Of a stretch of 64,000 nt of DNA, positions 1 to 64,000 are shown piece after piece (within the stretch, counting starts at the first letter, position 1; each line of letters begins with the position of its first letter). A program made the position numbers and the translations under genes. Source of the stretch: a virus; IMG/VR virus record IMGVR_UViG_3300032053_000003, positions 94,392 to 158,391 of that record. The stretch is one strand, 5' to 3'. The notes beneath the pieces are model-generated. The model saw only the letters and a program-made list of their open reading frames with translations, had not been told where the DNA came from and ran no database searches.

Positions 1-1
1 T

Positions 2-217
2 ATAGAACAGTCAGAGTATAATAAGATAGAGATAGAGATCTTGGCAAAGGTTGATAAGATCCTCGGCTATAAGGCAAAGAAGATCCCTGTGTTTGCTAAT
101 AGTGATTCTCGTGGTTCTGCTCTGAAGATCAAGGGGGATTGGGTTCATAAGAACAATGCTACCATTTATACTGACATGGGTGGTTATGGTATTCTTGCAC
201 CTGACTTTAGAGATTAG
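2..217 (+). CDS. 3' fragment of an upstream gene (hypothetical protein, C-terminal 71 aa)
   Basis: Frame 2 is open from the window edge to TAG at 215-217 (…GYGILAPDFRD*). There is no start codon in the window. Confidence 0.4.
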   Translation: MEQSEYNKIEIEILAKVDKILGYKAKKIPVFANSDSRGSALKIKGDWVHKNNATIYTDMGGYGILAPDFRD

Positions 218-226
218 GAGTTGGTC

Positions 227-412
227 ATGACAAAAGCCAAAGAAGTTCTCAAAGCACTTCATGAGACCGATGATAAGAAGGCTGATAGTTGGAAGGTCTT
301 CATCAATGGTAAGGACACTGGTATTGTAGAGACCAACTATGAGTATGCCAACAAATATTGGGCAAAAGTAGCTGTAGCTAAGAAGGCAGTCATAGAGTTG
401 AAAAAACAATGA
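227..412 (+). CDS. small hypothetical protein, MSKA-tag family (MTKAKEVLKALHE…)
   Basis: ATG 227 lies 6 nt after an AGGAG SD. The track's 221 start is TTG. The N-terminal tag motif is present. Confidence 0.65.
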   Translation: MTKAKEVLKALHETDDKKADSWKVFINGKDTGIVETNYEYANKYWAKVAVAKKAVIELKKQ

Positions 413-424
413 GGAGATTGATCT

Positions 425-754
425 ATGTCCAAAGCAGAAACTTTACTCCAGTCACTCTCTGAGGCTGAAGAAGAAAAGGGAAAGACCTTATATTTTTCTA
501 CACAAAACGGTAACAGATTCGTGATATCCCTTGAACCTGGTTCACTGGGGCATGTCATGAAGTACAATGAGCATACCTTCCCTCTTCCACATACCTCATG
601 GGTAGTCACAGGTTTCTCTAAAAACTCACAGAAGAACAGTCCTGATTTCAAAGTCACTCCTGATCTTACCAGGGAAGCTATTAAAGGTAAGTATGTGTGG
701 GACCTGGATCATGGTACTACAAGAAGGTGGGGAGATAAAATAAGCAAGTACTGA
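425..754 (+). CDS. hypothetical protein, MSKA-tag family (MSKAETLLQSLSE…)
   Basis: ORF track entry. A GAGGAG SD lies upstream. Tag motif present. Confidence 0.65.
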   Translation: MSKAETLLQSLSEAEEEKGKTLYFSTQNGNRFVISLEPGSLGHVMKYNEHTFPLPHTSWVVTGFSKNSQKNSPDFKVTPDLTREAIKGKYVWDLDHGTTRRWGDKISKY

Positions 755-763
755 GGGGTAGAA

Positions 764-817
764 ATGTCGAAAGCCAAGGAAGTTCTCAAAGCACTTTATG
801 AAACTGATCGGGGATAA
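764..817 (+). pseudogene. truncated duplicate of the N-terminus of gene 227 (MSKAKEVLKALYETDRG*)
   Basis: About 90% nucleotide identity over ~40 nt to 230-270. Stop after 17 codons. Confidence 0.45.
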
Positions 818-833
818 ATTCTAGGGGGATGCA

Positions 834-1199
834 ATGAATGTATCTGAATCCAAAGGCTGGGAAGACATTAAGAAGTGGTTAAAGATAAAGACCAAGGATG
901 AGATCGATGATGATGAAGATAACATGTATGACATGAATAACAGTGTGAGCAAAGCAAGGAAGCTCCTTAAGGTTATAGAGGAGGCTCAAACGGGATACTA
1001 TCAACAATTAATAAGTAAGAATCTATCTGATTCAAGTATAGATCCTCGATGGGTAGAGGCTCATTTACGTCTTGATCATGGAACTCTGGATTCTTTATCT
1101 GTTGAAGAGTTTAAGATTGAAATACCTGAAATAATTAAAGTTATTAAAGAAGAAGGTAAACAACAAGCAGAGAAGTTGGCACTTTCTTATGGTTTATAA
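834..1199 (+). CDS. hypothetical acidic protein
   Basis: ORF track entry. GGGGGA SD. No tag motif. Confidence 0.55.
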   Translation: MNVSESKGWEDIKKWLKIKTKDEIDDDEDNMYDMNNSVSKARKLLKVIEEAQTGYYQQLISKNLSDSSIDPRWVEAHLRLDHGTLDSLSVEEFKIEIPEIIKVIKEEGKQQAEKLALSYGL

Positions 1200-1209
1200 G
1201 GAGTGGACA

Positions 1210-1407
1210 ATGAACAGATCTCAACAGATTATCTCATTATCGGAAGAAAGGGGTAAGTTCTCTTACTCTGATGGTAAGGTGCAGGTTAACAAGGGAAGGA
1301 TCGGTTCTCTTGCTCCTCAATATGTCACAAGGGAGTATCTCACTGCTTTAAAAAAAGAGATCCAGAATTGGTTGGAAGAGGTAGACAAGGAGCTTGCCAA
1401 ATCATGA
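1210..1407 (+). CDS. small hypothetical protein, tag variant (MNRSQQIISLSEE…)
   Basis: ATG 1210 follows an AAGGAG SD and the previous stop at 1197-1199. Confidence 0.55.
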   Translation: MNRSQQIISLSEERGKFSYSDGKVQVNKGRIGSLAPQYVTREYLTALKKEIQNWLEEVDKELAKS

Positions 1408-1649
1408 ACAGAGCCCAGCAGATTATCTCATTATCGGAAGCCTCTCAGAAACTTTCTAGTGTAGCTGAGACTATCTCAGGGATCTGGGATAAGGGTCATG
1501 ATAAGAAGCCAAGAATCTTTCGTGTCATGCCTCTCTCGTGGTTCTGGGCAGGTACCATAACCAAAGACCAGCTAGACCAGGATGACGATAATGCTGATGG
1601 TGGAGATGGTGGAGGGGATTCTGGTGGAGATGGAGGAGGTGGAGAGTGA
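1404..1649 (+). CDS. small hypothetical protein, tag variant (MNRAQQIISLSEA…), Gly/Asp-rich C-terminus
   Basis: ATGA overlap with the previous gene. The first 39 nt are nearly identical to 1210-1248. Confidence 0.55.
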   Translation: MNRAQQIISLSEASQKLSSVAETISGIWDKGHDKKPRIFRVMPLSWFWAGTITKDQLDQDDDNADGGDGGGDSGGDGGGGE

Positions 1650-1665
1650 GTAAGGCAAAAACTTT

Positions 1666-1923
1666 TTGAGTATACTGGATGAGGGTAAAGAGAAAATCCG
1701 ATGGGAGCCTAATACAGTAGGTGGAATCAAAGGAATTTATCTATCTCGTTCAGATGTTGAATTTAGGATAGACGTTAATCCCCATAAGAGTAAGTACTCT
1801 TGGATGATAGGCAGAGCTTCCAGTGATCGGTTTATTGAGCAAGGGGAAGCAGGTACAGAGGAAGATGCTAAGAAACAGGCAATCAAGTTTCTTAAGGGTA
1901 TGGAGGCAAGGGGGATAGCATGA
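1666..1923 (+). CDS. hypothetical protein. Probably a frameshifted MSKA-tag gene (GTG1646 MSKAKTF* joins TTG1666 SILDEG… across a T5 run)
   Basis: Frame 2 at 1646-1669 encodes MSKAKTF*. Frame 1 continues from 1666 as SILDEGKEK… One extra T would restore MSKAKTFLSILDEG. Confidence 0.45.
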   Translation: MSILDEGKEKIRWEPNTVGGIKGIYLSRSDVEFRIDVNPHKSKYSWMIGRASSDRFIEQGEAGTEEDAKKQAIKFLKGMEARGIA

Positions 1924-2249
1924 CCAAGGCAGGTACTCTTCTTTCAATGTTGGAAAGCAATAAGACCATTGCTGATGCCAAGGCAAAGATCATGGAGATC
2001 GAGCATTATTCCAGTACTGACTCCATAGAAATCATAAGTTCTTACATGGGTAGTCGTGTTTTGGATGATGACGAGGAAATTCAAGGCACAGTTTATATAG
2101 TATCTCTTGATTCACATGGTGGTGCAAATGTCTATGTGGATGCTCCAAATAAAGATGATGCTGCTGAAGCTGCTGAAGAATGGTGGTTGGAATTCCATCC
2201 TAAGGAAAAGAGTATAGAAGCTGGTCAGATCAGAGGATTGAAATTGTAA
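1920..2249 (+). CDS. hypothetical protein, MSKA-tag family (MTKAGTLLSMLES…)
   Basis: ATGA overlap with the previous gene. Tag motif present. Confidence 0.65.
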   Translation: MTKAGTLLSMLESNKTIADAKAKIMEIEHYSSTDSIEIISSYMGSRVLDDDEEIQGTVYIVSLDSHGGANVYVDAPNKDDAAEAAEEWWLEFHPKEKSIEAGQIRGLKL

Positions 2250-2263
2250 TAAGGAGAGTAGAT

Positions 2264-2497
2264 ATGTCCAAGGCTAGTAATCTTGTTAAGATACTTGAGG
2301 AATTAGCAAGGACTCCCAGTAATGGAGAAGCTGTGTATGTTGATCACCACAAAAATGCAGGTCAGTATGGTGGCAGTAAGGATGTATATACTGTGAAAGG
2401 TGTGGAGAAGGATGACCTTATTGTTAAACTTGAAGGAGAGGACTCTATTAAACGGTATATTGCTAAATTTGGGTTAAAAATAAAAAATCGTGGTTGA
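2264..2497 (+). CDS. hypothetical protein, MSKA-tag family (MSKASNLVKILEE…)
   Basis: AGGAGAG SD. Tag motif present. Confidence 0.65.
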   Translation: MSKASNLVKILEELARTPSNGEAVYVDHHKNAGQYGGSKDVYTVKGVEKDDLIVKLEGEDSIKRYIAKFGLKIKNRG

Positions 2498-2524
2498 TAA
2501 AGGAATAGTTTAGGAGATTAGTTG

Positions 2525-2776
2525 ATGAGTAAAGCTAAGGAAGTTCTTAACTTGTTTGAGGATTGGACTCCTATTCCTGAGCCTGAGAAAAAGAAGAAGC
2601 CCAGAAGATCTAAACAGCTTATTAAGGCTGAGAAAGCCCTGAGGTTTGCTCTGAGTGAGCAGGAAAGGTATATGGGATCTGTTTTTGTCAATGCTCATGG
2701 TCAACGTAAGCATGAGGAACGTGTGGAACAAGCTTATGCTGATTATCGTAGAGCAGGTGGGACTCTGGATATCTAA
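2525..2776 (+). CDS. hypothetical basic protein, MSKA-tag family (MSKAKEVLNLFED…)
   Basis: ATG 2525 follows the TTG at 2522. TAGGAG SD. Confidence 0.65.
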   Translation: MSKAKEVLNLFEDWTPIPEPEKKKKPRRSKQLIKAEKALRFALSEQERYMGSVFVNAHGQRKHEERVEQAYADYRRAGGTLDI

Positions 2777-2781
2777 GGGAG

Positions 2782-3426
2782 TTGATTATGAAGAAAGAAT
2801 TGAGTGTCTTTGATAAGCACCAACTTGCCATTGCCTACAAGACAATGAAGATGTCTGATGCAGGTGCTCTCATTATGGGTGGTATGACCAAGGCAGAGGC
2901 CAAGGAGATCATCAAGAAGTTTACTGGCAAAGAGTACAAGGAGTCCAAGGATACCTCTCTTGAGGGTGTGTTCAATATGAATGGTGCAGGGTGGGCAAAA
3001 GTAGATTATGACCCCAAAGGTATAATCTTTACCTTCAAGATAGGCCAAAGGGAGAAGGAGAAGGCTTTCATAAAGGATCTCAAGCAGGATAACTATTCCT
3101 ATCAGTATGTTGATGATGACAGTATCCTTGTGCATTATAGTAAGCATGAGGGCAGGGGAAATGGAATGACTAAAGCCAAACAGCTCATCCAGACCATATC
3201 TGAGACTGTTCCTGAGGCAGAGGAAGGTATCAAGGTATGGGCACAGGAAGGTCCTAACGGCTATACTATCCTTACAGGTAATAATAAGCCAGATCCTGGC
3301 TTTGGTAAGTATTACAGCCAGTTCCTTGGTATTGTGAAGGATAAGGAAGATTTCAATAAGAAGACCAACAATGGATGGGACATTGGCAGGGTCCCCCTCA
3401 AGGTCCTCAGAAAGAGATTTGAGTAA
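2782..3426 (+). CDS. hypothetical protein with an internal in-frame tag (…GMTKAKQLIQTISE at codon 129, ATG 3166 with its own SD)
   Basis: ORF track entry. A nested in-frame ATG at 3166 is preceded by AGGGGA. Confidence 0.55.
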   Translation: MIMKKELSVFDKHQLAIAYKTMKMSDAGALIMGGMTKAEAKEIIKKFTGKEYKESKDTSLEGVFNMNGAGWAKVDYDPKGIIFTFKIGQREKEKAFIKDLKQDNYSYQYVDDDSILVHYSKHEGRGNGMTKAKQLIQTISETVPEAEEGIKVWAQEGPNGYTILTGNNKPDPGFGKYYSQFLGIVKDKEDFNKKTNNGWDIGRVPLKVLRKRFE

Positions 3427-3436
3427 GGAGCAGCCG

Positions 3437-3709
3437 ATGTCGAAAGCTAAAAAGTTCTTGAAAGAGTCCAATGTTAAAGGTGTCCTTCAGGATTATACAG
3501 ATCAGCTTACCAAGATAGGGAAGAACCTGGGCCAAGAGTATAGGCAGGTAGCTGCTGAGATAGAGAAGGTAGTAAGTGAATTGGGTAAGCAGGATAACTA
3601 TGATCAGGTATCCAAGATCACCTCTGCCCTCTCTGATGCCCAGTCTGATTTAGCTTTCTATGTTAAAAGTCTGAGAACAGTGATATTGGATCTTGAGAAC
3701 GAAGATTAG
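3437..3709 (+). CDS. hypothetical protein, MSKA-tag family (MSKAKKFLKESN…)
   Basis: ATG 3437 follows a TAAGGAG SD. The track's 3371 start is upstream of it. Confidence 0.65.
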   Translation: MSKAKKFLKESNVKGVLQDYTDQLTKIGKNLGQEYRQVAAEIEKVVSELGKQDNYDQVSKITSALSDAQSDLAFYVKSLRTVILDLENED

Positions 3710-3732
3710 AATGACTAAAAACAAGAGGAAAT

Positions 3733-4038
3733 ATGCCAGCTACCCGAAATATTGAAACAAGGATTCTCTACATAGCTCAGAGGTGTCATAGCATCTCTGC
3801 TAAACTAGTTAACAAGGAACAGATTATCATAAGTCTTCAGATGCTCAATCTGGTGTGGTCTACTTCAAATCCTGAGTATCAGCAAAGGTATTTGAGGATG
3901 GCTCTGGTTGCCTATGGTAGGGCTATGAAAGAGAACGCTCTTCCTGTTGATAGAGACTTAAGAGGTGTTTATAAAGAGTCCTTCTCTCCAGAAGAGTTGA
4001 AAGAGATGGAGAGAGATATGCTCAATGAGGATGTGTGA
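3733..4038 (+). CDS. hypothetical protein
   Basis: ORF track entry. SD present. Confidence 0.5.
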   Translation: MPATRNIETRILYIAQRCHSISAKLVNKEQIIISLQMLNLVWSTSNPEYQQRYLRMALVAYGRAMKENALPVDRDLRGVYKESFSPEELKEMERDMLNEDV

Positions 4039-4041
4039 ATC

Positions 4042-4365
4042 ATGGACTGGAAACAGACATTGGATAATCTTAATACTCTCTTTGTAGCTGCTACTGATGC
4101 TTACACTTCTGGAGATAAGAAGGGGTATAAGAAAAAGAGTAAAGAGTATGATGATGTATTATCTGAAGTGCCTACTGATGTACTGAAGCAGATTGTAATC
4201 AGTAAAGAAAGAGGATCTGCTAATTCCATGGTAGCACAGGAATTAGCAGATAGGTATAATGTACTTCCTCATGAGAAAAAATTGAGATTTTCTTATAGTG
4301 ATTGGATTAAATTAGTACCTAATGAATCCAAAGCTAAGAAACTTATAAGTAGTCTTTTGGATTAG
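4042..4365 (+). CDS. hypothetical protein
   Basis: ORF track entry. Tight spacing with neighbours. Confidence 0.5.
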   Translation: MDWKQTLDNLNTLFVAATDAYTSGDKKGYKKKSKEYDDVLSEVPTDVLKQIVISKERGSANSMVAQELADRYNVLPHEKKLRFSYSDWIKLVPNESKAKKLISSLLD

Positions 4366-4372
4366 GGTTAAG

Positions 4373-4666
4373 ATGGGTCTGTCTATTATTTATTCTGAGC
4401 TGCAGGAACTACTTACAAATTACCCCTCAGATATAAGGGAGAGCATAGTATCATATCTTGAGGAGATCTCTTCAGACCTCAATGACACTCGTAACATCTT
4501 AGGTATGTTTGAACATGATGCTACCTCTGATGGTATTGCAGACAAACTAGCTGAAGAGTTGATCCAGGATATGACCAAAAGGATCAAGGTTTTCAATAAA
4601 GATATGCTGGAGATGATCATTAAGACTGAGTTAGATTACCTAACTAAAATAAAGAAGGGGAGATAA
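4373..4666 (+). CDS. hypothetical acidic protein
   Basis: ORF track entry. Confidence 0.5.
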   Translation: MGLSIIYSELQELLTNYPSDIRESIVSYLEEISSDLNDTRNILGMFEHDATSDGIADKLAEELIQDMTKRIKVFNKDMLEMIIKTELDYLTKIKKGR

Positions 4667-4668
4667 CC

Positions 4669-5067
4669 ATGGGAAAGGCTGCTAATTTGATAAGTATGCT
4701 GGAGGCTTCACTAGATCCTGAAGTTCAGAAGATTGTTGGTCAGATCGATGGTGCCCTCCAGAAGATAGTGGACTCTACCCTTCGGAGCAGTGATCTCGGT
4801 AACTCAGGGGACCACCTCTACAAGATCGTTACAGCAAAAGATGGGAATGACTATGCTCTGTTTAGTGTTCCTGTGATTACTCAGGGTGGTGACAGAGCTG
4901 AGAACTCCAATGCCAACTTCAAAAAGATAATTGATCATGTTTGGGGCTTGAGGGACCAAGGTTACTATATCTCACAGCCAGTGGGCAAGAGTGGTAGTGG
5001 GTGGGAGAACAAGAACAGTGGGACTGCTGGTGTTGTAATGCAGTTCTATTTTGGCAAGAACAAGTAG
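4669..5067 (+). CDS. hypothetical protein, MSKA-tag family (MGKAANLISMLEA…)
   Basis: AAGGGGAG SD. Tag motif present. Confidence 0.65.
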   Translation: MGKAANLISMLEASLDPEVQKIVGQIDGALQKIVDSTLRSSDLGNSGDHLYKIVTAKDGNDYALFSVPVITQGGDRAENSNANFKKIIDHVWGLRDQGYYISQPVGKSGSGWENKNSGTAGVVMQFYFGKNK

Positions 5068-5076
5068 GAGGGTTCA

Positions 5077-5223
5077 ATGCTGTTAGCCATTTTAGTGTGT
5101 CAATCATGTGGCACAAAATTCCAAGCTGATCTGGATTGTGGTGATACAGCCTGTCCTCAGTGTGGAAGTAGCAGTACACAACCTACCACTGATACCTCTG
5201 GTATTAAAAAGATAATCAAATAG
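5077..5223 (+). CDS. small zinc-ribbon protein (48 aa, CxxC…CxxC)
   Basis: MLLAILVCQSCGTKFQADLDCGDTACPQCGSS… Below the 60-aa track cutoff. GGAGGG SD. Confidence 0.45.
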   Translation: MLLAILVCQSCGTKFQADLDCGDTACPQCGSSSTQPTTDTSGIKKIIK

Positions 5224-5232
5224 GAGCCCAAT

Positions 5233-5769
5233 ATGAAAAGCAAAGCTGCTGTCTTTCTAGATATCATGGAGAAGGAATATGACCCTAAGGATTATGTTCC
5301 TAAAGCCATGCAGTGGTGGAATAAGCTGGCCCCTGAGCAGCAGAAGGACTATCTTGCAAAATTAGCAAAGACTGCACCAGATAAAGTAGCTCAGGTTTAT
5401 CAGGATCTCTATGGTACATCTCCTGCAGCAGATTCACACTCTGAAGATATGTCCAAGACGAAGAAGGTTCTTGCTGCTGCTGTTCTTGCTGCTTTTATGA
5501 TGGTAGGTTCAGGTGCTGCCCATGCTATTGATTATCATGTAGTGGGTAAGGATAGTAAGGGTAATCCTATCTATGCAACAGGTGGTGCCAGTAGTGGCAC
5601 TACTCAAGATAAAGTAGTTAAGACTGTAGATGCAGCTGGAAAACTTTTAAATGTTGGTGCAGCAACTATAGGTCAGTTTGGCAATCAGCATTCTCAGCAG
5701 AGAGCTTATAAAGCTTCCAATGATGTTAATTTTGTTGTGAGTGTTCTGAAGGCTTTGACTGGTAACTAA
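5233..5769 (+). CDS. hypothetical protein with internal hydrophobic helix, MSKA-tag-like (MKSKAAVFLDIMEKE…)
   Basis: ORF track entry. TAGGAG SD. TM-like segment VLAAAVLAAFMMVGSGAAHA. Confidence 0.6.
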   Translation: MKSKAAVFLDIMEKEYDPKDYVPKAMQWWNKLAPEQQKDYLAKLAKTAPDKVAQVYQDLYGTSPAADSHSEDMSKTKKVLAAAVLAAFMMVGSGAAHAIDYHVVGKDSKGNPIYATGGASSGTTQDKVVKTVDAAGKLLNVGAATIGQFGNQHSQQRAYKASNDVNFVVSVLKALTGN

Positions 5770-5771
5770 AA

Positions 5772-6134
5772 GTGGTCAGTAAAGCTGGTCATTTTTTAAG
5801 TATTACTGAAGATGTCATGAAAACTTATTATCATGTCACAACTGAAAAGGCTTCACGTAAGATCTTAGTTAATGGATTATCTCCACGTAAGGGATCAAGA
5901 AGTCGTGATTTTGGTGAGGAAGACCCAGCTATATTTCTTTTCACTTCTATAGAAGAGGCTGAAGATGCTGTAATGAACTGGTTAGGTGATAAGTACAATG
6001 AGAGCACACCTCTTGTATTATTGGAGATAAAGGTTCCTTCAGATTTTGAAATCACAAAAGTAAATGGTCAGTTTGAGGCTGTAAGTATAGTACCTATACC
6101 AGCAAAGTACATCAGATTATTGAAAGAGTTATAA
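5772..6134 (+). CDS. hypothetical protein, tag-like N-terminus ((M)VSKAGHFLSITED…)
   Basis: GTG start at 5772. Tag-like N-terminus. Confidence 0.55.
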   Translation: MVSKAGHFLSITEDVMKTYYHVTTEKASRKILVNGLSPRKGSRSRDFGEEDPAIFLFTSIEEAEDAVMNWLGDKYNESTPLVLLEIKVPSDFEITKVNGQFEAVSIVPIPAKYIRLLKEL

Positions 6135-6143
6135 AGGAGATAA

Positions 6144-6419
6144 ATGGAGCTTCGTAAAGTAATTGGGGCTTTTGTTGATAAGATGGAGGTAGTCCCTATG
6201 TCCAAAGCAGGACAGTTTATTGAAGATGTTAAGGATGAGTTTGGATTTTTAGGGGCTGTATCTGATAAGTCCTCTCCTGTACAATATCGTATTCATGCTG
6301 AAATGAAGGATGGTAATGTAGGCATTACTCCATGGTATACAGAGGCAAGCCTGGATGCTCTTAAGAAGGACATAATTAAACAAGGTCACAAAATTATTAA
6401 GATAGAAAAAAAGGTATAG
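6144..6419 (+). CDS. hypothetical protein. A tag start (MSKAGQFIEDVKDE) lies at an internal ATG 6198, which has its own SD
   Basis: Both 6144 (AGGAG SD) and 6198 (GGAGG SD) are plausible starts. Confidence 0.55.
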   Translation: MELRKVIGAFVDKMEVVPMSKAGQFIEDVKDEFGFLGAVSDKSSPVQYRIHAEMKDGNVGITPWYTEASLDALKKDIIKQGHKIIKIEKKV

Positions 6420-6429
6420 GAGACATCCC

Positions 6430-7653
6430 ATGTCAAATAAGCCCAAAGAAATAACAGCTATCTATGATCTCGGTGATGAATCTAAGTATGCTGACAGGTA
6501 TACTGTTTTATTCTCCAAGAAGGATTTTCCTGATGTGAGTAATTCCCAATATGTCCAGTCTCTTGGTATGTCAGGTAGTCCTGATCATCCTCAAGGTGTT
6601 TCCCAGTGGGGAGAGGCTCTTCCTGGATCTCATCTTGGAAAGAAGATCAAATGGGACAGCCTTCCTGACAATGTCAAGAAACATATTATCAAGAGATTGA
6701 GTAATGATAATGAGTCTCATGTCAAACTGAGAAGGTCATGTAACAGAGCCAAAGATTTATCCAATCTGTCTGAAGATCTTAACTTCAAAAAAGGTAGTAA
6801 GATCCATATCAGAGCACATTCAAGTAAGAAGGGTAAGGGTCTCTCCTATGAGGCTATGAATGTTACTGCTGATGAGGATGGCAGGTCAGGAGGGTGGGAT
6901 GTCTATGATGGGACCGATGAATCTGGAAACGAGATAAGTTTCTATGGATTCTCTGTTGATAAAAAGGGATGGAGTAAGTCAGAGAATTTGAGAAGATCGT
7001 TTAACAGATCCAGGGACCTCACTGCTCTGGCAGAAGAGGATGCTTCATCCTACTTTGTACTTGCTGATCCCAAGGAAGCTGATAAGATTGTGAGATCAGG
7101 GAAAGATGATAAGGCCCTCTTTAAAGGTACTGCTGAAGATGCAGCTAAGTATGCTAAGGATAAGTTGTCTGGTAAGGATGCTGTGATGCTTCAACGTGAT
7201 AGTCAGGGTAAGTACAAGTATGCTGTAGGTAGTGATGATAAGAAAGCAGGATCAGCAGCAATTACACACGAAAGAAAAACTGGAGGTAAAAGTATGAGCA
7301 GAGCAAAGGATATTACAAAGTTGGTAGAGAGTGCTTCAGTGAATGAGATGTATGCTCTTGGGGCTGATCATATAGTGAATTGGCTCAAGAAGACAGCATA
7401 CGAAAGGTTTGATGTTGATCCTTCGGCAATCTCCGTGGTCCCTTGGCCTCAGGATGGGTCAGACTTCAACATCACTTCCCCTCTTTCCAAGGAGCAGTAT
7501 GAGGAGTTGTCTGAAAAGATCACTAGGACATATCCTTTGTATGTGGTGGAGTTTGTGGACGGTGGAGTTATGAAGTTCTTTTCCTCACGTACTGTGGGAA
7601 CGGACCCTGCCAATACCGAAGAGATATATCCTCGTGACAATATGCTTCCGTAA
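6430..7653 (+). CDS. hypothetical 407-aa protein with three internal tag-like motifs (NRAKDLSNLSED, NRSRDLTALAEED, MSRAKDITKLVES). Polyprotein-like.
   Basis: ORF track entry. Internal repeats of the tag motif. Confidence 0.6.
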   Translation: MSNKPKEITAIYDLGDESKYADRYTVLFSKKDFPDVSNSQYVQSLGMSGSPDHPQGVSQWGEALPGSHLGKKIKWDSLPDNVKKHIIKRLSNDNESHVKLRRSCNRAKDLSNLSEDLNFKKGSKIHIRAHSSKKGKGLSYEAMNVTADEDGRSGGWDVYDGTDESGNEISFYGFSVDKKGWSKSENLRRSFNRSRDLTALAEEDASSYFVLADPKEADKIVRSGKDDKALFKGTAEDAAKYAKDKLSGKDAVMLQRDSQGKYKYAVGSDDKKAGSAAITHERKTGGKSMSRAKDITKLVESASVNEMYALGADHIVNWLKKTAYERFDVDPSAISVVPWPQDGSDFNITSPLSKEQYEELSEKITRTYPLYVVEFVDGGVMKFFSSRTVGTDPANTEEIYPRDNMLP

Positions 7654-7661
7654 TAGTTAGG

Positions 7662-7692
7662 AATTAGGGTTGGTTTACTGCTGACCCTAATT
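7662..7692 (+). terminator. putative intrinsic terminator
   Basis: AATTAGGGT, a 13-nt loop, then ACCCTAATT, followed by a T-rich tract. Confidence 0.45.
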
Positions 7693-7761
7693 CTTTCCTA
7701 TCTCATTTTACCTTATGCATCTTGAGCTGTATCTTGAGATTGATTACGGAAAGGAGTCGTT

Positions 7762-8322
7762 ATGGGAGTGATGGTGGATTGGCAAGCTACAGGTACCATT
7801 GTTACAGCTGTGGTAGCCTTGGTTGCATCTATTTGGCAGTATTTCGTAGTTATTTCAGGTGTAAGGAAAGATATTACTGATTTGGCTACTGGTGTAAGGA
7901 AAGATATTACTGATTTGGCTACTAACCTAAGAGTAGAGGCTGTTACTGCAAATAAAAGTGTGATGGAAACTCTGGCTATTCAAGGGAGTAAGATAACCAG
8001 GATAGAGACTCAAACTGAGTTATTTTGGAATGCTGTGAGTACTTCTATATCTAATCTGATTAAGCAACCGATTCATTTTAAAAAAGATCAGTTGATGGAT
8101 AAACTCATTCCTGTAAATATGCCTCATTTGCCAGAAAGTACTATTGAAGAGTTGGTGGAGTTGAGACTTATTCTCAAAGACGAGCTAGTAATGTTACAAG
8201 AAGTGAAAGACCCAAAAGCTTTAGCTTATGCCCTTGCTATAGCTTACATAGATCAAACTCTTTATGATAAGGGGCTTATAAAAGGAGAATGTCATGAGCC
8301 TGTTGTCTATGAGCCTGTCTAA
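7762..8322 (+). CDS. hypothetical membrane protein with a perfect 11-aa tandem repeat (GVRKDITDLAT x2)
   Basis: N-terminal TM helix. A 33-bp perfect tandem duplication at 7858-7923. Confidence 0.55.
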   Translation: MGVMVDWQATGTIVTAVVALVASIWQYFVVISGVRKDITDLATGVRKDITDLATNLRVEAVTANKSVMETLAIQGSKITRIETQTELFWNAVSTSISNLIKQPIHFKKDQLMDKLIPVNMPHLPESTIEELVELRLILKDELVMLQEVKDPKALAYALAIAYIDQTLYDKGLIKGECHEPVVYEPV

Positions 8323-9352
8323 TTCGTTATTACTAATATTTACTCTCCTTCTACAGGTTGTTATTGGTTTATATGGTTGGAAAATTTTGAAGATAGCCGA
8401 CTATATTGATATTTGGAGGAAGGGTTGGGCCTTTTTCATTATAGCAGCTGTAACGACTCTTCTGAGAAGAGTATGCGAGTTAGTGGGGTTAGGTGTTAAT
8501 AACTATACTCATATTATGTTATCTGTTGTCTCTACTGTATTTTTATTATTGTTTATCTATTGCATAGCTAAGGTATTTGTTAATATATCAAAGTTGCATG
8601 ATGAGAGTATATTTACCACTGTTCTTAAAGAGATTCCTATAGGTATTCTTATTCATGATTTGGACTCTTCCGTTGTGTACTCTAACCCCATGGCTTCAAA
8701 GATTCTTGGTACTACAGAATCTTTATCTGGACTCTTTACCAGTAAACAGTGGCATTTTTTAAGAGAGGACTCAACACCTCTTCCTGAAGATGAATATCCA
8801 GTAAATAGGATTATTAAGTCAGGTAAAGCATTTTCTAATATGGTCATTGGTATCAATCATCGTAAGAGTACACTGTGGGTGCTGTGCAATGCTTATTTTA
8901 TAAATGAAAAGAACCAGGTTGTTACTGTATTTGCTGATGTAAGCTACCTTAAAAGAATGGAGGGAGAGTTAGGGCTGTCTGAAGAAAAGTACAGGAGAGC
9001 TTTTATGTCCAGCCACGATGGAATTATCATCAGTAGGATGTCAGATGGTCTGGTTAACTCCATTAATAAAACTTTTACTATCCTTACTGGTTATACAGAA
9101 GAGGAGATCAAGGGCAAGACTACTATTGATCTTGGTATCTGGAAAAACATTGAGGATCGTAATAAGGTTGTTTCTGACCTTCAGAGTGGTAATGGGGTTA
9201 TGGACTTTGATTGCTATTTTGTCCGTAAGGATGGGAAAGATTTACATGGGCTAGTATCTGCTTCAACATTAATTCTTAATCAAGAACTTTATATCCTTAC
9301 ATCTGTAAGAATTGTGCAAGAGAGACTTAATAATCAAAGAATAGGGGATTAA
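8294..9352 (+). CDS. membrane-anchored PAS-domain protein (about 3 TM helices, two PAS-like domains, no output domain)
   Basis: Hydrophobic N-terminus. PAS-like blocks (…DGIIISRMSDGLVNSINKTFTILTGYTEEEIKGKT…DFDCYFVRKDGKDLHG…). Confidence 0.55.
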   Translation: MSLLSMSLSNSLLLIFTLLLQVVIGLYGWKILKIADYIDIWRKGWAFFIIAAVTTLLRRVCELVGLGVNNYTHIMLSVVSTVFLLLFIYCIAKVFVNISKLHDESIFTTVLKEIPIGILIHDLDSSVVYSNPMASKILGTTESLSGLFTSKQWHFLREDSTPLPEDEYPVNRIIKSGKAFSNMVIGINHRKSTLWVLCNAYFINEKNQVVTVFADVSYLKRMEGELGLSEEKYRRAFMSSHDGIIISRMSDGLVNSINKTFTILTGYTEEEIKGKTTIDLGIWKNIEDRNKVVSDLQSGNGVMDFDCYFVRKDGKDLHGLVSASTLILNQELYILTSVRIVQERLNNQRIGD

Positions 9353-9375
9353 TAAAATAAGAATGGAGGTACATT

Positions 9376-9675
9376 ATGAAGATATCATTTTGGAAAGCAT
9401 TAGGGATGGCAGGGCTTCTTGCTGATGAGCTTACTAAGGCAGGAGCAGATGGCAAGGTATCTTTCGATGAGGCTCTGGTAATAGCCAAGGATCTCTCTGT
9501 ATCAGCAGGATTACCCTTTGATGATAAGGGGACTGCTTTGGTGGTTACTACAGTTACTGATCTGATCAATGCAGCTGCTGATGGCAAGATCACGATTGCT
9601 GAGATGATAGCAATCACTGAGAAGCTGTGCAATGCACTGGGGATCGAGTTTGATAAGACCGGCTTCAATGTATAA
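9376..9675 (+). CDS. hypothetical protein with an internal duplication
   Basis: ORF track entry. GGAGG SD. Confidence 0.5.
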   Translation: MKISFWKALGMAGLLADELTKAGADGKVSFDEALVIAKDLSVSAGLPFDDKGTALVVTTVTDLINAAADGKITIAEMIAITEKLCNALGIEFDKTGFNV

Positions 9676-9695
9676 GGATTAGGTGGAGGGAACCC

Positions 9696-9974
9696 ATGAG
9701 CAAAGCAGGAGAGGTTTTAAAAATTATTAATGAAGTAAAAAAAGATCCTGAGTTGCAGTCATCTGATCCTAAAAATGCTAACAGGGCTCTTAAGGCTTTT
9801 CATAAATTGAATCCTACAGTTGATAAAGGGTTTAAAGCTAAGGTTGTATTTGAGCATGGTCATCTTTGGATAGTACATCCTAATGGTGGACAGTGGGATG
9901 TTGTGGATGCTGATGGTCCTGGTACTATAGATGGATTCAGTTTTGAACAGGTAAGTGAACCTGAAGATTTTTAA
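9696..9974 (+). CDS. hypothetical protein, MSKA-tag family (MSKAGEVLKIINE…)
   Basis: The SD and first codons (GGGAACCCATGAGCAAAGCAGGAGA) are duplicated at 9996-10020. Confidence 0.65.
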   Translation: MSKAGEVLKIINEVKKDPELQSSDPKNANRALKAFHKLNPTVDKGFKAKVVFEHGHLWIVHPNGGQWDVVDADGPGTIDGFSFEQVSEPEDF

Positions 9975-10001
9975 GTGGATAAGTAAGGTAAGGGGGAACC
10001 C

Positions 10002-10316
10002 ATGAGCAAAGCAGGAGATTTTATAAAAGTACACGAGACCATATTGTCAGATATTGGTGATCGTTTTGAGTCAACAGTAAAAGCTCTTAGAGATGCTGGG
10101 TTTCTTACAGCAACCTACAGCAAGGGAGATGCTTTTACTCCAGCACAGATCACCCTTGATAATGGTATTGTCATCTCCATTGACAATGATAGTGGTAATC
10201 TGGAGATCCAGCCTGATCCAAGATATATTGCATCCCTCCATAAGAAACAGAGGTTCTTTACTCCTGGGGATCTTATCCAGGCTTTGTCAGGGATGACAAA
10301 GGTAGGTTATCCATGA
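10002..10316 (+). CDS. hypothetical protein, MSKA-tag family (MSKAGDFIKVHE…)
   Basis: Same start segment as 9696. Confidence 0.65.
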   Translation: MSKAGDFIKVHETILSDIGDRFESTVKALRDAGFLTATYSKGDAFTPAQITLDNGIVISIDNDSGNLEIQPDPRYIASLHKKQRFFTPGDLIQALSGMTKVGYP

Positions 10317-10597
10317 CAAAAGCTCAGATACTTCTGGAGAAGATCAAGGAGCCTGTCCCTAAGTTTAAGAAGGGGGATAAGGTAAAGCTTCGTAGTGATG
10401 TCCTGAAGAGGCATTCTAAGAGTGTACCAGCTCATGCTGGATACTCTAAGGAGCAGTTTTCCTGGAGAGCAACCCTTGATAACCTTGAAGGTCAGGTTGG
10501 CACTATTGAGAGGACCTTCCCTAACTCAAAGCATGTCAATGTCCAGTTCCCCAGTACATTGATTGGCATTGATTCTACTGAGCTTGAAGGAGCCTGA
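10313..10597 (+). CDS. hypothetical protein, MSKA-tag family (MTKAQILLEKIKE…)
   Basis: ATGA overlap with the previous gene. Confidence 0.65.
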   Translation: MTKAQILLEKIKEPVPKFKKGDKVKLRSDVLKRHSKSVPAHAGYSKEQFSWRATLDNLEGQVGTIERTFPNSKHVNVQFPSTLIGIDSTELEGA

Positions 10598-10598
10598 T

Positions 10599-10868
10599 AT
10601 GTCAAAAGCAAAGAACCTACTCGATTTATTGCCAAAGGATAAGGGTAAAGGGAGTGTCCTGGATGCTCTAAATGCAGGGAAAGATCCCTACACTTTTAGT
10701 GGTTATCGGATAGCTGAGAATCCAAATGGGGATGAGCTGTGGGCTTTCTCTGCACATTCGGACAAGGTAGCAGTGAAGCACTCCAATGGTAAGTGGGATA
10801 CTGATCTTTCAGTTTTCCCACATATTGTACAGGGGAGACCTCGTAAAGCTCCAACACCTTTAAAGTGA
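10599..10868 (+). CDS. hypothetical protein, MSKA-tag family (MSKAKNLLDLLPK…)
   Basis: ATG 10599 follows the previous stop at 10595-10597. GAAGGAG SD. Confidence 0.65.
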   Translation: MSKAKNLLDLLPKDKGKGSVLDALNAGKDPYTFSGYRIAENPNGDELWAFSAHSDKVAVKHSNGKWDTDLSVFPHIVQGRPRKAPTPLK

Positions 10869-10877
10869 GGAGATCTT

Positions 10878-11021
10878 ATGAATGACGATGAAGATATCTA
10901 TGGATGTCCTTTTTGTGGGAAAGAACTTGGGGACTCTCTACCAGACAAATGCCCTGCCTGTAAGATGCCTATCCATCGTGAAGATGTTGAGGTATATAAG
11001 GATGAGTCTTTAAGGAGATAG
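10878..11021 (+). CDS. small zinc-ribbon protein (47 aa, CPFCG…CPACK)
   Basis: GAGGAG SD. Below the track cutoff. Confidence 0.45.
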   Translation: MNDDEDIYGCPFCGKELGDSLPDKCPACKMPIHREDVEVYKDESLRR

Positions 11022-11023
11022 GT

Positions 11024-11353
11024 ATGACAAAGGCTAAACAGGTTCTTAATATGTTGGAGGGTACTTTTGATATAGGCAATGACTCCTCCTCACATAACAT
11101 CATTGTCAAGATCAAGGGAGTAGATAAGGACTTCTACAAGGCTCCTTTTGGTAGGCAGATTGATGACCTCAAGAAGGTAAAAGCCTTTACAGGTACTGCA
11201 AAAACTGCTTATGTTGATGCAAAGCATAAGGGGACCTTGGCTGCTGTTAAGCAGTGGATCAAAGCAACGAATCCTTCTGAGTATTATGCAAAATGGAAGA
11301 AGGACTCCAGCAATTACAAGGATGACTCTGTTCAAGTATTCTACATAGATTAG
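11024..11353 (+). CDS. hypothetical protein, MSKA-tag family (MTKAKQVLNMLEG…)
   Basis: AAGGAGATAGGT ATG context. Confidence 0.65.
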   Translation: MTKAKQVLNMLEGTFDIGNDSSSHNIIVKIKGVDKDFYKAPFGRQIDDLKKVKAFTGTAKTAYVDAKHKGTLAAVKQWIKATNPSEYYAKWKKDSSNYKDDSVQVFYID

Positions 11354-11366
11354 AGGTAGGTTATTG

Positions 11367-11630
11367 ATGGCAACTGCTATACCCAGTCTTAAACATTGGC
11401 AGAAACATAATGCAGGTCAGTACACTTTTGAAGATCTAAATGGTTACCACTGGGAAATATCCCCATGGGAATGGGGTTTTAACTTAGCAGTACGAAAATG
11501 TGAGGATAAGAAGAAGTGGATCTGGATAACTCTGGACAGTAAAATAGCAGCTAAAGCTGGAGTATCCTATAATAATCTGTTCAACACTCCAGCTCTTGCA
11601 GCCAAAGCAGCTGCTAAAGTACAGTTATAA
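11367..11630 (+). CDS. hypothetical protein
   Basis: ATG 11367 follows the TTG at 11364. Confidence 0.5.
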   Translation: MATAIPSLKHWQKHNAGQYTFEDLNGYHWEISPWEWGFNLAVRKCEDKKKWIWITLDSKIAAKAGVSYNNLFNTPALAAKAAAKVQL

Positions 11631-11640
11631 GGAGATCACT

Positions 11641-12411
11641 TTGAAAATAGCAGATGAACTGATCCCAATGTTTTTGATAGATGTGATGGAGGATGGGGAC
11701 CCTACTCCATCGGCTCCAGGAGGTACTACCATCTCTCAGAATAACTTAGGGCAGGTGCTGCCTACCTATTTCCCCAAGTTTATCAAGAAACGTAAGAAGC
11801 TCATTGAACCCTACAAAGACTTCAGGAAGTCCCAGGATGCCAAGCAGGGACACCATGGCAGTGAGTACACCTACCATAATGGTATGAGGCAGTGGGTTAA
11901 CTCCACAGCAGGTAAGAAGTTCTACAGAAACCTGAGTACCTTCCTGGCTAATCGTGAGCCTGGTCACATGCTCAATCGGTATGAGTCTTCTGAGTTGGCT
12001 TCACTACTCTCTTCCTATCGTACACATGCTCTTCTTGAGCTGAACTATTACAAACCTTTCTCTGAGGAAGTAGACTTCTTCCTTGCTATTGAAGGTGTGA
12101 TTAAGCTCATTGACAAGTACACTGCCCAGATCCTTGAGAAGGTTTTCAAGTATGATGACTTTGAGATCACCGAAGATCTCTATAGCACTATCTTCAGAAT
12201 CATGGAGCCAGCTGGTGTAGTCCACTCCCTTGCCGTGAAGACAGGGAAGACAGATGCTGAAGTCGAGAAGCTCTGGGACAAAGCCAAGGAAGTGGTCAAG
12301 GATGAGTATAAGGCTGGTGAGGATGAGGATAGGTACTGGGCCTTGGTTACAGGTACTCTGAAGAAGATGCTTGGTATTGAAGAGGATGATGGAGGGAAGG
12401 TCAATGACTAA
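11641..12411 (+). CDS. hypothetical protein (~256 aa). Start uncertain: TTG 11641 after an AAGGAG SD, or ATG 11668
   Basis: The track's 11596 start overlaps the upstream gene. Confidence 0.45.
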   Translation: MKIADELIPMFLIDVMEDGDPTPSAPGGTTISQNNLGQVLPTYFPKFIKKRKKLIEPYKDFRKSQDAKQGHHGSEYTYHNGMRQWVNSTAGKKFYRNLSTFLANREPGHMLNRYESSELASLLSSYRTHALLELNYYKPFSEEVDFFLAIEGVIKLIDKYTAQILEKVFKYDDFEITEDLYSTIFRIMEPAGVVHSLAVKTGKTDAEVEKLWDKAKEVVKDEYKAGEDEDRYWALVTGTLKKMLGIEEDDGGKVND

Positions 12412-12610
12412 GGCAGGTAAACTTCTCAGTCTTTTTGAATACAAAATGGAACCATCCTACAAAGGTCTTAAACTTGTAAGGAAGGGGTTGGTTCTTCAGG
12501 CACTCAATGATGATGGTTTCACAAAGTATGAAGTTGCCATTGGATCTGGTGGTTATACCAAGGAAGATGTGGATAAGCTGAAACAGAAAATTGATGCAAA
12601 AGCCCAGTAG
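12404..12610 (+). CDS. hypothetical protein, MSKA-tag family (MTKAGKLLSLFEY…)
   Basis: GGAGGG SD. 8-nt overlap with the previous gene. Confidence 0.65.
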   Translation: MTKAGKLLSLFEYKMEPSYKGLKLVRKGLVLQALNDDGFTKYEVAIGSGGYTKEDVDKLKQKIDAKAQ

Positions 12611-12626
12611 TTTCAAGGGGGATCTG

Positions 12627-12827
12627 ATGTCAAAAGCCAAAAAGTTTCTTGGGGAGTACAAGAAAGAGAATAGTGAGTTTCCTGAGCTGGATAAGGTGTC
12701 TTTGGAGTTAGCCCATATGGTATCCAAAGAGATTAATAAGAGAGTAAAGTCTGTTGAATCTAAGATGCCTTACAAAGCTCAGTATGTTCTGGAAGAGCTT
12801 ATCAAGCATCTGGAAGAGATGGTGTAG
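12627..12827 (+). CDS. hypothetical protein, MSKA-tag family (MSKAKKFLGEYKKE…)
   Basis: AAGGGGGA SD. Confidence 0.65.
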   Translation: MSKAKKFLGEYKKENSEFPELDKVSLELAHMVSKEINKRVKSVESKMPYKAQYVLEELIKHLEEMV

Positions 12828-12829
12828 CT

Positions 12830-13141
12830 ATGGGTAAAGCTAAACAGCTTCTTCATTTGTTGGAATATAATGACGATGAGTGGGATGATGGCTCTGAGGA
12901 AGAGAGACCATCAGATGATGACATAATCCTTCATAACTCTGGTACTCTTGGTAGCAGGACCTCAGTATCTGCTAGTGGGAGACATATTGGTGAGTTCAAA
13001 TCCGATGAAGAGGCTGAAAAGGCCATTGTTGATTGGATCAATAGGAACAAGTTCCATCCTGGTATCTGGTATGTTGATGACCATGGTGGTGTGAGTCCTT
13101 ACTCATTAGATCCAAAGAACCAGAAGAAGATCAAGATATGA
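12830..13141 (+). CDS. hypothetical acidic protein, MSKA-tag family (MGKAKQLLHLLEY…)
   Basis: ORF track entry. Confidence 0.65.
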   Translation: MGKAKQLLHLLEYNDDEWDDGSEEERPSDDDIILHNSGTLGSRTSVSASGRHIGEFKSDEEAEKAIVDWINRNKFHPGIWYVDDHGGVSPYSLDPKNQKKIKI

Positions 13142-13488
13142 ACAAATCACAGTCGTTACTATCTAAACTCAATGAATCTGATGGATATACTGTGGCTACT
13201 GCTCTTGCTGAATTGAGAAATGCAGTAAGGCACGATGCTATAAAGTCCTCCAATCCAAATGCTGCTGGAATAGCTCTTGGTGCTTTTGATGATTATGAGA
13301 AGGAATTTCCTAAGAAAGACAGCAGTGATCCTGAGGATCTTAAGAAGGTTCTCAAGAAGCTTCCTGGTTATTTTACTACAAAGTACAGGGATTGGGAGAT
13401 GCCTGAATACCCTTCCAAGTTCTCTTTCTCAGGTATCAATAAGGTTGTAAGAAAGATAGCAAAGCAGATTGGTGTGCAGGTAGATTAG
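13138..13488 (+). CDS. hypothetical protein, tag variant (MNKSQSLLSKLNE…)
   Basis: ATGA overlap with the previous gene. Confidence 0.55.
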   Translation: MNKSQSLLSKLNESDGYTVATALAELRNAVRHDAIKSSNPNAAGIALGAFDDYEKEFPKKDSSDPEDLKKVLKKLPGYFTTKYRDWEMPEYPSKFSFSGINKVVRKIAKQIGVQVD

Positions 13489-13499
13489 ATAACAAATCC

Positions 13500-13509
13500 G
13501 TTTCAGTCC
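13500..13509 (+). promoter_or_regulatory. GTTTCAGTCC motif upstream of the capsid operon
   Basis: The same decamer-like motif recurs at 26771-26806 and heads the 40229-40660 array. Confidence 0.3.
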
Positions 13510-13609
13510 CCTAAGTTTCGGTTTTCTTAATAGATCAGGTATACATTAATCAGTCTTATCTCGGAACAATTTTTAACCTCGTTTTTATCAATAAACACAG
13601 GAGTAATCT

Positions 13610-15178
13610 ATGAACAGGACTAAGCTCGTGGATGCCTATGAAGTCAGGGAGTCCTCCTACTCTATTACTTCAGCACCTGTAACAAATGCAGGTGGGTTCC
13701 ATATTCTGGGCAGACTCACTGGGCCTCATTTCGTTCCTAATGGAACGTCTAGGAATCAGAGGTACTACTCCAAGTCTCTCTGGGAAAGAGTAATGACTGA
13801 TGAGAAAACCAAGCAAAAGCTGGAGAGAAGGCTGATGTTTGGTACCATTGGTCATGCTGATAACTTCGATGTGGAGAAGTTTGCCAGGGAAGGTCTGCTC
13901 TCTCATGTCACAGTCAATATGTGGATAGATGAGGGTACAGGTCTTGGAATGGCTGAGGATTGGATACTCGACACTCCAGCAGGTAAGAACCTGTTTGCCA
14001 TGTGTAAAGCTGGATGTCGTTTTTATACATCGTCCAGGGCATCTGGTTCCTTCAAGAATGAGAAGAAGGATGGTTTGCCAGTAGTGGATGAGTCAACATA
14101 TGATTTAGGTGGATGGGACATGGTTGTTGATCCTGGTTTTCTTGAAGCTGATCCATCACTTGTGGAGAGTCTAAAGAGGAACGGTATTGACTTCGGAGTC
14201 CAAACCATATCGAAACCCAAGAAAAATGGAGGTAATATTATGTCAACAGAGTTGCTTGAAAAGCTTACCAAAGAGAAGATCGCAGTTGAAAACGGACTTC
14301 GTGAGGCTCTTGTGGAGCTTAATGCATATAAGAAGATCGGAACCCCTGAAAGAATCAGAGAGGCCCTGAGAGCTTATATGGCATTTGGTTCCCCTGCCGA
14401 GATCACGAAGGCTTTTGATATTGCCGAAGCATCTATCAAGAAGCTTCAGGGCAGTGTCAAGAAGTATGAAGGACTCGGTTCCATTCCCGACATCGAAAAG
14501 GCTCTCCAGATTGCTGAGACCATGTTGAACAAGTACAAGGCACTCGGTACCTCTGAAGATATTGAAGAGGCTTTGGACAGAGCCACAGTCGTGTTTGAAG
14601 AGTACAAGGTACTTGGTACACCGAAAGAGATTGATGAAGCCCTTGATAAGGCTACATCGATGGCTCAGGTCTCCAAGAAGGCCAAGAACGAGATCATGGC
14701 AAAACGTCTTGCCAAGGCTTACAAGGCTCCGTACAAGACTGCCTATGCCCTGGTGGAAAAGCTTGGTGCCAAGGAAGCAGAGAAGATGCTCAAGTCTCTC
14801 CGTGAAGAGGATGAGTCAGGTTACAGGCTCGGTATTGAGTGGCCTGGTAACCCTGCTGATGACAAGCTCATGAAGAACTACGATGACGAGGGTGAAGTCA
14901 TTCTCGGTGACACTGTGGGTCCTGAGGGTTCAATCGACCTGGATAAGGATTCCACTCCCGATGAGGAAGCCAGGGAAGATGACCTCGACACTGAGGAGCC
15001 TGGTGAGGGAACAGCCAAGTCAGGTGGTGAGCTGAAGGATGACCCTGAAGACACCGATGATGACGAAGATCAGAGGAAGCAGGAAGCTCTCCGTAGAAGG
15101 AATCGTAAGATTCAGGAGAGCAAAGGCAAAGGTTACACACCCCTGTCTATCTTTGAGCAGTTGATTTCCAAGAGGTAG
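13610..15178 (+). CDS. prohead protease / scaffolding fusion protein (HK97-like protease N-domain, repetitive coiled-coil C-domain)
   Basis: N-domain with …RRLMFGTIGHAD… resembling the protease His motif. C-terminal ~22-aa repeats (…LGT.E.I.EAL..A…). Sits immediately upstream of the MCP gene. Confidence 0.5.
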   Translation: MNRTKLVDAYEVRESSYSITSAPVTNAGGFHILGRLTGPHFVPNGTSRNQRYYSKSLWERVMTDEKTKQKLERRLMFGTIGHADNFDVEKFAREGLLSHVTVNMWIDEGTGLGMAEDWILDTPAGKNLFAMCKAGCRFYTSSRASGSFKNEKKDGLPVVDESTYDLGGWDMVVDPGFLEADPSLVESLKRNGIDFGVQTISKPKKNGGNIMSTELLEKLTKEKIAVENGLREALVELNAYKKIGTPERIREALRAYMAFGSPAEITKAFDIAEASIKKLQGSVKKYEGLGSIPDIEKALQIAETMLNKYKALGTSEDIEEALDRATVVFEEYKVLGTPKEIDEALDKATSMAQVSKKAKNEIMAKRLAKAYKAPYKTAYALVEKLGAKEAEKMLKSLREEDESGYRLGIEWPGNPADDKLMKNYDDEGEVILGDTVGPEGSIDLDKDSTPDEEAREDDLDTEEPGEGTAKSGGELKDDPEDTDDDEDQRKQEALRRRNRKIQESKGKGYTPLSIFEQLISKR

Positions 15179-15284
15179 TCTCATACCTCTTTACAAATAG
15201 TTCCTCAGGTTGAGTTAATACTTCCATGCACTTCATGGGGTAGTTCCTAAACCTACCAATCCCAAAAATTATGGAGGTATTCCC

Positions 15285-16709
15285 ATGGATATGAATGAGA
15301 AGATGCTTCTTGAGAAGTATCAGAAAAAGACAGACAGACTGTATGAAAAGTACAAGGGTGCTATTGACAACGTGTCTCGTGCCTTTTTGTCCAGGCAGGG
15401 TCGTTCCATGAACCAGTTCGATGTGTACGCTCTCGGTAAAATGCTTGAGAACTACAACTCTTACATCAGGATGATCCCTGAGACCGTTTCCCAGAACTAC
15501 TTGGGTAGGGTGCTGCCCACTGCAATGGACATCATTGCATCGTCCTATGTGACATCAATCATGCCAGCCATTTCATCGGTTCAGCCGATGGACGAACTTG
15601 TGGGGGTCATCTTCTACAAGACGAACTACGTGGATAATGGCAGTGGCCCTCAGCAGACCTTCGATCCGTTTGGTAAGAGAAACTGGGGTTCTGACCAGTT
15701 TGCATCCGATTTCGTTCAGGATGAGCTGCTCGGTACTCTGGCTGCTGGATCTGGTTCAATCTATCTGGATTGCACTGGGGTCCTTGCCAAACACGGTTGC
15801 CGTAAAGGTACCCTGATTGTTAAGATCATGCATGGCACAAACCTGCTGGTCACTGGTGTTTCTGACAGTGATGGCAATGTGTATGGTCCCAATGGTCTGA
15901 CAGGCTCCTACAACCCCGATACAGGCAATATAACGGTAGAGCTGCTTCATGAGGAAGTAGTTGGTGCTCAGGTTGGGGACCGTGTGCTCTGCACATACAA
16001 CTTCGACTTTGAAGCCAATATTACCAACATCCCGAAGTCCACGTTCCGGTTCACGGACAAGACCGTCAGGGCTCGTATCTACATGCTTGAAGGTCAGTGG
16101 GGTCTCATCACTGAGTACACCTTGCAGAAAAGGTTCGGAAGGGCAATGGATGTTGAAGTTGCCAATGACCTCCGTGCTGAATTGAATGCAGAGGTGGCCT
16201 CAGCTGCTATTTCCACCATCTACCAGAACCTGGTGGGTGAGGTAACGTACCCCAAGAATCCTACCCCTGGCACATCAGCCTATGAGCATCGTATGATGTT
16301 CCGTGATGTTCTCAACAACACCACCAACAAGATCATTGCCAATGTGGGCAAAGGCCGTGTGAGTTACATCATTGCTGGTGGTAACCTGTTCACCATCTTG
16401 GCATCCCAGCCTGGGTTCAAGTTCTTTGAGACTGGCTCCGAGATTGGTCCTCATGTTGCTGGTCAGCTGGATGATATCACCATCATCCGTGCAGTAAGTG
16501 ATAACCTCGTTCCTACTGATGAGGGTATTGCTGGTTACCGTGGTGCCAACTGGTTTGAGTCAGGTGTCGTGTACGCTCCGTACCTGCCTCTCTTCATCAC
16601 TGGTACCGTCCAGATCGGGTCTGCCTTCCAGCAAGCTATGGGTGCTGCTCATGCTGCTGCAATCGAGATGGTTGTTCCTGCCTTCACGACCAAGATCAGG
16701 CTCACGTAA
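15285..16709 (+). CDS. major capsid protein
   Basis: 474 aa. Position after protease/scaffold. Followed by a strong hairpin terminator. Confidence 0.55.
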   Translation: MDMNEKMLLEKYQKKTDRLYEKYKGAIDNVSRAFLSRQGRSMNQFDVYALGKMLENYNSYIRMIPETVSQNYLGRVLPTAMDIIASSYVTSIMPAISSVQPMDELVGVIFYKTNYVDNGSGPQQTFDPFGKRNWGSDQFASDFVQDELLGTLAAGSGSIYLDCTGVLAKHGCRKGTLIVKIMHGTNLLVTGVSDSDGNVYGPNGLTGSYNPDTGNITVELLHEEVVGAQVGDRVLCTYNFDFEANITNIPKSTFRFTDKTVRARIYMLEGQWGLITEYTLQKRFGRAMDVEVANDLRAELNAEVASAAISTIYQNLVGEVTYPKNPTPGTSAYEHRMMFRDVLNNTTNKIIANVGKGRVSYIIAGGNLFTILASQPGFKFFETGSEIGPHVAGQLDDITIIRAVSDNLVPTDEGIAGYRGANWFESGVVYAPYLPLFITGTVQIGSAFQQAMGAAHAAAIEMVVPAFTTKIRLT

Positions 16710-16733
16710 GCTCCACACTCCTCCTTTACTAAA

Positions 16734-16760
16734 GGGAGTCCCTGAAGCTGAGGGACTCCC
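16734..16760 (+). terminator. intrinsic terminator after the MCP gene
   Basis: Perfect 10-bp stem GGGAGTCCCT/AGGGACTCCC with a 7-nt loop, then CTCTTTAAAT. Confidence 0.6.
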
Positions 16761-16784
16761 CTCTTTAAATAACCAGGAGATTAT

Positions 16785-16964
16785 ATGACTAAGGCAGAAC
16801 TTTTTCTTGAGAAATTTAATGAGATGGCACAGACTGGAAAAGTCAGTGGTGTGGCTACAAAGGTGAAAAAAGAGGGTGACAATCTCACCGTTAAGTACCA
16901 TGACACCAATGTAGTAGAGGTTACCAAGGACAAGTCTATCAAAAGAAGGGTAACTGGTTTGTAG
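16785..16964 (+). CDS. small protein, MSKA-tag family (MTKAELFLEKFNE…, 59 aa)
   Basis: Missed by the track (<60 aa). CAGGAG SD. Confidence 0.55.
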   Translation: MTKAELFLEKFNEMAQTGKVSGVATKVKKEGDNLTVKYHDTNVVEVTKDKSIKRRVTGL

Positions 16965-17022
16965 ACTACAAAGGAGAAACCATTCCTTTCACAGGAAGGA
17001 CCCTGGTTCTGAAGAGGTAATC

Positions 17023-17235
17023 ATGTCAAAGGCCAAAGAGTTTATCAACATCAGTGAAGCTTCTCCCTCCTATGAGGTAAAACAGCTCAAGGCAGTTCTC
17101 CAGAAAGCATTGAACGATCTGGATGACATAACTGACAAGTCCACAAATGTAGAGTTCAACACATACAACAAGAGTGTGATGAGTACTATTCGTGGACTTC
17201 TTGATCCAAGTAAGTATCCTATACTAGGGAAGTGA
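17023..17235 (+). CDS. hypothetical protein, MSKA-tag family (MSKAKEFINISEA…)
   Basis: ORF track entry. Its N-terminus is the closest match to the T4 CTS (MKTYQEFIAE|A). Confidence 0.65.
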   Translation: MSKAKEFINISEASPSYEVKQLKAVLQKALNDLDDITDKSTNVEFNTYNKSVMSTIRGLLDPSKYPILGK

Positions 17236-17238
17236 AAT

Positions 17239-17574
17239 ATGTCAAAAGCTAGTGAATTTCTTTTAATTGTAGAAGCAACAGATATGTCAGTATCTCATGA
17301 GATTCTACGTCAACTTGGTGGTAATAAGTTTATTGCCATGACAGGTGCAAAGAATTTCGTAGGTTCTGAGAACTCTATTACTTTTAAAATTGGAAGAAAT
17401 TCTTCTAAAGCTAATGTGGTAAAAATTGTTTTGAATGGTAAAGATTTGTATGATGTATCTTTTATTCAGCTTCGTGGAGACGAAAGGAAGGTCCTCAAGA
17501 CCTATGATGATGTTTATAATGATATGCTTCAGCAGATCTTCACCAGCTTTACTGGGATGCATACTCATTTATAA
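17239..17574 (+). CDS. hypothetical protein, MSKA-tag family (MSKASEFLLIVEA…)
   Basis: ORF track entry. Confidence 0.65.
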   Translation: MSKASEFLLIVEATDMSVSHEILRQLGGNKFIAMTGAKNFVGSENSITFKIGRNSSKANVVKIVLNGKDLYDVSFIQLRGDERKVLKTYDDVYNDMLQQIFTSFTGMHTHL

Positions 17575-17594
17575 AAGAGGTTAAGGTATAAGGA

Positions 17595-18041
17595 GTGAAG
17601 TCTAGTAAGGCCAATGCTTTTATTAAGCTCTATGAGGAAACTTCCCTAGATAAGGTGCTGTCACAGGCTCCTGAGTTTCCTAAGAGGGACTACCATTTCA
17701 ATCTTGGTAGTGTTCTTGATCATAGCCATGACTTTAATTTTATGACTCAAAAGGTTGATGATTTTGCCACAATGAAACACTGTACTGATCCGTGGCTATA
17801 TATCTTAGCAAGGCTAAACAAGAAGGATTATATTGATAGAGCTAAGATAGTGGTCAGGAATGAGGAGATCAGAGTAAGTAATGGCAAGATAGAAGCTGGT
17901 TTTGATCGTGATGGGATGCTGACCAAGGTTTATGCCAACAAAGACGATATAAAACCTGATAGTAACGCTAGGCTGGAGGATATATTTATCAAGGGTTGTT
18001 CAAAACAGGTCTATGTAATCCTTCAGTCCACCTTCAAATAA
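17595..18041 (+). CDS. hypothetical protein, tag-like N-terminus (MKSSKANAFIKLYEE…)
   Basis: GTG start. GGAG SD. Confidence 0.55.
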   Translation: MKSSKANAFIKLYEETSLDKVLSQAPEFPKRDYHFNLGSVLDHSHDFNFMTQKVDDFATMKHCTDPWLYILARLNKKDYIDRAKIVVRNEEIRVSNGKIEAGFDRDGMLTKVYANKDDIKPDSNARLEDIFIKGCSKQVYVILQSTFK

Positions 18042-18051
18042 TCTTGTATAT

Positions 18052-18084
18052 GGCTAGGACTGATATGCCCTAGTCAGTCCTGGC
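18052..18084 (+). terminator. putative intrinsic terminator
   Basis: GCTAGGACTGA…TCAGTCCTGGC stem followed by TTTTTT. Confidence 0.5.
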
Positions 18085-18190
18085 ATTTTTTAACTGACCT
18101 TATGGGATTCAAGCTAGGGCAAATTTTCTAGGACTGACTAGAGTAGTAAGTATAGATAGATATCATTTATAAGTCAAGGAATGTAATATA

Positions 18191-18742
18191 ATGTCAGACC
18201 TGTCAGAACTCAAAGCATATGTCCAGCAAGCCCATGGTGAAGCCTGGGATGATATGGTGGACAATTTTGAGTTCCTGGTAAGGAAGTCCATATCTATCTT
18301 CAACCGTTGGAATCCAAGGATAGATGAGTTCAGGATCTACTTCTCTACTCAGACCTACCAGTTCTCCAATCCGTATCCACGATGGTGCACAATCTCCTCA
18401 GCAGATAGTATCCCAGAGAAGTTGATCTGGTCTGCTGATAAGCTATATGAGTATACAAAGAAAACAGGGACCCTTACAATCAACTCTGTTGGTGTGTTTA
18501 TGGTTAGGGCTGGTTACAATAGAACCTTGGAAGAGATTGATCTGGATGAGAATGAGGACTTTCTGGATCTTGTCCTTGCTCATTATCTCATAGCATCAGG
18601 TACCAGGAGGAGGGCTGTAAGGCATACAGACCTACCCTTTGAGAATGATGGTGATCTGAGGATAGCTGATGGTAAGGAACTGCTTGATAAGACTGTATCA
18701 GAGCTGCAAGACAACGCTCCATATTGGGCATTTATGATGTAA
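18191..18742 (+). CDS. hypothetical protein (183 aa)
   Basis: ORF track entry. Follows the terminator and an intergenic region. Confidence 0.55.
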   Translation: MSDLSELKAYVQQAHGEAWDDMVDNFEFLVRKSISIFNRWNPRIDEFRIYFSTQTYQFSNPYPRWCTISSADSIPEKLIWSADKLYEYTKKTGTLTINSVGVFMVRAGYNRTLEEIDLDENEDFLDLVLAHYLIASGTRRRAVRHTDLPFENDGDLRIADGKELLDKTVSELQDNAPYWAFMM

Positions 18743-18753
18743 TTGGAGGGAAT

Positions 18754-18990
18754 ATGAGTAAGGCAAAAGAGTTTATGAAGCTTAATGAAGGTGATAAAGA
18801 AGGTAATCCAGGAGAAAAGCTAACTATAACAATAATGGTAGACGGATCAAAGTGTGGCAGAAAGTGTCAATATCTGGATATGGTTGCTTTGAATGCAGAT
18901 CCTCCTCTTTGTAATCTTTTTGAACGGAGAGTAACTAACTTCAAGAGAAGACCTGAGTGTTGGTACCTCAGCACTCATCCAAATAAGTAG
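18754..18990 (+). CDS. hypothetical Cys-containing protein, MSKA-tag family (MSKAKEFMKLNEG…)
   Basis: ATG 18754 follows a GGAGGG SD and the previous stop at 18740-18742. Confidence 0.65.
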   Translation: MSKAKEFMKLNEGDKEGNPGEKLTITIMVDGSKCGRKCQYLDMVALNADPPLCNLFERRVTNFKRRPECWYLSTHPNK

Positions 18991-18998
18991 GAGTTAGC

Positions 18999-19205
18999 AT
19001 GTCAAAGGCATCTGATTTTTTAAGAAAATTGAATGAAGAAGTTGATATGGGACAGGCTGATAGTACACTTAGGAAGGGTACATCAAAGTCCTTTAAGTAT
19101 GCTGTTGTAGACAGCTCTGGTGAGACTGTATCCACCTACGATGACCAAGGCTTGGCTATTACAGCTGCATTAAAGAATGATTCCTACAGGGTGAGGAGAC
19201 TGTAA
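18999..19205 (+). CDS. hypothetical protein, MSKA-tag family (MSKASDFLRKLNEE…)
   Basis: ORF track entry. Confidence 0.65.
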   Translation: MSKASDFLRKLNEEVDMGQADSTLRKGTSKSFKYAVVDSSGETVSTYDDQGLAITAALKNDSYRVRRL

Positions 19206-19399
19206 TGAGTAAAGCCAAGGACGTTATCAATCTCATAGAATCTGACCAGGTTGGTTGGGATGTTTACCTGAAAGTCAACGATAAGATGAAATGGATTGAT
19301 AAGGTATTTTTCAATAAGAGCATGGATGCTAAAGAGGTTAAAGATTCTTTGGTAAACCATGACGGATATAGTTCTGGGATAGTAGTGAAGAAGGAGTAG
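19205..19399 (+). CDS. hypothetical protein, MSKA-tag family (MSKAKDVINLIES…)
   Basis: TAATG overlap with the previous gene. Confidence 0.65.
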   Translation: MSKAKDVINLIESDQVGWDVYLKVNDKMKWIDKVFFNKSMDAKEVKDSLVNHDGYSSGIVVKKE

Positions 19400-19401
19400 T
19401 G

Positions 19402-19659
19402 ATGGGCAAGGCCAAAGATTTTCTCAATCTTACTGAGGCAGAGATATCCTATGAAGATGCACTGAAAGCAGCAAAAAAGGCAGGTGCTTCTAAGGCTGAG
19501 GGCTTGCCATTACTGGCACAGACTATATGGGCATTGGCACAAGTTCACAGAGGAATAAATCCTAAGATGGTCTATGATGGTGCTGTCAAGAAGGGTTTGT
19601 CAGCTGCTGAGGTGAGAAAGCTTAAACCTGTAGCCCTTGGGGATCTAATGTTTGTATAG
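19402..19659 (+). CDS. hypothetical protein, MSKA-tag family (MGKAKDFLNLTEA…)
   Basis: ATG 19402 follows an AAGGAG SD. Confidence 0.65.
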   Translation: MGKAKDFLNLTEAEISYEDALKAAKKAGASKAEGLPLLAQTIWALAQVHRGINPKMVYDGAVKKGLSAAEVRKLKPVALGDLMFV

Positions 19660-19668
19660 GAGTCTATG

Positions 19669-19902
19669 ATGTCAAAAGCAGGTGATTTCCTCAATGAGTT
19701 CAGGACTAATTCCTATAAAGATGATCCTCGTGAGATCACTGCAAGGTTTGACAGTGTGTGCCCAGAGACAAAGAAGCCAATAAAGAAAGGTGAGAAGTGC
19801 ATCTATTACCCCAAGAGTAAGAAGTGCTTCCATCCTGATAGCAAAACAGCTGATGACTACAGAAGCTGGAAGATGGATCAGTCCATGGGTAATGATTACT
19901 AA
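19669..19902 (+). CDS. hypothetical Cys-containing protein, MSKA-tag family (MSKAGDFLNEF…)
   Basis: TAGGAG SD. ATG 19666 is an alternative start. Confidence 0.6.
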   Translation: MSKAGDFLNEFRTNSYKDDPREITARFDSVCPETKKPIKKGEKCIYYPKSKKCFHPDSKTADDYRSWKMDQSMGNDY

Positions 19903-19911
19903 GGGGGAGAG

Positions 19912-20223
19912 ATGAGTAAGGCAGAAAATTTGTTAAATCTTTTGGAAAAGGCCAAGGATAGCTATGAATTCCAGTCTGCCAATCTCTGGTACTACGGTAC
20001 CAGTAGGGATCTGAATGGTAATAAGACAGCTATCTTTGGCTTCCCTAATGACAGAAACTTCTCCATTCAGGCTAACGATAGCAGCCTTCCTCTGTTTTCT
20101 AAGATGGATAAGAAGGGTTTGAGTGTAACTCCTGAGATGGAAAAAGAGGCTATCGATTACATCAGCAAATATGGATCAGCTAAGCAGAAAGCAAAGCTGC
20201 ATGTCTATAAGAATCAGGGGTAA
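19912..20223 (+). CDS. hypothetical protein, MSKA-tag family (MSKAENLLNLLEK…)
   Basis: ORF track entry. Confidence 0.65.
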   Translation: MSKAENLLNLLEKAKDSYEFQSANLWYYGTSRDLNGNKTAIFGFPNDRNFSIQANDSSLPLFSKMDKKGLSVTPEMEKEAIDYISKYGSAKQKAKLHVYKNQG

Positions 20224-20225
20224 TC

Positions 20226-20498
20226 ATGTCAAAAGCTAGTGATGTTTTAGCTCTGTTTGAAAGTGAGGAGCTGACCTTCAGTAAAAAGAACTTTATGAAC
20301 CTGCTGAAGTCGGGTTCGGGGGTTGTTGTCTTCGGTACAGGTGGGGGTTATTCAGACACGATAGAGTTTAAGGTTCCCAAAGGTAAGGATGTACAAGGGA
20401 AAGAAGACATGCTGTTTGTCAATGCCTCCAGAATAGTAGCAGGGGCAAAAGATCCTAAGATGAAGGGCAGACAATTCAAGGTCAGGGCTAATGACTAA
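20226..20498 (+). CDS. hypothetical protein, MSKA-tag family (MSKASDVLALFES…)
   Basis: ORF track entry. Confidence 0.65.
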   Translation: MSKASDVLALFESEELTFSKKNFMNLLKSGSGVVVFGTGGGYSDTIEFKVPKGKDVQGKEDMLFVNASRIVAGAKDPKMKGRQFKVRAND

Positions 20499-20838
20499 AT
20501 CATCCAAGCTCATCTCTATCCTTGAAAAGGATTTTGAGTACAGGACTGTTGATGACCTTCTCAATACCATAAAGCAGTTTGATGCTGGTGAGTATGATCT
20601 CTCTGGCATTGAATCCGTCTTGGTGACATCTAAGAAGAAGGCTAAGCTGGATGATGTACAGGCATTCATTACTCGGTATCATAGGGTTTGTTACATTGCC
20701 TTGGAGGGTTACTCTGCTGGTGCTAAGGATCTTATCCTCATGAGTGATGAACCCAAGAGGATAGCCAATGTCAAATCGGTCAAGGATACTGGTGCTATTG
20801 TTTATAAAAATAGACTGTTTGCTAATAATTTTAAATAG
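20491..20838 (+). CDS. hypothetical protein, tag-like N-terminus (MTKSSKLISILEK…)
   Basis: 8-nt overlap with the previous gene. Confidence 0.6.
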   Translation: MTKSSKLISILEKDFEYRTVDDLLNTIKQFDAGEYDLSGIESVLVTSKKKAKLDDVQAFITRYHRVCYIALEGYSAGAKDLILMSDEPKRIANVKSVKDTGAIVYKNRLFANNFK

Positions 20839-20846
20839 GAGATCCT

Positions 20847-21077
20847 ATGTCAAAGGCCAAAGATTTTATAAAAGAGGCTGGTGAAAACTTAACTGATGTT
20901 ATTGTTACTCTTCAGGTTAAGATGAGGGTAAAGGATGTAGGTAAGATTACTCCTAAAGATGCTGAGAAGCTTGCTCAAGCTGCTTTGACGAAGGCAATAC
21001 CTGAAGAGGACCTGAGGAATGGTAAAATATATGTTATCAGTATAGAGAGTACAGGCTCAAAGTTGGTTAAAGTATAA
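20847..21077 (+). CDS. hypothetical protein, MSKA-tag family (MSKAKDFIKEAGE…)
   Basis: ORF track entry. Confidence 0.6.
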   Translation: MSKAKDFIKEAGENLTDVIVTLQVKMRVKDVGKITPKDAEKLAQAALTKAIPEEDLRNGKIYVISIESTGSKLVKV

Positions 21078-21087
21078 AGGAAATCAC

Positions 21088-21297
21088 ATGTCTAAAGCTG
21101 GTGATTTTCTTTTGAATGAGAAGTCTGAAATTAGCCGTGTAGTCTCTCTGAAGGTCATGGCTAGGATTAGTAGTGATATATCTTCTGAAGAGGCAGAGAA
21201 GATGGTTACCCAGGCTCTTTTGAATGCAGACTTAAAGGATATTAAAGTTACCAGTGCAGTGAGTATGGGATCACAACTTCTTTTTAAGGAGCAATAG
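21088..21297 (+). CDS. hypothetical protein, MSKA-tag family (MSKAGDFLLNEKSE…)
   Basis: ORF track entry. Distantly similar to the 20847 product. Confidence 0.6.
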   Translation: MSKAGDFLLNEKSEISRVVSLKVMARISSDISSEEAEKMVTQALLNADLKDIKVTSAVSMGSQLLFKEQ

Positions 21298-21546
21298 ATG
21301 TCAAAAGCCAAAAAGTTCTTGGAAGTAGCAAAGGAGCCAGCACCTTCTACTCCCTTCCCCTTTAGGGTAGAAAGTGGTGCAATGGTGTCCTCTAGTGGTC
21401 AGGTACTTTTGTTTGCAAACAGAGAGCATGGCACTACTCCTTTGAGTCCTGTAGAGAGGGATGGACTTATCCATTTTGTAACTGAATTGCTCAATAAGAA
21501 CAGGAAGCAGTATGTAGCCTTCATGGGCAAGTACATGACAAGATGA
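21298..21546 (+). CDS. hypothetical protein, MSKA-tag family (MSKAKKFLEVAKE…)
   Basis: ORF track entry. Confidence 0.6.
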   Translation: MSKAKKFLEVAKEPAPSTPFPFRVESGAMVSSSGQVLLFANREHGTTPLSPVERDGLIHFVTELLNKNRKQYVAFMGKYMTR

Positions 21547-21782
21547 CCAAATCCAAGAACCTTATTTCTCTTCTTGAAGAGGGTCCTGGTGGGTTCTCTT
21601 CAACCATTAATGGTCTATCTCTTATCGCTTCTGATGAGAATGAGAATGTTGTTGAAAGAAAGATTATCAATATGGTGGAAACTGATAATGTCCAAGGGGC
21701 TATTAAAGATCTGCAAGATGCTATTGAATTCCTGAGTAAGCATAGGGATAAGCAGATCGATATGTCAGAGCCTGTATTATAG
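21543..21782 (+). CDS. hypothetical protein, tag-like N-terminus (MTKSKNLISLLEE…)
   Basis: ATGA overlap with the previous gene. Confidence 0.6.
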   Translation: MTKSKNLISLLEEGPGGFSSTINGLSLIASDENENVVERKIINMVETDNVQGAIKDLQDAIEFLSKHRDKQIDMSEPVL

Positions 21783-21791
21783 GGGTGGACG

Positions 21792-22229
21792 ATGAGTAAT
21801 GACTGGAAAAAAGACCTATCTTTGATAATGAGAAATGCAATTTGGAATTGGAGTACAGAAAAATATAAGGCATATGTCACTCTCATTAATGACCTATATA
21901 ATTATAAAATTTTCAAGGTAGGGGAGTGGCCGATCAAACCTCTTGAGGTTGGTGATGAAAAAACATTACCATTGGCAAAAAAAGCAGTGTTTAAATATAT
22001 AGAAGACCACTCAACAGGAGAGTCTATGAGTAAAGCACGAGAGTTCCTAGAAGGCACCATGAAGAAAGGGATATGGATAGTCCTTTCTGGGGCAGGTGGT
22101 GAGCTTGACAGAGAGTTCGTCAATAATAAATCAGAGATCAAGGGTGTCCTTTCTAGGTGGGCAAGCATTGTTGATGTTGGTGATACCATCAAAATAGAAT
22201 CAGGTGAGAGTGAGGATTCAGGTAGTTAA
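21792..22229 (+). CDS. hypothetical protein with a nested in-frame tag start (MSKAREFLEG at ATG 22026, preceded by AGGAGAG)
   Basis: ORF track entry. The internal ATG 22026 has a strong SD. Confidence 0.55.
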   Translation: MSNDWKKDLSLIMRNAIWNWSTEKYKAYVTLINDLYNYKIFKVGEWPIKPLEVGDEKTLPLAKKAVFKYIEDHSTGESMSKAREFLEGTMKKGIWIVLSGAGGELDREFVNNKSEIKGVLSRWASIVDVGDTIKIESGESEDSGS

Positions 22230-22663
22230 TGTCCAACATCCATGACATAGAACGGAGCATGATCCCCTTAGTAAGGGGACAGATGGATGCTCTGAAGTAC
22301 CTCTATGGAGTATACTGTGAGATCCACCGTACTGTGGAGCATGATTCAATCTATCACAGGGTAGAACTCACATACACATATGAGCCTGTTCCCTTCTTCA
22401 GGGGCTATCTCCTGATTACAGGTCTTCACAATACCAGGGATGCAGTAAACTACTGGTGGAAGGTTGATGATACCTTCCTCTGGATTCCAAAGCACAACCA
22501 CTTCCTTCCTGCTCCAAACTGGAAGATCAATATCATCAATGATGACCTGAATAATTCTTTTAGGATTACTGATAAACCAGTTATTACAGGGTATCATTCC
22601 ATCATGTGCTACAAGTATCAATTGGTACCTTACAATGAACCTGAGCTTAAGGATTTCCAATGA
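22229..22663 (+). CDS. hypothetical protein (144 aa)
   Basis: ORF track entry. Confidence 0.5.
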   Translation: MSNIHDIERSMIPLVRGQMDALKYLYGVYCEIHRTVEHDSIYHRVELTYTYEPVPFFRGYLLITGLHNTRDAVNYWWKVDDTFLWIPKHNHFLPAPNWKINIINDDLNNSFRITDKPVITGYHSIMCYKYQLVPYNEPELKDFQ

Positions 22664-22673
22664 GGAATAGATA

Positions 22674-23024
22674 ATGGGAAGAGCAAAAGACTTGGTAGAT
22701 GGGCTTGAAGCACTGAAGGCTATTGGTGATGAGGCTGAGACTTCTCCTGAGGTTAGGCAACAGGCTAAAGATGTAGCTTCTAGGCTGATAGACCTTATTA
22801 AAAAGATAGGTTCTTCCAATGAATCATTGGATACTAAGAAATGGGATATTGAGAATACTGAACGTACTTGGGATATTTACCTCAAAGGTGAGAAGCTCAA
22901 GAGGTTCAAGGCAAGCATGAAGTTGCCTCCTGATCGTGTCAAAGATATTTTGGTTAAGAAGTATAATTTTGATCCTAATATAGAACTCAAAATATATACC
23001 TCAGAACCTGTTATAATGAGGTAG
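22674..23024 (+). CDS. hypothetical protein, tag variant (MGRAKDLVDGLEA…)
   Basis: ORF track entry. Confidence 0.6.
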   Translation: MGRAKDLVDGLEALKAIGDEAETSPEVRQQAKDVASRLIDLIKKIGSSNESLDTKKWDIENTERTWDIYLKGEKLKRFKASMKLPPDRVKDILVKKYNFDPNIELKIYTSEPVIMR

Positions 23025-23053
23025 TGAATGGGGATTTTCGATGGGGGTTGAGT

Positions 23054-23362
23054 ATGTCAAAAGCTGAAAATCTTGCTCGTATGCTGGAAGGTTCAGGTCC
23101 TGACAGCAAAGACTATGCTGATTCCTATGCTGGTTGGAAATCTATAATGAAGAGATCAGCAGATGAGATAGTCACTAATTTTGGACGAATTTTTAAAGCA
23201 TTGGAGTCTGGAGACGAGAAGGATGTTCAAAGAGCACTAGGCTATATGGATGGTCTTCTCGATGAACTTACAAAGAATGTTGAGGGTCTGAAAAAGGTTA
23301 ACAAGCAACTATTAGCTGATGTTAGAAAGCCTAATATCAAGGGCAGTGACTTCTGGAAATGA
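23054..23362 (+). CDS. hypothetical protein, MSKA-tag family (MSKAENLARMLEG…)
   Basis: ATG 23054 follows GGGGG. The track's 23024 start overlaps the previous stop. Confidence 0.6.
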   Translation: MSKAENLARMLEGSGPDSKDYADSYAGWKSIMKRSADEIVTNFGRIFKALESGDEKDVQRALGYMDGLLDELTKNVEGLKKVNKQLLADVRKPNIKGSDFWK

Positions 23363-23565
23363 ACCCAGGGGACCTTGTAAATGCTGCAGGTGTTGTAAGG
23401 AACAATCCCTACTTTGAACCGTATGACTGTCCTGAAGGTGTAACAGTACAGCTTACTCCTTCCAATGATGTGAATGAAGTATACCGTGATGGAGTGGTAA
23501 TAGCTGTTTTCAAGAAGGACAATGGCTATGATCTACATAATTTCTTAAGGACTCTGAGGGGCTGA
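23359..23565 (+). CDS. hypothetical protein
   Basis: ATGA overlap with the previous gene. Confidence 0.5.
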   Translation: MNPGDLVNAAGVVRNNPYFEPYDCPEGVTVQLTPSNDVNEVYRDGVVIAVFKKDNGYDLHNFLRTLRG

Positions 23566-23566
23566 C

Positions 23567-23791
23567 ATGAGTAAAGCACAAGACTTACTTGAAATGCTGA
23601 AGGAAGGTAGTTCTTCAATAGAGCAGCTGAAGAATGGTAAAATCCTTATCAATATGAAAGATGGTTATCGTATTGCTTTTTCTCAGGGTAAATTCAGAGT
23701 CTCACCAGCAGGTAAAGGTGATTTTGAGAAATTCGTTACAGACGAAGAAGGTGTAACGAAGTTCTTGAATACCAAGAGGGGACATGAGTAA
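23567..23791 (+). CDS. hypothetical protein, MSKA-tag family (MSKAQDLLEMLKEG…)
   Basis: ORF track entry. Confidence 0.6.
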   Translation: MSKAQDLLEMLKEGSSSIEQLKNGKILINMKDGYRIAFSQGKFRVSPAGKGDFEKFVTDEEGVTKFLNTKRGHE

Positions 23792-24044
23792 GCTTCAGAA
23801 TCTCACCAATACTCTCAATGAAATCGTTAAGGATGACAAGGATAGGTGGAGAGTACATGTTGATGATCATACTAAGTCCTTTGTAATCTATCGGGGTGAT
23901 GAAGACATCTGTGGTGGCTACTTTGATCATAACACCAAGAGGATCAAGGGTGTTGAGTTCATGGATAAGAAGTACCAGAAGAGCAATATGATCAGAATCA
24001 AAGTTATAAACCTGATCAAGAAAACTTTTCCTGATTATAAATAA
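23784..24044 (+). CDS. hypothetical protein, tag variant (MSKLQNLTNTLNE…)
   Basis: 8-nt overlap with the previous gene. Confidence 0.55.
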   Translation: MSKLQNLTNTLNEIVKDDKDRWRVHVDDHTKSFVIYRGDEDICGGYFDHNTKRIKGVEFMDKKYQKSNMIRIKVINLIKKTFPDYK

Positions 24045-24054
24045 CGGAGGGTAA

Positions 24055-24261
24055 ATGAGCAGAGCAAGAGATCTTCTTCAACAGATAGAGGAGCAAAATA
24101 CAGATCTTCTCACTGCTTGTAAGACAGCTCTGAGTTATTTAGTGTCAGCAGAAGGTGTTTCATCAGGAGATGCTAAGCATTATGTGGATAAAGCTCGTAG
24201 TGCATTACAAGATGCTCTTAAGGAGCCTATGAGACCTCCAAGGGAAGAAAGAGGAAGATGA
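24055..24261 (+). CDS. hypothetical protein, tag variant (MSRARDLLQQIEE…)
   Basis: ORF track entry. Confidence 0.6.
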   Translation: MSRARDLLQQIEEQNTDLLTACKTALSYLVSAEGVSSGDAKHYVDKARSALQDALKEPMRPPREERGR

Positions 24262-24908
24262 CTATGAAACGATTATTGCTGACTGCTCTTATCGTTCTGT
24301 TGTTGTCCTCTGTGTCTATGGCAATGTCAATACGTGTCACTTGGCCTCAGAACCCTGCTACTGATGGTATAACCATATATACCATCTACATGATCTCAAA
24401 TAATACTACTGGGACTGGGTTTGTCAAAGGACAGAACATCGTGGGTAAGGTAGGTTCAGCAGAAGGGGTACTCCCTACTACTTACTTTATTGAGAACGTG
24501 GTGGACTCTCCTAGTCACTGTGTTAGACTCACAGCTACCAATGCCAATGGGGAATCAAATTTCTCTCTCCCCTCCTATGTCAAAGTGGATACTACTCCCC
24601 CTGCTAAGGTAGGGAACCTTACCACTAGACTTGTTATAGGTAGAGTAAATAGGCTTACTGTTACTTGGCCCTTTAATGCTGTATCTGATGGGGTAACTAA
24701 ATATAGGATCTATATCAAAGCTGGTAACTATGATGGGTCTGGCTTTGTTAAAGGTGAGGATGTAGTAGGTACTGTGAAGGGTACCATCAGAAGCTACACT
24801 TACAATATCAGGGCTTCTTCACACTCCTTTTGTGTGAGGGTTACAGCTATGGATGCAACAGGAAACGAATCAGAGTTTTCTAATCCTGCTTATTTCATTG
24901 TACCTTAG
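24258..24908 (+). CDS. secreted protein with two tandem FN3/Ig-like domains
   Basis: Signal-peptide-like N-terminus (MKRLLLTALIVLLLSSVSMA). Two homologous ~95-aa repeats (…VTWPxNxxxDG…Y.IY…G.GFVKG…VG…). Confidence 0.55.
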   Translation: MTMKRLLLTALIVLLLSSVSMAMSIRVTWPQNPATDGITIYTIYMISNNTTGTGFVKGQNIVGKVGSAEGVLPTTYFIENVVDSPSHCVRLTATNANGESNFSLPSYVKVDTTPPAKVGNLTTRLVIGRVNRLTVTWPFNAVSDGVTKYRIYIKAGNYDGSGFVKGEDVVGTVKGTIRSYTYNIRASSHSFCVRVTAMDATGNESEFSNPAYFIVP

Positions 24909-24919
24909 GAGATGGAATG

Positions 24920-25243
24920 ATGACAAAGTCTAAGCAGTTGCTCCATTTACTTGAAGCTAAAGAGTGGTTTGACTCTCATGGTTGGCTATTGAAAAAGATT
25001 CCAAAGGAATGTGTTAAAGACTGTTCTGGACAGGGTAAAGTTGATGAAGCTGTTGAATATTGGGTTAAGAAACTTAATTTCCATGCACCTAAAGAAAAGG
25101 CTATTGAGTACCTTAAGGAATTTGGAGCCTGGGATAAGGAAGAACTAACAAATATGAGTCAGGAAGATATAGACCAAAAAGTTCTTTGGATTGCTTGTGG
25201 TGATATAAAAGAGAATGGTGATTGGCTTGGGATGGTTCATTAG
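24920..25243 (+). CDS. hypothetical Cys/Trp-rich protein, tag-like N-terminus (MTKSKQLLHLLEA…)
   Basis: AGGAGATGG context. ATG 24917 is an alternative start. Confidence 0.6.
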   Translation: MTKSKQLLHLLEAKEWFDSHGWLLKKIPKECVKDCSGQGKVDEAVEYWVKKLNFHAPKEKAIEYLKEFGAWDKEELTNMSQEDIDQKVLWIACGDIKENGDWLGMVH

Positions 25244-25338
25244 GGTATAAGAGAGACTCTGACAAAAATTCGTAGATGTCCAGTAAGATACTATGAGATA
25301 GCCGTATGTTTAAAAGAAAGGAATAGGGAGGATATACT

Positions 25339-25998
25339 ATGACGAGAGCTAAGAGGTTTGTTACAGAGGCTCTGAATTTACTTGGTGAGGCTGGTATGCC
25401 TGATGATCCTGCTCCTGTGGATGATACTTCCACTGATCCAGATGTCATTGATGACACTGCTGGGCCTGAGGACGAGCTTGATCTTGGAGGCACTCCAGAT
25501 GAACCTCCTGTAGAGGATGAGTTCGGTCTTGGAGCCTCGGTAGCTCCAACTATCAGGATTGAGAAGGACGGTCCCATCACTATTAACAAAGGTGATGTAG
25601 GACTTACTATCGGGGATGATGGCAATATTGATATCACTCTTGATGGTAACCTCTCTGCTGCTGAACCTGAGGATCTGGGGGACATGTCGGATCAGCCAGC
25701 AGAGCCTGAGGCTGCTTCTCCTGAAGAGGATGACTACAAGATCGACTGGGAGAAGGAGAAAGAGGAAGAGGTCCCTGAAGAAGGTAAGAAGGATGACAAA
25801 GGTTCCAAGGAGCCGATTCAGGAAGGTGTTTCCAAAGCTCTCAAGGTTCTTAGTCTGGGCAAGGTTGTCACCGTGACCGAATGTGTGGATCAGAAGTACG
25901 AGTGCATGTCTTGTGAGAAGTATGATGAGTGCACAGACAAGCATAAGAAAGCAGAGCCTGAGGACGAGAAGGACTTCCTGACACAGGGTTACATGTAA
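25339..25998 (+). CDS. highly acidic protein with a C-terminal Cys cluster, tag variant (MTRAKRFVTEALN…)
   Basis: ORF track entry. D/E/P-rich. CxxC-like motifs near the C-terminus. Confidence 0.55.
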   Translation: MTRAKRFVTEALNLLGEAGMPDDPAPVDDTSTDPDVIDDTAGPEDELDLGGTPDEPPVEDEFGLGASVAPTIRIEKDGPITINKGDVGLTIGDDGNIDITLDGNLSAAEPEDLGDMSDQPAEPEAASPEEDDYKIDWEKEKEEEVPEEGKKDDKGSKEPIQEGVSKALKVLSLGKVVTVTECVDQKYECMSCEKYDECTDKHKKAEPEDEKDFLTQGYM

Positions 25999-26004
25999 CT
26001 TGAG

Positions 26005-26745
26005 ATGCCTGTCTTAGACTTTGACATGGGTTTGGCTGTGAAGCTGGGTGATATCTACCCTTCACCAGGGCTTACTATCGAATTCATGCCTGAGGAGCTG
26101 TTTGAAAGAAAACGTATAGTAGACAAGCTCACGAATCAAGATACCTTCTCTTTCCTTTCTTTTTGGAGAACAGGTTTTATTTTTGATATAAGTCGGTGGG
26201 ACCCTGCTACCATGTTCGAGCAGAATGAAGGGTATTACAACGATGTAAGTAAGAGCAGTGCTACACTATTCAATCTCTACCCTCTGGTCTTCGATTACAG
26301 TTTTATATTCTGGGACACGAAAAGAGAGATGCTGGACTATTATGAGACTCTCCTTTTCAAAAAGCTTTACCGTAACCCGATTACCTCAATACGTGCTTCA
26401 GATGCAGCTGGTCTTCAGATGAACTGCTACATGGACTTTGATTATAAGCTGGAGGTCACTGATGAGTATTTGTTGGAGAAGGATGAGAAAGTTCCTTACT
26501 TCAAAGGTAAATTTGGTCTAAAGCTTGAGGGTTGGCTGTATGATATTACAGATACAGGAGCCTCTGGATCTGGCTCTAGTCTGATTGAACACGTTCACAT
26601 GTTCACTTATAACGAAAACCATTTCTACATGGATGGACAGTGGATACCTGGACCTGGTGGTCCATCGGGTGCTGGTGATCTACCTGCTGGTCAACCTGAA
26701 AAAGACTTAGCAGCATTGGATCTTTTGTATGCAGATTTAAGATAA
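26005..26745 (+). CDS. hypothetical protein (246 aa), possibly tail/neck-associated
   Basis: ORF track entry. Sits immediately upstream of the tail module. Confidence 0.45.
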   Translation: MPVLDFDMGLAVKLGDIYPSPGLTIEFMPEELFERKRIVDKLTNQDTFSFLSFWRTGFIFDISRWDPATMFEQNEGYYNDVSKSSATLFNLYPLVFDYSFIFWDTKREMLDYYETLLFKKLYRNPITSIRASDAAGLQMNCYMDFDYKLEVTDEYLLEKDEKVPYFKGKFGLKLEGWLYDITDTGASGSGSSLIEHVHMFTYNENHFYMDGQWIPGPGGPSGAGDLPAGQPEKDLAALDLLYADLR

Positions 26746-26824
26746 GTGAGGTAGGGTGTAACTACTTGATGGGTTCAGTCCCTGTTTCAGTCTCTGTTTT
26801 AGTCTCTCAAACGACCTACCTCAC
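26746..26824 (+). promoter_or_regulatory. stem-loop (10-bp stems GTGAGGTAGG/CCTACCTCAC) enclosing three GTTTCAGTC-like repeats, upstream of the sheath gene
   Basis: GGGTTCAGTCCC, TGTTTCAGTCTC and TGTTTTAGTCTC at 26771-26806. Same motif as at 13500 and 40229. Confidence 0.35.
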
Positions 26825-26884
26825 AAAAGTGTAGATATCACAGGTGTAATTTTTAAACAAGAGAATAAATAAGGAGGATCAAAC

Positions 26885-28510
26885 ATGCCTATACCCCCTT
26901 CCCCCAAAGTCGTTTTTGAAGAAGTGGATATGACAAGGGAGGCTGGAACAGGAACACCTAACAACCTGCTGATTGCTGGAACATCCCCAAAGGGGACACT
27001 TGATCCTCAGGTTATATCCTCACCAGCCGATTTCGTTAACTGTTACGGAGCAGATGTTGATTCCTACTTCTACTGGGCAGGGAACATCATAACTCAGTTT
27101 GGGTCTGTTCTGGCAGTCCGTGCCGTAGGTACTGGTGCCCTCTGTGGAGGTGTCATCTTCAACCTCGACACTGGTACATCTGGAGAAGATCCTACAACGG
27201 TTCTCCCTGCTGGTGTTGCTGATCCGAGGAATGTGATCGTCACTGATCCAGATCAGGTTTTCCATGTATATGCCGAGAACCCTGGTGCCTGGTGTAACAC
27301 AGACATCAAGTTAGCTGTCCTTACCTATGAGGATTATGGCATGGTAGCCTTCAGGGTCAACAACCCTCCTATGGCTCCTGGTGAATTCCTCCTGGTAGTC
27401 TTGGATTCAGCCAACAATGTTATGGAGTACTTCAGGTGTTCACGTAGTCAGACCAGCAGAGACTCCTATGGTAGTATCTACATAGAAGATCGTGTGAATG
27501 GTAACTCCAAGTACATCTGGGTCAAAGACAACAAGGTTATATCTGGCAGTGATCCTGCTAATATTCCCATATCCACCATTACAGGCTCAGCTCTCAATCC
27601 TGTCAGTATGACTCGTGGTGCCATTGGTTCCACACCCACTTCTGGTCAGATCCTTGCAGCCTATCAGAAATGCCGTAACACAGCACTGTATGACTTTGCA
27701 GGAATCCTCTCTGTGGGCAACGTAGGCACCATGACCGATCTGGCTCTTCCTACAGGTCTGATGGCTCTTGCAGAAGAGGTGAGGACACGGCTCTTCCTTG
27801 ATAACCCATTCGATGTGGACAACATGAATGACATCATTGAGTACCGTGAACAGAACCTTAATCCGTCATCAAACCGTGTCTTGTTGTACTTCGATTGGCA
27901 GCAAGCCTATGATGCTGCTATGGACAAGTACAGGTACGTTCCACCTACGGTGTTCGTGGGTGCAGCTATTGCCTACATGGTCAACCCTACCTCAGGTGGA
28001 GGTGGTAAGCTGTGGAACTCACCTGCTGGTAATGACTTTGGCAAGATCTGGAATGCCACTGGTGCAAGGTATGATCCTACTGAAGGTGAGAGGGATACTC
28101 TGTATTCTCATCAGATCAATCCTTTGGCAACCATTTCTGGCCTGGGTAGGCTGATCTGGGGTGACAAGACCTCTCAGAAATTCAGGTCTTCCCTCTCCTA
28201 TTATGGACCTCGTACAGCATTGGATATCATTGAGACCGAGATCAAAACGGTTGGTATGTCTCTGCTGTTCAAACCCAATAACAGGTCTACAAGGGAGATG
28301 TTTGCTGCTGCTGTTAATCCTTTTATTAGGGCTATGTATACTGAAGGTGCCTTGAATAGCTACATTCCTATTGATGTGAGTGATGCTATTCAGGTTCAGC
28401 CTGAAGTGTTGAACGCAATCTTGAAGGTAGATCTGACTGAACCTGTTGAAGCTATCACAGTGCAGATTCAGATCATAAACCAGCAGACAGTGACAGTCAC
28501 TGAGCTTTAA
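26885..28510 (+). CDS. tail sheath protein
   Basis: 541 aa. The N-terminus SPKVVFEEVD resembles the conserved sheath motif (PGVYxEExD). Followed by a tube-sized gene. Strong AAGGAGGA SD. Confidence 0.6.
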   Translation: MPIPPSPKVVFEEVDMTREAGTGTPNNLLIAGTSPKGTLDPQVISSPADFVNCYGADVDSYFYWAGNIITQFGSVLAVRAVGTGALCGGVIFNLDTGTSGEDPTTVLPAGVADPRNVIVTDPDQVFHVYAENPGAWCNTDIKLAVLTYEDYGMVAFRVNNPPMAPGEFLLVVLDSANNVMEYFRCSRSQTSRDSYGSIYIEDRVNGNSKYIWVKDNKVISGSDPANIPISTITGSALNPVSMTRGAIGSTPTSGQILAAYQKCRNTALYDFAGILSVGNVGTMTDLALPTGLMALAEEVRTRLFLDNPFDVDNMNDIIEYREQNLNPSSNRVLLYFDWQQAYDAAMDKYRYVPPTVFVGAAIAYMVNPTSGGGGKLWNSPAGNDFGKIWNATGARYDPTEGERDTLYSHQINPLATISGLGRLIWGDKTSQKFRSSLSYYGPRTALDIIETEIKTVGMSLLFKPNNRSTREMFAAAVNPFIRAMYTEGALNSYIPIDVSDAIQVQPEVLNAILKVDLTEPVEAITVQIQIINQQTVTVTEL

Positions 28511-28526
28511 GGAAAGGGGGTATATT

Positions 28527-29069
28527 ATGTCAGTTAGCAACTTCTCTATAGGTGCAGCAATGTCCGTGATGGGTCCTCTTGCTCGTCAGGGTCTGTTCCT
28601 CTTTGAGATTAACAAAGTTCCAGCAGGGGGGAGTGTTGAGGATATCAGGTTCTCTGCTGAATCTGCCTCAGTCCCACAGTCCAAGAACGAGCCGATGAAT
28701 GTTCCATGGATGAACAGTGAGTACAAGATTCCAGGGATTACCAAGTATGAGAATATCTCCGTTGCCCTCAGGGTATCTGAACAGAACAACATGAGGATCT
28801 ATAATACCATTTATAACTGGTATAAGATGATCTACAATCCTGCTACAGGTGTCCAGGAGGTTCCCAAGACAACAATGGTAGACGGTACCATCTCTCTCCT
28901 GAATTACCAGGGTAACATGGTGAAGAGGTGGGATGTGGCTCATATGTTCCCAACCAACTGTGGAGGTACTCCTCTTTCCAGGGATGCAGCCAATGACAAA
29001 CAGATAATGACTATTGAATTTGCCTACACCTATGCCACTTTGGGTGATGTTGGTAATCTTACGTTTTAA
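28527..29069 (+). CDS. tail tube protein
   Basis: 180 aa, immediately downstream of the sheath gene. Confidence 0.55.
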   Translation: MSVSNFSIGAAMSVMGPLARQGLFLFEINKVPAGGSVEDIRFSAESASVPQSKNEPMNVPWMNSEYKIPGITKYENISVALRVSEQNNMRIYNTIYNWYKMIYNPATGVQEVPKTTMVDGTISLLNYQGNMVKRWDVAHMFPTNCGGTPLSRDAANDKQIMTIEFAYTYATLGDVGNLTF

Positions 29070-29143
29070 AAAGATGTCTAAGAACTGATCTCCCCACAAT
29101 CCAGTGGGGAGATACTATAAATAAGATAGAGGAGATAAATCTT

Positions 29144-29947
29144 ATGGACGTAACCCAACTCTTAAACAATGCAGCACTGGAATTTGTTGATTTTGATTTA
29201 CCCAGCAAAGGCAAGGTTTACCCATCTGGGATCTTTTCTATAAAGATCCGTCCTACCAAGACAGTCGAAGAGAAGTTCCTTAGGACTATTGCAAGAGGGT
29301 CCTCCGATTTCAATGAAAAGATTAGTAAGTACATCGGTCTTATCACTAATCTTTCTGAAATTGGCCTTGATCCTATTGAGCTTACAGTCCCCGATCAGCT
29401 CGCTCTCCTGATCTACTCTCGAATCCTTTCCAAAGACACGATTATCTACCCTACCGAAATTGCGTGTCCAGGCTGTGGTAGGAGTTCTCGGAAGAACATC
29501 AATCTCATGGAACTCAAGATGAAATTTCTTCCTGATGACTATGTAGAGCCTCAGGAGATCTGTTTGCCTCTTCATGATCTTTACCTTGGCCTGAGACTGG
29601 TCAAGATCAAGGATCACATGAACGTGGCTGACTGGCATCGTACCATGAGGAGTGTGAACAGGGATCTGGGAGACCCTGAGACTGACTTTGAAGGTCTGTA
29701 TGCCAGTGTCATAACTTCTGTCAAGAAGGGTAATGAGTCTATCCCTCTGAGCTATTCTGACAGGAGAGACTTGCTTACCAATCTGGATGCAAGATCCTTT
29801 AACCTTATTGGAGAGTACCAGGATAAATACTACCATGGTTATGATCTGAAGGTAGATTTTGAGTGTCCTAACTGCCTGGATAAGAACAAGGTTGAGTTTG
29901 ATCTTGGTGCAGATTTTTTCTTCAAGGTGACCTCGACAGCTGCATAA
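29144..29947 (+). CDS. putative tail assembly chaperone (gpG/E-position protein) with CxxC motifs
   Basis: Sits between the tube and tape-measure genes. CPGCG…CPNC motifs. Confidence 0.3.
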   Translation: MDVTQLLNNAALEFVDFDLPSKGKVYPSGIFSIKIRPTKTVEEKFLRTIARGSSDFNEKISKYIGLITNLSEIGLDPIELTVPDQLALLIYSRILSKDTIIYPTEIACPGCGRSSRKNINLMELKMKFLPDDYVEPQEICLPLHDLYLGLRLVKIKDHMNVADWHRTMRSVNRDLGDPETDFEGLYASVITSVKKGNESIPLSYSDRRDLLTNLDARSFNLIGEYQDKYYHGYDLKVDFECPNCLDKNKVEFDLGADFFFKVTSTAA

Positions 29948-30119
29948 GAGCCTACAAAGGTATTCTGGAAGAGCAGTTGGTGCTGTCCATGTTCGGGCAC
30001 ATATCGTGGGAAACCATTGAGAACATGACTACGTGGGAGAGAGAATTTTTACTGGAAAAGGCTATGGACTGGGTGGAGATAACTTCGGGTAATAAGAAGA
30101 AGTCAGAGGAACAGATGTA

Positions 30120-32576
30120 ATGGCAAACGAGGATACCAGAAAAGCCGATAAGATTACTGAGATGTTGGCTAAGCTCCCCAAGACTATGGAGACCTCCATA
30201 GCTAGGGGGTTTGAACTCGTTCTCAGTCATCTTAAAGGTGAATCTGTTAAGATCAACACCGAGACCAAGGGTTTTTTCAAAGATAGTAAAAATGATAGGG
30301 ACAAAGAAACTGCTGTTAAGAATCGTGACAGAGCTTCTGAGATGAGAAAGGCCATGGAAGCTGGTTTAAAAATCAACAATGGCTTTTCCAAAGGTATGGA
30401 GGGCATGAAGCAAAAGCTCTACATGCATTTGTCTAAGGCAGAATTAAGGACAAAGACATTCCTTGAGAAGATGGGTGAGCTTGGTCAGAAGATCAAAGAT
30501 TACTTTAAGAATGCCAAGCAAGAGTTTGTGAAGATGGGGTGGGGCACTTTTACAGGTATAGTTAAAACCTTCACAGGACCTTTCTATGGTTTGATCTCCA
30601 AGACCAGTGGGGTCATAGGTGGATCTCTTGTTAAGTTGGGTTCCAATATGATCAACAAAATGGGGTACAAATCACTAGATAAGTTATTGGGCAAGTTTGA
30701 AGGTATTAAGAGTTTCCTTAACCCTAAAGAAAAAGAGATGACCATGGAGGAGAAGCTTCTTGCTTTTGCAGAAGAGTTTAGGACTCTTCTTTCTAATATA
30801 CTTGATGCTCAGATAGATAATACTACTAAGATAGTAGCCAGCTTACGTGAGTTACCAGGTAAGTTATGTTCCAGACTTGGTACGGTTAATATGGTGGAGA
30901 GTCCTATTTCTGCTCCTGCTGGTGCAGCTGGTGCTGGTGCTGGTGCAGGTATGCTGGGTGGTTTTTTTGGTAAGGGTGGTAGTCAAGGTCCTGATCCTGT
31001 TACTATTGAGTATTATGAGTTCTTTAAGGAGAAGGTTACAAATATTGATGAGTATCTTGAGCAGATCTGGGAGAAGTTTAAAGGAGAATCTCCTGGAGGT
31101 GGAGGTGGAGGAGGTCTTGTTGACAACCTCATGGGTAAAGGTGGACTCATGGGCAAGCTTAAACAGTTTGCCTTTGGCAAATGGGGAGCAGGTGCAGCTA
31201 TTGGTGCTGGTGTTTTAGCTGGTGGTTACTCTGGCTATAAGGCTTATGGTGAGGGTAGAGAGAAGGGGATGTCCAAGGGTGAGGCTGGAGCCAATGCTGT
31301 AGCTCGTGGAATGATTACAGGGTCATTCACTGCCATAGGAACTATGTTCGGTGGAGCTGCTGGTGGAGCAGCCATGGGATACCTTGGAGACAAGGTAGGT
31401 GCTATATCCAATAAGATAGGTGAGAAGTTGGGCACTGGTCTTTTTGATGCCAAGGAGCTTGTAGGAAAGAAGTTTGGTGAGTTTGGTGATAAGATCAGCA
31501 GTATGAGTACTGCTGTTGGTGATAAGTTTAGTGAGATGGGGACTGCTGTAGGTACTAAGTTCTCCGATATGAAGGACTCTGTGATGGGTACCTTCAGTAG
31601 GGTAGGAGAAGGTTTCAAAGACTCTAAGGATTACCTGAAAGAAAAGCTGGACTCCTTCTTGCCCTCTGGTCAAGATATTATGGGGGTCCTGAAGGGTATT
31701 TTAGGTGGTCTGATGGCAGCAGGTACAGCTGTCACTGCTTTTGTAGTGAACACAGCCACGAAAGCAAAAGAGACCCTGGCTAATGCTGGTAAGACTGCTG
31801 GTGACCTGGCTAGTAAGGGAGCAGCTGCTGTTTCAGGTGCTCTTAAGCTTGGAGGGAATAAATGGAAGGCTGAAACCAAGGGGATGAATCCTGAGGTAAT
31901 GAAAGCCCTCCAAGCAGCAGCAGTTGATTATAAGAAGCAAACAGGTAAAACCCTTACCATGACTGAGGGTGTTAGGACAAAGGAGCAACAGGCTCAGCTC
32001 AGAGGGAATAATAAGTATCCTACTGCCAAGCCTGGGATGTCTATGCATCAGTTTGGTTATGCAGCAGATGTAAATGCTGAACAGGCTAATGAGATGGCTA
32101 GGCTGGGCATTCTGAAAAAGCATGGATTAACACAGCCTGTTGCTGGAGACCCTGTACACTTGGAACTGGCAAAGTTGGCTAATGCAGAGAAGAGATCAGA
32201 GATAAGAAGAACTGTAGCTCAAGTAGATAACACTCCTAAGGTTAAAGCAGCAGCAACTGGTGGTCTGGTGAATATACCTGGCAGGGTGGATGTACATGCA
32301 GCTGAGATAATATCTCCTATCGGTAAATTCCAGGATATGCTTTCTAAGACTGCTGCAACTGCTGCACAACCAGCAATGATGGCTTCATCTGCTTTGGATG
32401 GGAAAGCTGTTGAATATCTTTCTGCAATATCCTCTGGCATCACTCAGCTCATCTCTACCAAGTCAAAAGAACCTGCACCACAGTTCAACAATTCATCCAT
32501 TCCAGATTTCCCAGGAGATCCTGGAATCATCTTCGGTGGCAACTACTTCCCTCAGAAGGGGAAACAGTGGGGTTAA
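30120..32576 (+). CDS. tail tape measure protein with a C-terminal M15-family peptidoglycan peptidase domain
   Basis: 818 aa. Gly-rich and repeated (GDKFSEMGTAVGTKFSDMKD) segments. C-terminal …SMHQFGYAADV…DPVHLE… (H-x6-D…H zinc site of VanY/L-Ala-D-Glu peptidases). Confidence 0.65.
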   Translation: MANEDTRKADKITEMLAKLPKTMETSIARGFELVLSHLKGESVKINTETKGFFKDSKNDRDKETAVKNRDRASEMRKAMEAGLKINNGFSKGMEGMKQKLYMHLSKAELRTKTFLEKMGELGQKIKDYFKNAKQEFVKMGWGTFTGIVKTFTGPFYGLISKTSGVIGGSLVKLGSNMINKMGYKSLDKLLGKFEGIKSFLNPKEKEMTMEEKLLAFAEEFRTLLSNILDAQIDNTTKIVASLRELPGKLCSRLGTVNMVESPISAPAGAAGAGAGAGMLGGFFGKGGSQGPDPVTIEYYEFFKEKVTNIDEYLEQIWEKFKGESPGGGGGGGLVDNLMGKGGLMGKLKQFAFGKWGAGAAIGAGVLAGGYSGYKAYGEGREKGMSKGEAGANAVARGMITGSFTAIGTMFGGAAGGAAMGYLGDKVGAISNKIGEKLGTGLFDAKELVGKKFGEFGDKISSMSTAVGDKFSEMGTAVGTKFSDMKDSVMGTFSRVGEGFKDSKDYLKEKLDSFLPSGQDIMGVLKGILGGLMAAGTAVTAFVVNTATKAKETLANAGKTAGDLASKGAAAVSGALKLGGNKWKAETKGMNPEVMKALQAAAVDYKKQTGKTLTMTEGVRTKEQQAQLRGNNKYPTAKPGMSMHQFGYAADVNAEQANEMARLGILKKHGLTQPVAGDPVHLELAKLANAEKRSEIRRTVAQVDNTPKVKAAATGGLVNIPGRVDVHAAEIISPIGKFQDMLSKTAATAAQPAMMASSALDGKAVEYLSAISSGITQLISTKSKEPAPQFNNSSIPDFPGDPGIIFGGNYFPQKGKQWG

Positions 32577-32579
32577 GCC

Positions 32580-33308
32580 ATGGCTTCAGGCTCAGATAAA
32601 CCTACAATTGCAACAAAGACAAATACACCTCCTTCTACGAAAGGTGTTACGGGTCCATCTAAATATTTGGATCAATCACGAACCTTGGTGACAATATCAA
32701 CAGTCCCTCCTACTGAGGGGGCTAGTTATACTAGAATATCTGTTCAAGGGATTATCCCTCCTGAGTATGGATTTTCCATAAAGAATGAATTTCAGCCGTT
32801 ACTTACAGCCAACCAAGCTATAAATGATTTTCAGAAAGCAGGTAATGCTATTAACCAATTGATAGGTGACACAGGTTTGTCAGTAGTACCCTACTCTCCT
32901 ATGATCTGGATGGGTGCCCAGGCTCTTGTTATAACTGAGCTGGTACTTCATTTCGTGTGCTATGATAATGCACACAATGATGTTCATAAACCTTTAATGG
33001 ATCTCCTTGCTATGAGTCTCCCTCAAGGTAATGGGGGGTCTCTTGCAGGTGTTGTAGGAGGCATGCTGCTTGCCCCTCCATCAGTGGAGATAAAAATAGG
33101 TGATGTGATAGCTTGGAGTCCTTGTTTTTTAGATCAAGTGGTAGTGACAGAAAAAGCCCCCTATACTAAGGAAGGGTATGGCATGACTGGTGAGGCAAAG
33201 ATTAGCATCATCCGTAGAGATTATGTCTTTTCTGATGATTTTAGATCTAACTCTAAGTCAACAACAGTACAACCAGGTAGAGAAGTGACCTCTACTCCAA
33301 AAAAATGA
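32580..33308 (+). CDS. tail protein (gpU-position)
   Basis: Immediately after the tape measure gene. Confidence 0.4.
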   Translation: MASGSDKPTIATKTNTPPSTKGVTGPSKYLDQSRTLVTISTVPPTEGASYTRISVQGIIPPEYGFSIKNEFQPLLTANQAINDFQKAGNAINQLIGDTGLSVVPYSPMIWMGAQALVITELVLHFVCYDNAHNDVHKPLMDLLAMSLPQGNGGSLAGVVGGMLLAPPSVEIKIGDVIAWSPCFLDQVVVTEKAPYTKEGYGMTGEAKISIIRRDYVFSDDFRSNSKSTTVQPGREVTSTPKK

Positions 33309-33643
33309 AAGTATCTGACATATTAACTGACCTTATCACCTCCTCTTGGTTAAGCTTCATGGATGTCGTTCTTGATCCTGAGTATGGATACCTCCTGTCC
33401 TTTAACCCTAGAGACTTTGGTATGATCAGGAACTCTGAAGACAGTGCCTGTATAACCATTGTTGGAGACTCACTCCCTCTTATTACCTTTGCCAGGTATG
33501 AGACTGTCAACTATGCACCTCTTATATTCCTTTTGAATGATACGATAGAGCATCCCCTCTACCTTCCTCCTAATATTGAAATATGGCTTCCACACCCCAC
33601 TAAAATATATAACCTGTTAAGGGATCTGAACATCTCTCAATAA
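33305..33643 (+). CDS. small tail/baseplate protein
   Basis: ATGA overlap with the previous gene. Synteny. Confidence 0.4.
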   Translation: MKVSDILTDLITSSWLSFMDVVLDPEYGYLLSFNPRDFGMIRNSEDSACITIVGDSLPLITFARYETVNYAPLIFLLNDTIEHPLYLPPNIEIWLPHPTKIYNLLRDLNISQ

Positions 33644-33644
33644 T

Positions 33645-34775
33645 ATGCAGTCAATCAATAAACAGCTATTCCTTAACGTAACTATTGATGGTCCAGATAA
33701 GAGGCACCTGGATGTTGATTCTCATGGTATTGGGTCTATCTGGATCATAGAGGATGTCTCCCAGTTGGTTCCTGTATGCACTCTTGTGTATTCGGAGACT
33801 TACTCTGAGTTTAGTGAGCTGTTTCCTCTTCTGGGTAATGAAACAATGACTGTGGATCTTGGTCTGAGTAAGGATAAGTATCGTATTTTTAAATTTGCTT
33901 ATTCCTCCTATGAGACAAGATCCATAGGTGCTCTCTTGGTTCGTAACAAGGAGATAGTGACAAACTGGATAGACTCCGATTTTACAAAATTACGTGAATA
34001 TCCTAAGGTAATGCATTATACACAGACAGCAGTTTCAGACATTGTGAAGACTATTACTGCTGGGTTACCTATAGAGATTGATAGCTCCAAAGGCTCTAAT
34101 GATTACTTCATAAACAATAATGTCCTTGGAGAGACTCTGAAGGATCTTGCTCAAGAGGCTATCAGTGCTGATGGTTCTACTTTTATGTTTTTCAAGAATA
34201 ACTGCAAGTATAAGTTTAAAACTCGTAACTCTCTTATGAGACAGAATACAAAAGCTTCCTTCATCCATGGTTATGACCTTACACAATTCAGTATCTTTGG
34301 TAATGACAGGTCTTTGTGGACAAATCCTGAATCAAATATTATAGGCTACTCATATGAGAAGGGTGAGAACTTTACTGTTGATAAGCCAGTAGCAACTGTG
34401 AAAAAGGGTAAGGCATCCTTTGGTAAGAGTGTTCCTTTTGGTCAAGGAACAGATATTACTGCCAGAACCCAGTATGAGGGTACTAGGCATCTCCATAAAG
34501 CTGAAGCTTTGGCTACAGGGGCTACTGAAGGGTTTATGGATTCAGCATTGAGGATGACATTTGTAGCTCTTGGTCAACCATTCGTATCCTGTGGGGATGT
34601 TGTAGAGGTATCAGTTGCTCCCAGTTTAAAGCAGTTAGGTAAGCAGAATATGATGATATCTGGGAAATGGTTTGTAGAGAAGATAGTCCATCATGTAGCC
34701 AAATTCAATTACATGATTAAGATATTCTGTTCCAAAGCTAATACTGATTTTAGCAGAAGGAAGGCTGTCCTGTGA
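33645..34775 (+). CDS. baseplate hub protein (P2 gpD / Mu gp44 / T4 gp27-like)
   Basis: 376 aa. Directly upstream of the spike gene. Confidence 0.45.
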   Translation: MQSINKQLFLNVTIDGPDKRHLDVDSHGIGSIWIIEDVSQLVPVCTLVYSETYSEFSELFPLLGNETMTVDLGLSKDKYRIFKFAYSSYETRSIGALLVRNKEIVTNWIDSDFTKLREYPKVMHYTQTAVSDIVKTITAGLPIEIDSSKGSNDYFINNNVLGETLKDLAQEAISADGSTFMFFKNNCKYKFKTRNSLMRQNTKASFIHGYDLTQFSIFGNDRSLWTNPESNIIGYSYEKGENFTVDKPVATVKKGKASFGKSVPFGQGTDITARTQYEGTRHLHKAEALATGATEGFMDSALRMTFVALGQPFVSCGDVVEVSVAPSLKQLGKQNMMISGKWFVEKIVHHVAKFNYMIKIFCSKANTDFSRRKAVL

Positions 34776-35869
34776 GTGGTGTTGATACTTCTCAAAATAA
34801 GATAACAGGCAACTGGAGAGCTATTGTAAGAGACAATCTCGATCCTTATAAGTCAGGAAGGGTTAAGATCGACATTATCCCTCTGGGCTTGAAGAATATG
34901 TGGGCTGAACCTGCTTGTCAGGTTGGTGGATCAGATGTCCACGGAAGCTATATAATTCCCAGAGTAGGGGATAAGGTCTTTGTTTTCTTTGATGGGAATA
35001 ACATAAATCACCCTATTTATTTTGCTACATCACCTTCTCAGAAGGATATACCTAAGGCATTTTCAGGAGAGGTAGATCCTGTAATAAAGACCAGGAATAG
35101 TAGTGTTATGGTCACCCCAAAATTTTCTGAACCTACTACTAATGCTTCTGTTGAATATCCTTATGGTCAGGGGGTAAAGTTTCCTGGAGGTGTTCTTCTT
35201 ATTGTAGATGAGTCCAGTGGTAAATCCAAAGTTGCTATGTACCATCCCATAGGATCTTATGAGGAGTTTGCTGGTGATGGTACTCATGTAGTTAGGGTTG
35301 CCAAGGATGATTATGAAATAATAATTGGGAAGAAGTTTATGTATGTTGGTGGTTCCATGACAGATATGATCATGGGGAATGTGGATACTACTGTCATGGG
35401 TAATGTTACTGAGAATATTGTTGGTTCCATGACAGATATGATTATGGGGAATGTGGATACTACTGTCATGGGTAATGTTACTGAGAATATTGTTGGTAAT
35501 CAGAGTACAACAGTTGTAGGGGCTTTGAATATCTTAGCAGCTACTTACTCAATAGCCAGTGCTTTTGGATACCAGAAATCTGACAAGACTAAATCTATCA
35601 CAGTAATGACTACTCCTGTGGAAACTACCTCTCTAGTAAGCTTGTCATTTATGGCTCCTATTATAACTTTTACAGCAGATATTTTTACTTTCGTAGCACG
35701 AGAAGTATTAAACTTTGTAGCTCCTATTGTAAATATAACAGGTGACTTAGTAACCATAGGATCTGGACCTGTTAAAGCCCAAGCCCCTATCCTTACTGCT
35801 TTAACTGCTTTTTGTCCTTGGTGTGGTGGAAAGGTAGGTCCTGGTCTACCTACGGTTACCGCAGGATAG
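34772..35869 (+). CDS. baseplate spike protein (gpV/gp5/VgrG-like OB-fold plus beta-helix)
   Basis: N-terminus …WRAIVRDNLDPYKSGRVKIDIIPLG…GDKVFVFFDGNNINHPIYF is typical of Phage_base_V. The C-terminus carries a perfect 24-aa tandem repeat. Confidence 0.65.
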   Translation: MSGVDTSQNKITGNWRAIVRDNLDPYKSGRVKIDIIPLGLKNMWAEPACQVGGSDVHGSYIIPRVGDKVFVFFDGNNINHPIYFATSPSQKDIPKAFSGEVDPVIKTRNSSVMVTPKFSEPTTNASVEYPYGQGVKFPGGVLLIVDESSGKSKVAMYHPIGSYEEFAGDGTHVVRVAKDDYEIIIGKKFMYVGGSMTDMIMGNVDTTVMGNVTENIVGSMTDMIMGNVDTTVMGNVTENIVGNQSTTVVGALNILAATYSIASAFGYQKSDKTKSITVMTTPVETTSLVSLSFMAPIITFTADIFTFVAREVLNFVAPIVNITGDLVTIGSGPVKAQAPILTALTAFCPWCGGKVGPGLPTVTAG

Positions 35870-35872
35870 TAT

Positions 35873-43600: not shown

Positions 43601-45419
43601 GACTACTGGTCCTACTGCTGATGAGTTATCATTCTGGACTTCAAAAGATCCCTGGCAGATTTCTGCAACTCCCTGGGAAGAGCATATTGTAGGAGTTTCA
43701 AGGACGAGTAAAGGTATGAATTGGTATGGTAATAACTGGCAATCACCTGGATGGCAACATCCGGGATTACATAGAAGTGATGGTTGGTCAAATGGTCATG
43801 AGACTATAATAGAAACATCGGGCTATAATGAACGCAAGGTTACACAGGTAAGCTACTCTGCTGAAACTCAAACCAAGGATATGGGAGATCGGATTATAGA
43901 TACTACGATAGCTCCTTATATTCGATCCAAAATCATTACTGTAACAGGTTCCAAACTTCGTCCTGCTGTTGAAATAGGGTTGAAGATGGATGATAAGGTT
44001 ATGTTCATGGTGCCTATAGCACCCACAGTTGCTGGTGCTCATTCTGGTTGTGTTATGACTGATGTAACAGGGAAATTCACTGCCAGGTTTACTATACCTG
44101 CAAACACTTTCAATACTGGTGAGAGATCTATCACTGCCTACAATTACAATGCCGAGCCTGATGATGATACAGGTGCCAGTGCTGTTTACAATGCATTTGG
44201 AATCGGTCAGACAAGGCAGAAAACCTATTTGAGTGCAAGCTACATCCAACCTAAGGAAAATGTGATAAGTGAACTTGAAGGTTTTGGCAGAGCCACAAAG
44301 GAAGTTGTACCTGTTGTACCTGAAATTGCATCGGCATTCAGTGGTTTTTCAGGTGCAGACCCTCTCTGTCAGTCTTTTATGTATGGAGTTTCCTTCTTCT
44401 TGAAAGAGGTAGGGTTATTCTTTGCATCAAAAGATACCACTCTCCCTATTACTGTTCAAATCAGGACAATGGAGAATGGGTATCCTGCTCCTGGTATTCT
44501 GGGGACGGTTGATGTTTATCCTGGGTCTATTAATGTTTCGGCTACAGCTGCTATTGAGACCAGAGTAAGCTTTCCAGAGCCTATCTTCATTGAAGCTAGT
44601 AAGTGGTATGCATTAGTTATCATGGCTGATGTTACTACCTACAATATGTGGATAGCCACTATGGGAGGTATTGATGTAACCACAGGCATGATGATCACTA
44701 AACAGCCTCATAAAGGTGTTCTATTTACATCTTCAAACAATGTTACCTGGGTGGCTGATCCTAATAGTGATATCAAATTCAATATGTACTATTGCCTATT
44801 CCCTAGTATGACTGGTGACCTTATTCTCAATTCGCAAACAGTGAATGCTTCTATTCTCAGTCTTGTCTCTACTGAAGTGCTTCCTGGTAATATTACTGAC
44901 CAGGCTACAGCATTGACATGGTATCTTGATGATAATCCTCCTTCAACTTATGATAAGGTAATGAGATCGAATGAGACTACCTATCTCAAATATGAAATAT
45001 CTCATGGTAGGTTGAAGGCCACTTTCACTACAAATAATAACTTGTTAAGTCCTGTTTTGAATCTTGAAAGGTTAGGGTTGCTGTACGCCAAGTATGACAC
45101 TGGAACAAAGTCCTATATTACTCGTAATGTAGATTTGTCATCTAATCCTTTTGGCACTCTCAAAGTAATTATTGAGATGAATAAGCCTACCAATACTAAT
45201 GTTCGTGTCTACTATTCCCTTGATGATGGTTACGTATGGATAGAGTTGATAGTTGATCCTATTGTCTATCCTCCGAGAGAGGTTGATAACTTCTGGACAG
45301 AATATCAGTTTGTTGATGAAGACCCTTCTGCTGAGCAATTCAGAATAAGGATTGACCTTATTTCTACTACAACAGTTGATACTCCAAGAGTTAGAAAGTT
45401 ACGTGCCATAGCATATTAG
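40689..45419 (+). CDS. giant tail fibre / receptor-binding protein (1576 aa) with an N-terminal FN3-like domain and three ~33-aa 'VDW…IDW..GGSEP..G..Y.VTYTY' repeats
   Basis: AAGGAG SD. FN3-like N-terminus. Repeats at residues ~450-700. Confidence 0.6.
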   Translation: [1576 protein letters not shown]

Positions 45420-45429
45420 GAGATAATAT

Positions 45430-45639
45430 ATGAGAAGAGACATGCATTCAAAAGCCATAGTGTTTCCTCCTGATCCACATAAACAGGCTGTAAAAGAGCA
45501 GAGGAAGAAGGCTGCTCATCAAGGTGATGAGATCCAGTTCTTGGCTGACTGTATTAATTTTCAACAGAAGACAATTGAAGATCAGGCTAAGCTCATAGAG
45601 GAGCTTTCAAAGAAAAAGAAGACTTCAACCTCTACCTAA
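45430..45639 (+). CDS. small basic/coiled-coil protein (69 aa)
   Basis: AGGAG SD. Sits between fibre genes. Confidence 0.45.
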   Translation: MRRDMHSKAIVFPPDPHKQAVKEQRKKAAHQGDEIQFLADCINFQQKTIEDQAKLIEELSKKKKTSTST

Positions 45640-45729
45640 GATTTTTGAAAATATTTCACTCCCTCGTAATACCTCTAACAGTTATGGTGATTGATAAATG
45701 GCTGATCTATTTAACCTTAATTTCTTCTA

Positions 45730-46938
45730 TTGCAGGTACTAGCTGTGTCTGACTGGTACACCGCTCACCTGTACAAAATCTATGAAGCTAAACATCATGA
45801 AAAATTCCATAGGAAATCTCTACCCCAATGGATAGGGTGGAATAATAAGTATAATCAATCACTTAACTATGAAGTCTATGATGTTCCTTCTGGTGTTTTT
45901 ATCAAGAGGATAATGCCCAAAAAGATACCTAAAGTAATGGAATTTTCCTTTATAGATAATAACAATTTCTTAAATACTGGACTATGCATTTATAGACAAG
46001 AGGATAAGCTTTACTGGTTTTCTCTTATCTTTGGTACTGTTATTGATAGGGATGATATCTTCTTTACACTACCTGCTGAGTATGAAGAAGTAACAGGACT
46101 CTATTATGCTTATATACATGATGTAAGAGTTCTTTGGAATGAGACAAAGATTATCTATATCTTTACAGTTTTAGGTCCAACACAAGTATATGCTGTTGAT
46201 GCAGAAAATCCCGACAAAATCTATAAAATAGACATGTCTGCAATTTCTGATAGTCCTTATAACTTCCCCCAAACCAAATGGATCTGTGATGAGGTAGTTA
46301 ATCCTTCTTTAGATATCAGGTTGTCAGATACTGCTATAGAAGGCAGTACTACGGACTATATAGGGTCTGGTATAGGAATCCATAAATGTTTTTATTGGAC
46401 AGGTGGTGAAGGAGATCTTCCTACATATTCTCCTACCAGGATAGCCTCTGTCGAAACTGTTTATAATGAAGACAATGATGATCTGATGTTCAAGACCAAT
46501 CTACCTCTAACCTTCTGGTGGAGGAATAGACCAAGTTCAGGAAGTTATCCTCCTCTTGATGGTGAGGATGAGAAAGATTTTGAACTGTCCACATTGCCCT
46601 ATCAGTATACCGGACCGTGGGCTTCTGGGACATCCTATATCACTGATCAAATAGTTTTCTTTGGATCTTCTAATTATAAATGTATTTCTAATCACACAGC
46701 TTCAGCTCTCAATGCTCCAGACCATATACCACCTCCACCTACTCCTTGGGTTCAGTTTGAGTTTGCAGCTCCTCTGGGGACTGCTGGGTACAGTTATGCA
46801 GTGGGGACTGTACCAACAGGCACCCTTGAGTACGAATGGGTTTCCTGGAGGTCTGATGCTGATAGGGAGTGGTTGGTAGGAGACAATGCAATCATTGTCA
46901 GAATAGGTGGGGGATTCGCTTATATACTTCTTTGTTAG
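45730..46938 (+). CDS. fibre-associated hypothetical protein (402 aa). Start unresolved: TTG 45730, GTG 45745 or an internal ATG
   Basis: Frame 1 opens at 45721. The first in-frame ATG is at codon 62. Confidence 0.45.
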   Translation: MQVLAVSDWYTAHLYKIYEAKHHEKFHRKSLPQWIGWNNKYNQSLNYEVYDVPSGVFIKRIMPKKIPKVMEFSFIDNNNFLNTGLCIYRQEDKLYWFSLIFGTVIDRDDIFFTLPAEYEEVTGLYYAYIHDVRVLWNETKIIYIFTVLGPTQVYAVDAENPDKIYKIDMSAISDSPYNFPQTKWICDEVVNPSLDIRLSDTAIEGSTTDYIGSGIGIHKCFYWTGGEGDLPTYSPTRIASVETVYNEDNDDLMFKTNLPLTFWWRNRPSSGSYPPLDGEDEKDFELSTLPYQYTGPWASGTSYITDQIVFFGSSNYKCISNHTASALNAPDHIPPPPTPWVQFEFAAPLGTAGYSYAVGTVPTGTLEYEWVSWRSDADREWLVGDNAIIVRIGGGFAYILLC

Positions 46939-46947
46939 GAGAATATT

Positions 46948-49900
46948 ATGGGAGCTTGGTCAACAACAACAGCATTAACCACAGCTGTTTATTACAATAT
47001 GTGTGTAGGGTCTCATGATGACTGTCTCTCTATTGGGGCTGCTGGACCTTCGGGTGCTGTAAACAAGTTCAATAGCTCTACCTGGGCTACTACTAATGCA
47101 TTGAATACAGCAAGGTATCAAATTTTTGCAGCAGGTTGTGGGGGAAATGCTTTAGCCTATGGAGGTTATACAGGCTCCTACGTTTGTTATACCACTGTAG
47201 AGAAGTTTACTGGATCAACCTGGACAACTACTACCAGTCTTCTTTCTGCCAGAGGTTTTGGAGGAAGTTTAGCAGGTTCTAATCCTCATGCAGGTACCAT
47301 GGCTGTCTGTGGTTTACAGAATGGTACAGGTAACCCTCAAACTACTAATGAATATTGGAATGGGTCTATTTGGGCTGTTACCTCTCTTCTTAATACCATG
47401 AGGACAGGCTCTTATTGTGCTGGTGATATGAATGGAGGTATGTGCTGTGGGGCAGGTATTATTGTAGAAAAATGGACAGGATCTGCTTGGTCTACTACTA
47501 GTTCATTCAGTAAATCCAGATTTCAGCATGGAGTAGCAGGAACTTCTACTAATTGGGTATTAGTTTATGGAGGGTATACAGGATCTAACGTAATGACCCT
47601 TGAATCCGAATTGTGGACAGGATCTTCTTGGATGACAGAATCAACTTGGACAGCAGGGACTGGTAGGTTTGGTTTTGGATTTTGTGGTGTTGGAGTGGGT
47701 GCTTTTATTGCTGGTGGGTATACAACTACATCAGCTACTGCCTGTTTTCGTTATAGGTCTGAAGGTGATGGATCTTTCAGAGTATGGTCATTAACCAGTA
47801 GTCTCAACACATCGAGGTATTTTCATATATCCTTTGGTAGTGCAACTGATGCCATAGCAGCTACAGGAGCACCTGGACCTATTGGTACCAGTGAAAAGTG
47901 GAATGGATCTGTTTGGACTACCACAGGTAGTGTGAACTCTCCTTGTTACCAGGCTACAGCCTTTGGAGATGCTACTGGAATATTAGCAGGTGGTTATTAT
48001 ACTTCAACACTAACCAGGACAGAAATATGGTCTGGATCTACCTGGGGTACAACAAGTGCTGTTCTTTCTGCTGGTAGTTATTCAGCTGCTGGAATTGGGT
48101 CTACCACAGCAGGTTTGTATATTGCAGGTTTTACTACTGTACCTCTTACTACTGTATCTAAGTGGAATGGTTCAGCGTGGGTGACATCTCCTCCTCTTAC
48201 AGTAACTCGTTTCTATGGAGGTGCATGTGGAATTACCTCTGCAGCTTTAGTCCCAGGAGGTGTAATTCCTTCTGGAGTTTCTGCTGTTACTTATACTTTT
48301 CTTGGTACTTCTTGGGCCACGACCACTGTTATTAATATAGCCAGAGAGAGGCAAGCTGTATGTGGATCAACCTCTAGTGCAATAGTAAGTGGTGGGTCTA
48401 CAGCAGCAGGTACTCCTACTTCTCCTTCATGGGCTCTGCTAGATTCCTGTGAACACTGGGATGGTTCTATTTGGTCAATTAAATCTGCATTGAATATAGC
48501 CAGAATAGCTCATACTCATGTAGGTACTGAATTAGCAGGTCTTGTTGCAGGTGGTACTGAAACAGGTGGTCTCATATTCCCTCATACAGAGATTAGCTCC
48601 AATTCATCTGTTGACTCTACTTACTTCACTTTATCAGGAGAGGTGGATGTCTCCTCAATTCCTACTGGGAATAGGACTGTAAGGCTTTATAACAGAGATA
48701 CAGGTAACCAATTCGGATCAGTTCTTTCAGGGGCAGGTGGAACTTTTAGCTTTACAGTGCCTGATGGGAATACAAGATATTTTGCTTTGGCATTTCCCAG
48801 TACTGGTGAATCCTATAATGCTGCTGTTGCCGATAATGTTCAACCTAAAACTCATACTGCCACATGGATGTATTCTGGAGCCTGGTCAACTACCAATGGA
48901 TTCTTGGTACCAAGACAGCAGGGTTTTGTAGCAGGAGTTACCTCTAAAGCAATAGCAGTCAGTGGATATACAGGGGCATCAATACCTATAACTTCTGTTG
49001 AAACCTGGTCTGGTAGTTCATGGGCATCCACTTCTAGTGTCAGTGGAGCCAGGTATGGTCATTCCTTATTTGGGAGTGGCACTAGAACCATGATGATTTC
49101 TGGTTATAATGCAGGTAACTTATTAACTTGTGAATATTATGGTGGTACCTCTTGGACAAGCACTACTGCTGTAACAATTAACAGAACATATGCTGGTTAT
49201 GTTGGATCTATAGGTGCAGGATTATTATGTGGTGGTATGGATGGAGCCAGTAATGTCCCTCTTGATTATACTACCAAATGGGATGGTTCATCTTGGACTA
49301 CTACCTGTACCATGCTTCATCCTCAATGTTTGGTTGCTGTATTTGGTAATACCTCAGCAGCAATAGCATCAGCAGGTAGAAGAAACGGTGGTCCTGAGGT
49401 ATATCATCAAGGAGAGAAGTGGGATGGGGTTGTATGGTCAGATACTTCTTCTCATATATATGGTGGCTATGTTTTCAGTGCTTGTGGATCTACTAATAGA
49501 GGACTCTGTGGTGGTGTAGCTGTAAGAGGTATTACTGTAAAAACAGCCTCCATCTGGAACGGATCTTCTTGGGCTACCACAACTGATCAGAATCAGGCTT
49601 TGGCATCTACTTTATGTGGTTACTGTGATGCTGCACTGTTGAGTGGTAATGTTGGATTGACTGAAATATTCAGGCAAGGTCTATCTTTATCAGGTGTCGG
49701 TACATGGACTACCACAGGATCTATTAATACAGGAAGACAGTGGGGTGCAAGTGCTGGAAATACTGGCAGTGCCTTATTCTTTACAGGTTATACTTCTGGT
49801 GGAATAAATAATAATGAGTATTGGTCAGGGTCATCCTGGGCAACAACGATTGCTCATACAGTAACTATGTGGGCATCATTAGGTCTAGGAGGTAGCTCAT

Positions 49901-50523
49901 CTGCTGTATTGAGTGTAGGGGGTGCTACAGGTGTAGGTGTCGCTTATAATGGTTGTTATACATGGAATGCCTCTTCATGGGCTACAACAACAGTTTTCCC
50001 TGTCAATAAATATGGAATTGCTGGAGTGGGAGATACCTCCTCAGCACTGTTATGCAAAGGGTTCACAACTGTAACTACCTCTACTGCATATAATGGTTTA
50101 AGTACCTCCTGGTCCACTACATCTTCTGCTAACGTCTCAGCATATAGTCCTATGATGTGGGGGATAACTTCAAGTGCAATGGTTGCTGGAGGTGGTCCTA
50201 ATACTGATGCTGTAGAGAAATGGGATGGATCTTCTTGGTCTATGACAACAAGTCTTCTCACAACTTTATTCGGAGCTGCCTCTGCTGGTAATACTTCTTC
50301 GGCTATTATTTATGGTGGAAATATTTCAGATTCAGGAAGTATTAAAACAGTAAATAATACGTTCAGGTGGACAGGTACAGTCTGGACAGTAACTACAAAT
50401 ATGATAACATCAAGAGCTACTCATCGGGGTATTGGGGATATGAGTAGTGCCCTGGCTTTTGGTGGCTATACTTCAGAGGGTGCTGTGTATCCAGTTTCTT
50501 GTGAAAAATGGAGTTATGTGTAA
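46948..50523 (+). CDS. giant Kelch-repeat beta-propeller protein (1191 aa), probable receptor-binding/fibre protein
   Basis: More than 20 repeats of W[NTD]GS.W.TT…R….G (e.g. KWNGSVWTTTGSVNSPCYQ…). AGGAG SD. Confidence 0.6.
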   Translation: MGAWSTTTALTTAVYYNMCVGSHDDCLSIGAAGPSGAVNKFNSSTWATTNALNTARYQIFAAGCGGNALAYGGYTGSYVCYTTVEKFTGSTWTTTTSLLSARGFGGSLAGSNPHAGTMAVCGLQNGTGNPQTTNEYWNGSIWAVTSLLNTMRTGSYCAGDMNGGMCCGAGIIVEKWTGSAWSTTSSFSKSRFQHGVAGTSTNWVLVYGGYTGSNVMTLESELWTGSSWMTESTWTAGTGRFGFGFCGVGVGAFIAGGYTTTSATACFRYRSEGDGSFRVWSLTSSLNTSRYFHISFGSATDAIAATGAPGPIGTSEKWNGSVWTTTGSVNSPCYQATAFGDATGILAGGYYTSTLTRTEIWSGSTWGTTSAVLSAGSYSAAGIGSTTAGLYIAGFTTVPLTTVSKWNGSAWVTSPPLTVTRFYGGACGITSAALVPGGVIPSGVSAVTYTFLGTSWATTTVINIARERQAVCGSTSSAIVSGGSTAAGTPTSPSWALLDSCEHWDGSIWSIKSALNIARIAHTHVGTELAGLVAGGTETGGLIFPHTEISSNSSVDSTYFTLSGEVDVSSIPTGNRTVRLYNRDTGNQFGSVLSGAGGTFSFTVPDGNTRYFALAFPSTGESYNAAVADNVQPKTHTATWMYSGAWSTTNGFLVPRQQGFVAGVTSKAIAVSGYTGASIPITSVETWSGSSWASTSSVSGARYGHSLFGSGTRTMMISGYNAGNLLTCEYYGGTSWTSTTAVTINRTYAGYVGSIGAGLLCGGMDGASNVPLDYTTKWDGSSWTTTCTMLHPQCLVAVFGNTSAAIASAGRRNGGPEVYHQGEKWDGVVWSDTSSHIYGGYVFSACGSTNRGLCGGVAVRGITVKTASIWNGSSWATTTDQNQALASTLCGYCDAALLSGNVGLTEIFRQGLSLSGVGTWTTTGSINTGRQWGASAGNTGSALFFTGYTSGGINNNEYWSGSSWATTIAHTVTMWASLGLGGSSSAVLSVGGATGVGVAYNGCYTWNASSWATTTVFPVNKYGIAGVGDTSSALLCKGFTTVTTSTAYNGLSTSWSTTSSANVSAYSPMMWGITSSAMVAGGGPNTDAVEKWDGSSWSMTTSLLTTLFGAASAGNTSSAIIYGGNISDSGSIKTVNNTFRWTGTVWTVTTNMITSRATHRGIGDMSSALAFGGYTSEGAVYPVSCEKWSYV

Positions 50524-53500
50524 ATGGCTTATATTCCTCCAGAAGGTGATAATGTTGTTCTTGATCTGACAGGAACATATTCTCCTCCTGATGGAGATAC
50601 TATTGTTTTAGATCTCCAATCTAACCCCTTCATAGCTGATAATCTTGAGGTTGAATGGGATACTGATCTTTGGGACCCTGCTCCCACTTCTGTCTTTTTA
50701 ACAACACCAAGATTTAGAGCTACTTTTAGAGATCTTTCAGCATTATCAGGAATAGCTGCTACTGGTGTAGAAATAGTAGTAACAGATCTATCTGATCTTA
50801 CTATTGTATGGGCTTCCGGTCTTATGGATTTTGCAGCAATGGATGCTGCAGGTCATCCTATATTAGATCCAGGAGTTCATTATCTTTACCCTGATGAAAT
50901 TTGTGCCGTAAGGTATAATCATAATGGGACAGCTGTTTCTCCTGGAGTATTACTTAGGGATGCTGAAAGCTATTCCATAGTATTCAAATACTGGGTAGGT
51001 GTTCTTCCCTCTGCTACTGCGGTTACATCTTTCACAATGGCTTCTGCTATTGCAGCCATTGATCCTGAAATGACAATTACTTATGTCATAGGCAGTGAAC
51101 TTGATCCCCCTCCAGGCCACATGATTGATGGTACTTGGTCAGCAGTATCCCCTCTTGCTAATGTACGTCCCATGAAGCCATGGTTCAGGGCAAAGTACTA
51201 CTCTTCCATAGCTGCGGTATCTGGTGCTCCTGATGAGTATTTGGTAACTGGTGTTTGGGTACAAGTAAGATATGCTGCCCCTCCCTATAATGTTGTGTGG
51301 GATTCTGGAGTACTTGATTTTACAGACTGGGATAATCCCCCTTACGATAAGCCGATTCTTCCCGATCACGGTCATGTCCTTCGTAGTGGTGAAACATGTG
51401 AGATAGTATATCAGCATGATGCTGTAAGTGGTTTAATGAGTCTTCCAAGAGATGGGAATTCTTATACTTGGAGGATGTTGTTTTTCTGTAAGCATGAAGG
51501 CATATACTCTGAATGGTCACCAGATTTTGAATTTAGTCAGTTTGAAGAGACCTGGGAAGCAACTAGTCTTCTTTGTGAGGGATTAACTAATCCTATAGGA
51601 GTTACTGATCTTAATCCTGAATTTGATGCTACCTTCTTGGCTTCTTATACAGAGTTTTACACACCAAAAATAATCTCTTATCAGCTTCAGGTGTCAGATG
51701 TAGTCAATTTTGCCACTGTGAGATGGGATACAGGTGAGATCTTTGAAGCACATACTCCTGATCCTTATGCTTCTCTCTTAACTATCGAGTACCCTTTAAC
51801 TGATCTTAGACGTACTGGACTTACTCTTTATTGGAGAGTAAAATTAAAAATAGACACTGAATGGCTACCTTTTGGTATGGAGCTTGATTGGTTTGCCGTA
51901 CAGAATTGGACATTTTTTGAAGAAATATGGTCAGCAAGTAATATACGAACAAATGGTCTGACTACACCTACGGCATTAAAAGATTATTATCCTGAGTTCA
52001 CTGCTCAGTTTAATAATAACTATGCACCAGCACGAGCTACTGATGTACAGTTTCAAGTAATAAATACTGTACCCTCAGAATATTATATCAGGTGTGCCAA
52101 TTATGACTCTACAGATATTGTTACTATAGGAAATGTAGCACCCTTAAGGATCATTGGGGATCTCACTCTTGAATTTTGGATTAGACCTACAAATATTAGC
52201 TACAACAGGCAGAACATCATCGATAAGTGCTATGGTGGTGAATATACCTTAACCTTGGAAACTAATGGTTCTCTGAACTATTTCCATGGAACATCTGGAT
52301 CAGAAGCAGCTCCTTATATTGCTAGATTGTGGAATCTAGGTTTAGTGAATGGTACCTGGTACCATATTGCCATAGTCAGGAATTATACTACACACTCGGT
52401 CAGGTGTTATGTTGCTACAGGTCATGGTACCCATGTTGATTGGGGGGAGGGTGCAGGAGCTGCTTGGATCAATCCAGTAGTCAGTACTGGATTAGTCAGA
52501 TTAGGCAGAGGCTATACTGGATTCTCTTATAATGGAGATCTAGTTGAAGTAAGATTTTGGAACACTGTCAGGACAATAGCACAGCTAAATACTTACTATA
52601 GATTGAGACTACTTGGTTCTGAGACTGGTTTAGTAGGATACTATAAGTTGGAGGAGACAACAGGAAATGCTATAGATTCCTCTCTCTCTGAGTGTCATGG
52701 AATAGTAACAGGGGTATCCAGGCTTTTGAGTACACTATTGTTTATAAATCCTTTAGGAAGTAGCACAGTAAAGTGGGACTCTGGGTGGATTGAACTTACC
52801 CCACATTTAGAACCAGGTCAGTCATGTCCTACTGTCTATTACCCTCAACCTTACCCTGATGATGATGAAGGTTTCTATTATGATCAAACTCAGTTTATTA
52901 TTCAAGCAAGATATAAGCTTATTACTGAATATGAAGATATAACATCTTACGCTGTTGATCACTTTACAATGGGAAAAGCTAACGTATCTGCTTTATACCC
53001 TCGTGTTGACTACGTTCATGGTACTCTTAGAGTTAGGGGTCCCTTTCCTGGTTTTGATGCTCAGTATGATTCAGATGCTTACAATGCTCTTTATCCTGTA
53101 GAAGATCCTCGTGAGTATGTAACTTTTGTCCATATCCAAGTAAGCACTTCTTCTACAGTTTGGACATCTCTTGTATGGGAGACTACTGGAGATGGATATT
53201 GGGCTGAATTAGATCCTCATTTTCTATCTATACCTCTCACATATAGTGATATGAAACGAATGGGGAATGGAGAACCTCCTTATCTTTTGGCATATGATAC
53301 TGTTTACTATTGGAGGATTCAGTTTAAGAATGAGAGAGGAGTAGAGGGAGACTGGTCCGAAGTAATGCAGTTTACTTATGTGGGAACTGTATTAAGTGTA
53401 GTATCTGATACCGATATTATTAATTGTTTTTATCGTAATGAGATAGATGATCTTGAAGAATGGGAGATGTATGCTGAGACAATATCTGGAAGCATATTCT

Positions 53501-54474
53501 TTACACTTAAAAATATAACCACTGGCTCGGTAGCAGTTAATGGTTACAACCTTAATGTGGGTTATCAACCAAGACTGTTTTTTGATGGTGATGAGACAAG
53601 TTCTACCTACGGTCAAATCACTATGTTATTTCTAGTTAATGGTAAAATCTTTAAACGTGATTGGATGATAACCAATTATACTCCTGGTACAGCTCCAGCA
53701 ATTGCTCCTCAGCTTCTTGATGGTGCTATAGATGTTACTCGTACTCTCCCAAATAAGATTGACATAATGGATGAGGCTCAGAGACCTTTTAAGCCAACCT
53801 CTGTATCCATATACCCTGGTTCTATTTGTAATGAGTTTGGTCAATTAAACCCTGGTGATTTTGATTATGTTGTAGAATTTACTGTACCAAGTAATCATAC
53901 CTATTTTGAGAACTCCAAAACGTATAAGATTTATATTCGTAATGGTATTTTTGATGCAGCTTATACTGATCCTTTGGCTGGTTATCTTCCAGCAACTGAT
54001 CTTGGTTGTGATATTACCAATACTCAAGAATCAAAACTAGCTCCATGGTTGCCTGATATGGTCAATGAATTTGTAGAGACTACACCAGTACATGCTACAT
54101 TTAAGCCTGGTATTAAGATGGTTGTGAGTCGGCAAACTTTTGGAGAGCTTCAATCACTAATGGGTTGTGTGACCTCTGATGGTGCTGCTCCTTATTGGAC
54201 TATCTCTACCATGCTCTATAAAAAATCGATCTATGCACCTGAGGAAAATTATTTTGGAGTAATGGGCTGTGTAGTTCCTTATGGTTGTGCTCCTTATTGG
54301 ACTATCTCTACCATGCTTTACAAGAAGTCTATTTATGCACCTGAAGAGAGTTTTGGGGCAATGGGAGATAGGTCAATTGAAGGTATTGAAGGTACCTCAG
54401 AATGGTCTAACAGTGATTTCTATGGTGGTCAATACTGGCTAACCTATAATTATTACTCAGAGAGGGTAAGATAA
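50524..54474 (+). CDS. giant fibre protein (1316 aa) with a LamG/concanavalin-A-like lectin domain and a C-terminal 34-aa tandem repeat
   Basis: …LTLEFWIRPTNISYNRQNIIDK…TWYHIAIVRNYTTHSVRCYV…VEVRFWN… is typical of Laminin_G_3. Repeat APYWTISTMLYKKSIYAPEE x2. Confidence 0.55.
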   Translation: MAYIPPEGDNVVLDLTGTYSPPDGDTIVLDLQSNPFIADNLEVEWDTDLWDPAPTSVFLTTPRFRATFRDLSALSGIAATGVEIVVTDLSDLTIVWASGLMDFAAMDAAGHPILDPGVHYLYPDEICAVRYNHNGTAVSPGVLLRDAESYSIVFKYWVGVLPSATAVTSFTMASAIAAIDPEMTITYVIGSELDPPPGHMIDGTWSAVSPLANVRPMKPWFRAKYYSSIAAVSGAPDEYLVTGVWVQVRYAAPPYNVVWDSGVLDFTDWDNPPYDKPILPDHGHVLRSGETCEIVYQHDAVSGLMSLPRDGNSYTWRMLFFCKHEGIYSEWSPDFEFSQFEETWEATSLLCEGLTNPIGVTDLNPEFDATFLASYTEFYTPKIISYQLQVSDVVNFATVRWDTGEIFEAHTPDPYASLLTIEYPLTDLRRTGLTLYWRVKLKIDTEWLPFGMELDWFAVQNWTFFEEIWSASNIRTNGLTTPTALKDYYPEFTAQFNNNYAPARATDVQFQVINTVPSEYYIRCANYDSTDIVTIGNVAPLRIIGDLTLEFWIRPTNISYNRQNIIDKCYGGEYTLTLETNGSLNYFHGTSGSEAAPYIARLWNLGLVNGTWYHIAIVRNYTTHSVRCYVATGHGTHVDWGEGAGAAWINPVVSTGLVRLGRGYTGFSYNGDLVEVRFWNTVRTIAQLNTYYRLRLLGSETGLVGYYKLEETTGNAIDSSLSECHGIVTGVSRLLSTLLFINPLGSSTVKWDSGWIELTPHLEPGQSCPTVYYPQPYPDDDEGFYYDQTQFIIQARYKLITEYEDITSYAVDHFTMGKANVSALYPRVDYVHGTLRVRGPFPGFDAQYDSDAYNALYPVEDPREYVTFVHIQVSTSSTVWTSLVWETTGDGYWAELDPHFLSIPLTYSDMKRMGNGEPPYLLAYDTVYYWRIQFKNERGVEGDWSEVMQFTYVGTVLSVVSDTDIINCFYRNEIDDLEEWEMYAETISGSIFFTLKNITTGSVAVNGYNLNVGYQPRLFFDGDETSSTYGQITMLFLVNGKIFKRDWMITNYTPGTAPAIAPQLLDGAIDVTRTLPNKIDIMDEAQRPFKPTSVSIYPGSICNEFGQLNPGDFDYVVEFTVPSNHTYFENSKTYKIYIRNGIFDAAYTDPLAGYLPATDLGCDITNTQESKLAPWLPDMVNEFVETTPVHATFKPGIKMVVSRQTFGELQSLMGCVTSDGAAPYWTISTMLYKKSIYAPEENYFGVMGCVVPYGCAPYWTISTMLYKKSIYAPEESFGAMGDRSIEGIEGTSEWSNSDFYGGQYWLTYNYYSERVR

Positions 54475-57400
54475 TGAATATTGAAGGATTTGTTGAAATA
54501 GAAGCTAGAGACTCTATAACAGGTGAGTTAAAAGACTCTAGGAGTAGACATAATCTTATATTTGATAGCCTTAGGATGATCCTGTTTTTTAATCATTATG
54601 CTGCTGGTAGCTATCCTAGAATTTTACTTGAAAACGTGTACCTTTATCTTTCTGAAACTGCTGGGCCTATAACTCAATCATTTTCTCCTGTGCAATATGC
54701 TCAACAAGGACCTTATTCTGGTACCTATACATACCCAATTGACAGAAGACAAGTATTGATCACTTATCCTACGATTGTAATATCTGCTACCTCTCCAACA
54801 AGAACATTAAGATGTGTGGGTTTAAGAGATGCAAGTTATTACTCTGCATGCCCAATAGATCCTCCTATTATTCATGATTCTGCTACAACTTTATATATAC
54901 ATTATTATGTAAGAATCACCCTTTCTGCTGATGATAATCTGTTTGGGTATGAAACACTGATTAGAGATCCATATGCTGCAAAATATTACTATGGAGGAGG
55001 TTATGTTGGTTATAGTGATGGGTACTCCTACACTGTTGCTATGCCTAATTATAAGAAACATTTCTATGTTTCACCTTTGAACAGAAGATTGATCCCTGCT
55101 GATGGCTCTGCTGGTGGTGGAGGAAGCTATTTCTTGTTCTCTGCTGCGGTTCTATCCTCTACAGATGACTCAAGCAATTATGTAATGAAGGGGTATGTGG
55201 CTATCCCTCAATGGTGGGCAGGTCCTTATGGAGGTTCTTACGAATGTGGAAGAAATAGTGGACTAGGTGCTGGTTGTATTTATGATCCCCATATTAGTAG
55301 GGTATTTGCTCATAAAGCTTCAGTATCCACTAAAATATTTTATGATTCTACAGAAGCTGATGTCCCAGAATCAGAAGGTACACTGAGTACTGATGTGACA
55401 GGGTGTGTTTATCAGCCTAACCCCCTGGTATTAGACCCTCCTTATAACCCTGATGGGTTGAAGTATCCATCGGTTTTCCGAATGCTTTTTACTGCCACAG
55501 GAGATGTGACCACTGCAACATATAATATTCAAGAGTATGTAATGCCAGAGACTAATTATTTTCCATATCCTGGAGGATGTCTCGATTCATTAAATTACTA
55601 TAATTATAATTACAGTATACAAGTTACTCTTAAGCACATGTATGTCTCTAAGAATAGGGAGTGGGGAACTTATTGTTCTACTGCATGTAGTCCTGGTTAT
55701 GGTCTTCAATTACAAGATAAACCATATGTGTTTGTTATCAATAATGGTCTTAGTAGACCTTATTTGGGTTTTAATTTTTACCCTCCTGCTTACATTCATT
55801 ATTGTATCGATAATTATGGTTATTTATACCATACAAGATCTACTGGTGTTACCACTTTAGTTCACTCTGTAGATATGAACAGTCTGGAGCCTACACCTCC
55901 TTTTGCATTGGAATTTGATTTATCAGTGGTGTGCTCTGGTCATGGTATCACTAATATTACAGGTCTTACTTTTGATGATGATAATGATTGGTTGTGGGTA
56001 GCTACCAATGTTGGATTTGTAAAGGTCGATTATGCAGCTTCTGGTGGAACTACATATACCTTCTATAACCATGATACTGTTAATTTTGGTTTATATATGT
56101 CGGTAGTTGCTCAATGTACTATTTATGATCCATGGAATGGTAGGTTTCAAGCTGAGGGTGGGACACTGACTTGGGTACAGAGTAATGATCCTAGTATTGT
56201 ATGGCACTGGACTGGTGGAGTTGCTGATGCGAGGAGTATTGATGTACCTAATTATAGCGGTTCAATAGGAATTTCAAACCTATTTGTTGATTTAACCCTT
56301 GCACTTAGTGCTGGTGATCTTGGTGTTATAGGTGTTGTAAGGAATGGTGTCCCTGCTGATGGGTTTACTATTTCTGGAGGTACCACTCCAGCAAGTGGTC
56401 CAGCTTATCCAGCTTTTATAAGAATTCCGTCATTAATAAGTAGTCCAAGTACTCTTGTTGTTACCAATCAGAGCACACGTAATATAGCTAGTGGCTATGG
56501 TTATAGCTGTGCAATGGAATTAGGCCAATTCTGGTATATGGTGTCCAGTAATGGAGGTACTGCTTATAAAGGCCGTATTGATATTGTGGGGGCAACAGGG
56601 GTGCCCTTTACTGATTATTATATGGTTCCTTATATGATATACAATCAGACTGTTTCAGGATCTACCATATGGAGTGGTAACTCCATGTTTGCATCACCAA
56701 ATAGATCCTTTGTAGAGGGTGTATGTACTATTATGGGTACTACTGGGAGTAATGCTTACTGGACTCAGATAGTGCTGTATGTGGATAATGGACCTATTTA
56801 TTGGGGTTGGGATGGGGCTAACTGGGTAAAAAGTCTTGCTAATCAACCTTCAAAAACAACTCATTTTGCAATGGAACCTATTCCTCGTGGTGTACTGGTT
56901 GGATTCAATGACGGTGGATTAGGTGATTCTTATAGGTTATATGATTATTACTCTTTTGGTGTTAATCCTAAAGGGATATATATTGATAATCTTCAAACAA
57001 GCATAGTGGATATTGCTATGTATGGGTACCATGCAGAGGTAGTTACCAGGAATATAACAGTACCTGTTGGGAGTATTTATTCTATTCCTGAGCAATCATC
57101 CACTGTAACTGAAAGTAAAACTGTTATGAGAGGTTGGACTGCTGCAGGGTCAGATTATGTTCATGATGCCATTACTAGTGTGTCCTCTGTTGTACAAGGG
57201 GGTACTACTTATATTGCTGGAGTTGATTATAACCTGGTCAGCAGTGCTTGTATAGACTGGCTTGGAGTAGCAGAACCTGCTGCAGGTACCTCTTATACTG
57301 TCAACTATACATTCAATAACTTCATAAATATGGTTGCCTGGATGTGTGACTCTCACCCCAAAGTTAAATTCCTTGATTATTCTGGTGATCCTTTAGGTAC

Positions 57401-57713
57401 AGTAATCAGTGTATGTCCTACTTGGGTAACAGGAAAAACATATTCAGCAGGACAATATGTTACATTGAGTGGTTACAATTATTTTTGTATTCTATCAAAT
57501 GCTTCTATTCAACCTGGTGTTACCGCAGGGTGGGCTACTTACTGGACTCAGACAAGCCTGACAGTAGGTCAGGTGGTTGGAGGCCCTCCTGATGGTCATG
57601 ATATAACCAAAGAGGTCAGATACGATTATGCAGGTACTATAACCTTCTATCCTGGTCATGAAGGTGAGACAGTAGAAGTACGTTATGCTTGGTTGTCAAG
57701 GACTGTAGTGTAA
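54474..57713 (+). CDS. giant tail fibre/spike protein (1079 aa)
   Basis: TAATG overlap with the previous gene. N-terminal domain paralogous to the 57713 protein. Contains one VDY..IDW..AEP..G.SYTVNYTF repeat. Confidence 0.55.
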   Translation: MNIEGFVEIEARDSITGELKDSRSRHNLIFDSLRMILFFNHYAAGSYPRILLENVYLYLSETAGPITQSFSPVQYAQQGPYSGTYTYPIDRRQVLITYPTIVISATSPTRTLRCVGLRDASYYSACPIDPPIIHDSATTLYIHYYVRITLSADDNLFGYETLIRDPYAAKYYYGGGYVGYSDGYSYTVAMPNYKKHFYVSPLNRRLIPADGSAGGGGSYFLFSAAVLSSTDDSSNYVMKGYVAIPQWWAGPYGGSYECGRNSGLGAGCIYDPHISRVFAHKASVSTKIFYDSTEADVPESEGTLSTDVTGCVYQPNPLVLDPPYNPDGLKYPSVFRMLFTATGDVTTATYNIQEYVMPETNYFPYPGGCLDSLNYYNYNYSIQVTLKHMYVSKNREWGTYCSTACSPGYGLQLQDKPYVFVINNGLSRPYLGFNFYPPAYIHYCIDNYGYLYHTRSTGVTTLVHSVDMNSLEPTPPFALEFDLSVVCSGHGITNITGLTFDDDNDWLWVATNVGFVKVDYAASGGTTYTFYNHDTVNFGLYMSVVAQCTIYDPWNGRFQAEGGTLTWVQSNDPSIVWHWTGGVADARSIDVPNYSGSIGISNLFVDLTLALSAGDLGVIGVVRNGVPADGFTISGGTTPASGPAYPAFIRIPSLISSPSTLVVTNQSTRNIASGYGYSCAMELGQFWYMVSSNGGTAYKGRIDIVGATGVPFTDYYMVPYMIYNQTVSGSTIWSGNSMFASPNRSFVEGVCTIMGTTGSNAYWTQIVLYVDNGPIYWGWDGANWVKSLANQPSKTTHFAMEPIPRGVLVGFNDGGLGDSYRLYDYYSFGVNPKGIYIDNLQTSIVDIAMYGYHAEVVTRNITVPVGSIYSIPEQSSTVTESKTVMRGWTAAGSDYVHDAITSVSSVVQGGTTYIAGVDYNLVSSACIDWLGVAEPAAGTSYTVNYTFNNFINMVAWMCDSHPKVKFLDYSGDPLGTVISVCPTWVTGKTYSAGQYVTLSGYNYFCILSNASIQPGVTAGWATYWTQTSLTVGQVVGGPPDGHDITKEVRYDYAGTITFYPGHEGETVEVRYAWLSRTVV

Positions 57714-60697
57714 TGAAAGTAATAGGTCTGGTTGAAGTACATGCTCATGATGAACATGGCAATTTACTTGCTGTGAGCAGGGGTCGTAACATCATGTTTG
57801 ATAATGCAAGGGTTGCCATGTTGTTGAATCCTTGCATTGCAGATAGTACATCTGATTTTATTATGTACTTCTCTGAGTTTAAGGAGAGGCTGATAGAAAC
57901 ATTTTATTATTGGGATTCTTCCTTGATGACTTATTATTTAACATCCACCATCACAGTGACCTCTGAGGATCTTACCCCTTATACCAAGATGTATCAGTTT
58001 GTAAGCCAATCTCTCCTTCCTGGAGGGGCTGCTAAGGTATTAAGGGTTGTGGGACTGAGAAGTGTATCCATGGGCATCTATGCCTCTGCTGTGACAATGG
58101 ATATACCTGTAAACCATGGGGTCTCTACTTATATTACTGGTTATTATAAATTCATTATGGGGTTTAATGAAGAGAGTGAGCTTTATGATAATGTGTACAA
58201 TTGGACTGGTCGTACTTGGTCTATTGTAGGATCTTATAATTATAAGAAGGGATTTTATGTACAGGATAACTCTTCATTTGATCTAGTAAGTAGTGCAACA
58301 ATAGCTTCTTTGATAGCTCGTACTCAGAGTGCTTATGATACCATGGCTGTAAATACTGGGTTAAACTCAGTAAATTTATTTGGTGCTAAAGAAAAAGATG
58401 GGAATACGTCTGTTGCTTTGTTAGTGAATAATGTAATTGGAAAGAATCCTGCCACCAGATCCAGGACCTTCTTACATCCTGCAACATCAACAAGCTTATA
58501 TGCTAATCTGGCAGATGCAATACCTACATCGGAGGGAAGCATAAGGATAGATGGTATAGATGAATTTGATTACAATACTGCTGTTTGTATTAATATAACA
58601 AAGTCTGGGGATATAGGTACCTCTGAATACGATGTAACTTTGCTACCAATTGCACATACTCTTAGTTCCAGAGGTATTGCTATTGCAAGAAGACAGGTCA
58701 ACTTCTTTTATCTTTCTGGGAGTGGCAATACTACTTATTACCAGTACTATATTTACTTTTCAGAAAATAGAGAATGGGCTGTTCATTATAGTCCCTCTGG
58801 TGTTTTTAGCATTTGGTATAAAGGACTTTATAGAACCTACCCTGTAGGAACCCCTGTTTGGTATCCTGGTGTAATCAGCAATGAAGGTGTGTTCTTTTAT
58901 GTTAAGACAGCCTCTAATACTACTCTGAGAAGATATGATAATGAGAAAATTTACGAAAAAGGGTATGTAGAGGAGACTCAGGTTCTTCCTGTTCCCCAGA
59001 TCCGTGCGTACCAGGTAGATGATACTGACTCCAAAGTAATTACCCTTTCTTATACTACCCCAACAACAATAGTTACCAATGGTACTTTTGATAGTAATGT
59101 TAGTGGCTGGAGCATGGATAACCCCTCTTATTGTTATACTACTTGGGTTAGTGGGGCCATGAGGGTTGATTGTAATTATTACCCTGCTGTTCATACCTAT
59201 GGAGTTTGGCAGGATCTGACTACTGTTATTGGGAGGAGGTATTACCTCAGTATAACAGCAACAGCTTGCACTGCTGGAGCATACGGTTGTTATATTCAGA
59301 TAAATGGAGCTACTGTACTCACTTTCAATGCACTCGGTACCTTAACTTACTCCTGGGTAGCAACCTCCACCACCACAAGGCTCAAAATCCTTCCTTTCTA
59401 TTCGGTTACTTATTATTGGACTTTTGATAATATATCAGTAATCCATACTGAAGGTACAAACGGTACCATAGCCAAGGTTAATATCGATGACATGACCTCT
59501 TACACCACTTACAATAGAACTCATCCTAATTTTTCAGCTCTTACTGCTGATTCCATGATTTTTGCAACAGCCAATGATAGATGGTATTGGAAGGTGGATA
59601 AGGGTAAGATGGTGTGGTTAGGCACCTACTCTGCTGCTAAGAAGCTTCATTATTGGGATGGCACTAATACAGTATCTACTTTTGATGAGACTATATCAGG
59701 CACTATTTATGATGTGTGTGTTACTGATGACTTTAAGAAGATTTGCTATGTAGTCCAGAATACTGGCACCCCAACTTATTGTACTTGGGTTGTAAGAAGC
59801 CTTGAAGATGGGACAAGATGGAATTTGCTTTACAGTGTGGCTAGGACCATTCCTGTTAATACTGGCTACTATGGTACTTACACATACCCAGGATGTTTTG
59901 TTTCAGGTAATTACATGTATCAGCTCAGTGCTTCTGCCAGCTGGGGTTATAGGACTGATCTTGTTACTTATACAGATATTTCATATCCAACTTATGCAGG
60001 GGCCTCTGATCTTGAGTCAAGTATTACTCATTTGAGAACTATACCTCTGCCCAATAGATCGGTGATTTCTGGAACACTCATGTATGGTTTTAATAGTACA
60101 GGATATAAGTGGCCTGGGTATCCAAATTACACCTGGCTCTTTCTTGATATGACACCTCTCAATTTTGGATGGAATGGATCTGCATGGGTTCCTAATCATA
60201 CTGGTAATAAGATAACTCATAGGGATGCCCAGGCTCTGCCTTTGTATGGTTCAGTAGCCTTTGGGAAGGAACCTCCTGATGATCCATCTACTGAGGATTA
60301 TATCATAGGGGAGTACTTTACCTTCTCTGTAAATCCTAGTGGTTATGTGTTTGACAATTCCATGGCCTACACATCCACTCCGTGGGTGTATGCAGGAGTT
60401 CCTCAATATGTTGAAGGGGAGGTTCTTAATCTATATTGGCCTAATCCTTCTTTGGAAGAAAACATAGAGAGAGTCTTGGAAAAGGTGGAACATCCTGATT
60501 GGCTCTGTGTAGAGATTGCTAATATTGAGGTTGTCTTTGATGATGCTGTGACAGGTAGACAGGTAAGCTCTATCTCTTACCTGTCCTATTATGGTGAGTA
60601 TCATATAAATGCTGCAACAGGTAAGATGACTTTCTATAAGAGTTGCAATGGTCACAGTGTTACTGTAAATTACTACTGGATTAGAAGAGATGTATAG
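57713..60697 (+). CDS. giant tail fibre/spike protein (994 aa) with a CBM4_9-like carbohydrate-binding module
   Basis: TAATG overlap with the previous gene. The N-terminus (MKVIGLVEVHAHDEHGNLLAVSRGRN…) is paralogous to 54474. CBM-like region …NGTFDSNVSGWSMDN…. Confidence 0.55.
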   Translation: MKVIGLVEVHAHDEHGNLLAVSRGRNIMFDNARVAMLLNPCIADSTSDFIMYFSEFKERLIETFYYWDSSLMTYYLTSTITVTSEDLTPYTKMYQFVSQSLLPGGAAKVLRVVGLRSVSMGIYASAVTMDIPVNHGVSTYITGYYKFIMGFNEESELYDNVYNWTGRTWSIVGSYNYKKGFYVQDNSSFDLVSSATIASLIARTQSAYDTMAVNTGLNSVNLFGAKEKDGNTSVALLVNNVIGKNPATRSRTFLHPATSTSLYANLADAIPTSEGSIRIDGIDEFDYNTAVCINITKSGDIGTSEYDVTLLPIAHTLSSRGIAIARRQVNFFYLSGSGNTTYYQYYIYFSENREWAVHYSPSGVFSIWYKGLYRTYPVGTPVWYPGVISNEGVFFYVKTASNTTLRRYDNEKIYEKGYVEETQVLPVPQIRAYQVDDTDSKVITLSYTTPTTIVTNGTFDSNVSGWSMDNPSYCYTTWVSGAMRVDCNYYPAVHTYGVWQDLTTVIGRRYYLSITATACTAGAYGCYIQINGATVLTFNALGTLTYSWVATSTTTRLKILPFYSVTYYWTFDNISVIHTEGTNGTIAKVNIDDMTSYTTYNRTHPNFSALTADSMIFATANDRWYWKVDKGKMVWLGTYSAAKKLHYWDGTNTVSTFDETISGTIYDVCVTDDFKKICYVVQNTGTPTYCTWVVRSLEDGTRWNLLYSVARTIPVNTGYYGTYTYPGCFVSGNYMYQLSASASWGYRTDLVTYTDISYPTYAGASDLESSITHLRTIPLPNRSVISGTLMYGFNSTGYKWPGYPNYTWLFLDMTPLNFGWNGSAWVPNHTGNKITHRDAQALPLYGSVAFGKEPPDDPSTEDYIIGEYFTFSVNPSGYVFDNSMAYTSTPWVYAGVPQYVEGEVLNLYWPNPSLEENIERVLEKVEHPDWLCVEIANIEVVFDDAVTGRQVSSISYLSYYGEYHINAATGKMTFYKSCNGHSVTVNYYWIRRDV

Positions 60698-60718
60698 GGA
60701 TTTATGGAGACATAAGTA

Positions 60719-61840
60719 ATGCAATTACATGAGGCTACTAAAAATAAACTTTCTCAATGTGATAGAATTGTTTATCTACATGTAGACCATTTTGAACCTT
60801 CCAGTACAAGTAATTTTGAAAAAGTGGATCTCATACTTAAACGTATGATTTCAGATATAAAGATGGGATTCTTTAGGCCGAGTCTCTTTTTTAAAATTAC
60901 TGCTGGTATGAAGTGGAAGGACAATGCACCTCTCTTCAGTCCTACAAGTCAACATAATATGGTCATGTCTCATGTTAAAACACTAGCACATTTAGGGTAT
61001 GATATTCATTTACATATTCATCATGAACGATGGACCCGCTCAGAGCTTACCAATCATGACTGGAAAGAGACCTTTAAGAAAGAGTCCATTACAGACAGTG
61101 AGCTTTTTGAGCTTTTTGTTAAAGGGTCAATGGAGGAGTTCAGAAAGTATGGACTACCCATAAGGGACTGGGGATTTGTACATGGACGTTGGGCCTTGAA
61201 TGCTTCTGATCCTCTGTCCTGTAACATCACTGATGAGATAGAGATCCTAAGAAGGAATGGTTGTGTGGCTGATTTTACTATGCCAGCAGGTAGATCTCAG
61301 TGTACCCCCTCTATGAAGGGTATATTTGTAATCAAACCACAGGATAAACCTAAGTGTTATAATACAGGTGGTATGATTGATAGAGGGACTCATTTGTTGG
61401 ATGATCCAAATGCTTTTATTATTTGTTATCCATCTTCAAATTATATGTATGTCTCTCTTGATAATCTTATACTAAGAGTTGGAACAAGGTCAGATACCCT
61501 TTTTCGTAGTCTTATTGCTAAAGATAATAGTTGGGCACCTGAAGATCCTAAGGTGATTATTCAGGAGTGGATACTATGCTCACATATCTTAGATCGTACC
61601 CTTGTAATTAAGACCCATTCACATAATATGAGACTTTCATTTTGGGATGATAAAACAACTGGAAGTTTAATCAATAACTCCCCTATTTTTAGCTCCAGGC
61701 AAAAAGAACGTATGTATTTATTACAGGAGATCTGTAAGGACAATAATTTGGAAGATCTAAAGCAGGTTACGGCAAGAGAGCTTATAAAATTTGTAAGATG
61801 GGTCGATGGTGGGAAGGAGTCAAGGAATTATGCCTGGTAA
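60719..61840 (+). CDS. His-rich putative metal-dependent enzyme (373 aa)
   Basis: GGAGAC SD. Motifs HVDHFEP, HLHIHHERW, FVHGRWALN. Confidence 0.45.
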   Translation: MQLHEATKNKLSQCDRIVYLHVDHFEPSSTSNFEKVDLILKRMISDIKMGFFRPSLFFKITAGMKWKDNAPLFSPTSQHNMVMSHVKTLAHLGYDIHLHIHHERWTRSELTNHDWKETFKKESITDSELFELFVKGSMEEFRKYGLPIRDWGFVHGRWALNASDPLSCNITDEIEILRRNGCVADFTMPAGRSQCTPSMKGIFVIKPQDKPKCYNTGGMIDRGTHLLDDPNAFIICYPSSNYMYVSLDNLILRVGTRSDTLFRSLIAKDNSWAPEDPKVIIQEWILCSHILDRTLVIKTHSHNMRLSFWDDKTTGSLINNSPIFSSRQKERMYLLQEICKDNNLEDLKQVTARELIKFVRWVDGGKESRNYAW

Positions 61841-62627
61841 AGTATTTGGAAATACTGTCAGGGATTACTGCCCTGTGTGTGATGGTAAGAATATTACCAA
61901 TGTCTGGAAGATACCTATGACCAAGATAGATACACCCTTGATGATTAATGGGGCTAAGTTCTCTCGTGTACCTTTATTGAACTCTGAGATTGTATACCAC
62001 TTCAGTGAGTGTAAAGATTGTGAATCTGTCTTTCTTAGTCCATATTCAGGTAACTATTGGGATGATCGTATAGTTACTCACCATGCAGAAAAGGCAAGGA
62101 AGAGGTCTGAATGGAGTAGCTATGAAGAACGTATTGGGGACCTTCAATCATTTCTGAGTAAGGGTATGGATATAGTAGTAGATGTAGCCTCTGGTGGAGG
62201 ACAGTGTTTAACCATATTGAAGGAGAGGGGTTACTCAATTTCTAGGATGATAGGTTTAGACATCATGCAACCCAGTGTTGATTATATTAAGTCATTGGGT
62301 TTTGAAGGATACCGTCATGATGTCTGTATGTCCATGAGCATGATAGATGATAACAGTGTTGACCTGATGATGTTCTATGAGGCATTTGAGCATGTTCGTA
62401 CACCTTATCTGGCTATTAAGAATATTTCACATAAGATGAAGGTAGGAGGGCTACTGGCTTTAACATCACAGAGCATAGAGGGAGGTCTTCCTGTAAGACC
62501 TGAGGAGTCAATATATACTAACTACTCAGGATTGGAAAAGTTGCTAAATAATAATAATTTGGAGGTGGTAACAAAAAAGAACACCAGTGGTAGGTGGAGA
62601 GTAATAGCGAGGAAAAAAATGGACTAA
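61830..62627 (+). CDS. SAM-dependent methyltransferase with an N-terminal zinc-ribbon (C-methyltransferase-like architecture)
   Basis: CPVCDG…CKDCES zinc ribbon. Motif I VVDVASGGGQ. ATG 61830 follows an AAGGAG SD. The track's 61806 start is also possible. Confidence 0.6.
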   Translation: MPGKVFGNTVRDYCPVCDGKNITNVWKIPMTKIDTPLMINGAKFSRVPLLNSEIVYHFSECKDCESVFLSPYSGNYWDDRIVTHHAEKARKRSEWSSYEERIGDLQSFLSKGMDIVVDVASGGGQCLTILKERGYSISRMIGLDIMQPSVDYIKSLGFEGYRHDVCMSMSMIDDNSVDLMMFYEAFEHVRTPYLAIKNISHKMKVGGLLALTSQSIEGGLPVRPEESIYTNYSGLEKLLNNNNLEVVTKKNTSGRWRVIARKKMD

Positions 62628-62667
62628 ATGTGTGGAGAGGTTAATAAATAATTTAGAGAGGTAAGGG

Positions 62668-63270
62668 ATGGATAGTATACTAAGTCTTAATTGGAACAAC
62701 CCAAAAGCTCCAAATAAGTTTCGTGACAACATTACTAAGTTTTGGTCTGCTGATAAGGTTGTCAACTTTGAAAAATTCATAGACCGTAAAAGATACCAGC
62801 AATCTATAATGTCAGTTATTCAAAGATTCTTACCTGAGATTAAAAATGGTGGGCATAGTATTCTTGATATGTCTTGTGGTTCAGGGATGTTCTTAGAGCT
62901 TTCTAGAGCTTATGATAATGAGATATTAGGATCTAATGAACCTATTCCATGTGTTTATGCACCTCTTTTGAAGAGTCAAAAAATTCCTTTTGTATTAGTG
63001 GATGGTAATATTTTACCTTATCCATTTGAAGATAGGTCATTTGATATTGTAACTCTTATGAATGCTATCTGGTTTTTTCCAGAGGATTTATGGGTGCCAA
63101 TTGTTATTGAACTATTTCGTATCTCTCGTAAAACAGTCTTTATAATTACTTCTACAGAAGATAAATATGCAAAAGGTAGCGAGAAAATAGATAAAATAAT
63201 CTTACCTCATGGGTGGGAAAAAACTGATACCAGTCATATTAATTATATCAGGTGGGAGTATAGGGGATAG
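62668..63270 (+). CDS. SAM-dependent methyltransferase
   Basis: Motif I ILDMSCGSGMF. Rossmann-fold spacing. Confidence 0.5.
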   Translation: MDSILSLNWNNPKAPNKFRDNITKFWSADKVVNFEKFIDRKRYQQSIMSVIQRFLPEIKNGGHSILDMSCGSGMFLELSRAYDNEILGSNEPIPCVYAPLLKSQKIPFVLVDGNILPYPFEDRSFDIVTLMNAIWFFPEDLWVPIVIELFRISRKTVFIITSTEDKYAKGSEKIDKIILPHGWEKTDTSHINYIRWEYRG

Positions 63271-63272
63271 AT

Positions 63273-63851
63273 ATGGATCTTGTTGAGCTGAATGAAAAGA
63301 TGCTTGTAGTGGGTAAGGATCTTTTAGCTAAAAAAGGTGAGACGGATGGAGGTCTCTATAATTTTTATAAGATCCGTATTGATAAAGGACAAATGCTATC
63401 CAAGTATGATGTTTTTGTTCTTGGATTTGTAAATGAGAGATACCCTAAGACTTGTAGTATTCTTGAACCTGCATCGGGTATAGGTACAGTTAGCCATGCT
63501 CTATCTCTTATGGGGTTTGAAGATGTTACTTCATGTGAGTATGATCTTCGTAGGAATGTAGCCAATAAGATGCTTGGTGAGTGTCTCAATTCAAAAGCTA
63601 AAGTGATCAGTGATACCTTCCCTTCACCATCTTTGCTTGATTTTGATTTGATTATTTTGACCAATGCACAATCCTCCCTTAACAAGTATGAGGACCTGAT
63701 GGACTTTATAGAGACTACCAGGGCAGATGTCATAATGATGCCCAGATTGTGGGAGGTTACTGTTGACTATGAACAAGGCTATAACTTACTTTGTGAGGCA
63801 GGGATATCTTTTACAGAAATTGGTTTTGAAATGGTGTATATTAAGAAGTAG
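63273..63851 (+). CDS. SAM-dependent methyltransferase-like protein
   Basis: Motif I-like ILEPASGIGTV. Acidic residue after beta2 (SCEYD). Confidence 0.4.
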   Translation: MDLVELNEKMLVVGKDLLAKKGETDGGLYNFYKIRIDKGQMLSKYDVFVLGFVNERYPKTCSILEPASGIGTVSHALSLMGFEDVTSCEYDLRRNVANKMLGECLNSKAKVISDTFPSPSLLDFDLIILTNAQSSLNKYEDLMDFIETTRADVIMMPRLWEVTVDYEQGYNLLCEAGISFTEIGFEMVYIKK

Positions 63852-63888
63852 TTTGTTATTGTGTTAGTTTAAAATTACTGAGGTTTTT

Positions 63889-64000
63889 ATGAGTATTGAG
63901 CTTAATAGACTTATTGTAACTAGTCTATTTCCATCAGGTACAACTCTGTTCCCTATTGTTAAGATTGAAGATCTACTGAAGCCGAAAACTGATCCAAGTG
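63889..64000 (+). CDS. 5' fragment of a hypothetical gene (MSIELNRLIVTSLFPSG…)
   Basis: ATG 63889 with an upstream GAGG. Open to the window edge. Confidence 0.4.
   Translation, partial: MSIELNRLIVTSLFPSGTTLFPIVKIEDLLKPKTDPS

What the first reader, a model, noticed from the sequence alone, without database searches (positions are those of the whole stretch)
221..10026. Gene-start segments duplicated at nucleotide level: signs of recent boundary-mediated duplication or recombination
Three pairs of gene starts share near-identical DNA over 25-45 nt including the SD and first codons. Pair one: 230-270 versus 767-806 (aaagccaa[a/g]gaagttctcaaagcact[tc/tt]atga…), the second copy ending in a stop after 17 codons. 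Pair two: 1210-1248 versus 1404-1442 (atgaacaga[tct/gcc]ca[a/g]cagattatctcattatcggaag). Pair three: 9690-9716 versus 9996-10022 (gggaacccatgagcaaagcaggaga). Elsewhere the tag is conserved only at protein level. These look like recent tandem duplications or recombination at conserved gene-start 'boundary' sequences, which could be how the tag family diversifies.
Basis: seen in the sequence. Interest (0 to 1): 0.5.

Follow-up and report, generated by a model that had tools for sequence, protein, structure and literature searches.

The report
Phage gene cassettes recombining at shared starts
In an uncultured 231-kb phage, about 57 small unrelated genes all begin with the same 12-residue tag, probably a capsid-packaging signal, and the three near-identical gene starts are traces of recombination between the DNA encoding that tag, which inserts, deletes, fuses and re-heads these genes.

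Summary
The three pairs exist as described (exact shared words of 18, 22 and 25 nt). On their own they are only modestly longer than identical peptides plus codon bias would give. Related metagenomic contigs settle the question.

- **Pair 2:** a relative lacks gene 1210 exactly. One hybrid tag remains where the window has two.
- **Pair 3:** orthologues of gene 10002 carry a different start. The window copy has had about -12 to +27 replaced by its neighbour's start.
- **Pair 1:** the 17-codon stub matches the head of a 134-aa gene that sits in the same neighbourhood in relatives.

Every other strain-level junction I mapped also falls within -13 to +34 nt of a tagged start.

The setting is an array of about 29 kb. 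It holds at least 57 small genes with unrelated bodies, mostly without known families, sharing the N-terminal tag M-S-K-A-x-x-[F/L]-[L/I]-x-h-x-E. The array surrounds a T4 gp21-type prohead protease and a gp23-type capsid gene.

The tag most likely acts like the T4 capsid targeting sequence of internal proteins. This is inferred, not shown.

The parts
227..274 (+). Pair 1, copy A. Head (first 16 codons, MTKAKEVLKALHETD) of the 61-aa gene 227-412.
   Evidence: It carries an 'HETD' extension that the orthologues lack (L022 9229 and L023 4177 read ...SE/GE-KADSW). The same extension is present in the 134-aa gene family of the relatives.
764..817 (+). Pair 1, copy B. Orphan tag, a 17-codon stub (MSKAKEVLKALYETDRG*) with its own SD and no body.
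   Evidence: It resembles the head of the L023 4353 134-aa gene (MSKAKDVLKTLHETGEPDQ) and the internal tag of the L022 198-aa ORF (TSKAEDVLKALHETGEPDQ). Those genes lie downstream of the 227 orthologue.
834..1199 (+). Chimeric 121-aa ORF. A 37-aa acidic leader module is joined to an internal tag (945-983, VSKARKLLKVIEE) and then a body.
   Evidence: In strain variant L009 this is two genes (A' 105 aa, B' 83 aa). Alignable similarity to L009 begins at window 975, inside the tag. The same leader module precedes two other tag+body units (L009 A', P0048).
1210..1248 (+). Pair 2, copy A. Tag MNRSQQIISLSEE of the 65-aa gene 1210-1407. This is the left repeat of a 194-nt single-gene cassette.
   Evidence: The L009/window identity switches from about 88% to 100% at 1224/1225, inside this tag. 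The gene is absent from L025, L022 and L023.
1404..1442 (+). Pair 2, copy B. Tag MNRAQQIISLSEA of the 81-aa gene 1404-1649. This is the right repeat of the cassette.
   Evidence: L025 2088 has the 1210-type upstream region (28/30) and first 9 nt joined to this tag and body.
1646..1923 (+). Second cassette. GTG-SKAKTF then TGA; the body continues in the -1 frame from 1666.
   Evidence: The whole unit 1646-1919 is absent in L022 and L025, whose next gene joins the 1646-type first codons to the 1920-type tag. One extra T in the T5 run 1663-1667 restores MSKAKTFLSILDE in frame.
2788..3426 (+). 212-aa ORF with an in-frame internal tag at 3166-3204 (MTKAKQLIQTISE).
   Evidence: Two contigs of sample ERZ27247875 end and begin at window 3161 and 3164.
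4324..4362 (+). Orphan tag (ESKAKKLISSLLD) at the extreme C-terminus of gene 4042-4365.
   Evidence: PSSM score 18.6. It is followed directly by the stop codon.
6430..7653 (+). 407-aa multi-module ORF with three internal tags (6739-6777, 7000-7041, 7294-7332).
   Evidence: Modules 3 and 4 are separate tagged genes in L012 (4074, 4525). They form one 218-aa tagged gene in L011 (3875).
9688..9722 (+). Pair 3, copy A. SD spacer plus head of the 92-aa gene 9696-9974 (MSKAGEVLKIINE).
   Evidence: The L025 orthologue reads MSKAGDFIKIINE. Its 4 differences cluster in 7 nt of an otherwise identical 66 nt.
9994..10028 (+). Pair 3, copy B. SD spacer plus head of the 104-aa gene 10002-10316. About -12 to +27 is replaced by a 9696-type start.
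   Evidence: The orthologues in L022 (18046) and L025 (contig tail) both have gaggagaatctcATGAGCAAGGCAAAAGAATTTCTC... (MSKAKEFLKIHE). From GTACACGAG onward the window gene is orthologous again.
1..25998 (+). Array of small same-strand genes carrying the N-terminal tag. It continues 3.4 kb upstream of the window in the source contig.
   Evidence: There are 52 PSSM hits, all in the coding frame of the + strand and none on the - strand. The 47 complete tagged genes have a median length of 89 aa.
13610..15178 (+). Prohead protease (N-terminal domain, gp21/S77 type) fused to a repeat-rich, scaffold-like C-terminal half.
   Evidence: phrog_207, E=9e-20; 43% identity to the Rhizobium phage RHph_TM30 'prohead core scaffolding and protease'; a profile hits T4 gp21 (PDB 5JBL) at E=4e-6. 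PF03420 on the homologues in relatives.
15285..16709 (+). T4 gp23-type major capsid protein.
   Evidence: PF07068, E=7e-14; a conserved I-P-E lies at residues 64-66, close to the 65-residue T4 gp23 propeptide.
35873..36973 (+). Two further tagged genes in the tail region (35873-36580 is SprT-like; 36599-36973).
   Evidence: and (PF10263, E=7.9e-10).

Best explanation
The three near-identical gene starts are products and substrates of homologous recombination between the DNA that encodes a shared N-terminal tag.

**Setting.** The window comes from an uncultured 231-kb myophage. Its head module is surrounded by about 29 kb of tightly packed, same-strand small genes (at least 57, median 89 aa). 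Their bodies are unrelated to each other. All begin M-[S/T]-K-A-x-x-[F/L]-[L/I]-x-h-x-E.

**Why recombination happens there.** The SD plus tag codons are the only sequence repeated at every gene boundary. They therefore offer patches of 20-40 nt of homology. Crossovers within them do four things:
- they insert or delete single-gene cassettes, leaving a tag on each side (pair 2, and the 1646-1919 unit);
- they replace the head of one gene with that of a neighbour (pair 3, and probably gene 227 of pair 1);
- they leave orphan tags when a body is lost (the 764 stub, the 4324 C-terminal tag);
- they fuse modules in frame (ORFs 834, 2788, 6430).

This part is shown by comparison with relatives; I put it at about 0.85.

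**What the tag does.** It most likely works like the T4 capsid targeting sequence. In that model an amphipathic N-terminal helix docks the protein to the scaffold/protease core of the prohead. The gp21-type protease then removes it after the conserved Glu (hydrophobic-x-Glu). The array would then be a large, fast-turning arsenal of internal proteins delivered with the DNA. In-frame fusions would be tolerated because the protease separates the modules. This part is inferred; I put it at about 0.6.
For: **Recombination, shown by comparison.**
- L025 lacks gene 1210. It has one hybrid tag: upstream region 28/30 like the 1210 copy, body 25/27 like 1404, with the crossover at tag nt 6-10.
- L022 and L025 lack the 1646-1919 cassette. 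The junction lies in codons 1-4 of the tags.
- The head of 10002 differs from both orthologues exactly over about -12 to +27 and matches the 9696-type head.
- Strain variant L009 is 100% identical to the window from 1225 to 3161. It is about 88% identical over 975-1224 and unalignable left of 975. Both switches fall inside tags.
- L022 and L023 are 99.4-99.6% identical and differ in one block. Its edges lie at +34, -13 and +3 of tagged starts.
- Start zones (-15 to +45) cover only 9-20% of these regions. The chance that all these junctions fall in them is roughly 5e-7 if they are independent.
- Bodies of the paired genes are unrelated.
- Fusion and fission at tags is seen in the window, L011 and L012.
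- Exact runs of >=18 nt: 4 observed against 0.4 expected.

**The tag is a peptide signal.**
- Synonymous codons vary freely.
- The 52 PSSM hits are all in the coding frame, with 0 on the other strand.
- The helical hydrophobic moment is 0.43, against 0.30 for shuffled residues.

**CTS-like reading.**
- [LIMVF]-x-E occurs within residues 8-15 in 44 of 50 tags, against 8.5% background.
- The window has a gp21-family protease and a gp23-type capsid protein in the middle of the array.
- The capsid protein has I-P-E at residues 64-66.
- A distant relative (MCP 44% identical) has similar tags next to its protease.
- Of 47 tagged proteins, 1 has a significant Pfam match (one more is marginal, E=3e-4) and 5 hit different PHROGs of unknown function.
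- T-even Ip proteins share only an N-terminal leader and sit in hypervariable hotspots (PMC12373910, PMC3012670, PMC9026906).
Against: **Against the recombination reading.**
- Conditional on the shared peptide, codon sharing in the three pairs is only nominally significant: p about 1e-3 for pairs 2 and 3, and not in the top 15 for pair 1. None survives correction over 1275 pairs.
- Neighbouring tags are not in general more alike than distant ones.
- Across 24 orthologue pairs, tags diverge about as fast as third codon positions (0.63 vs 0.59). Head replacement is therefore occasional, not pervasive.
- The direction of each event (gain or loss) is not determined.
- The pair 1 history is only suggestive: tag identity is 31/39 to the 134-aa family head against 27-29/39 to the orthologues' heads.

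**Against the CTS-like reading.**
- There is no virion proteomics.
- The tag consensus is not homologous to T4 MKTYQEFIAE.
- The window protease does not itself reach Pfam PF03420.
- The tagged gene upstream of the protease is not conserved between clades.
- 57 packaged species would be far more than in any characterised phage.
Confidence: 0.75

Rival explanations
1. The identities are a by-product of coding the same short peptide with a biased codon set. There is no shared descent or exchange of the DNA segments.
For: Given the peptides, codon sharing is only nominally significant and fails multiple-test correction. The null maximum run reaches 25-27 nt in rare simulations. Pair 1 codon sharing (9 of 12) is unremarkable.
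Against: The 25-mer of pair 3 includes 8 non-coding bases. Orthologues of 10002 carry a different head and a different SD spacer. The pair 2 repeats are exactly the ends of a 194-nt indel between relatives. Four runs of >=18 nt are seen against 0.4 expected, and the second and third ranks exceed all 500 simulations. The pair 1 peptide identity of 12/14 exceeds the 99th percentile of a column-shuffle null.
Confidence: 0.06
2. The pairs are ordinary tandem gene duplications. Whole genes were copied, and the bodies then diverged beyond recognition while the tags stayed conserved.
For: The members of each pair are adjacent or one gene apart. The tag is under purifying selection and could outlast the body.
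Against: Synonymous sites in the shared segments are barely diverged (9 of 10 identical codons in pair 2), yet similarity stops abruptly at the end of the tag. No paralogous bodies are found among 66 window proteins by BLASTP. The head of 10002 differs from that of its own orthologues.
Confidence: 0.07
3. A dedicated site-specific, integron-like system moves the cassettes and uses the tag DNA as its attachment site.
For: The units are single-gene cassettes bounded by a recurrent sequence. Each arrives with its own start signal. The arrays are dense and one-directional.
Against: Crossover points are scattered across the element (-13, +3, +6-10, +15, +27, +30-34), as expected for homologous exchange and not for a fixed cleavage site. 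The element has no inverted-repeat structure. The limited family scans of the window found no integrase. T4-type phages recombine efficiently on short homologies (PMC2839356).
Confidence: 0.04
4. The tag is a peptide signal for something other than capsid packaging. Examples are docking to a phage chaperone or compartment, a timed-degradation degron, or a leader for peptide modification.
For: Packaging and cleavage are not shown. The tag is not homologous to the T4 CTS. 57 packaged species would be unprecedented. Two tagged genes lie in the tail module.
Against: The tag ends in hydrophobic-x-Glu in 44 of 50 cases, which is the specificity known for gp21-type proteases (PMC9026906). The array surrounds the protease and capsid genes. 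Internal tags in fused ORFs make sense as cleavage points. No hydrophobic signal-peptide core is apparent in the tag consensus (no predictor was run). The family scans found no modification enzymes. Bodies of 59-235 aa are too large for RiPP cores.
Confidence: 0.25
5. The conserved element acts at the RNA level, as a translation-initiation or regulator-binding site. The peptide conservation would then be secondary.
For: The A-rich second and third codons (AAA/AAG) and a strong SD are typical of efficient starts. Phage T4 has regulators that bind initiation regions.
Against: Ser2 uses all six codons, Ala4 uses three and Lys3 both. Conservation follows amino-acid class and helical periodicity out to residue 13. 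Internal in-frame tags without an ATG are retained (L022 198-aa ORF).
Confidence: 0.04

Closest known systems
T-even phage internal proteins (Ip1-3 and more than 30 variants) with the capsid targeting sequence (CTS)
   Same: - Small, non-homologous, non-essential proteins share only a short N-terminal leader that ends in a prohead-protease site (hydrophobic-x-Glu).
- The genes sit beside head genes in loci that differ between close relatives.
- The phage has a gp21-type protease and a gp23-type capsid.
- Sources: PMC9026906, PMC3012670, PMC12373910, PMC2839356.
   Different: - The tag consensus (MSKAxxFLxhxE, 12-13 residues) is not the T4 leader (10-11 residues; MKTYQEFIAE from my memory).
- At least 57 tagged genes lie in one genome, against 3 in T4.
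- Tags also occur internally in fused ORFs.
- Packaging, cleavage and injection are untested here.
- The phage is only distantly related to T4. Its closest cultured capsid relative is at 32% identity, in the Rhizobium Kleczkowskaviridae.
PeSL (promoter-early stem-loop) cassettes and the repeated flanks of the T-even IP loci, which mediate modular shuffling (Arbiol et al. 2010; Comeau et al. 2014; Repoila et al. 1994, cited via those papers)
   Same: - A short sequence repeated at the borders of ORFan genes serves as the site of homologous crossovers.
- These crossovers delete, insert or replace single genes between close relatives.
- Junctions map inside the repeat.
   Different: - Here the repeat is coding (SD plus the first 9-15 codons), not an intergenic promoter-terminator module.
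- Promoter-like and terminator-like sites are not enriched (26 vs 31.9 and 7 vs 8.5 expected).
- Intergenic gaps are about 10-20 nt.
- Crossovers therefore create chimeric heads, orphan tags and in-frame fusions.
- Mini-circles were not tested.
Propeptides of giant-phage head and ejection proteins (phiKZ, 201phi2-1, SPN3US)
   Same: - Many head-internal proteins are processed after Glu by a gp21-related protease.
- Paralogues such as SPN3US gp53 and gp54 keep identical N-terminal 15 residues while the rest diverges (PMC5694885).
   Different: - Those propeptides are mostly more than 100 residues long and belong to paralogous families.
- Here a 12-residue tag heads dozens of unrelated bodies.
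Linker or boundary sequences in the modular theory of phage evolution (from my knowledge: Susskind and Botstein 1978; lambdoid gene-boundary homologies)
   Same: Short conserved sequences at gene boundaries guide recombination, so that exchanges yield functional mosaics.
   Different: In this array the linker is itself a selected protein signal. That explains why it is kept at every boundary.

Membership tests
T4-type CTS-tagged internal proteins | A short N-terminal leader shared by otherwise unrelated small proteins | tested here: met
   50 aligned tags share the consensus MSKAxxFLxhxE. BLASTP finds no body paralogues. Of 47 proteins, 1 has a significant Pfam family (one more is marginal, E=3e-4) and 5 hit different PHROGs of unknown function.
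T4-type CTS-tagged internal proteins | The leader ends at a prohead-protease site (hydrophobic-x-Glu, with cleavage after Glu) | tested here: met
   At sequence level only. [LIMVF]-x-E lies within residues 8-15 in 44 of 50 tags, against 8.5% of background windows. Cleavage itself is untested.
T4-type CTS-tagged internal proteins | The genome encodes a gp21-family prohead protease and a gp23-type capsid/core system | tested here: met
   phrog_207 at E=9e-20 and PF07068 at E=7e-14. A protease profile hits T4 gp21 (PDB 5JBL) at E=4e-6. PF03420 is recorded on the homologues of relatives. The window protein alone does not reach PF03420.
T4-type CTS-tagged internal proteins | Leader homologous to the T4 CTS sequence | tested here: not met
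   The consensus and length differ (12-13 vs 10-11 residues). Only general features are shared: a hydrophobic pair at positions 7-8 and a terminal Glu. The comparison with MKTYQEFIAE rests on my memory of that sequence.
T4-type CTS-tagged internal proteins | Proteins are packaged in the head, processed and injected with the DNA | not testable with these tools
   This needs virion proteomics or reporter fusions.
T4-type CTS-tagged internal proteins | Genes lie in hypervariable loci that differ between close relatives | tested here: met
   Only a minority of tagged window genes have orthologues in L011 and L012, whose MCPs are 85-90% identical. Cassette indels and replacements are seen against L009, L022, L023 and L025.
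PeSL / IP-flank mediated modular shuffling | A repeated element flanks ORFan cassettes, and polymorphism junctions map inside it | tested here: met
   About 7-9 events, depending on how linked junctions are counted, have junctions at -13 to +34 of tagged starts. Start zones make up 9-20% of the sequence.
PeSL / IP-flank mediated modular shuffling | The element is an intergenic promoter plus a stem-loop terminator | tested here: not met
   There is no excess of promoter-like or terminator-like sites in 1-13600. The repeated element is the SD plus coding tag.
PeSL / IP-flank mediated modular shuffling | Excised mini-circles carrying one chimeric element | not testable with these tools
   This needs inverse PCR or read-level analysis of infected cells or metagenomes.
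Integron gene cassettes | Site-specific junction at a fixed position of an attC-like imperfect inverted repeat | tested here: not met
   Crossover positions vary across about 45 nt. The tags have no inverted-repeat architecture.
Integron gene cassettes | A linked integrase gene | not tested
   Only part of the 64-kb window was scanned against protein families, and the remaining 167 kb of the source contig was not available.

The most novel reading that the evidence does not exclude
The phage maintains a capsid-delivered effector library of more than 50 unrelated small proteins. The packaging tag would double as the recombination linker. The same 36-40 nt would then ensure two things: that any gene placed behind it is loaded into the head and injected, and that such genes can be swapped, gained, lost and fused by homologous recombination between phages. 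That would be a self-sustaining cassette system with a function like an integron but no dedicated recombinase. Its scale would be more than ten times that of the T-even Ip loci.
Probability: 0.35. Interest if true: 0.8.

Novelty: new variant of a known kind. Interest (0 to 1): 0.62.

Why it matters
If the tag is a packaging signal, this phage would carry by far the largest known set of virion-delivered proteins. Each would be a candidate first-strike counter-defence factor.

The tag would also give a simple sequence rule for finding such proteins in uncultured phages.

The comparative data already show how such a library can evolve. A short, selected coding motif at every gene start supplies the homology for cassette exchange. 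Mosaics then arise at positions where they stay functional.

This extends the 'linker sequence' idea of modular phage evolution, and the PeSL and IP-locus observations in T4-type phages, to a coding element in a distant jumbo-phage lineage.

It also suggests a portable tag for loading foreign proteins into capsids other than T4.

Tried and rejected
**Searches that found nothing useful**
- Megablast of 1-12000 against GenBank phages gave no match.
- A capsid-based search of IMG/VR found no relative.
- A degenerate tag pattern scanned across IMG/VR gave 64 loci, each with a single hit and none with an array. The arrays seem confined to this clade, at least as seen with that one pattern.

**Tests that came out negative**
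- The neighbour-similarity test was negative: adjacent tags are not generally more alike.
- I tested whether tags are replaced so often that orthologous tags are more diverged than silent sites. This was rejected overall (0.63 vs 0.59 identity), with single clear exceptions such as window 1920 vs L025 2330.
- I tested whether the tagged gene just upstream of the protease is a conserved core protein. No homology was found between clades.
- Pfam on the window protease gave no PF03420 hit. The link to gp21 needed a profile.
- PeSL-like promoter/terminator cassettes are not enriched.

**Readings considered and set aside**
- A RiPP-leader reading does not fit: the 12-aa leader is too short, the bodies of 59-235 aa are too large, and the family scans found no modification enzymes.
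- A Sec or Tat signal does not fit: no hydrophobic core is apparent in the tag consensus (judged by eye; no signal-peptide predictor was run).
- Contig ends at tags (L009 ends at window 3161, L015 starts at 3164) were noted but not used as evidence, because assembly breaks have many causes.

**Not obtainable**
- Repoila et al. 1994 (PMC395341) is not held. It is cited only through later papers.

Full report
**1. The observation**

The three pairs exist as described.
- Pair 1: 227-271 and 764-808 share 39 of 45 nt, with an exact 18-mer. The second copy is a 17-codon ORF that ends in TAA.
- Pair 2: 1210-1246 and 1404-1440 share 34 of 37 nt, with an exact 22-mer.
- Pair 3: 9688-9722 and 9994-10028 share 32 of 35 nt, with an exact 25-mer that includes 8 bases upstream of the ATG.

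Only pair 3 shares the ribosome-binding spacer. Two other, non-adjacent start pairs are also alike at DNA level: 12626/21297 (21 nt) and 3424/21285 (41 nt at 85%).

**2. Is it more than codon choice?**

I kept each gene's peptide, redrew synonymous codons from the window's own usage, and redrew the upstream bases column by column.
- The null yields 0.4 exact runs of 18 nt or more; 4 are observed.
- The second- and third-longest observed runs (22 and 21 nt) exceed every one of 500 simulations.
- The longest run (25 nt) lies at the extreme of the null.

A per-pair test is weaker.
- Pair 2 shares 9 of 10 synonymous codons (p=1.2e-3).
- Pair 3 has a combined p of 8e-4.
- Pair 1 is unremarkable.
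- Nothing survives correction over 1275 pairs.
- Neighbouring tags are not generally more alike than distant ones.

At peptide level, pair 1 is an outlier at 12 of 14 identical residues against a family mean of 4.3. Pair 2 carries a subtype (MNRxQQIISLSE) found only in these two genes.

Taken alone, the sequence evidence is suggestive and not decisive.

**3. The setting**

- All genes of the window are on the + strand.
- In the 26 kb to the left of the tail sheath gene (26885-28510), 47 complete small genes (median 89 aa) begin M-[S/T]-K-A-x-x-[F/L]-[L/I]-x-h-x-E. So do several remnants.
- Two more tagged genes lie at 35873 and 36599.
- Seven more lie in the 3.4 kb upstream of the window, in the 230,776-bp source contig.
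- A position matrix built from the tags finds 52 sites, all in the coding frame of the + strand and none on the other strand.
- Codons vary freely, with six Ser codons and three Ala codons. The conservation is therefore in the peptide.
- The peptide has the periodicity of an amphipathic helix (moment 0.43 against 0.30 shuffled).
- The bodies are unrelated to each other and are nearly all without known families. Of the 47, one has a significant Pfam hit (SprT-like), one more is marginal, and five hit different PHROGs of unknown function.
- In the middle of the array sit a prohead protease and a T4 gp23-type capsid gene.
- The protease evidence is as follows: phrog_207; 43% identity to a Rhizobium phage 'prohead core scaffolding and protease'; and a profile hit to T4 gp21 (PDB 5JBL) at E=4e-6.

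**4. Related genomes**

No close relative exists in GenBank phages or IMG/VR. Exact-protein look-ups and one capsid search recovered the following:
- identical copies from several samples;
- a strain variant, L009;
- relatives L025, L022, L023 and L024, at about 80-95% DNA identity in shared genes;
- L011 and L012, with capsid proteins 90% and 85% identical.

All of them carry arrays of tagged genes, with different gene content.

**5. What the relatives show for each pair**

*Pair 2.* L025 has no gene 1210. Its copy of the 1404 gene is preceded by the intergenic region and first 9 nt that precede gene 1210 in L009 (28 of 30 upstream bases). It then continues with the 1404-type tag and body. 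The two repeats are therefore the ends of a clean 194-nt single-gene indel, and the crossover lies inside the tag. Independently, L009 is 100% identical to the window from 1225 to 3161 but about 12% diverged from 975 to 1224. The switch falls at nucleotide 15 of the 1210 tag.

*Pair 3.* The orthologues of gene 10002 in L022 and L025 both begin gaggagaatctcATGAGCAAGGCAAAAGAATTTCTCAAAATACACGAG (MSKAKEFLKIHE). The window gene begins gggggaacccATGAGCAAAGCAGGAGATTTTATAAAAGTACACGAG. This matches the start of the neighbouring 9696-type gene as it stands in L025 (MSKAGDFIK...) from about -12 to +27, then rejoins the orthologous sequence. This is a head replacement, by gene conversion or a double crossover. 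L022 also carries an unrelated 79-aa gene in the 9696 slot, alike only in its first 13 residues.

*Pair 1.* In L023, the orthologue of gene 227 is followed by a 134-aa gene that starts MSKAKDVLKTLHETGEPDQ. In L022, the same gene is fused in frame behind a 64-residue extension, with homology starting at codon 2 of the tag. The window stub (MSKAKEVLKALYETDRG*) looks like the remnant of that gene. The head of gene 227 carries the same 'HETD' extension, which its own orthologues lack. This reconstruction is suggestive only.

**6. Other junctions**

- L022 and L023 are 99.4-99.6% identical except for one block. The left edge of that block lies 34 nt into a tagged gene: identical through MSKAKNFLNEA, then abruptly divergent. 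The right edges lie at -13 and +3 of two other tagged starts.
- The unit 1646-1919 of the window is absent from L022 and L025, with the junction in the first four codons.
- The window ORF 834-1199 corresponds to two genes in L009, joined at a tag.
- The same 37-39-residue acidic leader precedes three different tag-plus-body units in different contigs.
- ORF 6430-7653 contains three internal tags. Its modules are separate tagged genes in L012 and one two-module gene in L011.
- An orphan tag ends gene 4042-4365.
- Start zones (-15 to +45) make up 9-20% of these regions. If the events are independent, the chance that all mapped junctions fall in them is of the order of 5e-7.
- Crossover positions vary within the element. 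That fits homologous recombination rather than a site-specific enzyme.
- The array has no excess of promoter-like or terminator-like sites. The SD plus tag is therefore the only recurrent boundary sequence.

**7. Limits**

- Across 24 orthologue pairs, tags are on average no more diverged than third codon positions of the bodies. Head replacement is therefore occasional. Window 1920 vs L025 2330 is a clear case: the body is 95% identical and the tag only 4 of 11.
- The direction of each gain or loss is unknown.
- The MNRAQQIISLSE head of gene 1404 is old, being conserved in homologues of 57-88% identity. 'Recent' therefore applies at most to the 1210 copy.

**8. What the tag is for**

This step is inferred.
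- In 44 of 50 tags a hydrophobic-x-Glu motif lies within residues 8-15, against 8.5% of background windows. gp21-type proteases cut after Glu, and T4 cuts after L/I-x-E (PMC9026906).
- In T4, the first 10 residues of IPIII suffice for packaging and are removed by gp21. T-even Ip proteins share nothing but this leader, lie in hypervariable hotspots and block host restriction systems (PMC9026906, PMC3012670, PMC12373910).
- The capsid protein here has a conserved I-P-E at residues 64-66, close to the 65-residue gp23 propeptide (PMC5694885).
- The C-terminal half of the protease holds five helical repeats of about 30 residues and is annotated as scaffold in cultured relatives.
- A relative with only 44% capsid identity has similar tags (MRKSRDVLDAINE, MKASTVLRAVNE) next to its protease.
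- In-frame fusions at tags would be harmless if the protease separates the modules.

Several points count against this reading. There is no proteomics. The tag is not homologous to the T4 leader. The window protease misses PF03420 on its own. The tagged gene beside the protease is not conserved between clades.

**9. Comparison and verdict**

The closest known systems are the CTS-tagged internal proteins of T-even phages and the PeSL and IP-flank shuffling described by Krisch and colleagues (PMC2839356, PMC4122927).

This case differs in four ways:
- its scale (at least 57 genes);
- the tag sequence;
- the phage lineage;
- the nature of the recombination linker, which is the coding tag itself rather than an intergenic regulatory cassette.

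I file it as a new variant of a known kind.

Noticed in passing
window 1646-1669 (T run 1663-1667): The tag of the 85-aa gene 1666-1923 is split by a frameshift: GTG-SKAKTF, then TGA, with the body continuing in the -1 frame. One extra T restores MSKAKTFLSILDE in frame and colinear with the L012 orthologue. The same sequence is present in five assemblies from different samples. It is therefore either a real de-tagging mutation or a site that needs -1 slippage (U UUU UGA).
   Followed up: partly
window 6430-7653: This 407-aa ORF has no N-terminal tag but three internal tag-like motifs (aa 104, 191, 289). Its modules are separate tagged genes in L012 and one two-module gene in L011. The layout looks like a polyprotein.
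   Followed up: partly
window 8294-9352; also L020 1963-4029 and the P0016 contig: The phage encodes a membrane protein with two PAS domains. More distant relatives carry full PAS-HATPase-receiver hybrid kinases near the head genes, and L011 has a receiver-domain protein.
   Followed up: no
window 7858-7923: An exact 33-nt tandem duplication lies inside gene 7762-8322 and repeats the peptide GVRKDITDLAT.
   Followed up: no
window 40164/40439, 35372/35444, 54186/54288: Exact direct repeats of 55, 54 and 30 nt occur in the tail and tail-fibre region. They are longer than any repeat in the tagged array.
   Followed up: no
window 35873-36580: A tagged 235-aa protein has a SprT-like zinc-metalloprotease domain (PF10263, E=7.9e-10). 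It is the only tagged protein with a recognisable enzyme family.
   Followed up: partly
window 14300-15178 (C-terminal half of the protease ORF): Five helical repeats of about 30 residues (LGTPxxIxEAL...) are followed by a very acidic tail. There is no separate scaffold gene between the protease and the capsid gene, so this half probably is the scaffold.
   Followed up: partly
window 834-944; L009 837-953; protein P0048: A 37-39-residue acidic leader (..SEGWKDxQKWL..DDDDEEEYNDMNNS) sits in front of the tag of three different genes in different contigs. It is a second mobile N-terminal module, and its function is unknown.
   Followed up: partly
window 4324-4362: A tag-like peptide (ESKAKKLISSLLD) forms the last 13 residues of gene 4042-4365, directly before the stop codon. 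It is an orphan tag fused to the upstream gene.
   Followed up: no
window 3424-3464, 12626-12646, 21285-21325: Three non-adjacent genes start MSKAKKFL and are alike at DNA level (41 nt at 85%; 21 nt exact). Exchange of heads may therefore also occur over 9-18 kb.
   Followed up: no
window 1404-1649 and homologues P0043-P0052: Gene 1404 has a second, decayed tag-like stretch (SQKLSSVAETISG) right after its tag. It ends in a Gly/Asp-rich acidic tail (DGGDGGGDSGGDGGGGE) that is conserved in all homologues.
   Followed up: partly
IMG/VR loci L032, L036, L037, L044, L050, L058, L060, L071, L082: Several unrelated viral contigs, most of them from sample 3300045988, carry one protein starting MSKAKEFV[R/K]ESVEVA. 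Each has a single copy and no array.
   Followed up: no

What the first reader, a model, noticed from the sequence alone, without database searches (positions are those of the whole stretch)
6430..7653. 407-aa protein with three internal copies of the tag: polyprotein-like
…LRRSCNRAKDLSNLSEDLN…, …LRRSFNRSRDLTALAEEDAS… and …GGKSMSRAKDITKLVESASVNE… each reproduce the R/K-A-K-D-[LI]-x-x-L-x-E core of the N-terminal tag. They sit at roughly 90-100-aa intervals. If the tag is a protease or targeting site, this protein would be cut into ~100-aa modules, as in some jumbo-phage inner-body proteins.
Basis: partly seen in the sequence, partly recalled or inferred. Interest (0 to 1): 0.5.

Follow-up and report, generated by a model that had tools for sequence, protein, structure and literature searches.

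The report
Four tagged cargo domains fused together
One gene of an uncultured jumbo phage strings four unrelated small protein domains together, each junction carrying the 12-residue label that about 49 neighbouring genes carry at their start; the label looks like a phage T4-type "pack me into the head and cut here" signal, so this is probably a multi-cargo precursor, though no cutting has been shown.

Summary
ORF 6430..7653 (407 aa) holds three internal copies of the tag, at aa 104-115, 191-202 and 289-300. They rank 2nd to 4th among 19,492 interior positions of the window's proteins, and 0 of 20,000 shuffles give three such sites.

The protein is not a repeat. It is four unrelated domains: A (3-93), B (116-180), C (192-272) and D (290-396). 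Each occurs alone elsewhere. Close relatives recombine them (A-C-D, tag-B-C-D, F-C-D, tag-C-G-D, tag-C-D), always with a tag at each junction. Internal tags are better conserved than the adjacent linkers.

About 49 genes in the window start with the tag, and selection acts on the peptide. In 47 of 49 it ends in hydrophobic-x-Glu, the phage T4 prohead-protease motif. The phage has a T4 gp21-family protease with aligned His and Ser, an invariant L-V-E|S behind the protease domain, and K-M-L-E at the expected capsid-protein maturation site.

Best reading: T4-type capsid-targeting and cleavage tags, so a multi-cargo precursor cut into four pieces. This is inferred, not shown.

New point: junction 3 keeps a conserved ribosome-binding site (GGAGGT) and ATG at 7294, so domain D is probably also made separately.

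Verdict: new variant of a known kind, interest about 0.6.

The parts
6430..7653 (+). 407-aa ORF: four cargo domains joined by three tag copies
   Evidence: same protein found on 3 independent contigs
6436..6708 (+). Module A (aa 3-93), with no tag of its own. A widespread small domain (phrog_4496), usually a standalone ~90-aa protein
   Evidence: phrog_4496, 3.7e-8; hundreds of hits to aa 3-93; P0018 carries X-module, then tag MSKAQTVLSMLE, then A
6739..6774 (+). Junction 1 tag CNRAKDLSNLSE (aa 104-115). The Met position is Cys (TGT), so there is no start codon. L113-S-E115 is the candidate cleavage site
   Evidence: (16.0 bits)
6775..6969 (+). Module B (aa 116-180), beta-rich. Occurs as standalone 63-90-aa proteins and inside larger proteins elsewhere
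   Evidence: P0002 carries it with a true N-terminal tag, ribosome-binding site and upstream stop
7000..7035 (+). Junction 2 tag FNRSRDLTALAE (aa 191-202). The Met position is Phe (TTT). L200-A-E202 is the candidate cleavage site. L200 and A201 are invariant and E202 nearly invariant in 12 homologues
   Evidence: (11.8 bits)
7036..7245 (+). Module C (aa 203-272), alpha/beta. Occurs as tag-C (P0023) and tag-C-tag-D (P0011, P0016) in relatives
7282..7287 (+). GGAGGT ribosome-binding site, translated as G285-G286, 7 nt before ATG 7294. Identical in all four loci examined
   Evidence: G285 and G286 are invariant in alignment A1
7294..7329 (+). Junction 3 tag MSRAKDITKLVE (aa 289-300). It begins with an in-frame ATG and is a probable internal start. 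L298-V-E300 is the candidate cleavage site
   Evidence: (15.5 bits)
7330..7650 (+). Module D (aa 301-407), the most conserved module (0.87 pairwise identity). A standalone form exists (P0017, 110 aa)
13610..15178 (+). Head maturation protease of the T4 gp21/S77 family (aa ~36-187; H82, S141), followed by a scaffold-like coiled-coil C-terminus. The motif P-x-L-V-E|S at aa 182-187 is invariant. An internal GGAGGT plus ATG lies at nt 14240
15285..16709 (+). gp23-like major capsid protein. A candidate maturation site, DVYALGKMLE55|N, lies where T4 gp23 is cut (FLTE65|A)
221..36973 (+). Span holding ~49 genes that begin with the same tag, M-[ST]-K-[AS]-x-x-[FLV]-[LI]-x-[LIM]-x-E

Best explanation
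ORF 6430..7653 is a chain of four independent cargo domains (A, B, C, D), probably formed when neighbouring tag-bearing genes fused. Each junction keeps the N-terminal tag of the downstream gene. Junction 3 also keeps that gene's ribosome-binding site and ATG, now read as the peptide G-G-K-S-M.

The tag is most likely the counterpart in this phage clade of the phage T4 capsid-targeting sequence. It is a short amphipathic N-terminal peptide that docks a protein to the scaffolding core of the prohead. It ends in hydrophobic-x-Glu, where the gp21-family prohead protease (ORF 13610) cuts.

On this model the 407-aa precursor is loaded into the prohead through its tags, carrying the untagged domain A with it. 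It is then cut after E115, E202 and E300 into pieces of about 115, 87, 98 and 107 aa. These stay in the head and are probably ejected into the host with the DNA. In parallel, domain D is probably also translated alone from ATG 7294 as a 119-aa tagged protein.

Shown: tag identity and significance, the domain boundaries, module shuffling among relatives, conservation of the internal tags and of the ribosome-binding site, and the protease family.

Inferred: capsid targeting, cleavage, ejection and internal initiation.
For: 1. The tags are real, and selection acts on the peptide. Codon positions 1 and 2 are informative, position 3 is not, and synonymous codons are mixed.
2. HMMER against 1.84 billion representative proteins splits the query into four blocks: 3-93, 116-180, 192-272 and 290-396. 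Each occurs as a standalone small protein. The blocks are unrelated to one another. The AlphaFold model has its low-confidence segments at 88-116, 177-206 and 266-310, which are the tags.
3. Relatives at 65-80% identity carry A-C-D, tag-B-C-D, B-C-D, F-C-D, tag-F-C-D, tag-E-F-C-D, tag-C-G-D, tag-C-D and X-tag-A, always with a tag at each junction. Homologues of A and B outside the clade have no tag.
4. Internal tags are more conserved than the neighbouring linkers: 0.61 against 0.40 and 0.79 against 0.47 pairwise identity.
5. In 47 of 49 N-terminal tags, [LIMFV]-x-E ends at position 9-13, against 8.9% of control peptides. The protein has only four [LIM]-x-E motifs, and three of them are the tags.
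6. The protease is gp21-like: phrog_207 at 9e-20; Pfam Peptidase_S77 at 20.8 bits, below the cut-off of 27; BLASTP against T4 gp21 at 8e-6; hhalign probability 93.7%. T4 His85 and Ser140 align with H82 and S141.
7. P-x-L-[VA]-E-S directly after the protease domain is invariant down to 39% identity. It matches junction 3 (K-L-V-E-S). The capsid protein has K-M-L-E55 within about 5 residues of the position of the T4 gp23 cut.
8. The tagged genes lie among the head and tail genes on the same strand. They are small (median 89 aa) and mostly basic (median pI 8.8), like the T4 internal proteins (PMC9026906).
9. In T4 a 10-residue capsid-targeting sequence ending in I-A-E is enough to load foreign proteins and is then removed by gp21 (PMC9026906 section 2.6; PMC3012670). 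Short tag variants such as MSKAKDFIKE line up with T4 MKTYQEFIAE at M1, F7, I8 and E10.
10. GGAGGT lies 7 nt before ATG 7294 in all four loci. The same arrangement occurs inside the protease ORF.
Against: - There is no proteomic or experimental evidence of packaging or cleavage for any member of this uncultured clade.
- The tag is not detectably homologous to the T4 capsid-targeting sequence, which scores negative on the tag matrix.
- In T4 the targeting sequence has only been shown to work at the N-terminus. Function of an internal copy is an assumption.
- About 49 different cargo genes would be far more than any characterised phage loads into its head.
- After an internal cut the tag stays on the C-terminus of the upstream module, unlike N-terminal tags, which are discarded.
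- The Pfam S77 match is below the curated cut-off.
- The capsid-protein site is ambiguous: I-P-E66 is also conserved, and the cultured relative TM30 has Q-L-E at the K-M-L-E position.
- The structure model is weak (mean pLDDT 51.5).
Confidence: 0.55

Rival explanations
1. Nested genes without proteolysis. The internal tags matter only as N-termini of products started inside the ORF (C-D and D forms). The long ORF is just an overlapping arrangement, like in-frame protease/scaffold gene pairs.
For: - Junction 3 has a canonical GGAGGT plus ATG, conserved in four loci.
- In several relatives junction 2 has an ATG at the tag's first position or four codons upstream.
- The protease ORF shows the same internal-start design.
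- T4 gene 21 has an annotated internal initiation.
Against: - In the window, junctions 1 and 2 have Cys (TGT) and Phe (TTT) at the Met position. The nearest Leu codons (CTG, TTG) lack a convincing ribosome-binding site.
- B and C can therefore only be made as part of the long protein, yet their tags are conserved.
- ORF 834..1199 also has an internal tag (GTG at 945) with no ribosome-binding site.
Confidence: 0.15
2. The tag is a functional shared peptide but not a capsid-loading or cleavage signal. It could be a docking helix for another hub protein, or a localisation or turnover signal. The 407-aa protein would then be an uncut multi-domain protein presenting three such helices.
For: - Conservation acts at the peptide level.
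- The hydrophobic stripe A4/F7/L8/L11 fits an amphipathic helix, and the model predicts helices at the tags.
- There is no homology to the T4 capsid-targeting sequence.
- The number of tagged genes (~49) is unprecedented for head cargo.
Against: - This reading does not explain why 47 of 49 tags end in hydrophobic-x-Glu.
- It does not explain why the same L-V-E-S is invariant at the protease domain boundary.
- It does not explain why the genes are interleaved with head genes next to a gp21-type protease and a gp23-type capsid protein.
- Free shuffling of modules among close relatives is easier to tolerate if the modules are separated after synthesis.
Confidence: 0.2
3. Neutral relics. Stop-codon loss fused adjacent tagged genes, and the internal tags are leftovers in linkers with no present function.
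For: - Junction 3 reads through what looks like a former intergenic ribosome-binding site.
- The window holds other decayed tags: the tag-only mini ORF at 764, a tag split by a frameshift near 1646, and a C-terminal tag-like end at 4324.
Against: - Internal tags are clearly better conserved than the flanking linkers across 12 homologues at 56-83% identity. L200, A201, M289-S-R-A292, V299 and E300 are invariant.
- Every junction in every architecture keeps a tag.
Confidence: 0.07

Closest known systems
Phage T4 internal proteins (IPI, IPII, IPIII, Alt) with their capsid-targeting sequence, processed by prohead protease gp21
   Same: - A short N-terminal peptide is shared by otherwise unrelated, mostly small basic proteins.
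- The peptide ends in hydrophobic-x-Glu.
- The phage has a gp21-family protease and a gp23-family capsid protein.
- The cargo set varies between relatives.
- Short tag variants share M1, F7, [IL]8 and E10 with MKTYQEFIAE.
(PMC9026906, PMC3012670)
   Different: - The peptides show no detectable sequence homology, and the usual tag is 12 rather than 10 residues.
- There are about 49 tagged genes in 37 kb, against a handful in T4.
- The tags are also used inside ORFs, between cargo domains, which is not described for T4.
- Nothing has been tested experimentally here.
Inner-body and ejection proteins of phiKZ, 201phi2-1 and SPN3US, cut by gp175/gp245
   Same: - A jumbo phage with many head-internal proteins, cut after Glu by a gp21-related protease.
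- Some of those proteins carry several candidate sites.
- The protease cuts its own C-terminus.
(PMC5694885, PMC9026906)
   Different: - The motif there is S/A/G-x-E or A-x-E; here P3 is Leu, Ile or Met, as in T4.
- Propeptides there are often over 100 residues and there is no shared short tag.
- No sequence similarity to those proteins was found.
- Cuts there remove propeptides rather than separating unrelated cargo domains.
In-frame nested head genes: T4 gene 21 with its internal start. Lambda C/Nu3 and similar protease-scaffold pairs are cited from general knowledge only.
   Same: A ribosome-binding site and ATG inside a longer ORF, in the same frame, give a second product that shares the C-terminus. 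This is seen at nt 7294 and again at nt 14240 in this phage's protease ORF.
   Different: Here the nested product is a cargo domain with its own tag, not a scaffold or protease isoform. Expression has not been shown.
Viral polyproteins, and encapsulin cargo-loading peptides (functional analogies only)
   Same: One ORF encodes several independent domains separated by protease sites. A short portable peptide directs cargo into an HK97-fold shell.
   Different: There is no homology. Polyproteins of this kind are not known for cargo in tailed-phage heads. Encapsulin peptides are not cleaved off.

Membership tests
T4-type internal proteins bearing a capsid-targeting sequence | A short N-terminal peptide shared by otherwise unrelated proteins of one phage | tested here: met
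   About 49 genes carry it. The matrix separates tags from background, and selection acts on the peptide.
T4-type internal proteins bearing a capsid-targeting sequence | The peptide ends in the prohead-protease motif (L/I)-x-E | tested here: met
   47 of 49 tags have [LIMFV]-x-E ending at position 9-13, against 8.9% of controls. The three internal copies are L-S-E, L-A-E and L-V-E.
T4-type internal proteins bearing a capsid-targeting sequence | The phage encodes a gp21 (Peptidase S77) prohead protease and a gp23-type capsid protein | tested here: met
   Protease: phrog_207 at 9e-20, hhalign against T4 gp21 at 93.7%, His85 and Ser140 aligned. Its Pfam S77 score is only 20.8 bits, below the 27-bit cut-off. 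Capsid protein: Pfam Gp23 at 7e-14.
T4-type internal proteins bearing a capsid-targeting sequence | Sequence similarity to the T4 sequence MKTYQEFIAE | tested here: not met
   T4 IPII and IPIII N-termini score -5 or lower on the tag matrix. Only the F7-[IL]8-x-E10 pattern is shared, with some short variants.
T4-type internal proteins bearing a capsid-targeting sequence | The peptide is necessary and sufficient for loading into the prohead and is removed by the protease | not testable with these tools
   This needs virion proteomics or a reconstituted system. The phage is uncultured.
Protease-processed polyprotein | A single ORF made of several independently folding, unrelated domains | tested here: met
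   Four separate homology blocks exist, each standalone elsewhere. The blocks show no similarity to one another. Linkers have low model confidence.
Protease-processed polyprotein | A recognition site of the cognate protease at every domain boundary | tested here: inconclusive
   A tag with L-x-E lies at all three boundaries, and at every junction in 12 homologues. The specificity of this particular protease is inferred from its family, from its own L-V-E|S boundary and from the capsid-protein site.
Protease-processed polyprotein | Cleavage into the separate products is observed | not testable with these tools
   No proteome is available.
phiKZ-type inner-body proteins | Homology to known inner-body proteins, and an S/A/G-x-E cleavage motif | tested here: not met
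   tblastn against 50,697 phage records gave no match. The only PHROG hit is an unknown-function family, for module A. P3 is Leu at all three sites.
In-frame nested gene (internal initiation) | A ribosome-binding site at proper spacing and a start codon in frame, conserved in relatives | tested here: met
   This applies to junction 3 only. GGAGGT lies 7 nt before ATG 7294, with identical GGA GGT codons in the window, L003, L004 and L005. Junctions 1 and 2 lack a start codon at the tag.

The most novel reading that the evidence does not exclude
The tag works as a portable cassette both at N-termini and inside proteins. It loads whatever is attached to it into the prohead, including untagged passengers such as domain A. 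It marks the point where the prohead protease separates the pieces. Because the same roughly 36-nt coding cassette precedes every module, it also serves as the in-frame recombination point at which relatives gain, lose and re-order cargo domains. That would make this clade a natural, evolvable multi-cargo protein-delivery system, with about 50 injected proteins per 64 kb.
Probability: 0.3. Interest if true: 0.8.

Novelty: new variant of a known kind. Interest (0 to 1): 0.6.

Why it matters
If the tags are what they appear to be, this phage clade uses the T4 principle of a short address peptide plus a protease cut on a far larger scale than any studied phage. About half of a 26-kb stretch of its structural region would encode head cargo. 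The clade has also taken the step of chaining several cargo domains into one precursor.

That would give a compact sequence rule for predicting which proteins of uncultured jumbo phages are injected into the host. Such proteins are likely anti-defence or takeover factors. It would also show how new cargo is recruited: add a tag, fuse, shuffle. Finally, it would offer a natural template for loading several proteins into phage capsids from one construct.

The claim is directly testable with one recombinant protease assay or one virion proteome.

Tried and rejected
- **Phage databases.** tblastn of the 407-aa protein and megablast of 25 kb against 50,697 phage records found nothing. The closest cultured phages by capsid protein are Rhizobium phages of Kleczkowskaviridae at 32% identity. 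They have the same protease-scaffold and capsid layout but no tags.
- **Pfam on the protein and its modules.** Only sub-threshold hits appeared (F-box 17 bits, CUB_C, SH3, PRANC). I treat them as chance.
- **Internal-repeat idea.** The four modules are not paralogous copies. blastp between modules gives E >= 0.2, and their homologue sets are disjoint.
- **DNA- or RNA-level explanation for the tag.** A conserved translation-initiation region or a recombination signal alone does not fit. Conservation follows codon positions 1 and 2, and synonymous codons vary.
- **Structure.** The AlphaFold model from a 12-sequence alignment was weak (pLDDT 51.5). Foldseek against the PDB gave no hit with E <= 0.001, so no function is assigned to modules A-D.
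- **Exact-pattern scan of IMG/VR for ATG-AGY-AAR-GCN-AAR-GAY-TTY-YT.** Only ten isolated single matches turned up, and no multi-tag locus.
- **Word-indexed protein search with the protease domain.** It returned only two proteins, too few for a second structure prediction. I used hhalign against T4 gp21 instead.
- **Internal starts at junctions 1 and 2.** There is no start codon at the tag and no convincing ribosome-binding site in the window.
- **Enrichment of [LIM]-x-E.** The motif is not enriched overall in the 407-aa protein (4 observed, 3.1 expected). The enrichment in the scaffold-like domain is marginal (12 against 7.4, P = 0.045).
Full report
**Setting.** The window is the structural region of an uncultured myovirus, with about 41% G+C and essentially all genes on the + strand. 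Three genes anchor it:
- 13610..15178 is a head maturation protease (phrog_207, 9e-20).
- 15285..16709 is a gp23-type major capsid protein (Pfam Gp23, 7e-14).
- 26885..28510 is a tail sheath.

The protein in question is encoded identically on three metagenome contigs, one of them in the 0.2-1 Mb class. A close relative lies on a 246,837-bp contig, so this is a jumbo phage. No cultured phage is close. The best capsid-protein match is 32% identity, to Rhizobium phages of Kleczkowskaviridae.

ORF 6430..7653 is open, 407 aa, and has a good ribosome-binding site. Some 49 other genes between nt 221 and 36973 begin with M-[ST]-K-[AS]-x-x-[FLV]-[LI]-x-[LIM]-x-E.

A position matrix built from those N-termini scores the three internal stretches as follows:

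| Junction | Residues | Window nt | Score (bits) |
|---|---|---|---|
| J1 | 104-115 | 6739..6774 | 16.0 |
| J2 | 191-202 | 7000..7035 | 11.8 |
| J3 | 289-300 | 7294..7329 | 15.5 |

They rank 2nd, 4th and 3rd of 19,492 interior positions in the window's proteins. Background stops at 9.8. No shuffle out of 20,000 gives three sites that good. One of the 50 training starts (nt 1657) later proved to be mis-specified. It does not affect the ranking.

Conservation of the tag follows codon positions 1 and 2, and synonymous codons are mixed. The peptide is what is selected, not a DNA or RNA element.

**What the protein is.** It is not a repeat protein.
- A full HMMER scan of 1.84 billion representative proteins breaks the query into four separate blocks: A = 3-93, B = 116-180, C = 192-272 and D = 290-396.
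- Each block is found elsewhere as a standalone small protein or inside unrelated larger ones.
- The blocks show no similarity to each other.
- The AlphaFold model is weak overall (pLDDT 51.5). It places folded cores at 117-176, 207-265 and 311-387, and low-confidence helical linkers at 88-116, 177-206 and 266-310, which are the tags.

Relatives at 65-80% identity sit at the same syntenic position, upstream of a conserved protein with two PAS sensor domains. They combine the blocks differently, always with a tag at each junction:

| Protein | Architecture |
|---|---|
| window ORF | A-B-C-D |
| P0001 | A-C-D |
| P0002 | tag-B-C-D (true start, with ribosome-binding site and upstream stop) |
| P0004 | B-C-D |
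| P0006 | F-C-D |
| P0007 | tag-F-C-D |
| P0005 | tag-E-F-C-D |
| P0009 | tag-C-G-D |
| P0011, P0016 | tag-C-D |
| P0018 | X-tag-A |

Homologues of A and B from outside the clade have no tag. The tag is therefore a clade-specific label added to domains drawn from a wide gene pool.

Across the 12 aligned homologues the internal tags are more conserved than the adjacent linkers: 0.61 against 0.40 at J2, and 0.79 against 0.47 at J3. The invariant residues are L200, A201, G285, G286, M289-S-R-A292, V299 and E300. The internal copies are therefore under selection and are not dead relics.

**What the tag most likely is.** In 47 of 49 tags, [LIMFV]-x-E ends at position 9-13. The same is true of 8.9% of control peptides. 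This is the motif after which T4 gp21 cuts, (L/I)-x-E. T4's 10-residue capsid-targeting sequence, MKTYQEFIAE|A, ends in it. In T4, residues 4 and 7 matter for targeting and residues 8 and 10 for processing. The peptide alone loads foreign proteins into the head (PMC9026906 section 2.6; PMC3012670).

The protease evidence is as follows:
- It aligns with T4 gp21 (BLASTP 8e-6; hhalign 93.7% over 135 columns). T4 His85 and Ser140 fall on H82 and S141.
- Its Pfam S77 score is 20.8 bits, below the cut-off of 27.
- Directly behind the protease domain, P-x-L-[VA]-E-S is invariant in homologues down to 39% identity. That position is where gp21-family enzymes trim their own C-terminus (PMC5694885). The sequence matches J3 (K-L-V-E-S).

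The capsid protein carries DVYALGK-M-L-E55|N. This lies within about five residues of the position equivalent to the T4 gp23 cut, FLTE65|A. However, I-P-E66 is also conserved, and the cultured relative has Q-L-E at that position.

The tagged genes are interleaved with head and tail genes on the same strand. They are small (median 89 aa) and mostly basic after the tag (median pI 8.8), like the T4 internal proteins. The tag is not homologous to the T4 peptide. Short variants such as MSKAKDFIKE nevertheless share M1, F7, I8 and E10 with it.

I therefore read the tag as an analogue of the T4 capsid-targeting and cleavage peptide. I put the probability at about 0.6-0.65.

**Consequence for the 407-aa protein.** Only four [LIM]-x-E motifs exist in it, and three are the tags. 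Cuts after E115, E202 and E300 would give pieces of 115, 87, 98 and 107 aa. Unlike N-terminal tags, an internal tag would remain on the C-terminus of the upstream piece. Domain A has no tag of its own and would enter the head only as a passenger. In a relative, A does follow a tag (P0018).

J3 is also a complete gene start. GGAGGT lies 7 nt before the in-frame ATG at 7294 and is translated as G285-G286. The codons GGA GGT are identical in all four loci examined, while neighbouring codons vary. The G-G-x-x-M-S-R-A linker travels with D whatever lies upstream, whether C or G. The same GGAGGT-spacer-ATG design sits inside the protease ORF at nt 14240, ahead of the scaffold-like coiled-coil part. 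T4 gene 21 likewise has an annotated internal start.

D is therefore probably also made alone, as a 119-aa tagged protein. The C-D junction looks like a former intergenic region that is now read through. J1 and J2 have Cys (TGT) and Phe (TTT) where the Met would be, with no convincing start nearby. B and C depend on the long product.

**Rivals.**
- Nested genes only, with no cleavage: about 0.15.
- A functional tag with a role other than capsid loading: about 0.2.
- Neutral fusion relics: about 0.07.
- Chance is excluded.

**Comparison with known systems.** This works like T4 internal proteins and shares their defining sequence-level features, except homology of the peptide itself. Physical loading and cleavage cannot be tested here. 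It differs from phiKZ and SPN3US inner-body proteins in motif (Leu rather than Ser/Ala at P3), in having a shared short tag, and in lacking homology to them (PMC5694885). Chaining unrelated cargo domains with a tag at every joint, and the number of tagged genes, have no counterpart I could find in four literature searches.

**Verdict.** Novelty: new variant of a known kind. Interest: about 0.6.

Noticed in passing
window 221..36973 (+): About 49 genes start with the same 12-residue tag. They make up 49% of the bases between 221 and 25998. Median length is 89 aa, and the part after the tag is mostly basic (median pI 8.8). This family is the larger phenomenon of which the 407-aa ORF is one part.
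   Followed up: partly
window 13610..15178, especially nt 14240 and aa 182-187: The protease ORF is a protease plus scaffold-like fusion. P-x-L-V-E|S behind the protease domain is invariant. GGAGGT plus an in-frame ATG (MSTELLEKL...) follows, then five LGTPE.I.EAL-type repeats, each carrying an I-x-E motif. It is likely a nested scaffold gene that is degraded by the protease.
   Followed up: partly
window 834..1199, 2782..3426, 21792..22229: Three more ORFs carry a tag inside them. The tags are at GTG 945 (no ribosome-binding site), ATG 3166 and ATG 22026 (the last with AGGAGA upstream). The upstream module of 2782..3426 recurs in relative P0018, fused through a tag to module A.
   Followed up: partly
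window 4324..4362 (end of ORF 4042..4365): This is the best-scoring non-N-terminal tag match in the window (17.9 bits). ESKAKKLISSLLD sits at the very C-terminus of a 107-aa ORF, followed by a stop and, 7 nt later, the next gene. It is either a relic or a C-terminal use of the tag.
   Followed up: no
window 764..814 and ~1646..1923: Two decayed tags. One is a tag-only mini ORF, MSKAKEVLKALYETDRG*, copying the start of gene 227. The other is a tag (VSKAKTF) split from its ORF (LSILDEG...) by a 1-nt frameshift in an A5/T5 run. It could be a pseudogene, a sequencing error or slippage.
   Followed up: no
window 35873..36580: A tagged 235-aa protein with an SprT-like zinc-metalloprotease domain (Pfam 7.9e-10) lies among the baseplate genes. 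It is followed by another tagged gene at 36599..36973.
   Followed up: no
window 8294..9352; L003 11622..12722; L005 11649..12755: A protein with N-terminal transmembrane segments and two PAS domains is conserved just downstream of the multi-module ORF in all relatives. A sensor-type protein is unusual in a phage structural region.
   Followed up: no
L019 3616, 8004, 8271, 9689, 11242 (contig SRR11615193_5291, 140,765 bp): A distant relative (protease 47% identical) has a different shared N-terminus on several small genes next to its protease and capsid genes: MAVIKVNGMKNE, MALIKVREMKNE, MTMKIKVNEE, MAMKIRVRES and MAIKPHFRKNEE. This suggests clade-specific tags of the same design.
   Followed up: no
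window 1210..1407 and 1404..1649: Two adjacent genes start with the variant tag MNR[SA]QQIISLSE. The same N-R-[AS] variant is seen at junctions 1 and 2 of the 407-aa ORF.
   Followed up: no
window 5077..5223 and 10878..11021: Two untagged mini-proteins of about 47 aa, each with paired CxxC motifs (zinc-ribbon-like), lie between tagged genes. Relative P0005 has a similar zinc-ribbon module fused, behind a tag, into its version of the multi-module ORF.
   Followed up: no

What the first reader, a model, noticed from the sequence alone, without database searches (positions are those of the whole stretch)
60719..63851. His-rich enzyme plus three consecutive SAM-methyltransferases downstream of the fibre genes
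A 373-aa His-motif protein (HVDHFEP, HLHIHHERW) is followed by three genes with Rossmann motif I: VVDVASGGG (with an N-terminal Cys4 ribbon, like sugar C-methyltransferases), ILDMSCGSG and ILEPASGIG. A methylation cassette at this position could hypermodify phage DNA or bases. It could modify a glycan, on the virion or host surface as a receptor-masking step. Or it could build a small-molecule product. Three different methyltransferases in a row argue for a multi-step pathway rather than a single DNA methyltransferase.
Basis: partly seen in the sequence, partly recalled or inferred. Interest (0 to 1): 0.6.

Follow-up and report, generated by a model that had tools for sequence, protein, structure and literature searches.

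The report
Phage sugar-tailoring cassette beside fibre genes
Four genes after the tail-fibre genes of an uncultured jumbo phage encode a deacetylase-like enzyme and three methyltransferase-type proteins that belong to a larger sugar-building island, most likely decorating a glycan (perhaps on the virion) rather than methylating DNA.

Summary
Four co-directional ORFs lie at 60719-63851. A (373 aa) models confidently as a CE4/GH57/GH38-clan barrel, with its invariant His/Asp/Glu at or just after strand ends. B and C pass Pfam Methyltransf_11. D has no Pfam hit, but a profile of its family matches class I SAM methyltransferases.

The cassette continues about 3.6 kb past the window end. It adds a transglutaminase-like protein, a weak MptE/Maf-like protein, a GT1/GT4 glycosyltransferase and a fourth methyltransferase.

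A, B and D form a conserved unit:
- They are neighbours in several unrelated uncultured phage lineages, just after fibre genes or the capsid gene.
- In Alphaproteobacteria they are fused into single A-D-B proteins inside polysaccharide loci.

No DNA-methyltransferase motifs or target-recognition domains were found. None of the enzymes has a membrane segment.

Best reading: a cytoplasmic glycan-tailoring module that deacylates and then methylates sugars. Virion proteins are the likeliest target, and host polysaccharide is the main rival. This kind of system is known from mycobacteriophages and chloroviruses. The A-B-D enzyme set is uncharacterised and has no relative in 50,697 deposited phage genomes.

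The parts
60719..61840 (+). Gene A: 373-aa soluble, metal-site-bearing (beta/alpha)7-barrel protein of the CE4/GH57/GH38 glycoside-hydrolase/deacetylase clan, distantly related to DUF2334. Proposed to be a sugar de-N/O-acylase.
60779..60799 (+). A motif HVDHFEP, spanning the end of barrel strand 1 and the residues just after it. D23, H24 and E26 are invariant.
   Evidence: Alignment A1 of 22 homologues, strand positions from the model, coordinates checked.
61007..61033 (+). A motif HLHIHHERW. H99, H101 and H102 are invariant and E103 nearly so. Candidate metal ligands.
61175..61210 (+). A motif FVHGRWALNASD. F153, H155, G156, W158, L160 and D164 are invariant.
61610..61624 (+). A motif KTHSH at the end of the last long strand and just after it. 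K298 and H302 are invariant and H300 nearly so. Positionally comparable to the CE4 'LxH' motif.
   Evidence: The CE4 comparison comes from general knowledge of CE4 motifs and is an inference.
61830..62627 (+). Gene B: 265-aa methyltransferase with an N-terminal Cys4 zinc ribbon followed by a class I SAM domain. An alternative in-frame ATG at 61806 is less likely.
   Evidence: Pfam Methyltransf_11 E 4e-9, 37.4 bits against a cutoff of 21.2. C14/C17/C61/C64 are invariant in four phage lineages. SD ggaaggag lies before 61830. B is homologous to the C-terminal domain of bacterial A-D-B fusions (E about 1e-65).
61869..62021 (+). B zinc-ribbon region: CPVC at 61869-61880 and CKDC at 62010-62021.
   Evidence: The same CPVC...CSGC pair is kept in the Reyranella fusion protein.
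62668..63270 (+). Gene C: 200-aa class I SAM methyltransferase. It is a paralogue of the fourth methyltransferase further down the operon and an accessory part, not part of the conserved A-B-D core.
   Evidence: Pfam Methyltransf_11 E 9.4e-6, 26.6 bits against 21.2. PDB LahSB E 6.7e-5. 32% identical to L001:16604-17158. Detected beside A in only a few loci outside this phage group.
63273..63851 (+). Gene D: 192-aa divergent class I methyltransferase-like protein (motif I ILEPASGIG; invariant Y32, E65, G69, L77, R94, N131). It is the obligate partner of A.
   Evidence: No direct Pfam, NCBIfam or PDB hit. Family profile against PDB methyltransferases gives E 1.6e-5. 141 cluster representatives, of which 21 carry an A domain in either order. 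D is adjacent to A in phage loci L006, L009, L010 and L092-L095. The AF2 model failed (pLDDT 45.7).
63889..64000 (+). Start of the next operon gene, a 238-aa transglutaminase-core (Cys-protease-fold) protein that runs off the window. The operon then continues with an 89-aa ORF, an 84-aa hydrophobic ORF, a 214-aa weakly MptE/Maf-like protein, a 508-aa GT1/GT4 glycosyltransferase, a 184-aa methyltransferase and a 75-aa ORF.
   Evidence: L001 is identical to the window in the overlap. Pfam Transglut_core 7e-13, Glyco_trans_1_4 1e-10, Methyltransf_23/11 about 1e-6. MptE-like scores 1.2e-5, below the gathering score.
54474..60697 (+). Context: two paralogous large fibre-like structural proteins (1079 aa and about 994 aa) immediately upstream and co-directional. 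They are candidate acceptors.
   Evidence: DUF4815. S+T is 18-20% and Y 9%. Sheath, baseplate and capsid genes lie further upstream. The acceptor role is inference only.

Best explanation
The four genes are the first part of an 11-gene, roughly 7.5-kb late operon. The operon is a cytoplasmic glycan-building and glycan-tailoring island placed directly after the tail-fibre genes of an uncultured jumbo myovirus of about 230 kb.

Proposed mechanism:
1. The downstream GT1/GT4 glycosyltransferase, and possibly the weakly Maf/MptE-like protein, assemble sugars from host nucleotide-sugars onto an acceptor.
2. A, a metal-dependent barrel of the polysaccharide-deacetylase/GH57/GH38 clan, removes an acyl group from a sugar residue, most plausibly an N-acetyl.
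3. B, C, D and a fourth paralogous methyltransferase transfer methyl groups from SAM to sugar hydroxyls and/or the freed amine.

A, B and D work as one unit. In Alphaproteobacteria they are domains of a single protein.

The most likely acceptor is a virion protein (fibres here, capsid in other lineages). This would give a methylated glycan coat like the ones known for mycobacteriophages and chloroviruses.

Shown here: the genes, the fold of A, the methyltransferase identity of B and C, the family-level methyltransferase relationship of D, the A-B-D linkage, and the glycosyltransferase and structural-gene context.

Inferred: the chemistry (deacylation followed by methylation), the order of steps, and the acceptor.
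For: Enzyme identities:
- Its invariant H/D/E residues lie at or just after the C-terminal ends of barrel strands.
- B and C pass the Methyltransf_11 gathering score. The D-family profile matches class I methyltransferases.

Functional linkage of A, B and D:
- 21 of 141 D-family representatives carry an A domain, in both domain orders.
- Of 83 further loci with A (79 from bacterial or archaeal genomes, 4 from IMG/VR viral contigs), 29 have A fused to D, 9 more have D within 3 kb, and 12 have B within 5 kb.
- Single ORFs with the order A-D-B occur in Reyranella soli and other Alphaproteobacteria.
- The A1 family contains two A-plus-methyltransferase fusions, P0020 and P0021. Their C-terminal domains match the D profile at hhalign 93-95%.

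Glycan context:
- The same operon carries a GT1/GT4 gene.
- Related phage loci carry 1-7 glycosyltransferases, UDP-sugar dehydrogenase, epimerase, DegT aminotransferase and pyruvyl transferase.
- Bacterial homologues sit among GT2/GT4 genes, UDP-glucose dehydrogenase, GlmS, AsnB-like genes and an ABC-2 transporter.

Structural-module position:
- Directly after fibre genes in L001, L006 and L096.
- One small gene after the major capsid gene in L009 and L097.

Cytoplasmic action: all enzymes lack hydrophobic segments, and there is no flippase, polymerase or Gtr-type membrane protein.

Precedents from the literature:
- Cluster O mycobacteriophages have an O-methyltransferase plus three glycosyltransferases that modify capsid and tail tube (PMC11600133, citing Freeman 2023).
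- PBCV-1 A064R is a GT-GT-methyltransferase protein acting on capsid glycans (PMC7826918).
- Glycoproteins were detected in virions of jumbo phage XacN1 (PMC5852040).
Against: - No biochemical data exist for any member of the A, B or D families.
- A lacks the canonical CE4 motifs and matches no Pfam model itself. Foldseek similarity to solved structures is weak (best TM 0.44). A could therefore be a glycosidase or transglycosylase like GH57/GH38, or a binding module.
- D's methyltransferase status is only at family level. Many D relatives have a degenerate third glycine in motif I, and the D model failed.
- The acceptor is not identified. The bacterial homologues lie next to an ABC-2 exporter, which points to polysaccharide rather than protein.
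- The MptE/Maf-like match is below Pfam's threshold and found nothing in the PDB.
- Operon position is circumstantial evidence. Only about 85 kb of a roughly 230-kb genome was seen, so DNA-modification partners elsewhere cannot be excluded.
Confidence: 0.5

Rival explanations
1. Host-surface polysaccharide remodelling. The soluble phage enzymes act at the cytoplasmic face on the host's own undecaprenyl-linked O-antigen, capsule or EPS intermediates, for example in an ABC-transporter-dependent pathway where the whole chain is built inside the cell. Deacetylation, methylation and extra sugars would change or cap the polymer. That would mask the receptor against superinfection, or stop progeny virions from sticking to debris.
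For: Bacterial A-D-B fusions lie in polysaccharide loci with TPR-GT4 proteins, AsnB-like amidotransferase, UDP-glucose dehydrogenase and an ABC-2 (Wzm-like) transporter. A comparative survey of jumbo phages reads glycosyltransferase and O-methyltransferase clusters as capsule or LPS modification systems (PMC7824862). In known ABC-dependent O-antigen pathways, methyltransferases cap the chains (own knowledge: WbdD).
Against: The module sits inside the virion structural block in several unrelated phage lineages, including right after the capsid gene. Seroconversion modules are not normally placed there. No lysogeny genes were seen in the part of this large myovirus contig that was read. No membrane-embedded transferase, flippase or Gtr-like protein is present. 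None of this is decisive.
Confidence: 0.25
2. A free cytoplasmic methylated oligo- or polysaccharide, or a sugar-derived small molecule. The GT4 enzyme, a GH57-like barrel (A acting as a transglycosylase or hydrolase) and several methyltransferases would build a soluble polymethylated glycan, as mycobacteria do for MGLP and MMP. Alternatively they would build a secondary metabolite.
Against: There is no sequence homology to the MGLP or MMP enzymes. The conserved His cluster of A looks like a metal site, not the Glu/Asp catalytic pair of GH57 (plus own knowledge of GH57 motifs). There are no acyltransferase, carrier or export genes. A position in the structural module is hard to explain for a metabolite.
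Confidence: 0.1
3. DNA or nucleotide hypermodification. The glycosyltransferase adds a sugar to a modified base, and A, B, C and D then tailor the DNA-linked glycan or methylate bases directly as an anti-restriction measure.
For: Phage glycosyltransferases can decorate 5hmC DNA with diverse glycans (10.1101/2023.12.21.572611). D gives weak hits to models named as DNA methyltransferases (phrog_1600 E 3e-4; PADLOC mad2 1.2e-4). These cover only the generic SAM-binding region.
Against: No N6/N4/C5 DNA-methyltransferase Pfam family matches any of the four proteins. They have no (D/N/S)PP(Y/F) or PCQ/ENV motifs and no target-recognition domain, and all are short single-domain proteins. No TET, hydroxymethylase or other base-modifying gene was seen in the operon or among the ten non-structural window proteins scanned, eight of which matched no Pfam family. 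The homologues' neighbours are sugar-nucleotide and polysaccharide genes, not replication genes.
Confidence: 0.05
4. Direct protein methylation. B, C and D methylate amino-acid side chains of the neighbouring fibre proteins, and A and the transglutaminase-like protein process them. No glycan intermediate is involved.
For: The genes are adjacent to the fibre genes. Methylation of a phage tail protein, by a host enzyme, has been reported as essential for mycobacteriophage adsorption (PMC13445384). Some distant D-family members hit lysine or carnosine N-methyltransferase models weakly.
Against: This does not explain the constant association with glycosyltransferases and sugar-nucleotide enzymes, the carbohydrate-clan fold of A, or the polysaccharide-locus setting of the bacterial fusions.
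Confidence: 0.05

Closest known systems
Actinobacteriophage virion glycosylation operons (cluster O and cluster F mycobacteriophages such as Corndog and Che8; Freeman et al. 2023, as summarised in PMC11600133 and PMC12619734)
   Same: Phage-encoded glycosyltransferase and methyltransferase genes act in the host cytoplasm and decorate capsid and tail proteins. Here too, methyltransferases lie next to a GT1/GT4 gene, and this cassette sits within the virion gene block.
   Different: No detectable sequence relationship: A, B and D have no tblastn match in 50,697 phage records. This cassette adds a deacetylase-clan enzyme, four methyltransferases, and transglutaminase-like and MptE-like proteins. 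The host is unknown and the phage is a jumbo myovirus. Glycosylation of the virion has not been shown here.
Chlorovirus PBCV-1 A064R (GT-GT-methyltransferase protein acting on capsid N-glycans; PMC7826918)
   Same: A virus-encoded, cytoplasmic, multi-activity glycan builder that ends with O-methylation of a sugar. As with A-D-B, several tailoring activities can be joined in one polypeptide.
   Different: A064R comes from a eukaryotic virus. Its domains are unrelated (no deacetylase-clan domain), and its acceptor and product are known.
CE4 polysaccharide deacetylases and allied barrels (HP0310/PgdA, chitin deacetylases, Agd3, ArnD; also GH57 and GH38)
   Different: About 10% identity. No Pfam Polysacc_deac_1 match. 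The canonical TFDD / H(S/T)xxH / RxPY motifs are absent and are replaced by HxDHFEP, HxHHE, FVHGxWALNxSD and KTHxH. Best Foldseek TM-score is only 0.44. There is only a distant profile link to DUF2334.
Heparan sulfate N-deacetylase/N-sulfotransferase (NDST): a bifunctional enzyme that deacetylates and then modifies the amine
   Different: The transferase here is a SAM methyltransferase-like domain, not a sulfotransferase. Whether the methyl acceptor is N or O is unknown. The two are not homologous as whole proteins.
Maf / FlmG cytoplasmic flagellin O-glycosylation systems (10.1101/2020.06.03.131540; PMC7591256)
   Same: Soluble cytoplasmic enzymes glycosylate a structural protein before assembly. 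PF01973 (MptE/Maf_flag10) is the catalytic domain of Maf. TPR-GT-B proteins, as in FlmG, flank the bacterial A-D-B fusion.
   Different: The PF01973 match here is below Pfam's threshold (25.5 against 34.6 bits). No flagellin signature was found within 8 kb of any of the 83 further loci carrying A that were fetched from genome and viral collections. No nonulosonic-acid synthesis genes were seen in this operon.
Jumbo-phage and cyanophage 'LPS/capsule modification' gene clusters (PMC7824862; PMC12801897)
   Same: Clusters of several glycosyltransferases with O-methyltransferases and sugar-nucleotide enzymes in large phage genomes.
   Different: Those clusters are interpreted as acting on the host envelope and are not described as lying next to fibre or capsid genes. 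The A-B-D triad is not described there.

Membership tests
Class I SAM-dependent methyltransferases (Methyltransf_11/23/25-type) | Profile match above the curated threshold | tested here: met
   B scores 37.4 bits and C 26.6 bits against a cutoff of 21.2. This row applies to B and C only.
Class I SAM-dependent methyltransferases (Methyltransf_11/23/25-type) | Profile match for protein D | tested here: inconclusive
   D alone has no Pfam, NCBIfam or PDB hit. A profile of 26 close relatives matches PDB methyltransferases at E 1.6e-5 to 8.5e-4 across motifs I-IV. 10 of 87 wider relatives hit Methyltransf_23. The AF2 model is unusable (pLDDT 45.7).
Class I SAM-dependent methyltransferases (Methyltransf_11/23/25-type) | Motif I (acidic residue followed by GxGxG) at the end of strand 1 | tested here: met
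   VVDVASGGG, ILDMSCGSG and ILEPASGIG. In many D relatives the last Gly is Ala.
Class I SAM-dependent methyltransferases (Methyltransf_11/23/25-type) | SAM binding and methyl transfer | not testable with these tools
   Needs biochemistry.
DNA methyltransferases (N6-A/N4-C and C5-C) | Motif IV (D/N/S)PP(Y/F), or PCQ with ENV | tested here: not met
   None of these motifs occurs in A, B, C or D.
DNA methyltransferases (N6-A/N4-C and C5-C) | Match to DNA-methyltransferase profiles and presence of a target-recognition domain | tested here: not met
   No N6_Mtase, N6_N4_Mtase, MethyltransfD12 or DNA_methylase hit at E<=1. There are only weak generic hits for D (phrog_1600 3e-4, mad2 1.2e-4). The proteins are 192-265 aa with no extra domain apart from B's zinc ribbon.
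CE4 polysaccharide deacetylase (NodB homology domain) | Distorted (beta/alpha)7 barrel fold | tested here: met
   [not shown]
CE4 polysaccharide deacetylase (NodB homology domain) | Polysacc_deac_1 profile and the five canonical motifs (TFDD, H(S/T)xxH, RxPY, DxxD(W/Y), LxH) | tested here: not met
   No Pfam hit. The invariant motifs are HxDHFEP, HxHHE, FVHGxWALNxSD and KTHxH. The motif list is from established CE4 literature (own knowledge).
CE4 polysaccharide deacetylase (NodB homology domain) | Metal-dependent deacetylase activity | not testable with these tools
Needs an assay.
DUF2334 (PF10096) | Profile match | tested here: inconclusive
   A itself gives nothing at E<=1. 8 of 22 family members match, best E 7.7e-6. 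A is a distant sister group rather than a member.
NDP-hexose C-methyltransferases (TcaB9/TylC3 type: Methyltransf_13 zinc domain plus Methyltransf_14 C-terminal domain) | N-terminal Cys4 zinc-binding element | tested here: met
   CPVC...CKDC, invariant in four lineages.
NDP-hexose C-methyltransferases (TcaB9/TylC3 type: Methyltransf_13 zinc domain plus Methyltransf_14 C-terminal domain) | PF08421 and PF08484 profile matches and the third (C-terminal) domain | tested here: not met
   Neither family appears at E<=1. B is 265 aa, with no room for the C-terminal domain. The family's typical architecture is from own knowledge.
Phage virion glycosylation operon (actinobacteriophage type) | Glycosyltransferase and methyltransferase genes embedded in the virion structural gene block | tested here: met
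Phage virion glycosylation operon (actinobacteriophage type) | Homology to the known operon enzymes | tested here: not met
   A, B and D have no tblastn match in the phage collection, which includes the actinobacteriophages.
Phage virion glycosylation operon (actinobacteriophage type) | Glycans attached to capsid, tail or fibre proteins | not testable with these tools
   The phage is uncultured. Needs glycoproteomics or heterologous co-expression.
Maf-type protein O-glycosyltransferase (PF01973) | Maf_flag10/MptE-like domain above threshold | tested here: inconclusive
   L001:14420-15064 scores 25.5 bits against a cutoff of 34.6 and covers only profile positions 94-166. The PDB profile search found nothing. 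The gene is conserved in L006, L096 and L097.

The most novel reading that the evidence does not exclude
A, D and B together are a previously uncharacterised glycan-editing enzyme. They are separate subunits in phages and one A-D-B polypeptide in Alphaproteobacteria. The enzyme would first de-N-acetylate an amino sugar and then methylate the exposed amine and/or neighbouring hydroxyls, a methyl-transferring counterpart of the deacetylase/sulfotransferase logic of NDST. Uncultured jumbo and smaller phages would use it, with their own glycosyltransferases, to coat tail fibres or capsids with methylated, partly cationic glycans that alter adsorption or shield the virion.
Probability: 0.2. Interest if true: 0.7.

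Novelty: new variant of a known kind. Interest (0 to 1): 0.5.

Why it matters
Virus-encoded glycosylation of virions is established for chloroviruses and a few actinobacteriophages. For phages at large it is barely explored. This locus suggests that environmental phages, including a jumbo myovirus, carry elaborate glycan-tailoring cassettes wired into their structural operons.

It also defines a concrete, testable three-part enzyme (deacetylase-clan barrel, zinc-ribbon methyltransferase, divergent methyltransferase) with three useful properties:
- No family member has been characterised.
- No solved structure was found for the A barrel family by sequence. The closest solved matches of B and D are only generic class I methyltransferases.
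- There are cultured bacterial carriers: Reyranella soli, Niveispirillum and Sphingomonas.

If the acceptor is the fibre or capsid, this bears on receptor recognition, immune and defence evasion, and phage engineering. If it is the host envelope, it is a lytic-phage route to receptor masking. In either case the A-D-B fusion gives an entry point to a new sugar-modification chemistry.

Tried and rejected
- Nucleotide and tblastn searches of the four genes against 50,697 deposited phage genomes found nothing for the DNA, A, B or D. C gave one weak hit, to a Mesorhizobium phage methyltransferase.
- PDB sequence searches with A alone and with the A-family profile found nothing.
- The AF2 model of D from four sequences failed (pLDDT 45.7), so no fold search of D was possible.
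- The AFDB50 fold library was unavailable.
- Foldseek against the PDB and BFVD gave only marginal matches for A. Best were chitin deacetylase (E 1.5e-3, TM 0.44) and one viral hit (E 4.5e-4, TM 0.32).
- PADLOC gave only weak generic methyltransferase hits.
- The promoter and terminator scan of the operon was at chance level.
- Testing whether the bacterial loci are flagellin glycosylation islands: no flagellin N-terminal signature within 8 kb of any of the 83 further loci carrying A (79 bacterial or archaeal, 4 viral).
- The large protein upstream of the cassette in L010 could not be tied to known fibres.
- The MptE/Maf lead could not be raised above threshold.
- Freeman et al. 2023 is not held in the library, so it is cited through papers that summarise it.
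- DUF2334 has no informative literature.
- Membership of the phage in the 'moraphage' lineage (PMC12619734) was considered but not tested. The capsid protein is only 32% identical to Rhizobium jumbo phages, so the host remains unknown.
- Rejected: ordinary DNA methyltransferase or anti-restriction module (no motifs, profiles or TRD), and TcaB9-type sugar C-methyltransferase for B (defining domains absent).

Full report
**1. Observation**

The region holds four tightly packed + strand ORFs directly after a run of very large structural genes:
- A: 60719-61840, 373 aa.
- B: 61806 or 61830 to 62627.
- C: 62668-63270, 200 aa.
- D: 63273-63851, 192 aa.

For B, the 61830 start (265 aa) is preferred. 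It has a ggaaggag Shine-Dalgarno sequence, homologues begin there, and the public gene call uses it.

Upstream, PHROG and Pfam scans identify a prohead protease, a major capsid protein, a tail sheath, baseplate proteins and five to six giant fibre-like proteins with DUF4815, Laminin_G_3 and CBM_5_12 domains. This is the late structural module of a myovirus. The same sequence occurs on metagenomic contigs of 230,776 and about 237,000 bp, so it is a jumbo phage. Its capsid protein is only 32% identical to the nearest deposited phages, the Rhizobium jumbo phages. The host is unknown.

**2. Identity of the four proteins**

B and C pass Pfam's curated threshold for Methyltransf_11 (E 4e-9 and 9.4e-6). 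Their weak NCBIfam and PDB neighbours are small-molecule or natural-product methyltransferases. B has an N-terminal Cys4 ribbon (CPVC...CKDC) that is invariant in four phage lineages.

D matches no Pfam, NCBIfam or PDB entry on its own. Its AF2 model, built from four sequences, was unusable (pLDDT 45.7). An exhaustive profile search found 141 cluster representatives of the D family. A profile of the 26 closest standalone members matches solved class I SAM methyltransferases across motifs I-IV (3sm3 E 1.6e-5, 1ve3 1.2e-4, TehB 3.7e-4). In the wider set, 10 of 87 members hit Methyltransf_23. D is therefore a divergent member of the class I methyltransferase superfamily. Its activity is unproven, and many relatives have Ala in place of the last motif I glycine.

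- GH57 enzymes (about 14).
- Agd3 (13.6) and ArnD (13.2).
- GH38 (about 12).

Sequence identity to all of these is about 10%, and Foldseek similarity is marginal (best TM 0.44). The invariant residues are D23, H24, E26, H99, H101, H102, H155, D164, D185, K298 and H302. They lie at or just after the C-terminal ends of the barrel strands, as expected for a metal-dependent active site. Eight of 22 family members hit DUF2334 weakly. A is therefore a new, distant branch of the deacetylase/glycosidase clan.

**3. The cassette is larger than reported**

Locus L001 is identical to the window over all 13,282 overlapping bases. It shows the operon running on past the window end:
- a 238-aa transglutaminase-core protein, which starts at 63889;
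- an 89-aa ORF;
- an 84-aa ORF;
- a 214-aa protein with a sub-threshold MptE/Maf_flag10 match;
- a 508-aa GT1/GT4 glycosyltransferase;
- a 184-aa methyltransferase, 32% identical to C;
- a 75-aa ORF.

After that the strand switches. None of the enzymes has a hydrophobic segment. Only the 84-aa ORF does. Promoter-like and terminator-like sites are at chance frequency. Together with the short gaps between genes, this is consistent with co-transcription with the fibre genes, which is an inference.

**4. A, B and D are one functional unit**

Several independent results agree.
- D-like proteins lie next to A in phage loci whose A proteins are only 48%, 38% and 33% identical to this one. These are L006 and L009 (alignment A3) and L010 (hhalign 97.6%). 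The same holds in all four IMG/VR viral contigs recovered.
- B-like proteins with the same Cys4 ribbon accompany them.
- Of the 141 D-family representatives, 21 carry an A domain on the same polypeptide, in both orders.
- The two fusions already present in the A alignment match the D profile at 93-95% probability.
- A scan of one genome per species returned 79 bacterial or archaeal loci. Together with the four viral loci, 83 loci carry A. Of these, 29 have A fused to D, 9 more have D within 3 kb, and 12 have B within 5 kb.
- Single ORFs with the order A-D-B occur in Reyranella soli (940 aa; A 43-406, D 478-634, B 712-975, with CPVC...CSGC retained) and in several alphaproteobacterial MAGs.

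A more distant A subgroup, found in Acidobacteriota, Verrucomicrobiota, Planctomycetota and Thalassotalea, mostly lacks D and B. C is an accessory, lineage-specific addition.

**5. Context points to carbohydrates**

Every related phage locus examined combines the triad with glycosyltransferases:
- L006: a 742-aa GT, a further methyltransferase and an MptE-like gene, again right after the fibre genes.
- L096: the same gene order as here, with the MptE-like gene fused to a methyltransferase.
- L009: a 931-aa GT9+GT2+GT1 protein, a radical SAM protein, further GTs and a methyltransferase. The cassette starts one small gene after the major capsid gene.
- L097: major capsid gene, then a 119-aa gene, an MptE-like gene, then A, B and D.
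- L010 and a 318-kb contig: five to seven GT1 genes before A, followed by pyruvyl transferase (318-kb contig only), methyltransferases, UDP-sugar dehydrogenase, epimerase and, in the 318-kb contig, a DegT aminotransferase and an ATP-grasp-methyltransferase fusion.

Bacterial homologues show the same pattern:
- The marine fusion P0020 sits among an NTP-transferase, GT2 genes, GlmS and UDP-glucose dehydrogenase.
- The Reyranella fusion lies between two TPR-GT4 proteins and an AsnB-like amidotransferase, near an ABC-2 transporter.
- The Niveispirillum A-D-D fusion sits beside a GT2+GT1 protein, UDP-glucose dehydrogenase, an epimerase and an AsnB-like gene.

By contrast, none of A-D has DNA-methyltransferase profiles, (D/N/S)PP(Y/F) or PCQ/ENV motifs, or a target-recognition domain. 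No base-modifying partner gene was seen in the operon or among the ten non-structural window proteins scanned, eight of which matched no Pfam family.

**6. Mechanism proposed**

- Shown: the gene set, the fold and family assignments, the A-B-D linkage, and the glycosyltransferase and structural-gene context.
- Inferred: the glycosyltransferase(s) build an oligosaccharide in the cytoplasm. A removes an acyl group from a sugar residue, most plausibly an N-acetyl. The methyltransferases then methylate hydroxyls and/or the freed amine.

I put about 0.75 on the cassette being carbohydrate-directed.

For the acceptor, I favour virion proteins at about 0.4-0.45. The reasons are that the module is embedded in structural operons after either fibre or capsid genes in unrelated lineages, that the enzymes are soluble, and that no flippase, polymerase or Gtr-type protein is present.

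**7. Rivals**

- Host-envelope remodelling (about 0.25) is the serious alternative. The bacterial homologues are in polysaccharide loci with an ABC-2 exporter, and jumbo-phage GT/O-methyltransferase clusters have been read this way (PMC7824862).
- A free polymethylated saccharide or metabolite (about 0.1) is suggested by A's near-equal similarity to GH57 and by the MGLP precedent (PMC4555173).
- DNA glycan hypermodification (10.1101/2023.12.21.572611) and direct protein methylation (PMC13445384) are each about 0.05.

**8. Comparison with the known, and novelty**

The kind of system is known:
- Cluster O mycobacteriophages carry an O-methyltransferase plus three glycosyltransferases that modify capsid and tail tube (PMC11600133).
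- PBCV-1 A064R joins two glycosyltransferases and a sugar O-methyltransferase (PMC7826918).
- Glycoproteins have been detected in jumbo phage XacN1 (PMC5852040).

What differs is the enzyme set. A, B and D have no relative in 50,697 deposited phage genomes. No solved relative of A was found by sequence, and the closest solved matches of B and D are only generic class I methyltransferases. Only DUF2334 was searched in the literature, and it has no informative papers. The three proteins nevertheless form a widely distributed, fusion-linked triad.

I rate this a new variant of a known kind, with interest 0.5.

Noticed in passing
window 8294-9352 (+): A 352-aa protein with tandem PAS domains (PAS_9 E 4e-14, PAS E 2.5e-11), encoded upstream of the head genes. 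A sensor-type domain is unusual in a phage.
   Followed up: no
L001:14169-14423 (just beyond the window end; window-equivalent 64887-65141): The 84-aa ORF is the only hydrophobic protein in the operon (Kyte-Doolittle 19-residue maximum 1.90, apparently two membrane segments). It could anchor the pathway to the membrane or be unrelated.
   Followed up: partly
window 54474-57713 and 57713-60697: The two fibre-like proteins directly upstream appear to share a similar N-terminus, read by eye from the translations (MNIEGFVEIEARD... and MKVIGLVEVHAHD...), and are rich in S/T (18-20%) and Y (9%). They look like paralogues. The 1576-aa and 1079-aa proteins both carry DUF4815, and two proteins carry CBM_5_12.
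   Followed up: partly
L013:10798-12744 and L040:10521-12491: An asparagine-synthase-like amidotransferase immediately follows the fused A-D(-B) gene in both cultured-genus bacterial loci examined (Reyranella, Niveispirillum). UDP-sugar dehydrogenases recur in Niveispirillum and in the phage loci. This hints at uronamide-type sugars in the same pathway.
   Followed up: no
L026, L028, L031, L036, L038, L044, L045, L050, L051: Many alphaproteobacterial loci carry two or three paralogous A-containing genes side by side, often on both strands. This suggests local expansion of the enzyme family.
   Followed up: no
L096:14112-15299: In a close relative of this phage, the MptE-like protein is fused to a Methyltransf_23 domain (395 aa). 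This links that weakly assigned protein to the methylation chemistry too.
   Followed up: no
[not shown]
   Followed up: no
window 63365-63733 (-): A 122-aa ORF lies antisense, wholly inside gene D. It has no support and is probably spurious.
   Followed up: no
L007 (P0021): One A-D fusion lies alone between a kdp potassium-transport operon and an ECF sigma factor, with no sugar genes nearby. The glycan context is therefore frequent but not universal.
   Followed up: no
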